Origin: Basidiobolus meristosporus CBS 931.73
Lineage: Eukaryota; Fungi; Basidiobolomycota
Direction of reading: 5' to 3'
Assembly (NCBI GenBank): GCA_002104905.1
Contig: MCFE01000413.1
Span: 15,611-79,610, forward strand
Length of the DNA: 64,000 bases
This document shows, piece after piece, positions 1-64,000 of this stretch. The notes beneath the pieces are model-generated. The model searched no databases. It had not been told where the DNA came from and saw nothing but the letters and a program-made list of their open reading frames with translations. Both the position numbers and the translations under genes were made by a program. How positions within the stretch are numbered: position 1 is the stretch's first letter; each line of letters begins with the position of its first letter.

Positions 1-239
1 GTAAAGCAAAAACTGGCACCACTTATGTCAAAGAAATAATGGAAACTTTATCAAAGGATGACTTCACTATCTAGACCACTCTGCCTTTGGCTTGTGTCAT
101 GCCACTATTACATTTCAGAGGATGGTCAATAATGTGTTAGAAATATGCAATGGCAATGCTCTCTTGTGTATGAGGATTAAATGACATTATCCCTAACCAC
201 TCATATCCATCAGGTTATCATGCACCCCTCTCTCTTCCA

Positions 240-1035
240 TGCCTGTACCAACATCCTACAGAATATTTTGACAAATATGGTGTCAATGCTAACATCTCCC
301 ACTCCCACACTTATGTCTTGCAAAGATTCAAATCTAAGCTCAAGGAAAAATTTGGTCATGACATAAAACTTAACCCCCTAAAATTCACCCCCATGATGCA
401 ATTGCTCAACGTATAACTTGGAAAGGACATCACATGCACCACAACAGCCAACTTGTCTGCAAACTCCCCCTTATTAACCACAGAGGATACTACTTCATTG
501 ATGGCATTGAACATGTACCTTTAATTCAAAAATTATGCAACATTGTTGTCCCTTACATCTCCGCTGCTGATAATGCTGTCTCCTGCAAAAACAGCTTCAG
601 GGGCTCCCTTCTCCCATTATGTGCTTGCATTGAAAATTCCATTGACCTTTATCTAGACATCTCCTCTACCCATAAGGATCTTTATGGTTTTAAGTGCTTG
701 TCAATCTATTGGATCCTGAATAATCTTGATTTTGACTTCAATAAAATTTACAAAATACTTGCCCTCCTTGTTGCCAACCATTTTCATGTAAATACTTTCT
801 CCACCATCTTCATGGCCTCCATGATCAACTCTGAAAACATCATCTCCCCCAAAGATCTACACATTGTAGAATCCAAATATTTCCCCATGCAAGCTAAATA
901 TAGCATTGTCAATACCCTTGGCCTGTTATCTTAACTTGCCCTTATGACCTCTATGGATCTTCTCCAACCCATGGATTGTGATGATTATGGAAACAAACTT
1001 GGCAAATCTTCCAACATCCTTTGAGACCAAATCTT
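240..1035 (+). pseudogene. RNA polymerase second-largest (beta/Rpb2-like) subunit, N-terminal fragment; divergent, probably viral or virus-like element origin
   Basis: Translated across frameshifts: PHDAIAQRITWKG (cf. Rpb2 P.EAR.R.LTY), CKLPLINHRGYYFIDGIEHVPLIQK (cf. G.IP.M...G.F.I.G.E.V...Q), MDCDDYGNKLG (cf. DD.D.YGNKR). Ends at the ATCTT TSD (1031-1035) of the Copia insertion. Start codon not resolvable. Confidence 0.8.
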
Positions 1036-1175
1036 TGTCAAAATATTGGACTATTTGGTATCATTCTGTAGCTGAAAATTTACTTAACAATTCTGGATTA
1101 GTCTTGGTCACTGTGAGACTAATTTACAGCTCTAACTTTGCCACTCTCTTCAGATCTATGAACTTATGATTATTC

Positions 1176-4100
1176 TGTTGCAATTTAAGAAGTGATTTGG
1201 ATATATAAGAACTTATCAAGAAATAGTGATAATAGTTGAACTGTTGTTTATTCATAAAAAAGCTCAGTATTTATACCTTTGTAGAAGTTATAGAGCTGCA
1301 ACACTAAGTAGGGAGGGTTTCTCAATATTCAGGAGCATTCTGTAACAGTTTCAGGGTTAGTACATAATGTTTGGTAATAGTGCTAATTTGATCCTGACTA
1401 TAGGGGAATAATAATAAGATCATATATCTGGAGAAAGTGGCAAAGTTAAGGCAGTAAATGAGTCCTAAAGTGACTAAGACTAGCCTAGAATTGTTAAGTA
1501 AATTTTTAGCTGCTGAATGATACCAAATAGTCCAATATTTCAACACTCCCCCTCAACTAAATAATTTCTTAATCCCATTTTCTCTCTAAGAATCTCAAAC
1601 TGTGGCCTAGCTAGTGGTTTTGTCAATATGTCTGCCACCATTTTGTCAGTTGGGCAGTAAACCAGCTCTACTAAGTTATTTTCTACAGCTTCCCTCACAA
1701 AGTGATGCTGTATATGAATGTGCTTAGTTCTGGCATGATTAGTAGGATTTCTAGCTAATGAAATACAACTTTGATTATCCTTGTAAATACATGTTGATTC
1801 ACCTGAATTAAAACCTAAATCTTTGAATAATTTTCGTAGCCATAAAGCCTCCTTAGTTGCTTGACATGCAGCCATATATTTGGCATCAGTTGTAGATAGT
1901 GCCACAGTTGGTTGTTTCTTGCAATTCCAAGTAATAGCTGCACCAGCATAAAGAAATACATAGCCTGTGGTAGAGCGTCTGTCAATCAGATCCCTACCCC
2001 AATCTGAATCACTATGACCATCAAATTTTTGCCTATTAGCTGCTCCAGAGTATTCCAGTACCATATTTATGGTACCTTGTAGATATCTGAAAATCCGCTT
2101 AACTGCTGCAATTAGATCTGATCCATAATTCTGCATGAATTGACTGACTATTCCAACTGCTACTGCAATATCTGGACATGTAGACACCATCAAGTATATT
2201 AGGCTACCAACCATTGATTGATAGGGAAAGTTTGGTCCATATTTGAGCCGTTTTCATCTATAACTGGCTGAGATTTGCTTAATTTCAGGGTATTGTCCTT
2301 AGGGGTTGCTGCAGGCTTGCAATTTTCCATTTTGAAGCATCTAACAATGTCCCTGATGTACTTAGACTGATTCAGCACAATTTTCTGCGTAGGTATGTCA
2401 AATTTGACCTCAATTCCAAGAAAATAGCTCAATTTTCCAAGATCTTTCATCTCAAACTTGCTGAAGAGATCTGATTTCGTCTGTTTAAGTGCCTCTTGAT
2501 CACTTGTAGCTATACTTAGGTTGTCCACATAAAGAACTAGGATGATCGCACCCTTTTTGAGCTGTTTCACATATATACTGTGATCTGCAGTGCTGTGAGA
2601 GACCCCAATTTCCTCTAGATATGTGTCAATATTGTTATACCATGCTCTGGGTGCCTGCTTAAGCCCATACAATGATTTTCTAAGTTTGTACCCCTTATGG
2701 GGGTCTTTTGGATTGGTAAAGCCATCTGGTTGCTCCATATATATAGTTTCTTGCAAATCCCCATTTAGAAAGGCTGTTTTAACGTCCATTTGGTGTAGAT
2801 CTAGACTGTGTACAGCTGCCAGGGCTAGAACTGTCATAATAGAGTTAAATTTGGCAACCGGAGCAAATGTTTCCTTAAAGTCTAGTCCCTGGATCTGGAA
2901 ATAGCCTTTAGCTACTAATCTAGCCTTTTACTTATCAACGGCACCATTTGAGGTTATCTTGATCTTGTAGACCCATCTACATCCTATTGGCTTTCTCCCA
3001 TTTGGTAAATCTACCAGTTCCCACGTTTTTGCCTTGATCAGTGATTGGTACTCCTCCTGCATGGCTTGTTGCCTCTTAGTAGCATCTGGACCTTGCATTG
3101 CCTGTTCCAAATTCTGAGGTTTGGCACATAAGGCAAGATAAGCCTCTTCATGATCATTAGATGTCTGCCACCAGGATCCAGGGGCATTTCTTATTCTGGT
3201 AGATCTCCTAACTGGGATAATCTGTTCTGATCTGGAACTGGTAGAAGTATCTTCCATCTCAGGCTGGATTTGGTACGTATCTTCTTCATTTGTGTTGATT
3301 GCATCATCAGGCAGCTGGCCAATGATTTCTGTGGCTTTCTGATCTGAATTCTCCTCAAATACAACGTCCCTGCTCTTGATCAGCTTCTGAATTTTGCCAT
3401 CATACACTCTATACCCTTTAGTATCTTCACAATACCCAAGAAAGATCCCTTTTCTACTCTTTGGTTCCAACTTTGAGTGTTTTTTGTCAGGGATGTGATA
3501 AAAAACATCACTGCCAAAGATCCTGAGGTGCCGGAGATCTGGCTTTTTGCCTGTATATGCTTCAAAGGGTGTAGAATCATGTAGTGCTGTTGTTGGGCAT
3601 CTGTTCATGATGTATACAGCAGTAGCAACAGATTCAGCCCAAAACTTGTAGTCCATTCCCTTATCATGTAGCATAGATCTTCCCATCTCTACAATTGTCC
3701 TATTTGCACGTTCTGCTACTCCATTTTGCTGTGGAGTATAAGAACTGTGGTCTACTGAAGTATACCAGTAGACAAGCAGTACTTTGCAAATTCCTTTGAG
3801 AAGTATTCTCCTCCATTGTCACTTTGTAGTACCTTCAATTTACACCCAGTTTGTGTTTCTGCCATGTTCTTGAAGTGCTTGAACATCTCTAAAGCTTCAT
3901 CCTTTGTTTTGAGGAAGTACACCCATGTATATCTTGTCTTGTCATCAATAAACGTCATAAAGTATCTCTTGGCTCCAAAGGACAGTATTCTCATGGGGCC
4001 ACATATGTCTGAGTGTAAAATAGCCAATATTTCGGTGGTATTGATGCCTTCTGAGCTCTTGAAACGTTGCCTAGCTTGTTTGCCATATGAACATCCCTTA

Positions 4101-5861
4101 CAAACATTCAATTTGATCAGAATTGAGTATTTTAGGCCCAAAACAAGCTAATTTTTCACCAATTGGCTCATTTTCTGTTCCCCTATGTGTCCTAGCCTCC
4201 TATGCCACGTCTCCCAGTTAGTTTCATCAGTTTCAGCAATGTAGACATACTCAAGCACAATGATCTTGCATTGTAACTTGTATATATTGTGATCTCTGAT
4301 TCCCAAAGCTAATTTTTGTCCATTTTCACTCAATATTGAGCAGCTCAGCTTAGTAAAAGCAAATTTCAGTCCATGAGTAGTTGCTTTACTGACTGAGAGT
4401 AGGTTCTTAGCTATTCCAGGTACATAGAGTACGTCAGTCAGTTTTGCTGTTGTTGCCCCTGAGTTATCACTCATATTTAGTTGTATAGACCCACTGGCGG
4501 GAGCTTCCAATGCAGAGCTATCTCCCAGATAAACCTTTCTTACAGGAATAGTCTTTAAGTTGCTGAACCAATCCTTTATACCACAAATATACTGTGATGC
4601 TCCAGAGTCAATATACCAATCATTACTTCGGTTACTTGCACTCTCTTGTACAGTGACAAATAGCTGTTCATCAGTAGTTATATGGTTTGCCTGCTCTAGT
4701 TTCTATTTTTTGTCTGCTTGTTTCTTCTTGCATTCTCTTGCCCAGTGTCCTGGCTTCTTACAGTAGTTACAGCAGCCAGGTTTTCTTTGGTTTTGTTGCT
4801 TTCCCTTCTTTTCTGTATGCCTTTCTGAACTGAATAAAGTATTATCTTCAATTTTCTCTGCTTGATCATTACGTCTGAGTTCTTCATGGAGGAGCCTTCC
4901 TTTGACATAGTCTAAAGTCAGGTTGTCTTCTCTGCTTTCAAAAGAAAGTATGAGTGGCTCATACTTGTCTGGTAGGCTGCAAAGCAGACAGAGTATCTTT
5001 TCTTCATCATCTACACTACCATTAATACTGTAAAGTTCTTCTGCAAGTGTCTCCATTCTGGTAATGAGTTGTAGAATGTCATCATCTGGCTTTTTTCTCA
5101 TGTTGAAGAACTTTTGTTTCAAATAAAGCTTGCTTGACACTGACTTTGCTCTAAAGATCTTCTCTAAGGATTCCCATGCTGCTTTGGCAGTATTTGAGGC
5201 ATGGATTTGTCCAATGAAGGAGTCTTGCACATTGATGCATATTGCATTGAAGGCCTTTCTCTCCTTCTCTTGAAACTTCTCCACATCTTCTGCTGTTCCT
5301 TTGGGCTCAACTTTCTTTCCTGTTACTATGTTCCAAAGCTTTCTTTCCTCAAGGTGGATCTGCATCTTGAATTCTCCAAAGTCTGTAGTTCTTCCCATCA
5401 AACCTCTCCTTTACAGGGAAGATGTTGGTATTGCTTTGTTTGCTGGTAGAAGTCATCTTTCGAATAGATTAAGGCAATTGGGGCTCATAACCTGTTGCAA
5501 TTCAAGAAGTGATTTGGATATAAAGAACTTATCAAGAAATAGTGATAATAGTTAAACTGTGGTTTATTCATAAAGAAGCTCAGTATTTATTCCTTTGTAG
5601 AAGTTATAGAGCTGCAACACTAAGTAGGGAGGGTTTCTCAATATTCAGGAGCATTCTGTAACAGTTTCAGGGTTAGTACGTAATGTTTGGTAATAGTGCT
5701 AATTTGATCCTGACTATAGGGGAATAATCATAAGATCATGTATCTGGAGAAAGTGGCAAAGTTAAGGCAGTAAATGAGTCCTAAAGTGACTAAGACTAGC
5801 CTAGAATTGCTAAGTAAATTTTTAGCTGCTGAATGATACCAAATAGTCCAATATTTCAACA
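1176..5861 (-). mobile_element. Ty1/Copia LTR retrotransposon (inner element, same family), inserted in the 5' LTR of the outer copy
   Basis: LTRs 1176-1545 and 5493-5861 (about 10 differences in about 370 bp by eye); TG...CA ends; PBS GGTTATGAGCCCC; PPT; TSD TATTC at 1171-1175 and 5862-5866. Confidence 0.95.
1546..5401 (-). pseudogene. Copia gag-pol polyprotein (gag, CCHC knuckle, protease, integrase, RT, RNase H), frameshifted
   Basis: ORF fragments 4703-5401 (gag, CNYCKKPGHWAREC), 3752-4141 (HSDICGP, SDNGGEY), 2199-2837 (QMDVKTAFLNG, LYGLKQAPRAW, YVDN), 1540-2214 (DSDWG, RTKHI). IN-before-RT order is diagnostic of Copia. Confidence 0.93.
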
Positions 5862-8800
5862 TATTCCCCTATAGTCAGGATCAAATTTGCACTATTACCA
5901 AACATTATGTACTAACCCTGAAACTGTTACAAAATGCTCCTGAATATTGAGAAACCCTTCTTACTTAGTGTTACAGCTGTATTACTACTACAAAGGTATA
6001 AATACTGTGCTTCTTTACTAATAAACTACAGCTCAACTACTATCACTATTTCTTGATAAGTTCCTTATATCCAAATCACTACTTAGATTGCAGTAGGTTA
6101 TGCGCCCCAAATGCCTTAATCTATTCTAAAGATGACTTCTACCAGTAAACAGAACAACACAAACATCTTCCCTGTAAAGGAGAGGTCTGATGGAAAGAAC
6201 TACAGACTTTGGAGAATTAAGATGCAGATCCACCTTGAGGAAAGGAAGCTTTGGAATATAGTAACAGGAAAAGAAGTTAAGCCCAAAGGAAAAGCAGAAG
6301 AAGTGGAGAAGTTTCAAGAGGAGAGAAAGGCCTTTAATGCCATATGTATCAATGTGCAAGATTTCTACATTGGTCAAATCCATGCTTCAAATACTGCCAA
6401 AGCAGCATGGGAATCCTTAGTGAAGATCTTTAGAGCAAAGTCAGTATCAAGCAAGCTTTATTTAAAACAAAAGTTCTTCAACATGAGGAAGAAGCCAGAT
6501 GATGACATGCTGCTACTTGTTACCAAAATGGAGACACTTGCAGAAGAACTTTACAGTTTTAATGCTGGTGTAGGTGATAAAGAAAAGATACTCTGTCTGC
6601 TTTGCAGCCTACCAGAAATTGAATGCAGAGAAGACAATTTCACTTTAGACTATGTCAAAGGAAGACTTCTCCATGAAAAACTCCGACATAATGATCAAGC
6701 AGAAAAAACTGAAGATAATGCTTTATTTGGTTCAGTGTGGCACACAGAAAAGAAGGGAAAGCAACAAAACCAAAGAAGCCTGGTTGCTGCAACTATTGTA
6801 AAAGGCCAGGACACTGGGCAAGAGAATGCAAGAAGAAACAAGCAGGCAAAAAACAGAAACTAGAGCAGGCACACCATATAACTGCCGATGAACAGCCACT
6901 TGTAATTGTACAAGAGAGTGCAAGTAACCAAAGTAATGAATGATATATTGACTCTGGTGCATCACAGCATATTTGTGGTATAAAGGAGTGGTTCAGCAAC
7001 TTAAGCACTATTCCTTTAAGAAAGGTTTCTCTGGGATATAACTCTGCTCTGGAAGCTACCACAAGTGGGTCTATACAACTAAATATGAGCAATAGCTCAG
7101 GGGCAACAACAGCAAGACTCACTGACGTACTCTATGTGCCTAGAATAGCTAAGAACCTACTCTCAGTCAGTAAAGCAACTGCTCAGGGACTAAAATTTGT
7201 TTTTACTAGGAAGAGCTGCTCAATAGTGAGTGAGAATGGACAAAAACTAGCTTTGGGAATCAAAGATCATAATATATACAGGTTACAATGCAAGATCATT
7301 GTACCTGGGTATGTCAAAACTGCTGAAACTGATGAAACCAACTGGGAGACGTGGCATAGGAGGCTAGGAAAAATTGGGGAACAGAAAATGAGCAAATTAG
7401 TGAAAAATCAGCTTGTTTTGGGCCTATAGTACTCAATTCTAATCAAATTGAATGTTTGTAAGGGATGTTCGTATGGAAAACAAGTTAGGCAACATTTAAA
7501 AAGCTCAGAAGGCTGCAATACCACCAAAATATTGGCAATGGTACACTTAGAGATACTTTATGACGTTTATTGATGACAAGACAAGATATACATGGGTGTA
7601 CTTCCTCAAAACAAAGGATGAAGCTTTAGAGATGTTCAAGCACTTCAAGAACACGGCAGAAACACAAACTGGGTGTAAATTGAAGGTACTACAAAGTGAC
7701 AATGGGGGAGAATACTGCTCAGAGGAGTTTGCAAAAAACTGCTTGTCTACTGGTATACTTCAGTCAACCACAGTTCTTATACTCCACAGCAAAATGGATT
7801 AGCAGAACATTCAAATAGAACAATAGTAGAGATGGAAAGATATATGCTACATGATAAGGGAATGGACTACAAGTTTTGGGCTGAATCTGTTGCTACCTCA
7901 GTATGCATTAAGAACACATACCCAGCACTATGTGATTCTACACCCTTTGAAGCATATACAGGCAAAAAACCAGATCTCCAGCACCTCAGGATTATCCCAG
8001 TTAGGAGATTCACCAGAATAAGAAATGCCCCTGGATCCTGGTGGCAGTCATCTAATGATCATGACAAAGCTTGTTTTGTCTTATGTGCTGAACCTCAGAA
8101 TCTGGAACAGGCAACGCAAAGTCCACATGCTACTATGTGGCAACAAGCCATGCAGGAGGAGTACCAATCACTGATCAAGACAAAAATGTGGGAACTGGTA
8201 GATATACCAAATGGGAGAAAGCCAATAGAATGTAGATGGTTCTACAAGATCGAGATAACCTCAAATGGTGCCATTAATAAGTACAAGGCTAGATTGATGG
8301 CTAAAGGCTACTCCCAGCTTCAGGGACTAGATTTTAAGGAAACATTTGCCCCAGTTGCCAAATTTAACTCCATTAGGGCAGTTCTAGCCCTGTCAGCTGT
8401 ACACAGTTTAGATCTACACCAAATGGGCATCAGAAGAGCCTTTCTAAATGGGGATTTGCAAGAAACTATATATATGGAGCAACCAGATGGCTTTACCAAT
8501 CCAAAAGACCCCCATAAGGGGTACAAACTTAGAAAATTGTTGTATGGGCTTGAGCAGGCACCTAGAGCATGGTATAACAAGATTGACATATATCCAGAGG
8601 AAACTGGGTACTCTTGTAGCACTGCAGATCACATTATGTACATGAAACAGCTCAAAAAGGGTGTGATCATCATAGTTCTTTACGTGGACAACCTAGTTAT
8701 AGCCACAAGTAACCAAGAGGCACTTAAACATATGGATCAGATCTCTTCAGCAAGTTTAAGATGAAAGATCTTGGAAAATTGAGCTATATTGTTGGAATTG

Positions 8801-10037
8801 AGGTCAAATTTGACATCCCTACACAGAATATTGTGCTAAATCAGTCCAACTACACCAGGGATACTAGAAGATGCTTTAAATGGATAATTGCAGACCTGCA
8901 GCTGCCCCTATGTACAATAACCTGAAGTTAAGCAAATCTCAGCCAGTTATAGATGAAAATGGCTCACATATGGACCAGAACTTTTCTAATCAATCAATTG
9001 TTGGTAGTCTTATGTACTTGACAGTGTCTACATGTCTAGATATTGCAGTGACTGTTGGAATAGACATTCAATTCATGCAGAATTATGGATCAGATCAAAT
9101 TGTAGTAGTTAAGTGGATTTTTGGATATCTACAAGATACCATAAATATGGTACTGGAATACTCTGGAGCAGCTAATAGGCAAAAATTGATGGTTGTAGTG
9201 ATTCAGATTGGGATAGGGATCTGATTGACTGACGCTCACTACAAGCTATGTATTTCTCTATGCTGGTGCAGCAATTACTTGGAATTGCAAGAAACAACCA
9301 ACTGTGGCCCTATCTACAACTGAAGCAGAATATATGGCTGCATGTAAAGCAACTAAGGAGGCTATATGGCTACAAAGATTACTCAAAGACTTAGATTTTA
9401 ATTCACATGAGCCAACATGTATTTACAAGGATAATCAAAGTTGTATTTCATTAGCTAGAAATCCTACTAACCATACCAGCACTAAGCACATTGATATACA
9501 GCATCACTTTGTGAGGGAAGCTGTAGAAAATATCTTAGTAGAGTTGGTGTGCTGCCCAACTAACAAAATGATGGCAGATATATTGACAAAGCCACTAGCT
9601 AGGACACTATTTGAGAATCTCAGGGAGGAATCAGGATTAAGAAATTATTTAGTTGAGGTGGAGTGTTGCAGTATTGGACTATTTGGTATCATTCTGCAGC
9701 TAAAAATTTACTTAACAATACTGGATTAGTCTTGGTCACTGTGACACTAATTTGTTGCTCTAACTTTGCCACTTTCTTCAGATTTATGATCTTATGATTA
9801 TTCCCCTATAGTCAGGATCAAATTAGCACTAATACTAACTATTATGTACTAACCCTGAAACTGCTACAAAATGCTCCTGAACTTTGAGAAACCCTCCTTA
9901 CTTAGTGTTACAGCTGTATTACTACTACAAAGGTATAAATACTGAGCTTCTTTACTAATAAACAACAGCTCAACTGCTATCACTATTTCTTGATAAATTC
10001 CTTATATGCAAATCACTTCCTGAATTGCAACAATCTT

Positions 10038-11819
10038 TTCTTGTGCCATCAAACTCTCTGGCATAAAAAGTTTTCTGCAAACTTTTTTGGAGGATATACT
10101 CTTTACCATGCTAAAGAAGGTCAACAAATTATAAACAACAAAATCAATCCCAAGATAGTTGACTTGGTCTTGTGCAAATCCACCATTGACAAGCTCTCCA
10201 TGGTTTGCAAAATTAATGTCCCCTGTGACAAAAATACTTCTAACATTCACATGCAAGCCATTCACCCCAGCCTGTTGGGTTACATCTGTCTCTGCAAAAC
10301 CCCTGAAGGCAAAATTGTTGTTATTATTTAACATCTTTCCCTCACTTGTTTGCTCCCACCATCTCCAATGAAAAATTTTGCAAAGCTCAAGCTTAACTAA
10401 AAAATAATTTATCCTTCAACAATTGTGACGTCAAACATCCTGTTCTCTTAGACAGGTACATCATTGGCTTTTATGGTAGCACCTTGGCACATCTTCAAAA
10501 AAAACTTAAACAAATTCATCCCATGAACTTTGTCCTCTATTACAAACCCATCCCCAGAATTATTTACATCAAAACTTCTTCTGACCAACTTATGAGACCA
10601 CCTTTTACACTCTCTGGCACACCAATAGATTGAAACAAGTTAAATTCTCTCTCCTGGGATTCTCTTTTAGAACCTGGTAAGATAGAACTTGTCAATCCTG
10701 GTGAACAATCCCAGATCACCCTGGGTGGCATTGGATATCATGGACACCATCATATGTATACTCACATGAAAATTCATCCCTGGGTAATGATGGGTATTCC
10801 TGCCTCTATGGTCCCCAATGGCAACCACAACCAGTCTGCATGTAATTTCTTTGCTTCTGCCATGATCAAACAAGGTATGCAACTACACTCCCCTCCTACT
10901 ATAGCTTCTGGAGATACAAACTTCTTGGAATCTGCCCAGGTGCCATTGGTCAATACATTTGCTTATAATCTATTAAAAATGGATAAACAACCCAACAGGG
11001 TTAAATTAGTTGTCATGATACAATCTTATACTGGATATAACCAAAATGATGGTGTTATTATTTCCAAACTGCCGTTGACCAAGGTTTGTTTCAATCTTTT
11101 ACCCAACATGTCAATGTTTGTGAACTTTTGGGTAACAAATCTGAAATCATTGTAACCAGGGAAATGTTTGATGAAACTAAATATGTAAATGGTGTTTCAA
11201 CAGTTGGTGGCATACTGGAAGATGGTGACTTATAACGTACCATAGTTGATGGAATTACCAAAAAAATTTGGGTTGTCAAATGTCATAAGGGTAAGGCCAC
11301 CAAGGTTTCACATCCTAAACACTTGCATATCAAGGTTATTTCAATTTTCATAAATACATTGAAGTTGGTGACAAAGTTGCTTCTAGACATGTGCAGAAAG
11401 GTGTTGTCACAATTACTCTACCACAGAAAGATTTGCCATATACAGAAGAAGGTATTGTGCCTGATATATTTATTAGTCCACATGCTATTCCTGGACATAT
11501 GACAATTGACCAACTTTTGGAAGGTTTTGGTTGGTAAAGATTGTTCTATACATGGATAGACAAAAGATGGAACACCATTTACAGCAGATGCATACAAATG
11601 TATGAAAGATATACAATGGGTCTTGTGAGCACTCTGTTGGAACTAGCTTGAACCCCTCCTCAAGATGTTCCATTCCACTTATACAGTGCTGTTATTCCTG
11701 AGCCACAAAATCTTAACACACAGGATATACCCATCCACTCAGTGTGTTTAAGACAGTTCTATTTGAGGCATTGCATGTTAATGAATATAGAGTTAGATGA
11801 TGACTATGTTTCAATGTAA
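10038..11819 (+). pseudogene. RNA polymerase second-largest (beta/Rpb2-like) subunit, central and C-terminal fragment
   Basis: Ordered Rpb2 motifs across stops and frameshifts: [147 protein letters not shown]. Continues part 1 in frame after removing 1036-10037 (...DQIF|SCAIK). Confidence 0.9.
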
Positions 11820-11845
11820 GCCCCTAATTCTCATCAATCTTGATA

Positions 11846-12210
11846 TGTTGCAATTTCAAAAGTGTTTTGGATATAAGGTACTTATCAGCAAGTAATGCTA
11901 ATAGTTGAGCTGTTATTAATTCATAAAATTCCTCAGTATTTATATCATTGTAAAAGTAATACATCTGTAACACTAACTTGGAAGAACTTCTTGATATTCA
12001 GAATCTTACTGTAAAAGTCTTAAGGTCAATACATGAAGCATGGTCAAAGTCCTACTTGATAATAACTGTAGGGGAATAATCATAGAACCATAGATCTGAG
12101 AAAGAGTGCCAAACTTAACAATGTAAACTAGTCCTGTAGTGACTGATACTAGTCTGGAATTGCTAAGTCAATTTATAGCTGCTGCACAACACCACATGAT
12201 CAGCATATTA
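11846..12210 (-). repeat. Solo LTR, Copia family A, diverged
   Basis: Begins TGTTGCAATTTC and is colinear with the LTR at 1176-1545. Right end eroded; no clear TSD. Confidence 0.8.
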
Positions 12211-12219
12211 CTTCAAACT

Positions 12220-13760
12220 TTGCTATAGTACCCCAGCTTTCTTCTTAGTACTGGCAAATTTCTGCATCTTTCAATGTAGAATTTGCACAAAAGGTGTCAG
12301 TTTACTCCTATAATAGAGACATGAACTCAGCAATGTGAAGAATTGTATTGGCCAAGTAATGAAAAGTATTTTGGAAGATTCAGGAGGTGTTCAGCCTGGC
12401 ATTTACTTGTAAGATACTAATTTTATCTGAGAAACAAGGTATGTTGCAACTTTGAAAGTATCACACCTAATAGTATAAAGTCAAGGTGATGGGGCTGTGC
12501 TACTTGCAGTGGGTATACTCATATGTAAATGTTGGTAAGCAGGAAGCCATCACTTATTTCCATTCTGGCTCCAAATGAAATGCCCATGGTAGTAATGTGT
12601 AAGCAATTAAAGAGGTGTGACTCTCTTGAAAACTCCATGGTGGTGTTAGAAATGATTAGGAGGAGAAATGAGATGATAAGCTAGGCAAATATTAGGGTGG
12701 AATCAACAGCTTCCCAACACTCTTACATATCAAAGTATCCACATTGGCTTCAAATATGCAACAATACCAATGTAACCACTGGAAGAACTGGGTAAGTAGT
12801 TCTCAAGTTACACACTGCAAAAGTATTAACACTGGGTCAATGAAGGTATTTGGATTTATGTGCTCTGATTATAAGAATATTTATCCAGAAGCAGCTTACC
12901 AATGCCAAATTAAAACATCTACAGCTTTGATGCAGGGAATTTGAGTAAGGAAATGAGCAGCTACATCCAAACTTAAGGCTGAATATGGAGATCCCTGCCA
13001 CTACTGAATGCACTCTGTACTTTATCTTGCTTGATGTGTGGAAAATATTGAACCATGCTTTACCTTTAGGGAGTTTCTATGGATCAGATCTATGGGTAGC
13101 TGGGTAGCCAGTTGGGGCTGCAAGAACTGCAATATCTCAATCTCATCAAAAATATTAGTTTCAGGTCCATTAGGATGTGCTGGGTTTGCACATGGAAGAC
13201 AGCCTGGAAGAATCAGAAAACTCTGAGCACAACAATATAAATCAGAGGACCCATGACTTTGGTATCAAGAAGCTAACCAGTGTGAGTATGCATGTAAATA
13301 GCAGAGTATTGTTAGCTTGAGTGAAATGCTGCAGGCAACTATTTCCATTAGGACTACTGTACTTAGTGTGTCTGATCTTCCTGAGTAAAAGCCCATTCTG
13401 TTGCTTGTTGATATAGAATAGGCACAACAAGGCCCAGAGCTTGCTTATAAGTGGGGAGAGGGTCCAAAAGGGTGAAAGGATATGTTGGCATAGTACTGAA
13501 AAGTATTTTGCAAATACTGATGAGGTATTTATGGCAAGAGTAGTGATATTTATGCATGTGTTTGCAAGAAGTACGTGCTTTCAGCAATAGAAGGTTTTTG
13601 ACAAATTTGCAAGAAGCACACTGAAGAGCCGCAAAGTAGGGGAATTGGTAGTAAAATATAATAATGGTGCAAAGGGAGGTGAAAAATATAGTACAATTTG
13701 GTGAGCTGGCATTAAAGTATTTTAGGCTACTCTCTGTAGGCTGCTGTACTGCCAAGACAA
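12220..13760 (-). pseudogene. Unassigned decayed coding region with Cys/His-rich N-terminus
   Basis: ORF 13363-13755 (LQCASCKF...KHMHKYHYSC...LDPLPT) followed by interrupted frames (CCAQSFLILPG). Loosely reminiscent of fungal DUF3505/OrsD-like TE proteins; not verified. Confidence 0.3.
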
Positions 13761-14218
13761 TGCCATCAGAGGTACACTTTCAGGTCAGCGGAGCACCAAT
13801 AGGTCTTTTCATCTATAATGCATTTGCAATCATTGGCTAATTGGGTAGACTTAAATAAATGCAGAAGGTATTAAGAGCATCAGAATGCCATTGAAGTCCC
13901 CCTAAGGGATAATTAAGACACTATCATGTTTTACAGTAAAAATATCAAACACTATCACAATCCTCCCATATAATTGTGAAGAGGAACCACAGTTCTAAGT
14001 TGTTGGCAAAATGATAGTCTGATAGCTGCATACTGATGACCTATCTGAGGTAAATGGATTGGCAAGCCCAGATGATTATTTATAGGTACTTGCATGAGCA
14101 CCTGCTGACTTGATGCCCATTTATGTTGCCACTACATAATTAAGACTCTTCCAGGTTGAGGGCATTAATATGTGAGCATTGCTGCTTCTGTATTATGCTT
14201 CTCTGCCCCTGTGTTGCA

Positions 14219-15060
14219 TTAGCTCTCTCTCTCATCTATTATTACCACTAGCGCATTCACTTGCACCTTGGCAGAATGCTGTTTGTCTTGTGTAATGTTT
14301 TCTCTTGATAAATGCAACACTATAGTATCTGTCTTGACCAACTTGACTCTAAAAAGCACTCCTCTTGCTACCTGTAAAGTCTTTGCTGCTTGTCTGGTGC
14401 TGACAGCCCTTTTTGTGATAGAATCTTGAGGGAGCCACTGGTGTTTAGCTGCAACAACTATACTCTTCTGTCTTTGGCATTTGGTACTATTGATGAGGCA
14501 TATTTTATGCACACCAATACAGGCCTAATACCCATTGCTTGTTTGATTACAGTATAATGATTGAGGAACAGGTCAAGTATATTCAGATTGGTCTTGAGGT
14601 ATTGATGGTCCCATGATGTGCAGCATAGAGACAGTGCCATGCCAGACATTGAATAGCCTCTTGAATATTATCCCATTCTTCATCATTGCACTCAATGGCT
14701 TCACAAATCTTCAATGCCTTTTGACTCTCAGGCTATGATATAAATATTTCTGTTCTTGCTCCTATTCTGTAATTGATCAATATGTAAGCTTTCTCTTTAG
14801 GCACTTTTTTTACTACAAAGACTGTGCAGTGCTCTTGTGCAGTTACATTGCAAAATTACTCAGTTCTTGTCTTTGACATGAGTTTATAGATCTCATACTT
14901 TGCAGCAAAAAAACTGCATTCTTGACCTGGAATAATAATTGCTCCACACATGTTACATTTTCATGCTGTGTCTGGACTGTTCCATAATCTCTCTGTGCTA
15001 TTGCACCGATCTTATTAGCCTTCACACCTACTTAATTCATTAATGCCTTGTTATATAGCT
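14219..15060 (-). pseudogene. ORF X fragment (putative CACTA accessory protein), copy 1
   Basis: Nucleotide and peptide similarity to 26080-26838 and 30930-32800. Confidence 0.55.
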
Positions 15061-15069
15061 GATTGTTAA

Positions 15070-18000
15070 ATATATGGCACTATAATCTCTACCATAATGC
15101 CAGTGGTAGGATATAGTTACTGGTAACTTTATTCAATCTTACTTATGTTGCTCAGAATAGTGCTTTGCTTGCTGTATTTACTTTTCATAATGCTCCCAAC
15201 ACATTTCTCTCAGTGGATGTCTTCTTGTATGAGTATACTGTGCATTAATAAGTATCTTGACTCTTTTACCTTTTCTGCTGCTTTCTGCTATATATGACTT
15301 TCCTCAAAATTTACCAGTCAATATGCTGAATCTCTTCAAATATACAAATGTATGCTCTACCCTCACTCTGAAATGATTAAATATCTCATTGTAGAGCTTC
15401 TGCTTCCTGCAAAGCACACAATTCCTTTGCTTCCTATATGCTGTAATACATCCAAATCTCTGACAATCCTCTCCTATATAAGCTAAGTCTACTATACATT
15501 TCTCCCCTCTACTGCATTCTAGATGATCTTCTGCCCAGAGTGCTTTGTCATGCCTACTTCCAGCAAATGGCCCACTAAACCAGATAATATTACCCTTAAT
15601 GTCATACAGTGCTGTGTTATGTTCTACCGCTTGAATGTTTAAGTTTGATCAGTTTCTTAGTCAAATCAACTAGTTATATGTTTAGCCTACCAGTATATCA
15701 GTATAATCTATCAAATCAGTAGCATTAGTCAGCAAGTGTATCAGCAGATCCTTATCTGACTGAATTAGATATATTAAGTAGGATCTTATTGTGTGATGAT
15801 GATGCAATTAAATGAGTCATCAGCCACAGCCTACATTAGGAGGTACAATTAGTCAGCAATTGATCTGGAAAAATAGATGTAAGGAGCTGTTGGAACCTCA
15901 ATAAAAATCAGTTCAAGTTTTAGTGAATACAATACTAGCTTAACTCCCTATTCCTCTACAACTCTTATACCAAGACTTGTAACATTAGTAGCAGCAATAA
16001 CCAGCAACCTCCCTCCTGAAGAAAGAAGAAACCTTCCTCAAGATGTTTGAAAATCAAGAATGGAAGAATGCTATGCAGCAAATCCTAGCCCAACAGCAAC
16101 AGCTACTCCAGATCCTTAGCCAGCAGCAACAAAGAATGACTACCACAGCCCAAAGCCAGCAAAACCCTATCAAGAGTAACTTTAGTGTGAAGGTCAACCA
16201 GTGCCATGGTAGAGTCAATGAAAACCTGGGAACTTGGCTCTTCCAGATTGAAGAAGCTTTCAAGGCTAAGAAAATTGCTCCAGAAAGCAGGTTACATTAT
16301 GCAGCCTCTTACCTGGCAGATGCAGCTTTACAATAGTACCACAACAAGATCAGGTCAGTCACCATGAAGGGATGCTTTACAATCTCTACCTGAGTTGAGT
16401 TTGTGTTGGAGATTCAAGAAGCCTTTGAACCCCCACACCAACACACACTACTAAGAAGAAAGTTGAAGACACTCAGACAGAAAGGGATGCTCCAAGAGTA
16501 CATCTATGTTTATAGAAGTCTACCTGGACAAATTGAAAGAATGGACTCTCTGGATCAAGTTGAATACTTTATTGATGGGTTGAAAGAAAGAACTTGTAAG
16601 GAAGTGAATTATTGGAGACCTCATACTATAGAAGAAGCCGTCAATATTGCCATTGACTATGACTCAGCTATGTTTGGAGTTGAGAAGCCCACAATGACTG
16701 ATCAGAGAGGCTACAATCACTATGAAAGGAGACAATAAGAAGCAGTGCCAATGGAAATAGATGCTATGCAGAAGAATCCTACCTCAGAAGAATGTAAGAC
16801 GAAGAGGCTTTGCTTTAGTTGCCACCAGCAGGGACATATTCCAAAGTACTGCCCTCAGAGAAGAAATGGACACCGGCCATCAAGAGCCTTTAGCCATATT
16901 GAAGCTGTGGAGCATAGTAGCATGGAGGATGAACCTGAAGAAGACTCATCACTCACCTTCCATATGACACAAGAATACCTATCACAGATGACCTCAAACT
17001 CAGGAAAGCAATTATAGTTGAATGGAGTAATCAATGAAGTACCTGCCAAGATCATGATTGACTCAGGAGCATCACAATAGTACATGTCAGAGCAATTTGC
17101 TTTGAATGCTGGAGTCAACTTGGAACTCACCAAATCAACTTTAGTCTCAATAGCTGATGGGAACTCTCACATAATCAACCATATTACTCAGCCAGTAAGG
17201 ATGAAGTTCAATGACTACAAAGAAGACCTACAGGCCTATATATCTGGGAACTGCAAGTTTGATCTTGTACTTGGAAAAAACTGGCAAATTTTGTAGTAAT
17301 ACGTCAATAAACTGGAGAAACCATGCTACTAAGATCCAGAAGGACAACAAGACCTATGAGCTATTACCAGCCAGACTGGATTTCAACTTGGTCAATTCCA
17401 GTGTGTGTGAAACAAGTGAACTTAGCAAGACACAGTTTTGTACAGCACTTAGAAAAGGTACCCAGATATTCCTCAGGGCAGTACTACAGGGGGATTCCTC
17501 TACTCCAGTACCACAGAAAATTCAGACTTTTTTGAAGGAATATTCAGACGTATTTCCAGATGAAGTTGTAAGCCTACCACCAGTCAGAGATGTGGATCAT
17601 GCCATTGACACAGGAGATAGCCCTCCAATGAGTAAGACACCATACCAAATGAGTCCATTGGAGTTGGAAGAGATGAAGAGAAAAATAGATCAGTAATTGG
17701 AGCAAGGATATTTCAGACCCACCAAGTCACCTTGGGGAGCACTAGTACTTTTTGTGAAGAAGAAGGATGGAGCACTTAGGATGTGCATTAACTACAGAGC
17801 CCTTAACTCAGTTACTGTGAAGAATAAGTACCCCATACCTTAGATTGATGAGCTTTTGGACCAACTCAATGGAGCCACTATATTCAGCAAGAGTGACCTC
17901 ATGTCAGGATACAACCAGACTAGGTTGAAGCCAGAAGACATCCCTACAACAGCATTCAGGAACAGATATGGATATTATAAGTACTTAGTCATGAGTTTTG

Positions 18001-20055
18001 TCCTCACCAATGCCCCTGTAACATTCATGACCCTGATGCAGACTGTCTTCCAGGAGTACTTGGATCAGTTTGGAACCATCTACTTAGATGACATATCAGT
18101 ATACAGCACAACAGAAGAGGATTGTTAGTACACATTGAAAAGGTCTTGAACAAGCTAAGAGAGAACAAGCTTAATGGCAAGCTGCCCAAGTGTGAATTCC
18201 TCAAGGAACATGTTGAATATCTGGGACACATAGTGACTTGCACAGGAGTAACCTTAGATCCTAAGAAGGTTGAAGTTATCAAGAATCTGAAGCAGCCCCA
18301 TAGTATAGCAGAACTCAGATCAATCCTTGGAATGGTCTCCTATTATTGGATATTTGTCAAGTCCTTTGCAAGTATTGCAGCTCCTTTAACTGATATCCTC
18401 AGGAAAGACAATACCTACCAGTGGGACATAGCTTGTGAGACTGCCTTTCAGACACTCAAGAATGAACTTGCTAAGCTACAAAGCTTAAGAATCATAGACT
18501 CCAGAAAAGAGTTTACTCTGTGCACCAATACTTCAGACTATGCAATTGGTGAAGTGCTGAGCCAAGAACACAAGGGAAAGGACTACCCAGTTGCCTTTGA
18601 ATCCAAGAAACAGAACTCAGCAGAACAAGACTATTCAGTGCATGAGAAGGAGATGCTTGCTATAATACACTGTTTGAAGACATGGAGATGCAATAAAGAA
18701 GGAGTCAAATGCACCGTGAAGACTGAACATGCCTCCCTCAGGTATATATTTACTCGGAAGGTACTCTCTAGATGAATGACAAGCTGAAGTGAATACATTC
18801 AGCAATTTGGGGATTGTCTACTGCACTGGGAAAAACAACATAGTTGCTGATGCCTTATCAAGATTAGAACAAGTTGCACAACTCAACTTGGTGCATGAAT
18901 CAGATTGGCCTAGCCTATTACCAAAGTACTTGGAGGACCAAGCCATTCCCAATGAGGTGGATGAAGATATCAAGAAGATAATCTGGGATGAAGCCAGCAA
19001 ATTTGTGGTTCAGGATGAAACACTCTACCAAATTGCTGATGGAAGCCCTATTGCCTATTGCCCTTATGTTGCTTGCCTGGATTTAATACATATGCTACAC
19101 AATGGATATGGACATCTTGGTATTGTAGGAACCTATAGCCTTGTGAAAGCCAGAGCATGGTGGCCCAGAGTGAAACATGACATTAAGAAGCTAGTGAAAA
19201 TATGCCCAAATTGCCAAACCAACCAAGGCCAACCACAGAGAATTGCTTAACTCTTTCCCTTGGAGCTTGTAAGACCATTTGAAAGATGGGGAATTGACTT
19301 TATTAGAAGACTGCCAACTACCAGGAAATGTGACCATTGGATCCTAGTAGCAATTGGCCATGCCCCCAAATGACCAGTTGCTAAAGCTTTAGCTATAGCC
19401 AGTGGACAAGAAGTTGCAAGTTTCATCTACCATACAATCCTTATGAAGTGTAGATGCCCTGAAGAGATTGTATCCAATAGAGGTGAAAACTTCATGGCAA
19501 AGACATTGGAAGCTTACCTGGAAATGCAGCAGATCAAACACTTCAATACCTTGGCATTTCACCCCAGAACTAATGGAGTCACTGAATGGTTCAATGGATT
19601 TTTGGGTAAAATGCAGACCAAGTATGCAAAAGGTGTTGTCAGTAGATGGGATGAGTATATAGATCAAGCACTCTTTGCATGCAGAGTCAGTGTACACAAC
19701 ACCACCCAACAATTGCCATTTAATGTGGTGTATGGATGTGAACCAAGCATTTCAGGAGATCTCACACTACTAAAGCTTACAGACACCTTAGAAGATTAAC
19801 TTGGTCAGCCAAGTAGACACCAGCAGCTGGAACAAATATGTTAAGAGGCTCAGACCAAAGTATCTCAAAGCAAATAAAAGATGGAGCAGAGATTTGATAA
19901 GACTATATCACCAGAAAAGTGTGTGAGATTGTTGTAATGGTGCAAAATTTTCCAAGAGTGATCCTGCCTACTGGTAGCTATTATATTGCACCCAATTGCT
20001 CTTAGAGACTGTGGATTGCACTGTGTGCCCTGGCATGGTACAATGGAACAAGTCT
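15070..20055. mobile_element. PIF/Harbinger-like element copy 1: transposase 3' end (15070-15614) and right end (19920-20055), interior replaced by a Gypsy
   Basis: 15070-15610 is colinear with 26960-27490. 19920-20055 is colinear with 30170-30302 and ends in the TIR ...AATGGAACAAGTCT followed by ATT. That both pieces belong to one element is inference. Confidence 0.65.
15615..19920 (+). mobile_element. Ty3/Gypsy LTR retrotransposon, 3'-truncated, degenerate
   Basis: LTR 15615-15984 (TGTTAT...TGTAACA) then PBS-like TTAGTAGCAGC; gag (WLFQIEEAF), protease (MIDSGAS), RT (NYRALN, SGYNQ, YLDDI), RNase H, integrase (GHLGI, WWP, CPNCQ, WGIDF) in PR-RT-RH-IN order; no 3' LTR. Confidence 0.9.
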
Positions 20056-20609
20056 ATTATAACAGCTTGTTGATCAGTGTGATCACTGCTACTTGTAGAT
20101 ACCTGCTACTAACAAAACTTCCAATTTAAGACCACAGGATACTCCCAGGAAACCATGCTGACAGCCAACTGACCTTGGAGGCACTACTGATTAAAAATAC
20201 CCAGAGTTAGTATCTTTTTTTATGTTTGATTTTTTCCCAAGTTTTTACATGCACAAGCAAAGATACTTTTCTGGCTTTGTAAATACTTGCCACAGCTGCA
20301 ATCTTATTAAGTCCCTGCTGTTGGAGTATACGGTTATTTTGACTTTGGAAGCTTTAGTACATCATTATTGCAAAGGACACTGAGCCCAGCACATACACTT
20401 GTTAAGATGCTTACTAAATTGGGGATTGTAGCTCAATAGTTCTCCCTTGTCAAGCTTGTAGCATTATTCCTCTTAACATTAGAGTAGGGAAAAAACTCAA
20501 GTATTTCTAGCAAGCTTCTACAACAATTATTACATCCAGTGAAAACCCATGAACAGAACACTTGAGAAGTGTTTGATGTATTTCCCCATTTGACTTATCA
20601 ACCACCACA
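20056..20609. repeat. LTR family D fragment (right part)
   Basis: Colinear with about 52175-52724, including the shared terminus ...ACCACCACA. Its left side is cut by the Harbinger right end. Confidence 0.75.
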
Positions 20610-20666
20610 GCAGCATATATCAACATGTTCAGCTTTATGCCTGTAGTATAGCTGCTCAAATCCCAT

Positions 20667-20961
20667 CAAGCTAAAAGTTTTTCTGTTAAAGCAAGTTTAG
20701 ATTAAGATAAATAACTTTGAGAAATAATTTCATCAAACCAAATTAGATTTTTATATTTGAGATAAAAAAGTTTTTAGAAAATAGTTTGTCAAGCTAAAAG
20801 TTTCTTTGTTAAAGCAAATTTGGATTTGATATAAATAACTTTAAGAAATAATTTCATCAAACCAAATTAGATTAATATATTTGAGATAAAAAAGTTTTTA
20901 AAAAATAGTTTGTCAAGCTAAAAGTTTTTTTGTTAAAGCAAATTTAGATTTGATATAAAAA
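20667..20961. repeat. AT-rich tandem repeat, about 124-bp unit, about 2.4 copies
   Basis: Unit starts CAAGCTAAAAG at 20667, 20790 and 20914; units are near-identical. Confidence 0.9.
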
Positions 20962-21695
20962 AGACTTGTTCTGTTGGATAGTGCCACATTGAGCCATGAG
21001 TGCCAAATGATGCCATAGTGTGCCAGAGTGGCCAAGTGAGCCTATACTTGGCCACAGAGTGTGAAACATAGATCTGCATCTTCACGCAAAGCAGCCCCTG
21101 TGTTTCACCTATGATGCAGGAGAAAATCCATTTTTTGATGTTTTTTTGTGGATCATTGTTATGCAGGATGTATAAGAGCATAGAAGAACTGAAGACATGC
21201 ATCAGGTACTCAATACCCATGGCACTCTGAATCTAGCTCCTGTGGCTTGTAACATGTCACAAAAATGCATGGCACTATCTTGGTCCACTGGTACTATCTG
21301 GCGCTATATTTAATTATTAGCCCTAAAGTAAGATCTATACAAAGTACTTATAGTGCCAGATAGTACCAGTGGACCAAGATAGTGCCATGCATTTTTGTGA
21401 CATGTTACAAGCCACAGGAGCTAGATTCAGAGTGCCATGGGTATTGAGTACCAAATGCATATTTTCAATCCTTTTGTGCTCTTACACATCCTGCACAACA
21501 TTGACCTAAAAAAAAAGGTCAAAAAACGGATTTTCTCCAACACAATTGGTGAAGCACAGGGGCTGCTTTGCGTGAAGATGCAGATCTATGTTTCACACTC
21601 TGTGGCCAAGTATAGGCTCACTTGGCCACTCTGGCACACTATGGCATCATTTGGCACTCATGGCTTAATGTGGCACTATCCAACAGAACAAGTCT
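20962..21695. mobile_element. Palindromic non-autonomous element (MITE/foldback) of the Harbinger-like family, copy 1
   Basis: Ends AGACTTGTTC...GAACAAGTCT (family TIR). The whole 734 bp is an inverted repeat. Core arms 21205-21308 and 21349-21452 have one mismatch around a 40-nt loop. Confidence 0.9.
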
Positions 21696-21709
21696 TTTTT
21701 ATATATATA

Positions 21710-22100
21710 GCCAAGAAGAATTACCAACAAGAAAGCAGCAATTTACTCACAAGTTGAAGGTTCAGCCAGCAGCACTACACCGCAGTGAAGTAGATGAGTT
21801 TGCAGAGAAAAGCAACTTTTTACCGCTGCCTCCATATCCTCCATTGTAGACAGAGCTGAGAACCCACTTACAGACAAAGCAACAACATCATGTACTCATA
21901 AGTATATCACAATGCCTACAGTGGAATATTCAAGCGTTGCTATGCACACCAAGAGGTTGCAGCACCACTTCAGGAGTGGTGCTCAAGAAAATGGGCTCAA
22001 ATATTGGAAGGATTTATTGTAAAGACTGGCAGATGAGGTGCTAGACCTTACAGTATTGGCTGGAGGCCAGGACACATGGGAACCAGAGAATGTGTAATGG
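21710..22100 (+). pseudogene. ORF X C-terminal fragment, copy 2
   Basis: Matches the reverse complement of 30930-31270 (VQP..LH.S.VDEFAEK, HTKRLQH.F). Confidence 0.55.
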
Positions 22101-23335
22101 CATAAAGCATTGGGGTTCCCACCAAAGTTAAGGAAAAAGGGTAGTATAGCAGAAATAGTTGATGAATAGTCAATTTCAAAGGAGTTGCATGTTGAGGGTG
22201 CAGCTGGGCTTAATGATTGTGTAGGGCATAGGGACTTGCATAGATCAATACAATTGGCAATTGAGGTACAACAGAAGTTTCAACAGAAATAAATCAATTT
22301 GTATGCATGAAAAGTAAGAAAAACAGTTAAGTCAGGAAGTAAGCTGTGTGAAAAGGAGGCAATAACCAATCAACATCCACAAATGTGGGAGTTTGAGTGT
22401 TCAGGATCAGAAAGTCTCCCATATATTTCTCCCCTGTACTAAATTCTGGATGATTCTCTATCCTGAGAGCATTGTCATGCCTACCTCCAGCAAAGGGCCC
22501 ACTGAACCAAAAGATTTTACCCTGAATGGTAGACAGTTTTTGAAACTTTGCAAAGTGTGCCTTGCATTTGCAAGAATAAAAGTATCTCCACCCTCTGGAA
22601 GGTCTTTTAATTCTCACAGCAAATTAATCAAAAATACCTCTGCTGTGGAGCCTTCTGATGAGTACTCTGCAGTATCAAAGTTGATCAGAGCTTCTGGACC
22701 TAGTATTCCAAGCTTGTGCCAAGCCATTCATACCCTCTGCAAGGAGGTTCTCCAATGCTGTCAGCTGGAACTGCAAGCAGCTAGGACTTTTGTTGCCATG
22801 AAATTTGAGTTGAAACCTTGTAGAGCAATAGCTTTTGTAATATTAGAAAGGCTCAACTAGGGATTTCCTTGAGTACATTGGGGTAAATTTTCCACAGTAC
22901 TTAGTATAGCTCTCCTGTAATGTGTCAAAAGAAAAGCAGCGGTAGTAATGGGATATATGAGAAAAGACCATTCAGATGAGTCAGGCATATCAAGATTTGT
23001 ATATGATTGCAGTGGGATGAGTTCAGTTGATCTGGCACAATCAGCTTAATTTATCTGTTTTTTTCATGCATTATAATTAAATTTTAAACAATAGCATATA
23101 TCCATCAGTATGCTGCAAAAATCTTCTTCTAGTTATGACTTGGTGCATCACTTGATGAATTACTCAGTAGTCTTGATTCCAATAGGAAATCTGCAACTGA
23201 TGTTATTTTTCTGTGTCAGTGCAATCCAAAATGCATTATGCATAACATATGGAGAACTCAATGATCACCTTAGTTTTCATATGTATTCTGTATAAGACAG
23301 AGTTGATGCCAATGTACTGCTATTTTAGTAAAAAA

Positions 23336-24035
23336 TGTTGCATGCAAGAGAAAAGTGTACTAAAACTCTTGAATGGTTTAGCTGAACCCAAGTGGCAACC
23401 AAGTGCAGTATCTTGGAATGGTCAGGGAATTGCAGAAATATTAGCAGAGAGGTTCTGGTCCAATATTGGACTTTTCTATAGCTGTGCTTAGCTATAATGG
23501 TAACAGTGCTGGTTTGCTATGCAGGCTTGGCTTGGTTTTCTTGGGAGTGTTAGATATGCTAGGCTTAGGTAAAGACTAGAATGTAATTGTTGAGTTCTTA
23601 ATTTAGCTGAGATATAATCTTGATTTTGTTGGAGGACACACTAAGCCAAAAGGTTCAGTAAACTTTGTTTATACTTTTCTGATCAAGCTGAGTTAAAAAG
23701 TGCCAAGATACTGGACTAATTGCAATCTGTTGGGGTGTTGATAGGTGCATAAGATAAGTGAAAAACTACACCATTAGTCAGCTGATGTCTTGGCAATTAC
23801 TAAGTGGTTAGATGGATCTCAGATGACTAATCACTTGGAAAGGCTAAGCATATCAGTACAGGACATAAAGACCACATGAAAATTCCTCAGGTGTGACAGC
23901 TGAAAGCAGATTCTGAGAAGTAATAATTTAAAACATTACAGGGATTAGTTATGTTTGGGTTAGGGAAAATTAGTTATTGTACTAGATTATCTATTGGAGT
24001 AAAATAGGCTGAGGTTTAAATGTTGATGCACAACA
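23336..24035. repeat. Probable solo LTR (TGTTG...CAACA, about 700 bp)
   Basis: Segment is absent from the colinear copy at about 28290-28490 and has LTR-type ends. No TSD (adjacent deletion). Confidence 0.5.
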
Positions 24036-25173
24036 CTACTCACTAATCTAGCAGAACAGGATACTCAGAGAATTGACAGAGATGAAAGAGTCCAAGTAGA
24101 AAGTTGTGGCTAGAGATCTACATCTAGATGCCAGCGGATTTATGTAAGAAGATACTTAACATGACAAGTATTGAAATCATTATTGGGGTGAGAGTGAGGT
24201 GATAGGATGAGGCAGCTGTGTGCAAGCAATTCCACATGAGACTTGTGCTGTACAGTACAGATGCATCCACTTGTGCCCCAGCTTTGGGAACCAAGGAGAT
24301 TTTGAGTGAGTTTTTGCCTCTGATGACCAATGTGCTGCATGATATATTACTAGTGCCAAGTGGAGTCCAAGAGCAATATTCACAGGACTCATGAATGCAG
24401 AAGTTTTGATATATGAGTCAGAGGGTAGTAAGTACCTTGTGAATCAGAAGGTGAGCTTCTAGAGGAAGAATACTAACCATGGGCAACTGGGTAAGGATTG
24501 CACCAGCATGCCCCGCTGGATTCTGCACTAAGCATTGCAATGTCAGCACACCAGTTCACATGAGTCCAACCCATGCCAACAACCTTTACCAGGGCACTAC
24601 AAACCAATATAACATGTGTCAGGTCATCATGTGTGCACTAGAACAAAGCTACAGAACTTATCAAATTGCTCAATTCAACATATGTCCACCAGAATAGGCT
24701 GTATTGCATTTACACATGGCATTGCATTGAGCTCAGCTAAGGGCCATGTCATAACATCAGGACTCACCTGTGCATGCATTTAGACCAGACCATCAGCATG
24801 TTACTTCTGGATATGTAGCTAACGAAGACCCACTGGAGGTACCTCCACAACAGGAGCCTTTGGCAGAAAAAAGAATATGCCAGCATGTGGCACTTTAGGC
24901 AGGTTCCATAGCATCCTCTGGAGCACCTCAGTGCAGCCAAGTGGCAGCATTGCGCTCATCAGCCAGTAAGTTGAATACTGACTATGAGAATACTGGTGGC
25001 CAAGATGATAGTCAACAATGAAACAGAACCACTATGAGTAAATACCCTGCATACTTTAACAACATCTGTGACACCAGTGCAGCCATTTGATCTATTATGC
25101 AGCAACCCAATTAGTTGCATGCCAGCTATTATACTTTGTCCAATTACCAAAGTCAGGTGGCTACTTGCGCAAT

Positions 25174-25905
25174 AGACTTGTTCCATTGGATAGTGCCACA
25201 TTGCGCCATGAGTGCCAAATGATGCCATAGTATGTCCGGGAGGCCAACTGAGCCTATACTTGGCCACTGAGTGTCAAGCATAGCTCTGCATCTTCATGCA
25301 AAGCATCCCTGTGTTTCACCCATTGTGCTGGAGAATATCCATTTTTTGACCTTTTTTTTCAGGTCAATGTTGTGAAGGATGTGTAAAAGCACAAAAGGAT
25401 TGAAGTTATGCATCTAGTACTTGATACCCATGGCACTCTGAATCTAGCTCCTGTGGCTTGTAACATGTCACAAAAATGCATGGCACTATCTTGGTCCACT
25501 GGTACTATCTGGCACTATAAGTGCTTTGTACAGATCTTACTTTGGGGCTAATGATTAAATATAGTGCCAGATAGTACCAGTGGACCAAGATAGTGCCATG
25601 CATTTTTGTGACATGTTACAAGCCACAGGAGCTAGATTCAGAGTGCCATGGGTATTGAGTACCTGATGCAAGTCTTCAGTTCTTCTGTGCTCTTACATAT
25701 CTGCACAACATTGATCCACAAAAAAACATCCAAAAATGGATTTTCTCCAACACAAAGGGTGAAACACAGGGGCTGTTTTGCATGGAGATGCAGAGCTAAG
25801 CTTCACACTCTGTGGCCAAGTATAGGTTCACTTGATCTCTCTGGCACACTATAGCATCATATGGCACTCATAGCTCAATGTGGCACTATCCAACGGAACA
25901 AGTCT
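25174..25905. mobile_element. Palindromic MITE copy 2, inverted relative to copy 1
   Basis: AGACTTGTTCC...GGAACAAGTCT flanked by AAT direct repeats (25171-25173, 25906-25908). The empty site CTCAATAGGCAAAATGGG is present in the sister element at about 29840. The loop is the reverse complement of the copy 1 loop. Confidence 0.93.
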
Positions 25906-26079
25906 AATAGGCAAAATGGGATAATTGATGGCAAATTAGGTAGCTTGTGTATGGACAACTCGTTTATTGGGGCTCACTGCTTCAGGATACTCTTAGACCA
26001 ATCAATCACTAACATACTATTCTATTGGAGCAATGGTAACTAAAATGGTAAATGTTAGGATAGCTTATAGGGTGATACA

Positions 26080-26838
26080 CACTAATTTCCATTTGTATTG
26101 AACAAACATGTCACTATACCAAATTTGACTTGCAATAATACAGGTATGTAATTGCATATGTGAAGGACACATTGCAAGATAGAGAATGCAATATCTAGTC
26201 TACAAAGAAGGAAATCAAGTAGCTCAGTGTTAGAGCAAAGAATTAAGCCGTATCCCAGTGTAACTGCAGAGGAACACTTTACAGTCTTTGTAACACTGCA
26301 ACAGTGCCCAAAGATAAAGCCCACAAAATAACCTATCGCAGCATGGGAGGGAGAGACTGTGATCTCTATACCTAAGTGCAAAGATCACAAGACATTGAAT
26401 ATCTTCAAAGCTATTGAGTGCCAAGATGAAGAGTGCACTAATATTGATGAGGCTGTAAGAAGTCTAGCACAGCTTCACCCTAAGGCTAACATACCATGGA
26501 ACTATCAGGAACTCTAGGCCAAGCAGAATGCACTTGTCCTGTTCCATGAGCATTAACCTGGAATCAAGTAAGCAAACATACTTTACACCAGCATTGGTAT
26601 GCTAAGAAAGTACTACAAGAGTAGAAGAAACTATCAAACTCAGAAGAATATGGGTGTCAAGGCTAAAACCAGCAGTTTCCACAGGCAAAAAGCTCTAAAC
26701 AAACATCAAAGAAACATCAGGTAGTGGGAAAAGTAACAGTTAGGGAAATGCAAGTAGACACAGATGCACAAGTGCAACATTTATCAAGGAAAGAGAGTAC
26801 TTCTATTCAAAAAGCTCTCAGTCAAGGTAGCACTGCAG
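26080..26838 (+). pseudogene. ORF X fragment, copy 3
   Basis: Peptide PSVTAEEHFTVF...KIKPT...AIECQDEECTNIDEAVRSLA matches copy 4. Confidence 0.6.
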
Positions 26839-27071
26839 TGTTGCACAAGTCTTGGAGATATTGAAGGTGATTGGGAGGGCAGTAGATTAGACTTGCTCCA
26901 TTAGATAGTGCCACATAGTGCCAGCCTGTTTATAGTGCTGGATCAGTCCAGCACTCTACAGAACTATCTGGCACTAGAATTTCTACTATAATGGCAATGG
27001 TCGGATATAGTTACTGGTAATTTTATTCAATCTTACTTATGTTGCTTAGAATAGCACTTTCTTTGCTTTAT

Positions 27072-27940
27072 TTACTTTTCATAATGCCCCAGACACATTT
27101 CTCTCAATGGATGTCTTCTTGTATAAATATACTGTGCATTGATAAGTATCTTAACTATTTTACCTATTCTGCTGTTTTCTCCTATACATGCATTTCTACT
27201 GCATTTACCAGCATATATGCTAAATCTCCTCAGATATCCAAATGTATGCTCTACCCTCACTCTGAAATGATTAAATATCTCAATGTAGAGCTTCTGCTTC
27301 CTGCTAAGCACATCATTCCTTGTCTTCCTACATGCTGTAATGCATTCTGATATCTGACAATTCTCTCCTATATAAGCTAAGTCTGCCATACATTTCTCCC
27401 TTCCACTGAATTCTGAATGATTCTCTGCCCCAGGTGCTTTGTCATGCCTACTTGCAGCAAATGGCCCACTAAGCCTGATAATGTTACCCTCATTGTCAGA
27501 CAGTGCTTGAAGCTTCACACAGTGTGCCTTGTACTTGCCAGAATAAAAGTGCCTCTGCCCTCTGGAAGGTCTGTTAATCCTCACTGGGAAGGTATCCAAA
27601 ATACTCCTGGTATGGAACCTGTTGCTGAACACTCTGGGATATGGAAGTCTATTGGAGCTTCTGAACCTAGTATTCCAAGCTTGCTCTAAGTCATTCATAC
27701 CCTCTGCAAGGTGGTTCTCCATTGCTGTCACCTGGGAATGAAAGCTTCTAGGACTTTTGTTGCCATGGATGGTGGGATGAAACCTTGTTGGGCAATAGTT
27801 CTTGTAATAGCAGAGAAGCTTAACAAGGATCTCCTTGAGTAGATTGGGGTAGATGGTCCACAATATTGGTATAGATCTCCTCTAGTATGTCAAATGGAAA
27901 TCCAGTGATAATGATGGGATGATGAGAAAAGACCATTCCA
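27072..27940 (-). pseudogene. DDE_Tnp_4-type (PIF/Harbinger/IS5-like) transposase
   Basis: ILDTFPVRINRPS, FYSGKYKAHCVKLQ, SGPFAASRHD, MADLAYIG, RVRVEHTFGYLRRF. The 263-aa ORF is 27072-27863, with a frameshifted N-terminus up to about 27940. Confidence 0.9.
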
Positions 27941-28312
27941 ATGAGTAAGTCATATAAAATTTGGTAGGTGATTGGGCTAAGGCTAATTGATTTGATTTGG
28001 TGCAATTAGTATTATGTATCTGATTCTCATTGCATTACGATTAAATCTGCATCAATTGCCATGAATTTCAACATTATGTTGCAAAAATCATCCTCAAACA
28101 ATGACTTATTATTTTTGTTGATGCATTACTCACAAGTCTATAATCAACTAGGAAATCTGCAATTGATGGAATCTGATCTGTGTCAATGCAATCCAAGATG
28201 CATCATGCACAATATATGGAAAACTCAATAATCACATTAGTTTTCACATATATCTCATATAAGACCAGGTTAATACCAATATACTACTGTATAAGTATCC
28301 AAATCCGGCACT

Positions 28313-29560
28313 ATGATCCCTATACCAAGTCTCCACTCATCTTTAGTACTACCCAGACAAAACCCATCCCCCAGTTCACAAGAACAGTCCCAACCAGGGA
28401 AGTCAATGTCAAACTTGTTCAAGTTCTTGCCAAATTATTTTAGTATAGCCCAAGCATCTATGATGAGCCTTCATACAGATATTTGGGCACTACTCATCAA
28501 TCTAGCAGAACTATATACCTCAGAGAGTCAACAGAAATGGAAGAACCTGAGTAGAATGCTGTGGCCTGAGTTCAACATAAGGATGCCAGTGGATGTATGT
28601 AAGAAGACCTATAACAAGACAAGTTTTGAAATCAAGAATGAGCTGAGAGTGTGGTGATTTGATGAGGAGGCCACACAGGAACAGTTTTGCACATAATTTA
28701 CACAGTACAGGCCAGACACGTCTGCTTGCGCCTCAACTTTGGGAACCAAAGAGCTTTTGAATAAGTTTTTGCCTCAAATGACTAATGTATTATATAATAT
28801 ATTAGCAGAGTTGAGTGGCTTCCAAGAGCAATATACACAGGACTCATCCAGGCAACACTTCCAAAGTATCAGACAGAGGGTAAGTGAATACCTTGAGGAA
28901 TCAAATGGTGAGCTTCAAGAGAAAGAATACATACCACAAGCAACTGCGTGTAGATTGCACCAGCACTCCTTGCTGAATTCATTAACATCCCCTGCAATTT
29001 CAGCGCACCAGCACACCTCAGTCCAAACTACTCCAACACCCTTCACAAGAGCACCCTGCATTGAGTAAATACATGTTGGGTCAATGCATGCGCTTCAGAG
29101 CAAAACCACTAGAACTTGCTAAACTGCTCATTTAGACACAAGTCCATTGGAGCAGGCCAAGTTGTGTCAATAAGCAGCATCATATCAAACTCAGCCAAGG
29201 GCCTTGCCAGCACATCAAGTTGCGCCTGTGCATGCCATTACACCTGACCATCAGTGAGTTTCTTCTGGTGAACTGACAGATGATGACCCACATGAAGTGC
29301 CTCTGCCTCCAGAGCCTTTGGCAAGTAAAAGAATGCATCAGTGCATTGCACTGCAGGCTGGCTCAGCAGCATCATCTGGAGCAATTAAGCATGGCCAAGC
29401 TGCATCATTGCACTCATCAACTAGGAGGCAAAATACTGACTACAAATACATAAGTAGCCAAGAGGATAGTCAACAAGGAAGTAGTTTAGGTGTACCAAGT
29501 GAATCACTACCAAATGCTTCAGTAGTAATCCCTGTGAGGAAAAAACCTAGGAGAAGATGA
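28313..29560 (+). pseudogene. Myb/SANT-like accessory protein of the Harbinger-like element
   Basis: KWKNLSRMLWPEFNIRMPVDVCKKTYN fits a Myb/trihelix W...C.K pattern; C-terminal basic NLS-like RKKPRRR; interrupted by stops. Confidence 0.65.
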
Positions 29561-30598
29561 TGCAACTGCATTGAATTGATATTATTTGTCATGATCCAAA
29601 CAACTCATTTTTTTTGCAATCCAACTCACACCACCACAAATCAGTGATCACTAAAACTCTGATATAAGCAATATTAAGGTTGTCTCACATTTGAGACAGA
29701 ACTCCTATAAATAAACACCCTACATATATATATATCATCTGTTACACCAGTGTAGCCATTTGATCCATTTTGCATCTGCTTGATTGGTTGCATGTGGGCT
29801 ATGATGCCTTGTTGAATCACTAGGATCAGGGATTTACTTGCTCAATAGGCAAAATGGGATACTTAATGGCAAATCAGGTAGCTTGTGTATTGGCCAAAGA
29901 GCCAATTGGGGACTTGCAGCTTCAGGATACTTTTGGACCAATTAACTGCTGAGATACCATCCAATTAGAGTGATGGCAACCAAAATGGTAAGTATCAGTG
30001 TAGTTTATAGTGTGATACTCATTTATCTCTATTTGCATTAAAGAAACGTATCCAAATACCAGATTATACCTACCATAATAGCAGTATCTAATTGTGCACA
30101 TGCTGCAAACAGTACAAGTTGGTGCAATCATCCGTGTCAACCTCATTGTGTCAGGTTGTGCAATAGTGTGCAAGATCATCCCACATGGTACAAAATTGTC
30201 CAAGAGCAATCCTGCCTACTGGTAGTTAAAATATTGTGCCCAATTGTTCTTAGAGACCATGGATTGTGCCATGCACCCTGGACAGTACAATGGAACAAGT
30301 CTATTATGTGATTTTCACTTAATGACTTATTGGGTGCAAAAGTGGTATTAATACTTTTACATAGTCTTGGCATAACTAGCATATAGATTAGGCTTAAGGA
30401 GGTCCCAAGAGCATGTGTGCAAAGCTTGGGGCTGCTTGGACAACTTCTAGATTTTTTGTGTTCTGGGAACTCAACATTTTGGTGAAAAATATTATAAGTC
30501 CCAACAATGAATTTGTCAATTATAGCCAAGATTTGAAGGTAATGATCTGAGTGACTAACTTAGGTGAGTATTTAGGTAGAATTGCAAATTTTACAACA

Positions 30599-30929
30599 CT
30601 TCCACTTAACTAAGTGTTCATACTGACTGGTCCTATTTGTGGCCTAAGATATTCAAATTTGTTTCTAGCAAATGGGTTGGTAAATATGTCTGAACTCATT
30701 TCATCTGTAGGCCAGTATACAAAGTTAACTAGTCATTCTCTATAGCTTCACATATGAAATGATGTGCATTATCTATGCTCTTAGTTCTGGCATAAAATTT
30801 GGATTTCTACCAAATTGTATGAATCCTTGATTATCATGATATAAAGCAATTGGTGGTTTGTTACATAAGCCTAAATCTTCAAAAAGCCATCTTAGCCGCA
30901 TTGCTTCTTTTGTAGCTTCCCAGCTGGTG
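30599..30929 (-). pseudogene. Copia RNase H C-terminal remnant
   Basis: Colinear with the RNase H end at about 40080-40400; adjoins the family C LTR. Confidence 0.75.
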
Positions 30930-32800
30930 CACTGCAAGGTCTACCACCTCATCTGCCAGTATTTGCAATAAATCTTTGCAATATTCAAGTGCATTTCTTG
31001 AGCACTGCTCTTGAAGAAGTGCTGCAACCTCTTGGTGTGCCTATTAACATTCCAAAACTCCATTGAAGGCATCAAGATAGTCTTTTGAGCTCTTGATGTT
31101 GTAGTCTTGCCTGTCAGTGGGATTTCCACTCTGTCACCAATGGAGGATGTGGAGGCTATGGTAGACAAATTGCCTTTTTCTGCAAACTCATCTACCTGGC
31201 TGGAGTGTAGCTCAACTGGCTGCACATCCAACTCTTGTGAGAACAGCTGTTTTCTTGTTGGAAATTCTTGTGAGCTATGATGGGAATCAGTGTGTTCTGG
31301 GCTTGCATCATTGATTGGCCAGAACTGCAGTTTTTTGCATACCTCCCTGTCTCAGGCTTGGGTAGACATTTTTCCCTTTACCATTTCCTTTTTCTCTGCC
31401 AGGTCTTTCACTGCTACTCTGTCTGAGTGCTTCTTTTAATGAAATACATTTTCTCTTTGATATGTTCTGCTCTGATGCATCTGTTTTGGCCTGCTTGTCC
31501 CTTGCTGGCACTCTTCTGGCAACCTGATGTTTCTTTTCCGCTTGTTTTGAGCTCTCAACTATAGTTGTGACAGGCTCCTGTAAGAACCACTGGTTTTTGT
31601 TGCTGCCAGGTCCTTCACTGATACTTTGACTGAATGCTTCTTGAGTAGTACTATGCTTTCTCCTTGATAAATGTTGTGCTGGTGCATCCATGTCTCCCTG
31701 CTTGTCCCTAATTGGCACTCTTCTAGCTACCTGACATCTCATTGACACTTGTCTGGAGCTTTGGCCCTGCCTGTAACAGGCTCTTGTGGAGGTGACTGGT
31801 TTTTAACCATGGCACCCTTGTACTTCTGCCTTTGCTGGTTTCTGCTATTCTCAAGATACTCTCTTAGCACACCAATACTGCCCAAAATCCGTATGCCTGT
31901 TTGAATCCGGGATAATGCTCATGGAACAAGTCAAGTGCTTCTGCTTGGCCTTGAGTTCCTGATGGTCCCATGATATGCCAGCCTTGAGATGATAGCATGC
32001 TAGACTTCTGACAGCCTCTTGAATATTAGCCTGCTCTTTATTGTTGCACTCAATGGCTGCACAGATCTTCAATATCTCTTGATCTTTATGCTTTGGTATA
32101 AACACCTCATTGTCCCCCTCCCACACTGTGATTAGTTTTGCTGTGGGCTTTATCTTTCAACACTATTGTTGTGCTTCAAAGACTGTACAATGTTCCTCTG
32201 CTGTTACATTGGGAAATGACTCAATTCTTGGCTATGATATTGAGCTACTCAAGTTCCTTCTTTGCAGCAAAGATACTGCTTTCTCTAACTGGGATATTAA
32301 TTGCTCTACACATATTATTCACTCATCCTGTTTCTGTACTATTTCCTGATTTATCTGGGCCAGCACATCTATCCCATCAGCCACTGCACCTGATTGCTTC
32401 ATTAATGCTTTGGTATGAGTTGACAGCATACTTGGTAATATGGGTGGTAGTGGTGTTGTGATGGACACTTGCTGGTCTTCAACCAAGGGTACTACATTTA
32501 CTACATTCTCATCTGCCTGAGCATAGCCGTAAGCTTGTGGCTCTACAGCGGTTCTCAATTGCCTACTTGACTGAGAGCCTGACAAGTCTACATTATTACC
32601 TTCAGTGGGCAAACTGTTAACATGGCCTTTTTTGGATGTAGTCCTGCTTATTGTACTGAATGTCAAAGCAAGCTGTTGTCCAACCATTCTTCTGTTGCTG
32701 TCAGTAGTGGGGTTTGGTTGGGAACCAGACAACTTTGCTTTATTTTTTGGCAGCATATGTATGAAAGTGAGTCAAACAAAGGGAAAGTAGTGTTACATAT
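30930..32800 (-). pseudogene. ORF X, longest copy (putative CACTA accessory/TnpA-like protein)
   Basis: Fragments 32319-32756, 31851-32126, 31308-31748 and 30941-31231 form one long decayed frame, divergent from the CACTA transposase. Confidence 0.6.
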
Positions 32801-33134
32801 GCATGTGTATGTGGTGCCACAACTTTATTTATAATGCTTACTATGGTGGGTCATCATTGAATCTTACATTCATGTAGGTGCAATGTCTCAAACACAAGAC
32901 TGCCTTAAATTCACATGAGTATTGACCAAAAAGTGATATAATAGTGTTACATTGTTGAAGGTCAAATTGTTTGCCTCATGGTCAAGACTACTTTGACTCT
33001 ACACCATAAGAGAAGAGAAAAAAGCCATGTGGCTATTGTAGCAAGCCTCTCAGCCATGAAGCATGCAGACAGCATAGGAGTATTACAAGGATCATGGGTG
33101 GTGTTCTGCCACACAACTCATATTTGACCATTCA

Positions 33135-34690
33135 TTGGTCACTATCTTACCAATATTATCTTGTTGGCCAGTTAATACTTCTATATTGGCACCCAGCTGT
33201 ATTTGTCACCTTGCGCAAACTGAGTCAAATGAGTTTGTGATGTCTTTAGGCTCACCTCAGCCTTCTGAATATGGCACACAGAGTGATAGCTCTGACAAAG
33301 AAGGTTCACTGACAGATTGTGAGCCTATCTCCCTTAACAACAGTACAATGTATGAGCCTAGTCAAATCCCAATATTCAATGAGACAACACCCATTGAGAC
33401 AAATGCCAAGGATACATTATGGAGCCAAGTGAGCTCAGTAATCCATCTATTGGTGAGTGATGTAATGTTGTGGCTAGAGAAGTGGCACATTTCTGCTAAT
33501 ATCAGTAATGGAGGCTTTTAGGATTTATCACTACTTCTTACTAAAATCATTCCTGGAAGCAACTTACTATGTACATGGTACAAGTGGACAACCATTATGA
33601 GGCTGGCAACATATGATGCAGAGACTGTCCTGATTCCAGCATGCGTTAACAGTTGTATGGCGTTCACATCCAAAAATGCTACCATTGCAACAAGTCCAAA
33701 TTGTCAGGAATCCACCACCACTGAGGGAAAACATTGTTCACACTCCGGATACATTCCGGTCATACCCTGTCTGAGGAAGCTGATGTAGTCCAACAAATAT
33801 TGCAAAGCTATACAGTACAGCACTCAGTATTAATCAAGCTCTAGCATATCCAATATAATTGATGGCAAACATTACAAACAGCTAAGAAGCAAGGGCTACT
33901 TTGAAGGTATGTATGGCCATGCCTTTGTCTTTGCACTTGATGGGGTCTCATTGAACAAGTACTCTACCAGTAAATCCTGCTGGCCATGGATTCTCATCAA
34001 TCTGATTCTGCTACCCATCTAACGGTACCAGAGCCATAATCTGATGGTAGTGTCACTGGTATCTAGCCCTAAATCACTGTCCAACCTGGATAGATACCTG
34101 TATCCATTGCTGAATGGATTTATATGCTTTCCAGCAGGATAGCAGTAAATGGCCATCATGCAAAAGCGCATATTAGTATCTACATTGGAGATACCCCAGC
34201 CATCAGCAACATAGCAGGTTTTTCTGGGCACATTGAGCTGTATTGTTGTCAGATGTGTGAGATCCATGGGATTTACTCCATAACTCTCACACATTATTAT
34301 CACCCAAACACCAGCACTAAGAACATCATCTTCCCACAGAGAGAATGTACAGAAGTCAGCATGCAATTGCAGCAAAGTTGGCAAGCTATCAGCCATTGGC
34401 CAGAATATGGAATCAATTAGAAACCAGAGATACTTAAGATAGAGGATATCTGTTGGAGCAAAAGCTTTACACTGGGAGCAATGCATTTGCTTTTCAATAA
34501 TATTTCTAAACTGATGACCAAGTTGTACATGGGGCATTTCAAGCTAAATGAGCCCTTTGAGATACCAGAGAAACTTGAAAAATTGGTAAGATATTAAAGA
34601 GTATCTGCTACTCTAAGTACTTCTCACAGGCTCCAATCAATATTCATAAGCATATGCAACAACTCAAATGCAAAGACTGGATGACCTGGA
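33135..34690 (+). pseudogene. CACTA/EnSpm-like (Transposase_21/tnp2) transposase remnant
   Basis: IPACVNSCMAF, IPVIPCLRKLM, FALDGV, SCWPWILINL, SPKSLSNLDRYLYPL, GDTPAISNIAGFSGH..YCCQMCEIHG. Truncated by a Copia at about 34700; no TIRs found. Confidence 0.8.
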
Positions 34691-34701
34691 TATGTATTTA
34701 T

Positions 34702-36140
34702 TTAGGAGGCATTCTGAAGATAAGTCAACTTGTATAGATTCCAATCTCTAATACCCAAAGCAATATGGGCACCATTTTGATCAGTAATCTTGCATTCAGA
34801 ATTGTCAAAGCTGAAACTGAGTCCTTCTGCATTGGCCTTTCTTACCAAAAGTAGGTTCTTGGATATTTCTGATACATAGAGTACTTCTTTGTTGGTAAGT
34901 GTGTGGCTTCCTTCTCTGCTTCTATGGCTTACTAGGATAGTTCCTTCTCCCACTGCAACAAGCATTTGATTGTCACCCATGAAACCCTTCTCAACTGGAA
35001 CTACTTGATGTTTGTAAAAAGAACTTTCTGGTGTGTAAAGTGTTGAGATACTCTCTAGACAGTATACCACTTCACAGAATTCCTGTTTGTGGTCATACTT
35101 AGTGCAGATATGAATAGTCTATCTTCAGTTGTTGCAGCATTGCCATACTTAGGTATCTTCTGCTTATATCTCTCTTTTGGTGGCACTTGTCTAATATGTG
35201 TCCTTTCTGTTTACAGTGGTAGCAAAACAGGTTGCTGTTGCCTTTAAAGGGTCCTGAGTATGTTCTTTGTTGGTTATCATTGCTTATTAAAGAATCCTCC
35301 CCTTCCTTCTTATTGGCACTTGATTCTACTCAGTAGCTGGTACACCTGCAGATTCCATCTCATTCTCCTGCAGGGTAATTTTGTAATTAGATTTTTTATT
35401 TCATCTCCTGGCAGCATCTTTGTATTAAAGAAAAATTGTCTAAGATACATCTTCTTAGCAGCTGAAAATAACTGGTATGTATCTCTGATGCCTTCCAGGC
35501 ATTCTTTGCCAGTTTTGCCCTTGAGAATTGAATTAGCAATTTGTCATTAATGTTGTGGCAATTGCTGTAAAAGGCACTTTATTCTTTTTGCAGTACTTTG
35601 AGGCCTTCTTTCCCATGTTCTGAGCAGGTCATTCTTCTCCCATGATGATATCCCAAAGGCCTCTTTTGTGCAGCAGCATCATCATCTTCAACTTCCATAT
35701 TTGATAGAGAGAATCTTCCCACTTTTCAGCGGAGGGAATAAATGCAGTAATAACAGTAGTAGACATAGCAGAGAGTACAGCTCTGGGCTTATAACCTGTT
35801 GTAAGTGTCTTGGAGATACTGGAAGTGATATGATAGGATAAGTAGATTCTGTGGTTTTCACTGAATGATATATTGAATGTAAAGGTATCATTTATATCAC
35901 AACATTCTCTTGCAATAACAAACACACAGAATAAGCTTGGGAAGACCCCAAGAAAGTTTATACAAAGTTTGGGCCTGCTTAGAAAACCTTGTAAGTGTCA
36001 TGTTTGAGTGCCTGATATTTGGGGAAAAAATCCAGGTGAATCCCAACATGGAATTTGGTCAGTTTTTCTCTAAGATTTGTAGGTAATGATCTAAGTGACT
36101 AACTTAGGTGAGTACTTAGTTGGATTTACATGTGTTTACA
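34702..36140 (-). mobile_element. Copia family C 5' half (gag, protease) with 5' LTR 35797-36140
   Basis: PBS GGTTATAAGCCC; EKWEDSLYQIWKLKM..LL..RGLWDII.GEE; protease region MGDNQMLVAVGEG. Confidence 0.8.
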
Positions 36141-36471
36141 AGAGTAAAAAGGGTAAACAATTCAAACCAGCTGGCACTATGATGGCCTCATTGCAGCATC
36201 TAGATGGCTGAATCAGATGAGGTCCACCCATGGGACCAAGCTATTTCCATAGGTATCTCTCTTTTGAGGGACTGGTGTGATCAGCTTCCTTTCCTATCAC
36301 AGTAGACACACAAAAGGTTGCTTCTTTGATTTATAGTTCTTACAAGATATGTGGAACTTGGAATACAGATGATACTTTTGTGCACTTGGTTGCCCATGTA
36401 CTAAAATAATTTAGAACTGCTAGGTCTTGAGTATTGTTGATATTCACCAGGAGCCTTACATGACCTAGTTT

Positions 36472-39400
36472 TGTTGTAAGTATTTGTAATTTCATCTAAA
36501 TATTCAAATAATGTAGTCACTCAGATCATTACTTTCAGATCCCAGAGAATACTGGCCATATTCCTTGTTGGGATTTACTTGAAATACTTTTGCCAAAGTA
36601 TCAGGCACCCAGCAGATGAAGATTCTCAAAGTTGTCCAAATAGCTCCAGACTCTGCACACATGTTCTTGGGACCTTTTAAGCCTATTCTATGCACTTCTT
36701 ATGCCAAGACCATGTAAAATAAAAATACTACTTTTACATTCAATAAGTCATTAAGTGAGAACCACATAATCACGTATCCTCCCAATCACTTCCAATAGCT
36801 CTAAGTCTCTTACCACAGGTTATGACCACAAAGCTCTTACTCTCTGCAATGTTTACTTTTGCTATTACTGAAGCTTTTCCCTCTGCTGAATGGTGGGATG
36901 GATCTAACTACCAAATGTGGAAGGTGAAGATGAAGATGCTGCTGCAAGAAAGAGGCCTTTGTGATATTGACATGAGAGAAAAATACCCTCCCAACAATGT
37001 AGTAGAGGAATCCTTGGAGTATCAGGAGTAAGAACAAGTGCCTTTGATGGCATTTGCCTCAATGGAAAAGAATGTATGGAAGGCATCAGAAGAGCCATAC
37101 TGGTCATCTTCAGCTGCTAAGGGAATGTTTCTTGGATAAAGTTTTTTTCATACAAAGATGCTGCCAGGAGGATAAGAATAAATCTTGATAACACAGTTAC
37201 CTTGCTGGTGTACAAGATGGATTCTATGGGTGTACCAGCCACTGAGATGTATGTGAAAGTAGCCATCCTGAATAGCCTGAGAGACAGGTTTCAGGGCCTT
37301 GTATCAGCCCTAGAGTCCAGAACTGAAGATTTCACCTTAAATTGCATATATAGAAGGCCCCTGGATGAAGAATCAAGTCATTCACGGACCAAATAAGAAG
37401 GAAGAAGAAAATGCTTTAGGCAAGTATAGGGCACTTGATGCAGTGGGAGAAGCAATTATTCAAGTAAATCTTCAAAGCAGTGAAGGAAGCCATACTTTTA
37501 CCTTCCAAGAAGCTCACTCTGGACCAGAAATAGCCAAGAACCTATTATATATTAGGAAGGCTACTGTTTAAGGACTCAGTTTCAGCTTTGACAATTCTGG
37601 ATGCAGAATCACTGATCAATATGGTGCCAATGTTGCCTTGGGTATCAAAAACCAGAATCTTTACAAGTTGACTTATATTCCTTCATACCTGTAAGCCCAT
37701 ATTAGTAGCTTAAATGCCGAAGCATTGATGTTTTGGCGCAGAATACTTGGACACATCAGTTTTAATTATTTTTGCAAAATGATCCAGGATCAATTAGTTT
37801 CCAGAGTACAGTTGATTGTCCAGTTAATTGGGAGCACTATAAAGCCTAGATACATAGAAAACATGCCAGACAACTTTCCAAGAGCTCTGGGCCAATTAAA
37901 ACTGAGAAAAAACTAGATCTAATTCACTCTGATCTGTGTGGCCCTATGCATAAGTTATCCTTAGGTGAAATGAAGTATTGAATCACTTTTATTGATGACT
38001 ATACAAGAAACATGGAGGCCCACTTCATGGAGAAAAATGAAGAAGCTCTGTCTAAGTCTAGGGAGCTTAAAGCCATGGTGGAAAGAGAAACTAGTGAAAA
38101 AATCATGAAAATATGCTGACAGCAGTGGGGAATATACCCCAAAACCCCTCATCCATTACTGCAAAATTCACAGGATAAAGCAAGAAATTAATCAATCATA
38201 CTCCCCATAGTAAAATGAAGTAGCAGAGCAAGTCAAAAGATCAATAATAGATATAGCAAGATCTATGATGCATGATCAAAAATTATCCTATGATATTTTT
38301 GTGGATCCAGTTGCAACAGGTGTATACCATAGAATATGAGTTATAACAGAATATTTTGTGATTCTACTCCATTTGAAGCATGGTATGGATGCACACCAAG
38401 TGCAGGACATCTCAGAATACTTAGGTGTACCACACATGCCCAGATATCAGTCAAACTTTGAGCCAAAAAGTGTAAATGCAATAAAGCATGCAGACTCTGC
38501 AATACCAAGGCAAAGAAGCAAATCAAGTCCAGAGATGTGTTGCTTGATGAAAGTTCAAAATTGCAACATAAAATGACAACAGATGATGACAAAATCTGAT
38601 TCTAAGTCCACCAAATGTCAGGATTAAATCAGAGCAAAACAATGAAAAGTTTTTCACTCCAGAGCACTCTGCAACCATGGTTCATCCTAAAGCAGCACCC
38701 AGGAATATCCCAAAAGTGAATATTCCAGTATCAAATTCCCAGGGATCCAACAGGACAAGAAATAGCCCAAATTATTACATCAGTGAGGGTACAAATTTAG
38801 CCTATGCCTATTTAGTCCATATTGATGAACCCCATACTGTAAAAGAGACCATAGATAGCCCTCAGACAAAGCTTTGGAGATCTGCCATGACTGAGGAATA
38901 TCAGGCCCTGATGGAAAATCAAACTTGGAACTTGGTTGAATTACCAATCAACCAAAAATCAATTGAGTGCAGAGGGGTCTTTTAGACAAAATACTAGGCT
39001 GATGGTACAACTGAAAGATTCAAAGCAAGACTTGTGGCCAAAGAATACTCTCAAACAGAAGGACTTGACTATACTGAGGCCTTTGTACTGGTAGCCAAGT
39101 TTAATTCCATCAGATTAATGTTGGCTATTGTGGCCAAATATAAGTTTTTTATTTATCAAATGGATATAAAAACTGCATTTTTGAATGGAAAACTAGATGA
39201 GTACATGTATATGGACCAGCCTGATGGATTTGCTGACCAAGATTACCCCCATTGTCTGCAAGCTTGAAAAGTCTCTATATGGACTCAAACAATGACCACT
39301 AGCCTGGAATTGCAAAATAGATTCTTATTTGAAATCTTTGAGTCTCAAAGGAGTAATGCTGACTATAGTTTTTACTATAAGCTAGATAGAGCAAGTCCAG

Positions 39401-40756
39401 TTCTATTAGCTCTTGATGTGAATGATCCTATTATAGCCACCAATAACCTAGAAACACTGGAAAAGACTAAATCCAGCCAATCTAAAGAGTTTGAGATGTC
39501 CAATCTAGGAGAAGTTGGTTGCTACTTAGGGATAGAGTTCTCCATAAATAGTAGTACCCAAACTATCACCCTAAGCCAATCCAAGTATATTTGAGATATA
39601 CTGAAGAAGTACCAGATGGCAGACTGTAAACCAGCAGCTACCCCAATGGAGACAAACCTTAACTTGGTCAAAGCTCAACCAAATCAAGTGGGCTTGGTGT
39701 TGTCTGAAAGCCCTGAGTTTTCTAATAAATCTATGGTCAGCAGACTGATGTATATCATGCTTGGAACATGTCCAGATATCTCATATTCAGAGTGAGTTGT
39801 CAGCCAGCAAAATCAGAACTATGGATTTGATCTTATTGTAGCAGTTAAGTGTATTTTTAAATACCTAAGAGAAACTGCTGATATCTGCTTAGGGTACACC
39901 TATAAGGATTCAGAACAAGATCTTGCAGGATACTCTGATGCTGATTGGGGACAAAATTTAGAAGATGGAAGATCCACCACTGGATACACCTTTCTTTACC
40001 CTGAAAGAGCAATTTCATGGAATTCAAGGGAGCAACCAACTGTAGCACTTTCTACCACAGAGACAGAGTAATATGACAGTCTGTGAAGCTACAAAAGAAG
40101 CAATGTGGTTAAGGAAGCTTTTTAGAGAATTAGGCTTATGTTAAAAAATGCTTATTACTTTATTTCAAGATGAACAAGGATGTATATAGTTAGGTAGAAA
40201 TCCAACTTTTCATGCTAGAACTAAGCACATATATATTATACACCATTTCATATGTGAAGCTATAGAGGATAACCTGTTTGACTTAGCTTACTGTCCCACA
40301 GATGAAATGATTGCAGGTATACTCAGCAAACCATTAGCTAGAGACAAGTTTGAATATCATAGGTCAAAATTAGGACTAGTCAGTATGAACATTTAGTTGA
40401 GTGGCTGTGTTGTAAGAGCTTGCAATTTCACCTAAATATTCAGCTAGCCTAGTCACTTAGATCATTACCTTCAGATCCTAGAGAATACTGACCAAATCCC
40501 TGGTTGGGATTCATTCAGAATATATTCACCAAAATATCAGGTACCCAGAGCATGAAAATTCACCTAGTTGTCCAAACACCCCCAGGCTTTGCAAGCATGT
40601 ACTTGGGACATTCCTAAACCAATACTGCATGTTTGTTATGCCAAGACCATGTAAAAGTATAAATACTAATTTTACACTCAATAAATCATTAAGTGAAAAC
40701 CACATAGTCTGACAGTCCTCCTAATCACCTCCAATTTCTCCAAGTCTCTTACAGCA
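36472..40756 (+). mobile_element. Full-length degenerate Copia (family C)
   Basis: LTRs 36472-36817 and 40408-40756; PBS GGTTATGACCAC; gag-IN-RT-RH remnants (IHSDLCGP, QMDIKTAFLNG, YSDADWG); TSD AGTTT at 36467-36471 and 40757-40761. Confidence 0.93.
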
Positions 40757-40761
40757 AGTTT

Positions 40762-41501
40762 GAAGTCTCATTTACAGTTCTGTGCTCTACAGCTGCTACA
40801 AGGCCCTGAGACTCATCTTTCAGGCAATTTTGCAGGGCATCAATGATTTTTATATCATCTCCTTGCACTTCAGCTGATTTAATCTTGTCAAGCTGGATAG
40901 TAACTCTGCTAACCAGATTTTGCATCACTTTGCCTGCCAGTACTTAGTAGTGAGGAGTTCCTGCTTCAGATATACTTTGAGAGGGCACTCATCTCCAATG
41001 ATGACATCAGCAAGGCTATTTTCTTGCAGCATTGACTTCATCTTTGTCTTCCCCATAGGGTAGTTAGATCCATCCATGTTCTCAGTGGGTAGGAAAATTC
41101 CAGAAATGGTAGTAATGGACATCTCAGCAAGTGACAGCTTAATTCTCATAACTTGTTGTGGGAGTTTTGAAGTTACTGGAAGTGACCAGGAGCACAAACT
41201 CTTTATATTGCTTTCACTCAATTGTTTATTGAATGGGAAGTAGTGTTTGTGATTTTACATGATGGTGGTGGGACAACCATTTGGAGCTTACCCACAATGG
41301 ACCCATGAGCACCTGTTCAAGAGTTTGAGGTAGCTTGGACAGCACTGAGACTTCATCCTGTCCTGGCCATGTGATATATTGGTGGGATATTCTATGAAAA
41401 TTCCAACAAAGAGTTTGGGCAGAATTCTCAATGATTTGTAGTCTATTTTCCAAGTGACTAAGTTGGGTGAATATTTGGGTGTGAGTACAGCATCTACAAC
41501 A
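40762..41501 (-). mobile_element. Older Copia gag and 5' LTR (41154-41501), the target of the 36472-40756 insertion; continues at 36141-36471
   Basis: MDGSNYPMGKTKMKSMLQE gag start; PBS-like GTTATGAG next to a TGTTG...CAACA LTR. Confidence 0.65.
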
Positions 41502-41779
41502 TGTATCTCATATACAATGATGGAAATGTGGAGAGATGGATACTTGCTGGATGCAGGCCTGGTTGGGGTGGTTTGAGAGATTTTGAGAGGTTTGGTCACC
41601 ACTGGCATTTCCACTGCCACCAAAAATTGCAGAGTGTCATTATGGAAGCACATGATGCTGGTCATTATCAAGCACACATCAGAGTAAAATCACCCATCAT
41701 AGGAACAAACAAGATGTAGTCTAAAATGATACCATGCAGGATAGTGAGGATATGTGGCTTAGTCACTTACAGACCATGT

Positions 41780-42317
41780 CACCGGCGGGGATGCCATAGC
41801 AATACATTTGGAATCCATGGGGGAGGGGTGTGACATCGAAGTGCCCTGCGTGCTCTAACAGGAGGTGGGTAGACCAAGCCAGCTGATGCATGTGGGCGGG
41901 TCTGGGGATGACAGGGCTGGGGAGCGTGCAAGAGTGGAGCTAACCGCAGACCCTGGCCGGCAACCCAAATCGGGGGTCTATCCAGATGGAGGCCGGATTG
42001 CGGAAGGGCCGAGATCGTGATCACGATCGCGACCTTGATCTTGACCATTCTAAGGTGAACCGTAGGCTACGGATTAGTCAGGGATTTGAGTTGTCAGGAG
42101 TGAGGTTCGTGGGCCACTTATCGGCCACATCCCTCTCCCACCAATTCCCTCCCTAATCAACCAGGCTCCAAGAGGATTCCCCACCGCCTTCTCTTTTCGC
42201 CCTACACGCTTAGTTTGTACATTACCTAATCCACGCCAAGCGGTGACGATTCCCCCTACCTCTTCCATCTTGGTCTTAACGTAGCTTGTCAGTTCTCCAC
42301 CACCTCACACATACACT

Positions 42318-42349
<32 letters not shown>

Positions 42350-42400
42350 AACACAAACACACAAACCCCTTCTACCCCCGCCTAACCATATTCCCTTGCG
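41780..42400. promoter_or_regulatory. CpG-rich upstream region (CpG-island-like promoter) of the host gene
   Basis: CpG dinucleotides reappear abruptly at about 41783 after tens of kb with very few. Promoter function is inferred from position. Confidence 0.55.
42301..42366. repeat. Imperfect (CA)n microsatellite
   Basis: CACCTCACACATACACTTACACATACACATACACATACACACACACACAAACACAAACACACAAAC, about 35 bp upstream of the ATG. Confidence 0.9.
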
Positions 42401-45400
42401 ATGGACCTAGACCTATCGGCGTTCAAGTCCTTGGTCATCCACGACTCCGCTGCGGAAGAGCGGGTCCAGGTGAACCAACGCCATCTGATCGACAAGATCC
42501 TGGCCAGATACTCGGCCCCGTTCACCATCTATCGGGAGTTACTTCAGAACGCCAATGATGCCGGGGCGACGGAGGCGAAGATCCACTTCCGGACCAAAAC
42601 CCCCGACGACGCCCAGTCGAACCCCAACCCTAACCCCAACCCCAAACCAAAACCCTTCACCAAGGAGTTCTTCCGAACTAACTCCTCCGAGCCGAAGGAG
42701 AGCAACCCCACCTCCTTCGACCCGAACGCCTCCTGCCACACCGTGCTCTTCCAGAACAACGGTCGCCCCTTCCAGCCGGAGGACTGGAACCGACTGAAGA
42801 AGATCGCGGAGGGGAACCCGGACGAGCAGAAGATCGGGTTCTTCGGGGTGGGCTTCTACAGTCTGTTCTCCATCTGCGAGGAGCCGTTCGTGGTGTCGGA
42901 CCAGGAGTGCATGGCGTTCTTCTGGAAGGGAGACCAGTTGTACACGAAGCGGCTGGCGGTCCCGGAGCCCATGAGGCAGCTCGGTGGGTGGACCACGTTC
43001 TCGTTGGACCTCCGGGAGCCGGTGACCGTGCCGGAGGTCGAGGAGTTCGGCCGGTTCCTGGCGTGCTCGATCGCGTTCACCCAGAACCTGCGCTCGGTGT
43101 CGCTGTACCTGGACGACCAGCTGCTGGTGAAGGTGAGCAAGAAGGTGTCGGAGCCGAACCCGCTCTCCTGCACCCACCCCACCGGACAGCGCCTCACGAA
43201 CGAGGCTTGCCAGTCGCTGCACACCCGGTCGCCCCACGGGGTGTTCCAGCTGAGCGCGGTGTACGGGCTCCAGGTGCAAATCGACGCCGAGTACCTCAAG
43301 TGCACCAAGACCAGCGGGATGTTCTGGAGTTCGGGGCCGAAATTCAGCCGCATCAGCTCCACCCTCTTCCTCAAGATCGCCCAGGCCCACCTGACCACCC
43401 ACGTCACGCCCGCGTTCGCGGACCAGATGGAGAGGACGACGAAGAAGTCCCCGCCCAAGACCACCCTCGTCCAGATGATCTACACCGGGCTCGAGGAGTA
43501 CGAGGCGTCGATCAGCGTGCACCAGGACTTCCCCATCTTCCGGGACCTGCTCCCGTACCCCCACCAGGGGAAGGTGTTCATCGGGTTCCCCACCCACCAG
43601 ACCACCGGGTGCTCCGTCCATCTCGCCGCCCACCTGATCCCCACCGTGGAGCGGGAGTCGATCGACTTCGTGGACCCCCACCTCGCCCGCTGGAACCAGG
43701 AGATGCTCAGCATGTGCGCGCTGCTGGCCCGGGTCCTCTACGACGAGGAGATCGCCGACATCTCCCAGCGGTACCTCCGCCTCGTGGACGGCCCCAAGCC
43801 CAAAGAGGGCAGCCCCAGCGGGGAGCCGGATCCGGCGATGACGTGGCTCGAGCGACGCTGCATCCACGCCATGACCTCCTTCTGCTTCCACCCGGCCACG
43901 CCGATCAAGACGGTGGGGAAGCTGATGGAGAAGTGTTTCTTCGCCAGCGGGAAGGTCCCCCCGGGACTCCTCTCCTCGTGCGGCGTGAAGCCGTGTGACC
44001 AGGTGCGGCTCCCGGACCCGGAGCTCGTCCCCTTCCTTCGCACGACCCCCTACCTTCCGTCCAAGATTCAGAAAGAGGCTGGCGAGATGCTGAGCAGCCT
44101 GCAGGAGCGCTACCACCTGGTCAAGGTTGGCCTCCCCGATCTGATCCGGGACGTGAGTGGATATGCGATCACGGTAGATCAGGCGGTAGCTCTCCTACGC
44201 TGGTGGCTCGGGTTCAAGGAATCCCAAGGTCGCGGCCACCTTCCCCCGGAGCATGGGCAGCAGTTGTTGCGGGCCATCACCCTTCTGAACCCGTTGCCCA
44301 GCTTCTCGCTGGGCAGCCCGGAGATCGGGGCCAAGGACGCGGTCGGGCCCACCATGCCGGTCGCGTTGGCGGAGTTCCGCTACTTCCTGAACCCCAAGGT
44401 GGTCCACCAGGGTCTGCCGGTCCCCCAGGAGACCCTCCCGTTCGAACTCACCCGGCATTTCAACCAGCGGGAGCTGCGAGAGGCGTTCGGCACGTGGAAG
44501 GAGCTGACGCTCGCCATCTGGACGGAGCACGTCGTGCAGCAACACCGCTCGGAGCTCACCACCTCCCCGGTCTTCTCCGAGAAGATCCACCATGTGCTCT
44601 ACCGTGGGTTCTACCAGCAATCGCCGAACGACCGGGCCCTGATGCTTAGCCTGCTGGAGGGGGTGGCGTGCATCCCCACCCAGCTAGGCCAGCGCCTCCC
44701 CAAGGAGACCTACTTCAAGAACGTGAAACTCTTCTCCGACCTGCCCATCGTCCAGCTGGCCAAGTTCCCGAGCGGCATGGAGCGATTCCTCGGGGACCTA
44801 GGCGTGCGCACCCACGTGGACCTGCAGCTGGTCTTCGACCGTCTGGAGCATCTCAACTGGGACTTCATGAAGCTTCTCAAATACCTCGCCTCCGTGAAAT
44901 CCCAGCTCTCGGAGGCGGAGATGGAGAAGCTGAGCCAGACCCCGCTCTTCCCCGCCCGGAGCCTCATCCGGCCAAAGCCCCACCAAAGCACCGAGCGCCA
45001 AGAGCCAGGAGCCCAGCCCGCCGCCGGCTCGATTCAAGGCCAGCGAGCTGTACGCCCCGGTCGAACCCCTGTCCAACCTTGGGCTACCGGTGATCGCGTG
45101 GCCCGACAAGTGGCGCGACTCGTCGGAGGAGGCGAAGTTCCTTCAGAGGTTGGGTCTGAGAACCAACCCGCCGCTGGACAGGCTCATGCTGATCGCGGCA
45201 ACCGCGGAATCCCCGGAAACCCGGATGAATGCGTTGAGATTCTTCATCGAGCACTTGCCTCCCACTACCAGTGGGTGTACCGTCGGGAGGAGATCCAGAT
45301 CCCCTTGATTCCCTGCACCCGCCTTAGCCCCCGGCCGGGGACTGGGGACTCGATGGCGAAGGGGGCCACCCTGGGCGATCAGTTCACGAAGACGGAGGCG

Positions 45401-48064
45401 ATGGCGAAACCTACGGAATGCTACGCCAACCCCGCCTCCGAGGTGATGGGATTCAAGATAGTGCATCCGGAGCTGCGACGGGACGCGGAGAAATTCGGGA
45501 TCCTGGAGCAGCCACCGGTGGCCGCGCTCATCACCTTCCTGCAGGCAAGCCCGCCCGGACATCCGACCTACGGCAGATGGGTGTTCGAGTACCTGGCCAG
45601 CCGACAGGCGGACTTTACCTCGGCCGATTGGGAGAAGCTTCGGTTCCTAAAGTTCATCCCTGTCCAGAGCAGCAACGAGACCCCGGTTTACTGGATGGCC
45701 CCGGGCGAATGCTATTTCATCAACGACACGGTCGACTTCAAGTACGACTTCTTCACCTACATCCACTTCGGCCCGATCGCCAACCTGTTCCTGAAAGCGT
45801 GCGGCGTCCAAGAGGAGCCATCCCCAGTCGACCTGGCCCGCATCATCACGAAAGACCCTCCGAAGTTCCTCGAGGCCTGTCAGCGAAACCCGGCCCACAC
45901 CTCGGGCCAAGCCTCTCGTGACCACGGATACGAGCATTACCTGCAAGTGCTGCGACAGTTGGCCATCCAGATGCCGACGTTGTCCCGGCACTCTGACATC
46001 ATGAGGGCCATGAGGAGTCGACCCTTCCTGATCGCGGTCCGGGAGAAAGGCGGCCAGTCGATGGCGGAGAAGAAGAGCGACCAACACCCGATGGACGTAT
46101 CGGAAGCCTCGGTGCTGGAGTATCGCCTAGAATCCCCGGGCAACATCTGTCTGGTGGACGACACGGTCCTCCAGAAGACATTCAACCCGTGGTACGCGCC
46201 GATGGAGACGTTACTGGAGACGTTCTACGAGCAGCTGGGCAGCACCTGGATATCGAAGCAAGTGACCGAGTCTTCCCGGCCAACGGGGGCGATCACCCAG
46301 AGTGGCCGATCCCAAGCTTTGCAGAATCTGATCCGAGAGCGTGCCCCGCTGCTGATCTACGACTACCAACGAGAACAGTCCACGAAAGTGCTCCGCTCCA
46401 GCGAGTGGTTGGCCACGAAACTGCGGGTGCTTGAGGTGGATCAGATCCACATCCACCGCAAGTTCCTCCCCACCCACCAGGTCCACACCGAAGCCACTAC
46501 CGCCTGCTTGGAGCGGGGGCTACGCGGGGTGGACGCGCCGAGGGACGCCGTGTTCCTCCTGATCTCCCGTCAGGACTACAACGAGTTCGACATTGCCACC
46601 TGTCTATGCAAGATCCTTTTCTCCAAATCCCGGCTGAACGACGCGCTGCTACTCGAGACCCTACTCTCCACCAGCTTGCAGCACCTGAAGCGCAAAGGTT
46701 TCCCTGTCGATCGAATCCTCAACCACCAGAAGGCGGTGACCCCGGCGGCAACGCCGAAACCCGTTGAGCCCGCTCCACCCCGGTCCTCCACCCCGCCGAA
46801 GGGATCACCGGCCAGTGACCAGCCACCACCTTACGAGCCCAAGGGCCCGACGCAACCCGCACCGCTACCCGCCCACCTGAATCCCTACTTCAGCCAGCTT
46901 CAAGCCATGTTCCCGGATTGCGATCCGAATTACCTGAAGTCCTGCCTGTTGGAGGAGAAACGGGATCACGTTGCCCGAGTGAGCAACCGGCTGCTGGACG
47001 ACACGTACCCTCGCCTCCCCAACCACACCACGCAGAAGGAACGAACAGCCGTGGGTGGCAAGCAGCCCGCTCCCCAGCCACCGGCCACCACACCGCCCAC
47101 CCCCGTCCCCACCTCGTCAAATCTGATGGACAGGCTTAGCCGTCGCTTCCAGAGCGGGATCAACGATTGGTACAAGAGCTACGACAAGCCATCCGGCCCG
47201 TCCACCACGACGATCGACGATTCCGAGAGCAAGCATCAGCCGATCCCTGGTGGGTTCCCCAGCCTTCCCCGACCTCCCAAGAGCCAGAGCCAGAGCTCGA
47301 GCTCGAGCCCGAACCCGAGCCAGCCCGGCGGGGAGCCGGTGAACACGGTCGGACCCGACCACACGGAGCTGCTGCAACGATCGCTGAAATCCTCGGTGGA
47401 TTCGTGTGTTCGTAACGTCAACGCCTTCGACGGTCGCGAGCCGGAGAAGGCGGCCACCCCACCCCCGCCGAAGGACTACACCGGGGAGGCCCACCACCAT
47501 TACTGCAGCGTGATCCCACCGCAGAAACTCGCTCATTGCGCGCGAATCGGTCAGTTCGACCTCTACCTTGAGACCGGGATGGCCTCCAGCGAGTTGTTCG
47601 CGTGCGATCTGGCCGGGCAAAGCGTCCCCTTGGTGCAGTTCGATCGGCTGACCGGCTCACTCACCGCCCCCGACGGTAGCACCATGGCGCCGGGAAGTAA
47701 TCTGCACTCGCTGCACCTGATGGGCCACACGTTGACCACTCTAGTCCAGGTGTTCCAGCTGAACCCCGCTTCGGTGCACCTCTACTACGACCGGGAGGGG
47801 CCCACCGTAGCATTCAATCGGGGCCGCTCGCTCTTCTTCAACCTACGGTACTTCCTGCTCCTCCATCACCCCCGGATGGCGGTGTCCCCGACGGAGGCGG
47901 CCGACGTTCACTTCTACTGGTTCATGGTCGCCTGCCACGAGCTCGCCCACAACTTCGTCTCCGATCACAACGCTCAGCACGAGTTCTACCTGTCGTCGTT
48001 TGCGGAGCAGTATCTCGGCCCCTTGGTCCGCTCCCTCCTCCGAATGGGAAAGGTGAGCGCGTGA
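42401..48064 (+). CDS. Sacsin-like GHKL ATPase / DUF3684-like protein with CUE-like segment and C-terminal HExxH motif (about 1887 aa); two compensating frameshifts at about 44955 and 45257
   Basis: ELLQNANDA, NNGRPF and KIGFFGVGFYSLF (GHKL boxes of the sacsin/Nov type); QLQAMFPDCDPNYL (CUE-like); CHELAHN; strong GC3 bias. The DUF3684 assignment is from memory of this fungal family. Confidence 0.9.
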   Translation: MDLDLSAFKSLVIHDSAAEERVQVNQRHLIDKILARYSAPFTIYRELLQNANDAGATEAKIHFRTKTPDDAQSNPNPNPNPKPKPFTKEFFRTNSSEPKESNPTSFDPNASCHTVLFQNNGRPFQPEDWNRLKKIAEGNPDEQKIGFFGVGFYSLFSICEEPFVVSDQECMAFFWKGDQLYTKRLAVPEPMRQLGGWTTFSLDLREPVTVPEVEEFGRFLACSIAFTQNLRSVSLYLDDQLLVKVSKKVSEPNPLSCTHPTGQRLTNEACQSLHTRSPHGVFQLSAVYGLQVQIDAEYLKCTKTSGMFWSSGPKFSRISSTLFLKIAQAHLTTHVTPAFADQMERTTKKSPPKTTLVQMIYTGLEEYEASISVHQDFPIFRDLLPYPHQGKVFIGFPTHQTTGCSVHLAAHLIPTVERESIDFVDPHLARWNQEMLSMCALLARVLYDEEIADISQRYLRLVDGPKPKEGSPSGEPDPAMTWLERRCIHAMTSFCFHPATPIKTVGKLMEKCFFASGKVPPGLLSSCGVKPCDQVRLPDPELVPFLRTTPYLPSKIQKEAGEMLSSLQERYHLVKVGLPDLIRDVSGYAITVDQAVALLRWWLGFKESQGRGHLPPEHGQQLLRAITLLNPLPSFSLGSPEIGAKDAVGPTMPVALAEFRYFLNPKVVHQGLPVPQETLPFELTRHFNQRELREAFGTWKELTLAIWTEHVVQQHRSELTTSPVFSEKIHHVLYRGFYQQSPNDRALMLSLLEGVACIPTQLGQRLPKETYFKNVKLFSDLPIVQLAKFPSGMERFLGDLGVRTHVDLQLVFDRLEHLNWDFMKLLKYLASVKSQLSEAEMEKLSQTPLFPARSLIRPKPHQSTERQEPGAQPAAGSIQGQRAVRPGRTPVQPWATGDRVARQVARLVGGGEVPSEVGSENQPAAGQAHADRGNRGIPGNPDECVEILHRALASHYQWVYRREEIQIPLIPCTRLSPRPGTGDSMAKGATLGDQFTKTEAMAKPTECYANPASEVMGFKIVHPELRRDAEKFGILEQPPVAALITFLQASPPGHPTYGRWVFEYLASRQADFTSADWEKLRFLKFIPVQSSNETPVYWMAPGECYFINDTVDFKYDFFTYIHFGPIANLFLKACGVQEEPSPVDLARIITKDPPKFLEACQRNPAHTSGQASRDHGYEHYLQVLRQLAIQMPTLSRHSDIMRAMRSRPFLIAVREKGGQSMAEKKSDQHPMDVSEASVLEYRLESPGNICLVDDTVLQKTFNPWYAPMETLLETFYEQLGSTWISKQVTESSRPTGAITQSGRSQALQNLIRERAPLLIYDYQREQSTKVLRSSEWLATKLRVLEVDQIHIHRKFLPTHQVHTEATTACLERGLRGVDAPRDAVFLLISRQDYNEFDIATCLCKILFSKSRLNDALLLETLLSTSLQHLKRKGFPVDRILNHQKAVTPAATPKPVEPAPPRSSTPPKGSPASDQPPPYEPKGPTQPAPLPAHLNPYFSQLQAMFPDCDPNYLKSCLLEEKRDHVARVSNRLLDDTYPRLPNHTTQKERTAVGGKQPAPQPPATTPPTPVPTSSNLMDRLSRRFQSGINDWYKSYDKPSGPSTTTIDDSESKHQPIPGGFPSLPRPPKSQSQSSSSSPNPSQPGGEPVNTVGPDHTELLQRSLKSSVDSCVRNVNAFDGREPEKAATPPPPKDYTGEAHHHYCSVIPPQKLAHCARIGQFDLYLETGMASSELFACDLAGQSVPLVQFDRLTGSLTAPDGSTMAPGSNLHSLHLMGHTLTTLVQVFQLNPASVHLYYDREGPTVAFNRGRSLFFNLRYFLLLHHPRMAVSPTEAADVHFYWFMVACHELAHNFVSDHNAQHEFYLSSFAEQYLGPLVRSLLRMGKVSA

Positions 48065-49869
48065 ACACCATCGCCGCCTCAGTAGTCACTCCTCTCCCCT
48101 CACCGCCCCCCCCCTACCATTTACCCAACTCATACACCCGTCCACTAATGTTTATACCCCGATCCCCGCCGTAAGATCCGAAATAAATCACTTGATGCGC
48201 TTAAAACCCCAACGCTGCGGTCCATATTTTGGCAGTTTCCCCATGCCCCTCCGAGCCAATACCGCATCTTGAGTTTCCACTTGACTGACAGCCAGATTGG
48301 AGATTACTCATTGACGGTTCGGTTTGCTAGTCAATCCGGGCTCCTTCGAGTCAGTGAGGCTCCAGAAATTGTTTGCTTTTTCAGTCTGGTCTATCCACGA
48401 TGTGCTGGAAACTCTCCGGGCCCTTCCTTTAAGTACGCCTGGTGTTTGATATGGCTATAAAGATATATGCTTGTAAATATAAACTTTGCTGAATAATGCG
48501 ACTGGCTACGGTTGTACATTTCAGTGCTGATGCATGTAGATTGCGAGAGAATTGTTTCTTCTACTATAAATGCTTCACTGCCAGTTTTTGTGTTATTTCT
48601 AACAACCAATAAGATATGGATATTTGCAGTTGACATCGAGGACCTGTGGCCTAACACCTACAGTGAACAACCTCGAAATCCCATATTGGCTTTTCTCGGC
48701 GTTGGCTCAATCAATCATTTCATGCATAGTTATTCTGTTGGTGGCTCATGTAGTCGAGTTATCACACACGCTCAATATTTAACATGTGTTTCTTCATCAG
48801 GAACTGCATTCATATGTCCGCCATGTTGCTGCTTGCTACATATTGCGATTAGTTTATTTGGCTATTTTCTGCTCTCCCATCTATGATTTATCTTTCACCC
48901 AAAGTGTGGCTATCATTAGTGCGGAGTAGCATCATTGCCAACTTGTAACACTTGTGTAACCTGTACAGCATATACTTAGTGTATGCAATTCTTCAGATTA
49001 ATAGCAATTAGAATCAATAAAGATTTGGCTCACTCAGTCTAATGCAACTTAACAGAACACTGAGTGCATAGGGGTATCTTCAAGCTCATTGTAAGCTGTG
49101 TGTAATATAGCTAAGTTAAGGTGATGATCCAAGGTGCAGCTGTACTAAGTTGCAGTGGATGACTGGTTGCTGTCATAGTCTAGGATATATGGTAAGTCAT
49201 GTTGTGAGTAGATATGATGTATTACTTTTATATAGGTACATATTAAATGTTAGTATTTTGCAAGATACCAAGACCTGCATGGTAAGACATGGGCAGAAAT
49301 ATTATGCAACTCAACAGGCTAAACAAAGGTGGCCTTCTGATAAATACTTAGAGTACCCTATACTCCTAATCAGAAGTACACTTATACCTACTAGTACCAC
49401 TGATGATCTAAACTAAGCAACACACTTATGACTGCAAGCATATCAGTGGACCTCATGCATCATCCCAGCTGCTCCTGAGAGTGCTAGCTCTACACAAGAA
49501 GAGAGATTATTTAAAGGCCTGCAAATAGCCATCATAGTTGCATCCAAATTTCAAGTTTCACTCAACTCACTGCTATTGATAATATGGGTCCCAGTTATTT
49601 GAAAGACAGCACAACCTGTCCTCTGAGATAATGCTCCACATATTCAGCTGGTCAGCAGTTATGAGCTCAAAATTGCTACAAGATAAAGCCTCTATAAGAG
49701 ACCTGGATGATGCAGAAGACTATATAGAGGTCCTCTGACATAACTACTGGTGTAAATACCTGCCTAATGTTACAGTGCTTACTGTTTGTTTAGCTGTTGA
49801 GTACATGATAAAAGTAGTGCAGGTACCTGATGGTGGTAATCTATATACTGGAGACAGGACTCATATGGT

Positions 49870-50845
49870 AGGCCAAGTTATCTGTTGCAATTTTCTGAGG
49901 AGTATCACAAGTGATGTGGAGAACTAGAGAACCTACTTGTTATTCACTTGTAGATATATTGGTCAAAAGTATTGTATTTATACTTTTGATAAAGCAAACA
50001 GGCATGTAGAGTTTGTTAATAACGGTCTCAAAGCATGTGTGCCAGGTTTGGGGTCTTAGAAATCACATTTGGGATGTTTCAGGTACTATAAGCACTTGGG
50101 AATAACTCTTTGGCTCAAATTTTGACTGACTTTGTGCAATATTCTGAGGAGTATTGGAAGTTATGTGGAGAACTAGAGGATTTACATGGTATTCACTTGT
50201 AGATTTATTGATCAAAAGCATGTTTTTTATACTTTTGATGAAGTGGTGCAAATAAACATGTAGAGTTTGTTGAGGAAGGTCCCAAGAATATGTGTGCAAA
50301 GTTTGGGCGCTTTTGGACAGCTCTGAGAGAGATCACAATCTGAATACCTGATAATTTGGTGAAAGTATTCTAAGTAAATCCCATCAAGAAATTTGGGCAT
50401 TTTGTTAACATTTGCTGTGCAAGCAAATATTATTGAATGCTCTGCACTTGGTCTGTATCCATATTAGGCCTCAAATAGAGTAGAAGTACAAAGTGTTGTA
50501 ATTATTAGGTTGTTACCAAAGTATTTGTGCTAAATTAGTCACATAGATCTTATTCTTTAATTAGCATTCTGTCCTGACCAAATTTCTTGTTGGGATTTAC
50601 TTAAAAATATTTTCACCAAATTGTCAAGTACCCAGATTATGATCTTTCTCAAAGTTGTCCAAAAGCCCCCATACTTTGCACATATATTCTTGGGACCTTC
50701 CTTAACAAACTCTACATGTTTTTTTGCTCTACCTTATTAAAAGTATAAATCCCATACTTTTGATCAATAAATCTAGAAGTGAATAACATGTGAATCCTCA
50801 AGTTCTCCACATCACTTCCAATACTCCTCAGAATATTGCAATGCA
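49870..50845. repeat. Cluster of three related solo-LTR copies (family C-like): two in one orientation (about 49870-50060 partial, about 50115-50410) and one inverted (about 50510-50845)
   Basis: Shared blocks CTGAGGAGTAT..GATGTGGAGAACT, CATGTAGAGTTTGTT and AGGTCCCAAG in direct and inverted orientation. Confidence 0.7.
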
Positions 50846-50899
50846 AAGTACTCTGCCACAACTTTTATTTAAGGATGATCAGCTGTAGCAATTGATTCC

Positions 50900-53800
50900 A
50901 CCCAAAAGTTATGGAATAATACTTGAGAATGAATCATAAGTCTTGCCATATCAATTATTAATCCAATGGCATGTTTACAGATTGGGGCTCATATTGCTTC
51001 CTATCAGAAAAAATCTCTTCACAATCCCAAGTCCAATCTTACTATAGAGTCTCAAAAAAATAAAATGACTGTATTCAACAAGAACCACAGGAGATGATAC
51101 AACAAGAAGTGGTAACCCTGTCTACATCCCCTTGGACTTCCCTAGTCATGCTTATAGAGAAAACAATGATACAAAATGCGTCTGTAAAGACCATCAAAAA
51201 TTAATGCAATCAAAAGGATGCCTATCCTCTACCAAAAGCTGAAGCACTGTTAGATGCACTAGCCCAAGCTACTGACTATACTACCCTGGATGCTGCCTCT
51301 GGCTACTGGCAGATAATGATAGAACTAAGCAGTCAGGAAAAGACAGCTTTTGTCACCAAATGGGGATTATATGAGTTCAATGTTTTGCCCTTTGGTCCCA
51401 CAAATGCCCCAGCTACATTTCAACAAGCAATGAACCACCCTTTTTGAGAGCAATTGTGGAATTATGTGCTCATTTTTATAGATAATATCACAATCTACTC
51501 AAAAAGGCTGGAGGAACACCAATCCCATCTACAACAAGTATTCAAGATCCTACAACATGCAAACATGAAACACAAACAAAACAAATGCATTCAAATGGAA
51601 GAAAGACTTTGATATTTTGGACATACAAAATCCAATAAAGGAATGGAAACAGTGTAGTGGGGTGACAGTGACACCCACTGACAGATGTGCTCATTCCCAT
51701 ATTTTCTACTTCCCTATTTCTCTACTACCCTTATTTCAGTTTTATCCCATTTGTCTTACTTGGTCAGTACTATTCCATAAGCTGGCTGACTATCACCCCT
51801 GCTTACCTTATTGCATAAGTTATCCCTCACTTTATGTAAGGTTACTTGACATAAGTGCTTCTTGATTAGACAGGTACCCATGCCAGTACCCATGACACCT
51901 GACCAAACTGTGTCACTATCCCTACCATTTCCATACCATTTATGGTATCCTTATGTTACACAGGTTTCAGAATATCCATTCCTGATTGGTTGGGTGTGCT
52001 GCGCCTCTTAGAACCTTCTGGCACCTACTTAGAGCATTCTTAGCTCATTCTGATGCCATTAAGATTTCTATTTGACCCACCAGAACCTTCTGGAACACCA
52101 TGATTAGTAGTCACTTTGCCAGTGAGAAAAGTATATAAGGGAGGCAATCCCTCAACAATAAATCATCTTCCCTTTTATCAATATACCAACTTGTTGATTA
52201 GTGTGATCACTGCTACCTGCTACTACCTGAACTCCAACCTTTGACCACATCACACTCCCAGAAGACTGTGCTGACAGCCAACTGACCTTGGAGGCACTAC
52301 TTGTGAGGAATACTCTGAGTAGGTATCTTTTATTATGTTTGACTCTTTCCCAAGTTTGTTCTTGTACAGGCAAAGATACTTTTCTGTCTTTGTAACTATT
52401 GACCACAGCTGCATTCTTATCAAGTCCCTGCTGGTGGAGTTTGCAGTTGCTTTGACTTTGGAAGTTTTGGTAAGTTGTCATCTCAAAGGATGCTGAACCC
52501 AGCACATACTTTTGTTAAGATACCAACTAAGTTGGGGAGTGAAGCTCAATAGTTTTCCCTTGAGAAGCTTGGGGCTTTATTCCCCTTCACTATAGAGTAG
52601 AGACAAAACCCTAGTATACCTAGCAAGCTTTTGCCAGAGGTTATTGCACCTGGTGAGCACCCTGCACACAAAACACTTGAGGAGTGTTGGACATATCTCT
52701 CCCTTGGACTTATACACCACCACAATGGGCCCAGCCAAGGTGGACAAGTACATAAATATGCAACCTCCACAGGACAGTAAGGAAGTAGTTTCCTTTCTAC
52801 AGTCAGTGGGCCATTCCAGAGCTTTAATAAGGATTGTGCTAAAATTGCTTACCCTCAAATCAACTTGACTAAGACAGGCAATACATTTTTATGGGAACAA
52901 GCGCAGGACAATGCCTGCCAAGAACTAAAACAACAATTGATCAAAGCACATATACCACAATACTCATATTATGACCAAGAATTTTGGTTAACAACTGATG
53001 CTTCCAAAGAAAGGTTAGGTACAACCCTATCCCAGCCAAACAAACAAAATGGGAGAGAGTGTTTATTTCAATGTGCCAGTTGTACTACACAAGGCTCTGA
53101 AAGAAACTATTCTAGCTCACACCTGGAAGGCATAGTGGTTATTGGGCAATAAAACAATTCTGATACTACCCAGTGGGGCAATCATTTAGATTATATACAG
53201 ACCACCAAGCATTATTAAATTTATTCAACATGCCAAACCTGGTATGATACATTGCCAGATGTAGTACAATTCTTATGGAGTATATGGTCTCAATACATCA
53301 CCAAAAAAGAAAAAGGAACCCTGCACATGCCTTGTTGTGACTGGTAGAAGTCACCAAAATTCCACTAAAAATTCCACAGATCAAGCAAATCAGGAGCATT
53401 CAGGGGTTGGCCCTTTCATATTATTTTGCAGCGCTGAAATTTCTACAAATGGAAACATTAGTGGAGGGAGCTACCTGGGAGATAAAACAAAGTATACTAG
53501 AACTAGGTCAAAAAATTTTACATAAAGAAAACAGATTTTTCTTGAAGCAACAACCATCTTGGGAAGTACTACCTGAATGACAAGGATACAAGGGGGTGGA
53601 GCAAATTTACAACACTATACACTTAGGTATCCAAGGAACTTGGGACCAGGTAAAACAATAGTATAGTACCCCACAGCTATATGCAGCAGTACCAGTGGTT
53701 AAGGCATGCAAGATATGCAACAATTATGCAAAACAACTACCACATGCAATGCCCCAACAAATGCACCTCAAAGCTATGTATCTATTCAAGGTGATCAGTG

Positions 53801-54430
53801 CAGAATTCATAGGCCCCATACCTCCTACATAGCAAGGAAATAGATACATACCTATTAGTATTGACTTCCTTACCCAATGGCCTATGGCAGTAGCATGAGC
53901 AAAATGCAATACAGAAGCTGTAGTCAGATTTCTATTAGCAGAGTTCATCCCTATATATGGATGCCCAGCACACATTGTCAGCAACCAAGCATCCACTATT
54001 ACAAACAAAGTCCTAAAAACTCTTTTTGAACATCTGAACATATGCTCACACTATAGCAGAGCGTACCAACCACAAGGAAATGGGAGGGTTAAATGTCTAA
54101 ACTAAAAGTTGAAACAAACCATTGGGAAGCTAAGCTAATATTGCACAAACTGGGACAAGAAACTTCTAATGGCCTGGTTGATCTGGTGGACATCAAAAAT
54201 GAGGAAATAGGCTACACATCTTCCTATCTCCTGTATGGCTACAAGATGAAAATACCAAGCACTTGGCAACTGCACAGTATAGATCTGTTGGAAATATCCA
54301 TAAAACAACACCTGGAAATAATGGAGCAGACCTTACCACAGGTTTGGCAAATGGCAACCCTGTGTTCAGAAGAGAGAAAGCTGCAACAAACTCAGAGACA
54401 ACAGGGAAATGCTATCCCCAGATGATTCCA
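50900..54430 (+). mobile_element. Ty3/Gypsy pol remnant (RT, RNase H, integrase)
   Basis: LDAASGYWQI, PFGPTNAPATFQ, TTDASKERLG, HLGIQGTW, DFLTQWP, HPQGNG; interrupted by a solo LTR. Confidence 0.85.
51653..52724. repeat. Solo LTR family D inside a Gypsy RT
   Basis: TGTAG...ACCACA ends; the RT frame resumes after it (GPAKVDK...EVVSFL); similar to 58047-58850 (inverted) and 20056-20609. TSD not clear. Confidence 0.75.
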
Positions 54431-54756
54431 TGAACAGTAAAATCTCTTCACAAAACTTAATCAAAACAAAGAGCATTAGCTAGGGGTCAGATCATGGTGC
54501 AACCAAGCAAGCAGCATGTACCTTATTGTGCCAAAAGACAATTAAATTGAGGTAAGACAGCAAATGGTGCACAAACAAGTGTTGTCAATGGCAAAGCTGA
54601 GGGGAGCTAGGTAGTGACAGCTGGGTATTAGATTGGAGGCCCAATTGAGGTCATTGTGTCTATAAGTGGGTGGCATCAGCCAAAAGAACAGATATATGGG
54701 ATAATAGTAACAGCATTAGTTAGCATTTGAAAGCCAAAGCTAATTAGAGCAAAAGA

Positions 54757-54840
54757 TGCTGACTGTGAGGTTTGAACTCACGCCCTGTTTCTGGGAGAGG
54801 ATCTTAAGTCACCTGCCTTAGACCACTTGGCCAAATCAGC
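54757..54840 (-). pseudogene. tRNA-Leu(TAA) pseudogene
   Basis: Six differences from 63541-63624, five at CpG, including the T-loop/B-box GTTCGAA>GTTCAAA. Confidence 0.88.
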
Positions 54841-55345
54841 TATACAGACTTAGGTGAGTAGTGTCTTTTAATTGATGGCATACTAGGTGTGTAGCCAAGC
54901 AACAACTAACAAGAGTGTGTGGATTCCCCATTCAAATAGAAAGAGCAAGTATCTCCTATAATACTGAGGTGTATATAAATGTGGATCCAGCTTCAGACCA
55001 TTCCATTCCTGCATAGCAATCAGCCATAGTAGATGCTAGAAGAAGAGCAGCCTACATGAGACCCTGTTAAGAAACATAGCAGGGATATTTGCATACTAGG
55101 TATCTGTCACAAAAGACAAGGTCACTCAAACACTAGATGCAATAATTGGGCAACAGTGAGGGATAAGAAAAACAAATTAGCCAGCCAGCCAAGCAAGGCC
55201 AGGCCAATTTTAAAACACAAATGAGGGTGCAAGTGAGCAAGTTGTGCAAGCTTTAGAGAAGGTCCCTGGCTTGAATCTTTGTGTTGAGCTTTTTCTTGAT
55301 TAATATTTGTATTTGTAATTGGCAACATGAAGGCACTCAGGCTTT

Positions 55346-55418
55346 GCAGGTTTAGCTCAAATGGTAGAGCAATTGCTTTGCATGCAATAGGCACTAGGAT
55401 CAATACCCAGAATTGCAA
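55346..55418 (+). pseudogene. tRNA-Ala pseudogene (anticodon CGC>TGC)
   Basis: Colinear with 62701-62773; all 7 CpGs are mutated and the acceptor stem is broken. Confidence 0.88.
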
Positions 55419-55976
55419 CTCTTTGGAAAACCTTCTGGGAGGGTAGATAGATTAGTTGTTCAGTGTAAGTGCAGCGGAGTAATGTGTGTTGGGTTAGGGG
55501 TGGCAATGGCAAGGAACACAATACATGGAAGGAAGTTGCCAAACTCCTTAGCAATAGGCCTTCTGGCAAATCAATTAGCCACCAGTATACACCCATGCAC
55601 ACAAATAGATGTATACTGATGGCTAGGTGGGGGTGGGTGAAGAGTATCTTTGAGTTGGGGTAAAGAATTCAAAGGGATGATATGGAATTATATTTACTGC
55701 AGTATGTGTTTATATATTGCCCAAGAAGAGTTTGGAGGGCATATTTGCTCTGGACTGGCTTGGGTTAGGTAGCCAGGCTGGGATAGAGATGAAAGAAAGA
55801 AAGAGTTTGGGAACATGGAGGTGTGTGAGAGTGAGAGTGAATGCACACACATACTGACAGAGCCAAGTGATCTTCTACAGGCATATGTTGAAAACCAATA
55901 CCAAGGGAAACTTGGCAAAACATCAATTCAAAGGCAATATAATTTATCATTAAACTCCACAACTACATGAAGGAAT

Positions 55977-58900
55977 TGCTACAGTTAGGGCCCAGAAATC
56001 CAGTTAACATTACCTACAAGCCTAGTACCTAATATGGTACCACCTTACCAAGCCTGGACCAAGGTTAAGGAATACTTAAAAGGACAGGCAAGAAAAGGAA
56101 CACATAGTTAGTTATAGTTATTAGTCTCAATCCATCCTTGACCCATCCCAGCCCAAGCTCCTAAGATCCCTTTGAATAAACCTACTCTTAGTACCTATTC
56201 CCAAGATCCTATCTCTATTTGTACCAAGATTACAACATTGGTAGCAGCAAAAAATGTGCTTCTTGAAAGACACCCACAAATCCTGACCTGTGACCCTTGA
56301 TCCCTTGATGCAGAAGTACTAAAAAGCAAAATGTCTTGCCCAAAATTTGATAGTGTAGAAGATATGGAAGACTATATTGCACAGATTGAAAGACAGTTAA
56401 CACAGTTGACTATGAACCCTCAACAGACAACAACACAAAATACCCTTGGGAACACCTTGAAGCTAGCAAAGCCTAAAACCTTTGAAGAGAAGAAATATAC
56501 CATGACCTTAGAAACCTGGATCTTTGAGATGGAACAATACCTGACATTTTCTGCTGACCCAGACATTATAAGGTTCAAGTTTGCTGCCACCTTTTTCCAA
56601 AAAGAAGATACACTCTGGTGGAAACTTTATAAACAGGGTATAGCACAGAACTTATTCTCCAGTATAAACACTTGGGATATTTTTGTGGCAGCCCTCCAAA
56701 AACAGTTTATCCCAGTCAATGCAGTACAAAATGCAAGAGATAAGCTGTATAAGTTGAACAAGACAAAGACTGTTCAGGACTACAACCAACAATTCAATAT
56801 ATTGATGCTTGAAATCCCCAATATGCCTGATACTGAACAGATGGAACACTACCTCCAAGGCCTATGTTACCAGACATGCTTGGAAGTTGAATACAGTGAC
56901 CCTACCTCTTTGTCCAAAGCCATGGCCATAGCCAAACAATATGACTCTATCCATTTGGTCAGCATTACACTCCAGTACATTGGACTACCAATAGAAGCTC
57001 CGGAGCAGAGATAAAGAAACCCACCAATGCAACACAATTCTGCACACCCAACCTAGACCCTATGGACCTTGACATGATATTGTCACAAACAGGGCACAAT
57101 ATCTAACAAAGAATGTATGAAAATGGGACTATGTTTTTACTGTAAGAAACATGGTCACCTATTACAAGATTATCTTGTACAACCACAAACAAGGAGCACA
57201 TTGCAGTCCATTCAGACAGTCAATCATAAGGTATACCAGCTAATTAATGTGGTTGATGCTACTAGCCTACAGATCCATCCAAAGTTATTAGTATTGGAAG
57301 GAACTGTCAATGACACATCTGTTGACATACTCTTGGATAGTGGAGCAGTGGACACATATATATCCAAGGAGTTAGTTAACCAACTACAACCCCCAAAGCA
57401 ACACTGCAACCCCATATTGATTTGCTTTGCAGCACAACACCCCAAACAAGTGAACCACAGAACCAAACCAAGCATGTCAACACTAGGCACTCATGCCAGT
57501 ACCATAACCCCTGCAGTAATACCAAACGCAAACTTTGATATAATTCTAGGGCAAAGTTGGCATGTGAGGTTTAACCCCCCAATAGATTGGAGAACACAAG
57601 AGGTTACAATCCAGGAAGGCAACAGCTGGGTTACCTTGAGACCACAAGCTAACCTTCAAAGACAACTAGCCAATGAGAAGAAGCCACTGTAAAAGTAGCA
57701 ATTTACCAAGGTTAATAAGGAGGATAATGAGAGAACATCTTTCCTGGTGTATGTTACTCATGGGAAGAGTGAACAACCCATTGATCCCCAAGTACAATGC
57801 CTGGTTGAAGAATTTTCCAATGTGTTCCCTGAGGAAATCCCACACTTACCACCAGAACATGAGGTATACCATGAGATTGAGTTAATACAGAGTAGACCTG
57901 TCAGTTGGGCCCCATATTGGTTGAACCCTAAAGAAATGGAGGTGTTACATGAGTATTTAGAAGTATACTTGCGTAAAGGGTGGATTCACCCTAGCAAGTA
58001 CCAAGGGGTGCACCTGTCTTATTTACAATGAAGAAAATTGCCACACTGTGGTGGTGTAGAGGTACTCCTGGGAGAAGCTACACAACTCAAGGTGTGTGAG
58101 GTGTCTGATGGGTGCAATAACCTCTGTGTCTAAACTGCTTGTGTCTTTGTGAATATATCACTATGGCAAAAGCTCCTGCTTCTCTAGCTTCCTGGGTGCT
58201 CCAAGTGTCTCCAAAGGCCTCTGTGTGTCTTGTGTGCTACCCTGAAAAGCTCCTTGATGGCAGGTCTGAGATGTACTGTTGAAGGCAGGTGCAGTGATCA
58301 ACTGCTAATCAATAAGGTAGAAGTGTTACTGATAGAAGGGATGATTTATTAATGAGGGATTGCTTTCCCTTAAATACTTTTCCTGATTGCCAAGTGATTA
58401 CTAATGACAAGGTTCTAGAAGATTCTAGGTATCAGTGGAATTCTTGATGACATTACTATGAGCCAAAAATATGCTAAGAATGTACTGGAAGGTTCTAAAG
58501 GGCACAGCACATCCAACCAATCAGGAATCAGTAGTCTGAAACCTGTGCAACATAGAAATACCATATATGGTATTGAAATGGTAGGGATAGTAACACAGAC
58601 CTAGGTCATGTGTCATGGGTACTGACGTGGGTACTTGCCTTATGTAGATACATACACTGATCACAAGGCTGAATAACATCTGGGATAACTAATGCTAATA
58701 ACTAATCAGGGTAAACATCATATGGGGATAATACTGATAATATGCGCAAAAGAAGAATGGGATAATACTGATAAGATAAAATATGGATAATTACATCATA
58801 ATGGCTATATGAATAAACTTGTCTGTGGGAGGTATGTTTACCCTTCCACAACACTTCAACTCTGTATTGATTATCACACTTTGAATGCCACAACAGTGCA

Positions 58901-60349
58901 AAATGCATATCTGTTACCCATATTAATGTGGTGTTTGATCTCTTGTATGGAGCACAAGTATTCTCAATAATAGACCTACAGTTAGGTTACCACCAAATAC
59001 AAGTCAAAAGGGGTGATATACCAAAAACCACATTCAACACACCTTTTGGCCATTACAAATTTGCTGCTATGAGTATTGGTCTAACCAATGCTCTGGCAAC
59101 CTTCCAATTGTTGATGAACTCTATATTTGTAGAACACCTTGGCAAGTTTGTTGTTGTGTACCTAGACAACATATTAGTATTCAGTAAGAAAACAGATAAA
59201 CATCTCAACCACCTATGCATAGTGTTCACCATACTACAAAAACATCAACTATTTGCATCAAGAGCAAAATGCATGTTCCTGATGCCATCCATTGAGTACC
59301 TTGTACATATAGCATCAGCAAAGGGGATTGAAGTGGACCCACAGAAAATGTAAGCAATCCATGAATGGAAACAACCTGGATCCATCACCAAGGTGCAATC
59401 CTTTCTTGGACTAGCATCCTACTACCAATGGTTTGTCAAAGACTTTGCAGAGAAAGCCCTACCCCTGACTAACCTCACGCAGAAAGGACAACTGTTTGAA
59501 TGGACATCATTGTGTAATATGGCTTTCCAACAGTTGAAAGATGCACTATTCAAGACACCTATCCTGATGTACCCCAACTTTGCAAAGCCATTCAAGGTGT
59601 ACACTAATGCATCTGACTTTGCGGTTGGAGGAATACTAGTACAAGAAGACACCAAGCCAAACAAACACCCCATTGCATACAAATCAAAGAAACTCTTGCA
59701 AGCAGGAAGTAACTTTCCTGTACATGAGCGGGAACTACTGGCAATCATACATTGTGTCAAGAAGTGGTGACCCTACTTAGAGGGACAACAGTTCAAGATA
59801 TTTACAGACCACAACTTGCTAAAGTACCTTACCACACAGAAACAGCTATCACAACAAATGGCACACTGGACTGCACTGTTACAGACATATGACTTCCAGA
59901 TCCATTATATACCAGGAAAAACAACCTGGCTGCGGATGCACTTTCACAAAACCCTGGACTCCAAGATCTGTTTTTGATTGAACTTGATAAAGACTGGCCT
60001 AAGTACTTACCAGAGTACTTATCCATAGGCAACATTCCCCTAGAGGCCTCTACAGAAATCAGGGAAAAAATACAACAAGCAGCAAACCACTTTACCTTTG
60101 GAGAAGATGAAGTACTTTATTGATGCATACCCAACTTGGGACCTGTACCCTTTGTCTCACATGCATGCCAAGCAGATACCCTACAAAAGCTCCATAAGGG
60201 ATTTGGTCACTTGGGAACACAAGGTACATATGACATAATGAAACAAAATGTGTGGTGGCCAAAGATGAAAAGGGACATAGCACAAACCATCCAGTCATGC
60301 CAAGAATGTCAACTAGCAAGATCAAAGACAACTACTCCAACCCCCTTAC
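55977..60349 (+). mobile_element. Ty3/Gypsy retrotransposon, 3'-truncated
   Basis: LTR about 55977-56237 then PBS TGGTAGCAGC; gag 56331-57014 (LAKPKTF, WIFEMEQYL); CFYCKKHGH; LLDSGA; RT (LGYHQI, YLDNI); RNase H (YTNASDFAVGG); integrase N-terminus (GHLG, WWP, CQEC). Confidence 0.9.
58047..58850. repeat. Solo LTR family D with 4-bp TSD inside a Gypsy RT
   Basis: TGTGG...TTCCACA; TSD ACAC at 58043-58046 and 58851-58854; excision restores KIATLQLCIDY (RT motif DG.LR.CIDY). Confidence 0.9.
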
Positions 60350-62150
60350 TGTTATGAATAGACACAAGGCAGGAGAGTAGAGCTAGGCAAGGCAGGACCA
60401 GGAAAGGACTTAGGTGTGGATCAACAAGGCAAGGCTTTTTATTCAAGACCTGTGTTTATCAGACTGAGGAATACATAAGGGGGGATAGGACTATATATAC
60501 TTTTTGGCTATACTGATGCTGAGAGATATTAGCTAATACTCATGGGGTTGTGGGGTGAGGCACAGCAGCAGTGCTGGGGATAATAATATAGAAGGCAAGG
60601 CACTGAGACAGGATGGGGAAATGGATTGGGTTGCCTGATCATGTAACTAAGTCATGTGACCTGGTATTTCCATATATGGTACTGGACTATGAAAAATACA
60701 ATGGGAAGCTTCCATGGAATGTTCCATTGTGTAACAATGGTTTGGAATGGTCAGGAACTTTCTGGAAGGTGGTACAAGGTTCCAGAAGGAATCTCTTAGA
60801 AATTGAGCTAGGAAGCTGAAACTTGGCATGGGTGTTCATGGTTGTTGTGTGATCATGACACTATTCTCCTCTTCCAGGTAAAGCTCTGTTTCCCTTTGAG
60901 GCAGGTTTTGTAGGATATTGCTGGTGGAACTGGGTAACTAGTTCTTGACAATTAGTGAGATGGGTAGCTGGTTCCGATGTTTGGTCACTTGGACCATAAC
61001 CAATCCAGTCTACTAAGTAGTACAGCTTTGACCAGATATACTAGGAGTCTAGAATCTGTTTAACTTCAAATTCTTGATGTTGGTCAACCTGGATGGCTTG
61101 GGGCTTTGCTTCTTGCTGGTTTGGCAAGGTGTTCTTACAATACAGCTCCAGGAGGGACACATAGAAAGTATCATGGATTTTCATACTTGCTGGTAACTGT
61201 AGCTGGTATACTATAGGGCTAAGCTTCTGTTTAATCTTGAAGGGACCAAGTTTCTTGAAATCCAATTTGTCACAAGGGTGGTTGGTGCTGATGTTTCTTC
61301 TGAGCAACCATACTGAATCTCCTTCATTAAGATCAGGGCTGGGATGCCATTTTAGATTGGCAAATATCTTGTAGCTTTCCTGAGTTGAGGATAGCTCTTC
61401 CTTGAGGGTATTCTGGATGTCCTGGATTGCTTGGACATGTTCAGCCATGTGTGGGCTCATTGGGTTTGTTGGAATCTGGATATCAAACTGAGGGTGCAAT
61501 CCATAGTTTGCGTAGAATGGTGTAAAACTGGTTGCACTATGGCTTGAGTTGTTGTAGGCAAACTCAGCAACAGGGAGTAGATCAACCCAATTGTCTTGCT
61601 GGTAATTGATATAGCACCAGAGGTATTGCTCTAGAATCTGGTTGATTCTTTCAGTCTGGCCATCAGACTGTGGATGGAAGGCAGTAGGGAGCCTGACTTG
61701 AACACCAAGGTATTGCATGAAGTGTCTCCAAAACTTGGACACAAACTGTGGGCCTCTATCTGACACAATATCACTGGGGATACCATGAAGGTGGAAAATA
61801 TTCTTCAGGACTAATACAGCAGTTTCTTTTGCATCAGTGTTCTTACTGCAAGGGATAAAGTGGGCCATCTTGGTCAGCCGGTCAGCCACTACAAGTATTG
61901 CATTGAAGCCACAAGACTCAGGGAGGTCAGTAATGAAGTCCATAGATATAGATCTCCATTGGTGTTCTGGGATAGGCAAGTGCTGGAGAAGTCCACAGGC
62001 CTGGTGTCTGGCTGGCTTTGCATGGTTGCAAATATCACAAGTCAGAATGTACTCTTTGATAAGAGTTATCATTGTAGGCCACCAGAAGTCTCTTTTGATA
62101 GCATTCAAGGTTTTGGCAGTACCAAAGTGGCCTGCAGCCATTGAATCATG
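60350..62150 (-). mobile_element. Chromovirus (Ty3/Gypsy) 3' portion: integrase, chromodomain, PPT and 3' LTR (60350-60860)
   Basis: 366-aa ORF with GHFG, WWP, CDIC, SMDFITDLP, SDRGPQF, QSDGQTER and GPF; chromodomain EFEVKQILDS...YLVDWIGY; PPT GGAAGAGGAGAATAG. Confidence 0.92.
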
Positions 62151-62384
62151 CCAAGACTTAATGATGTATAGCTGGGTAGCAAGGTCTGGGTCATAGAGCT
62201 ACTGCTTGTGGTAGATGAGGATGTATACCAAATGCAGGTTCTGGATATTTGGGAACTTGGGACCACCAGTGGCCGTATACTCAATTGAATTGGATGCATT
62301 GAATCCAATTAATTAATTGGGAAATGATCATACAAATAACCCGGGACTCAAAATAGAATAGAATCCAGGCAAGTAAGAAAAAGA

Positions 62385-62468
62385 TGCTGACTGTGAGGTT
62401 CGAACTCACGCCCCGTTTCCGGGAGGGGATCTTAAGTCACCCGCCTTAGACCACTTGGCCAAATCAGC
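62385..62468 (-). tRNA. tRNA-Leu, anticodon TAA
   Basis: 84 nt: GCTGATT acceptor stem, CT-TAA-GA loop, long variable arm, GTTCGAA T-loop. One CpG>CpA change in the D arm relative to the 63541 copy. Confidence 0.93.
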
Positions 62469-62700
62469 TATACACGAGCAGGTATACGAAATGCTATGGT
62501 ACATCGCTCCACTTTGATCTAGAGTGAGACTGACATTCCCCAAGTATTACTGGCCTAGCAAGCAACAGCATCGGGAATCTGGATACCCTGAGGTCAAAGA
62601 ATATAAAACCAACGTAGCAGAACCCACCATAGACTCAGTGAATGTTGTTGCAGTAAAAAATGCAATAGGAACTTGGATTAACCGAACCTTATTACTATAC

Positions 62701-62773
62701 GGGGGTTTAGCTCAAGTGGTAGAGCGATCGCTTCGCATGCGATAGGCACCGGGATCGATACCCGGAATCTCCA
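62701..62773 (+). tRNA. tRNA-Ala, anticodon CGC
   Basis: 73-nt cloverleaf; G3:U70 alanine identity pair; perfect ATCGC/GCGAT anticodon stem with TT-CGC-AT loop; GATCGAT T-loop typical of eukaryotic tRNA-Ala. Confidence 0.95.
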
Positions 62774-63540
62774 ATGACACTTAATTTGTGCAATTTTTGG
62801 TATTTTGCTTCCTTGCGTTACTGTCAGGCATATACTATGTTTGCGTTGGCTATCGCCCCTCTTTTAGGTGATACAAGAGCCGCATCGATACCTGGCGAGG
62901 GAGCTCATATAAGTTAGAGATCTTAATTAAGGGGTCTAGTCCCCGTCAGTGTTAAGGAGAAATCTGTGGCGCTTCATAGACAATTAAAAATGCGAATGTT
63001 AGCCTAGTTAGTAGGTTGGGTGAATATTGCCTAAGAATAATCTAGATACACTGAAGGGTACATGGTTCGATTCACAGGAACACTGCCCCCACCACACACA
63101 TATGGACGTGCCACCAGATGGCCAACCGCACATTCCCTTGACTGCATAAGGGAAGGGATGCTGAAATTATTGGTAAAATTTTTGCCCACATTTTGCTCCC
63201 TTCCAGAGAAATATATCAGAGAAAAATCTCTTCACAAACCCTAATCCGAACAAAGAGCATTAACCAGAGGTCAGATCATGGTGCAACCAAGCAAGCAGCA
63301 TGTACCTTATTGTGCCAAAAGGCAATTAAATTGAGGTAAGACAGCAAATGGTGCACAAACGAGTGTTATCAATGGCAAAGCTGAGGGGAGCTAGGTAGTG
63401 ACAGCTGGGGATTAGATTGGAGGCACAATTGAGGTCATTGTGTCTATGTATGGGTGGCATCAGCCAAAAGAACGGATATATGGGATAATAATAACAGCAT
63501 TAGTTAGCATTTGAAAGCCAAAGCTAATTAGAGCAAAAGA

Positions 63541-63624
63541 TGCTGACTGTGAGGTTCGAACTCACGCCCCGTTTCCGGGAGGGGATCTTAAGTCACCCGC
63601 CTTAGACCACTCGGCCAAATCAGC
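63541..63624 (-). tRNA. tRNA-Leu, anticodon TAA
   Basis: 84-nt cloverleaf with canonical TGGCCGAGTGG A-box and GTTCGAA B-box. Confidence 0.95.
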
Positions 63625-64000
63625 TATACAGACTTAGGTGAGTAGTGTCTTTTAATTGATGGCATACTAGGTGCGTAGCCAAGCAACAACTAACAAGAGT
63701 GTGTGGATTCCCCATTCGAATAGAAAGAGCAAATATCTCCTATAATACTGAGGTGTATATAAATGTGGATCCAGCCCCAGACCATTCCATTCCTGCATAG
63801 CAATCGGCCATAGTGGATGCTGGAAGAAGAGCAGCCTACATGAGACCCTGTTAAGAAACGTAGCGGGGATATTTGCATACTAGGCATCTGTTACAAAAGA
63901 CGAGGTCACTCAAACACTAGATGTGATAATTAGGCAACAGTGAGGGAGAAGAAAAACGAATCAGCCAGCCAGCCAGCCAAGCCAGGCCAATTTTAAAACA

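Follow-up and report, generated by a model that had tools for sequence, protein, structure and literature searches.

Near the left end of the window, the 64,000-nucleotide stretch of Basidiobolus meristosporus DNA analysed here, lies a broken gene for an RPB2-type RNA polymerase subunit. The locus raises the question of whether this gene is a dead host copy or a relic of a virus or plasmid and, if a relic, what kind of element donated it. The reading preferred here, at a probability of roughly 70%, is that the fossil is a dead, truncated RPB2 of a fundsalphavirus-type element lying in a probable Basidiobolus chromosome, the donor having likely been a small, multicopy, capsid-less circle.

A decayed RPB2 gene interrupted by nested Copia elements

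The fossil (Table 1) presents the domains and motifs of RPB2/RpoB-type second-largest subunits in order, with several motif residues decayed. A profile of the compact-RPB2 family, built with both of its Basidiobolus rows left out, gives 99.7 bits for the left piece (best of 50 shuffles, -1.3) and 92, 187, 99, 15 and 8 bits for right-hand pieces (shuffles <=7.6), while one 25-residue right-hand piece does not score. The pieces are colinear with this profile; the 5' part matches positions 8-39 and 47-254, and the match of the 3' part runs to about position 747. In Pfam searches the right-hand piece has Rpb2_3 and Rpb2_6 above cut-off, but the left piece has no match. The expectation that Rpb2 profiles would recover the motifs is borne out by these two domains and the colinear family match, but not by the left piece in Pfam or by the missing C-terminal region.

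An ATG at 220 marks the probable start of the gene, and the homology of a contig from run X4, a related organism, to the window starts at 196. At the other end, 11596-11819 gives no score against the family profile in any of its three frames, and the counterpart of host RPB2 residues 1049-1216, including the GGLRFGEME motif, is absent. Judged from its sequence, the fossil is a truncated gene with a homologous part of about 790 codons. The original prediction, which had set the feature at 240..11819, enclosed a real decayed RPB2 but missed the probable start at ~220 and overran the end of homology at ~11595. Its argument from a length of ~860 codons counted unrelated sequence and overlooked the C-terminal truncation; what holds is that intact family members are short (about 820-1000 aa).

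Table 1. Features of the fossil locus (window coordinates)
Feature	Position	Strand	Description
RPB2 fossil, 5' part	220..1035	+	Compact type; frame breaks and stops; probable start codon at 220
Target-site duplication ATCTT, left copy	1031..1035	+	From sequence
Outer Ty1/Copia	1036..10032	+	Self-BLAST, RVT_2; 5' LTR in two parts, 1036-1175 and 5867-6092; 3' LTR 9664-10032
Inner Copia, same family	1176..5861	-	Within outer 5' LTR; LTRs 1176-1545 and 5492-5861; TATTC duplication
Target-site duplication ATCTT, right copy	10033..10037	+	From sequence; joined form in X1, X2 and X4 contigs
RPB2 fossil, 3' part	10038..11595	+	Rpb2_3 to most of Rpb2_6; C-terminal region missing; 80% vs ORX98269.1
Homology-free stretch	11596..11845		No detected similarity to the compact-RPB2 family or other element genes
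Older LTR, same Copia family	11846..12197	-	Probably a solo LTR; bounds fossil on right; 71-76% identity to other LTRs

The outer Copia has TG..CA ends and an RVT_2 domain at 7700-8764, and the inner one has gag at 4703-5410 on the minus strand. The LTR pairs differ at 32 of 366 positions in the outer element (8.7%) and at 9 of 369 in the inner (2.4%), and the inner element is the younger. An uninterrupted form of the gene is seen in three of the four runs examined (X1, X2 and X4), whose contigs connect 1029 to 10032. KAK9667531.1 of B. ranarum likewise spans the insertion, with residues 1-195 corresponding to 452-1036 (64% identity to the fossil) and residues 194-222 to 10033-10119. A Copia-in-Copia insertion splitting RPB2 at 1036-10037, as first proposed, is thus confirmed by the ATCTT pair, the nested LTRs, and the contigs and protein that run across.

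The search for further element genes near the fossil, which the original prediction had called for, finds none in the window by tblastn, nor by phmmer with 229 element ORFs against six frames outside the RPB2 region; the window holds no PolB. Positions 62-178 look reverse-transcriptase-like by eye, and Pfam gave just a sub-threshold match to a transposase domain.

Relationship to host subunits and to intact relatives

Read as 740 positions with an X at each break (13 X), the fossil is 80% identical to ORX98269.1, the second, compact RPB2 of B. meristosporus, and 67% identical to KAK9667531.1. By contrast, identity is 24% to the host RPB2 of B. meristosporus, about 25% to RPC2/RPA2, and 24-28% across six named host subunits. 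FastTree (71 rows) and IQ-TREE under LG+G4 (40 rows) both join the fossil to ORX98269.1 and KAK9667531.1 at a support of 100, within a long-branched compact-RPB2 clade that is also supported at 100. The AU test rejects a topology in which the fossil is constrained to group with four host RPB2s (p-AU 2.2e-05), and the fossil has eight deletions relative to host RPB2 in common with P0003 and P0004, the intact family members closest to it.

These results bear on the idea of a processed pseudogene of host RPB2, RPC2 or RPA2. The fossil has no introns, and its sequence, searched singly, matches cellular and archaeal subunits among solved structures, as such a pseudogene would predict; the low identities, the AU test and the family deletions nevertheless make this origin very improbable. 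For the host nuclear RPB2 the 24% identity and the p-AU value argue strongly against it, in line with the original prediction, which had called it unlikely. The AU test concerned RPB2 only; neither tree groups the fossil with RPC2 or RPA2, which are represented by only 1-3 reference rows, all non-Basidiobolus. The call of an endogenized virus-like DNA element is upheld by the identities, trees, AU test and shared deletions, and the fossil very probably originates from a giant-virus-related DNA element.

Intact relatives show what such an element contains. Scanning viral contigs with single proteins turned up no relative, and a profile scan returned 80 loci at only 28-35% identity, which served as references. 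Among loci retrieved by a clade motif, 13 of 16 encode the compact-RPB2 family, with ORF coverage of 0.80-0.99 and CpG o/e of 0.72-1.35. The family is intact and gene-dense across many separate samples; its named members were found in B. meristosporus, B. ranarum and Linnemannia elongata, and two of its contigs are included in IMG/VR. The genes beside RPB2 include PolB, D5, split RPB1, RPB5, TFIIS, UDG, helicases, capping enzyme and HET. The relatives have these traits of canonical Nucleocytoviricota: a PolB (long, with exonuclease), a D5 primase-helicase, a multisubunit RNA polymerase of their own and a capping enzyme.

Fundsalphaviruses are endogenous NCLDV-like pieces reported from early-diverging fungi (among them B. 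meristosporus and B. heterosporus) that lie among Copia/Gypsy elements and encode PolB, D5, SNF2 helicase, RPB2, RPB5, RP1n and RP1c (split RPB1), UDG and SAM methyltransferase (PMC7017919). The PolB tree of Gong, Zhang and Han 2020 places them as sister to Pithoviridae/Orpheoviridae-like viruses; that paper treats them as giant-virus-relative fossils, shows an RPB2 tree with no Basidiobolus row and, in the parts consulted, gives no complete genome, size, topology or copy number (PMC7017919). All the shared fundsalphavirus genes except a separate SAM gene occur in the relatives (not in the window), and a weak N7-methyltransferase match lies inside the capping enzyme of one relative. The gene neighbourhood of the relatives agrees with Fig. 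S2 of Gong 2020 (PMC7017919), and the named family members, like the fundsalphaviruses, are known from early-diverging fungi. The case for membership is built on gene content and overlapping hosts, as the trees included no named fundsalphavirus or Pithovirus sequences, nor any named mirusvirus, nudivirus, pGKL or Mycodnaviridae sequences. The lineage, at first thought possibly undescribed, is on this neighbourhood probably the already described fundsalphaviruses, whose published hosts include Basidiobolus (PMC7017919). Taken by itself, the fossil adds one further decayed insert to a lineage described in 2020.

Other systems invite comparison. The NCLDV-like inserts of the moss Physcomitrium patens fall inside the fundsalphaviruses by PolB and carry RP1c, RPB2, RP1n, TFIIS, UDG, RPB5, PolB and FLAP, a likeness drawn by description only. 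Yeast plasmids of the pGKL1/pGKL2 type are linear, cytoplasmic and capsid-less, about 9-13 kb, with terminal inverted repeats, a protein-primed PolB, a simpler RNA polymerase of their own, a capping enzyme, secreted cargo and a different ancestry. Descent of the fossil from such a plasmid, an option in the original prediction, would account for the fungal host, the element's own RNA polymerase, the capping enzyme and the lectin or chitin-binding cargo; it clashes with the long exonuclease-bearing PolB, D5 primase-helicase, separate RPB1 halves, RPB2 and RPB5 of the relatives and with a 37-kb contig that maps circular and has no terminal inverted repeats, so that its probability is close to nil. 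The way of life of the proposed element is likely similar to that of these plasmids, a likeness drawn from description.

Mycodnaviridae (Myers et al. 2026) are fungal Nucleocytoviricota that are integrated, sometimes at 50-fold coverage, reach 350 kb, were discovered by capsid genes, fall near Imitervirales/Algavirales and have mainly zoosporic hosts; the main text of the paper does not mention Basidiobolus (PMC13533422). They do not fit as the source, the relatives being 35-37 kb with no recognised major capsid protein (MCP), in trees that had no Mycodnaviridae RPB2 row.

Probable circular relatives, contig depth and the capsid

A 37,136-bp contig (contig C3 of G001) has 33 ORFs, of which 18 (17 genes) are common to a 35,106-bp contig. 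Its two end ORFs match a single protein of the 35,106-bp contig, one over residues 148-736 and the other over 741-1257, giving in-frame closure, and the 35,106-bp contig has a 116-nt terminal overlap, within a dispersed repeat. Both circular-looking contigs belong to the Linnemannia elongata subclade and not to that of the fossil, no Basidiobolus-type element having been seen whole here; other family contigs are 52-93 kb, each seen in part. For run X4, depth is 6582-8457 in the five listed high-depth contigs that carry the gene, compared to 30.7 for a host-gene contig (214-275x deeper, where contig depth is not copy number and library type is unrecorded). X4 also has a low-depth (14.2) contig of the same gene. 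The assemblies and contig depth suggest a living, plasmid-like, giant-virus-derived replicon.

The lineage might instead be only integrated, with circles and depth arising from arrays repeated in tandem on a chromosome, from biased amplification or from faulty assembly. The evidence for a free form consists of short-read assemblies and contig depth, a tandem array would likewise assemble as circular, and the low-depth X4 contig fits integration. CpG content argues otherwise: intact family genes retain it (o/e 0.64-1.15 in 10 of 10 measured), whereas the fossil (0.07 in the 5' part, 0.06 in the 3' part) and its transposon-rich surroundings are stripped. Together with gene-dense, intact relatives in many separate samples and end closure in two independent contigs, this renders a purely integrated lineage improbable.

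Whether the donor made particles is a separate question. No MCP match is found on the 37-kb contig, in 80 neighbour ORFs or in 15 further locus ORFs, although divergent capsids can escape profiles, and the A32 packaging ATPase and VLTF3 have no match on the 37-kb contig. Pithoviridae/Orpheoviridae-like viruses (Pimascovirales) have circular genomes and no A32, like the 37-kb relative, but their MCP is divergent and their genomes span about 0.6-1.6 Mb (PMC9546926), compared to 35-37 kb and no recognised MCP in the relatives. Such viruses still form virions (PMC9546926); thus, profile misses do not prove that a capsid is absent.

A true small virus whose capsid protein has diverged beyond detection has to be weighed. 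Its appeal lies in the pitho-like precedent, in the placement of the lineage beside Pithovirus and some MCP and A32 matches in fungal genomes in Gong 2020 (PMC7017919), in the two IMG/VR contigs, and in the 37-kb contig, where about half of the ORFs have no assignment. The conserved unknowns that were examined resemble other proteins: one conserved protein is primase-like by motif in the author's reading, another is DUF5871/DUF2738-like, and one likely carries a signal peptide. A conserved 170-214-aa family is predicted to be a small helix/strand protein (pLDDT 62), for which Foldseek found nothing similar in BFVD or PDB, and profiles of three conserved unknown families gave nothing significant against PDB sequences. 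The only capsid-sized ORF without an assignment (464 aa) has weak ankyrin-like leads, a predicted fold of pLDDT 36 and just 92 residues in common with the 35-kb contig. With no VLTF3 match on the 37-kb contig either, a particle-forming donor is considered unlikely, and the balance tips slightly towards a capsid-less, plasmid-like one.

For the preferred reading, the free element would be transcribed and copied in the cytoplasm. RPB1-N, RPB1-C, RPB2, RPB5, an SF2 helicase, a DUF5757 protein and the capping enzyme would make its mRNA, and PolB, D5, FEN1, UDG, a primase-like protein and a likely ssDNA-binding protein would replicate it. Transmission would occur via cell division or hyphal fusion, and the cargo would likely be secreted (e.g., a large lectin). 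A piece of roughly 2.4 kb would have been captured into nuclear DNA, CpG-methylated and eroded by deamination before the outer Copia inserted, to be followed by the inner element.

A wider proposal is offered tentatively, its chances being put a little short of even: fundsalphaviruses may also live as ~35-90 kb circular, capsid-less, Pithovirus-related replicons, at hundreds of copies in Basidiobolus and Mortierellaceae, with lectin/chitin-binding cargo in the manner of killer plasmids, repeatedly shedding chromosomal pieces, and perhaps be the most reduced DNA elements with a multisubunit RNA polymerase. If true, a giant-virus lineage has been reduced to a plasmid in fungi, and this would also provide a minimal transcription system of the eukaryotic type. 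In the literature accessible here, no circular or capsid-less form of fundsalphaviruses was found described; the 37-kb in-frame circle, the 35-kb relative with 17 shared genes, and the lack of a recognised capsid, A32 or VLTF3 gene were not found in print. The analysis thus offers the first picture found of the intact form. According to a 2026 paper, no active giant-virus infections in fungi were on record before its own capsid-based search; a capsid-less lineage would escape such screens.

In counts that carry no AT-rich-spacer control, the motif TTTTAAAA occurs in the 80 nt before the start of 7 of the 33 ORFs of the 37-kb contig. It precedes no ORF at 5 of the 12 other loci and is missing upstream of the fossil, and it carries no weight in the interpretation.

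The split RPB2 gene and its genomic setting

The window is a eukaryotic region rich in transposons and stripped of CpG (observed/expected ratio 0.05-0.15), outside one GC-rich DUF3684 gene with a ratio of 0.92. As the original prediction had it, an RPB2-type gene is split by a Copia-in-Copia insertion with an ATCTT duplication, and gene pieces flank the outer element on both sides. The 5' LTR of the outer Copia is broken by a second Copia of the same family, which is inverted and has its own 5-bp duplication. The LTR pairs differ at 32/366 sites (outer) versus 9/369 sites (inner), consistent with later nesting of the inner Copia within the outer.

HMM searches bear out the gene assignment: Pfam matches Rpb2_3 and Rpb2_6 in the right-hand piece, and the left-hand piece, for which the Pfam search gave no match, is recovered by a profile of the compact-RPB2 family (99.7 bits; best of 50 shuffles, -1.3) from which the two Basidiobolus rows were taken out beforehand. 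Two independent lines join the pieces into one gene: Basidiobolus ranarum KAK9667531.1 aligns without interruption over the Copia junction, and 1029 is joined to 10032 in contigs of three of the four sequencing runs compared. From 374 onward, with X at each break, the fossil spans profile positions 41-744 of 898, while a short upstream piece in a different frame covers positions 8-39. The gene had been drawn to 11819 with about 860 codons, an end that does not hold: homology stops near 11595, no frame of 11596-11819 scores against the family profile, and the C-terminal part, equivalent to host RPB2 1049-1216, is absent. About 790 codons are retained, compared to ~820-1000 in intact relatives.

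The stops and frameshifts noted earlier amount, from 374 onward, to seven stops and six joins. At the five breaks examined, some or all of the depth of runs X1 and X2 matches the window (all of it at 11068); thus, the decay is real, though assembly errors or allelic differences may account for some of the breaks, as implied by two compensating single-base indels in the DUF3684 gene of X1 (44968 and 45256), where the assembly may misread part of the ORF. Judged by sequence, the fossil is an isolated captured piece of ~2.4 kb, as tblastn and phmmer-type searches of the 64 kb with element ORFs found no other element genes.

Features of the window and of related loci (window positions unless a locus is named; L177 and L178 belong to the 37,136-bp contig, L180 to the 35,106-bp contig)
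Feature	Position	Remarks
Fossil gene, left-hand piece	~220 (probable start)-1035	
Outer Copia	1036-10032	bounded by ATCTT duplication
Fossil gene, right-hand piece	10038-11595	
Inverted repeats	20953-21704	long, near-perfect (363 nt, 92%, spacer of 26 nt); probable LTRs or foldback elements
Inverted repeats, recurring 4.2 kb on	25165-25914	likely LTRs or foldback elements
DUF3684/sacsin-domain gene	42386-48064	no introns; GC ~62%; CpG kept amid CpG-stripped surroundings
Telomere-like TAACCC repeats	42620-42656	
tRNA calls	54436-54846, 62376-62474, 63220-63630	three tRNA-Leu(TAA), two tRNA-Ala; Leu copies inside duplicated segments, may be amplified or SINE-like
Cargo common to both circles	L177:3210-5495, L180:7475-9592, L180:15433-19206	705-761-aa protein with likely signal peptide; large protein with weak B-lectin match
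Primase-like ORF	L178:14371-15237 and homologues	conserved, 280-290 aa; C-terminal CxxC-HxxEN zinc site (motif reading)

Affiliation of the fossil

Among named proteins, those nearest to the fossil are B. meristosporus ORX98269.1 and B. ranarum KAK9759139.1, KAK9718595.1 and KAK9667531.1 (64-80% identity); the ordinary B. meristosporus RPB2 is 24% identical. In trees built by FastTree (71 rows) and IQ-TREE LG+G4 (40 of those 71 rows), the fossil groups with the Basidiobolus compact proteins (support 100) within a compact-RPB2 clade (support 100) that is separate from RPB2, RPC2, RPA2, archaeal and IMG/VR rows; both trees have long branches and references lacking named virus families, and LG+G4 is a site-homogeneous model. 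When the fossil is constrained to group with four host RPB2s, the log-likelihood falls by 570 units (p-AU 2.2e-05). Eight deletions relative to host RPB2 are common to the fossil and its nearest intact relatives, P0003 and P0004, and most are present too in three other aligned family rows. The view that a host Rpb2/Rpa2/Rpc2 copy is unlikely is thus upheld, the AU test bearing on RPB2, and by these sequence comparisons the fossil is real and of non-host origin.

A clade-specific motif picks out 16 loci (2 viral, 14 from metagenomes), and 13 of these 16 encode the family in gene-dense, CpG-undepleted DNA. Matches among 80 neighbouring ORFs include PolB, D5, RPB1 in two halves, RPB5, TFIIS, UDG, XPG, SF2 helicases, capping enzyme, DUF5757 and HET. 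In the portions of Gong et al. 2020 (PMC7017919) available, the NCLDV-like fundsalphaviruses have the same gene set, adjoin Pithovirus by PolB and have hosts that include B. meristosporus and B. heterosporus; the RPB2 tree there has no Basidiobolus row. On gene content and hosts, rather than a common tree, the lineage of the fossil is probably fundsalphavirus. In place of the possibly undescribed lineage first proposed, the fossil probably adds one more member to a group already reported in 2020, and the weight of the finding rests more on its intact relatives.

Intact relatives of 35-37 kb

A scan of prokaryote genomes found a 37,136-bp family contig binned in a GTDB Mycoavidus MAG. Mycoavidus lives as an endosymbiont in fungi of the Mortierellaceae, and this eukaryote-type contig (L097/L177-L178) probably entered the bin as contamination from the fungal host; its RPB2 has Linnemannia elongata KAG0067766.1 as sister. 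The contig has 33 ORFs (94% coding), with Pfam and NCBIfam matches to RPB1-N, RPB1-C, RPB2, RPB5, DUF5757, SF2 helicase, capping enzyme (weak), PolB, D5, FEN1, UDG and lectin. Its end ORFs correspond to residues 148-736 and 741-1257 of one protein in a 35,106-bp IMG/VR contig, and with end joined to start the frame is open for 1119 codons; thus, its map closes into a circle. Of the 33 ORFs, 18 (17 genes, 24-59% identity) recur on the 35,106-bp contig, which has a 116-nt terminal overlap, but inside a dispersed repeat. Three more family proteins sit on contigs of 36.1-36.8 kb and others on contigs of up to 93 kb. The circular relatives and the fossil belong to different subclades.

Dispersed intergenic repeats (100-400 nt, both orientations) fill most spacers and the ends of the 35,106-bp contig (L180, L081), reminiscent of the intergenic repeats known in Pithovirus. 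The primase-like ORF is without match in Pfam and PDB. In one subclade, intergenic DNA of L177 and another locus, L085, has a recurrent TTTTAAAA(ACTT) motif a short distance upstream of some genes; uncontrolled for background, it may be a promoter read by the polymerase that the element encodes. The shared signal-peptide and lectin proteins, together with chitin-binding and zymocin-like chitinase genes that adjoin other fundsalphavirus members in Fig. S2 of PMC7017919 (as available), suggest that the elements may carry cargo like killer plasmids.

Element or virus

Six-frame searches of the 37,136-bp contig give no match to NCLDV capsid, A32 or VLTF3. The main rival reading is that the fossil's donor was a true virus whose capsid goes unrecognised; pitho-like viruses have no A32 and a divergent MCP (PMC9546926, in the part available), and two fold tests were uninformative either way. 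A circular, 35-37 kb, capsid-less and possibly high-copy form was not found in full-text literature that includes the available portions of PMC7017919, PMC13533422, PMC12142844, PMC5294986 and PMC9546926; most subscription papers lie outside this coverage, and supplements of giant-virus MAG catalogues may include such contigs.

Run depth bears on copy number. In X4, from a related organism, the five high-depth contigs of the gene (depth 6582-8457) are joined over the Copia site, and at five of the window's frame breaks they depart from it by single-base indels. One further contig with the gene is at depth 14.2. The host DUF3684 gene is on one contig at depth 30.7, and the element-to-host gene ratio of 214-275 hints at a multicopy element, contig depth not being copy number and library type being unrecorded. 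At the host gene (depth 184-189 for most of the gene), run X1 hardly differs from the window, and the fossil region in X1 sums to 236-500; thus, by contig depth, X1 has a small number of broken copies and lacks a high-copy form.

A capsid-less element of this type would replicate and transcribe in the cytoplasm using its own machinery and would be kept at high copy without virions. Pieces may reach the nucleus, become methylated, decay and accumulate retrotransposons; methylation and decay are suggested by a CpG observed/expected ratio of 0.06-0.07 in the fossil versus 0.64-1.15 in ten intact family genes.
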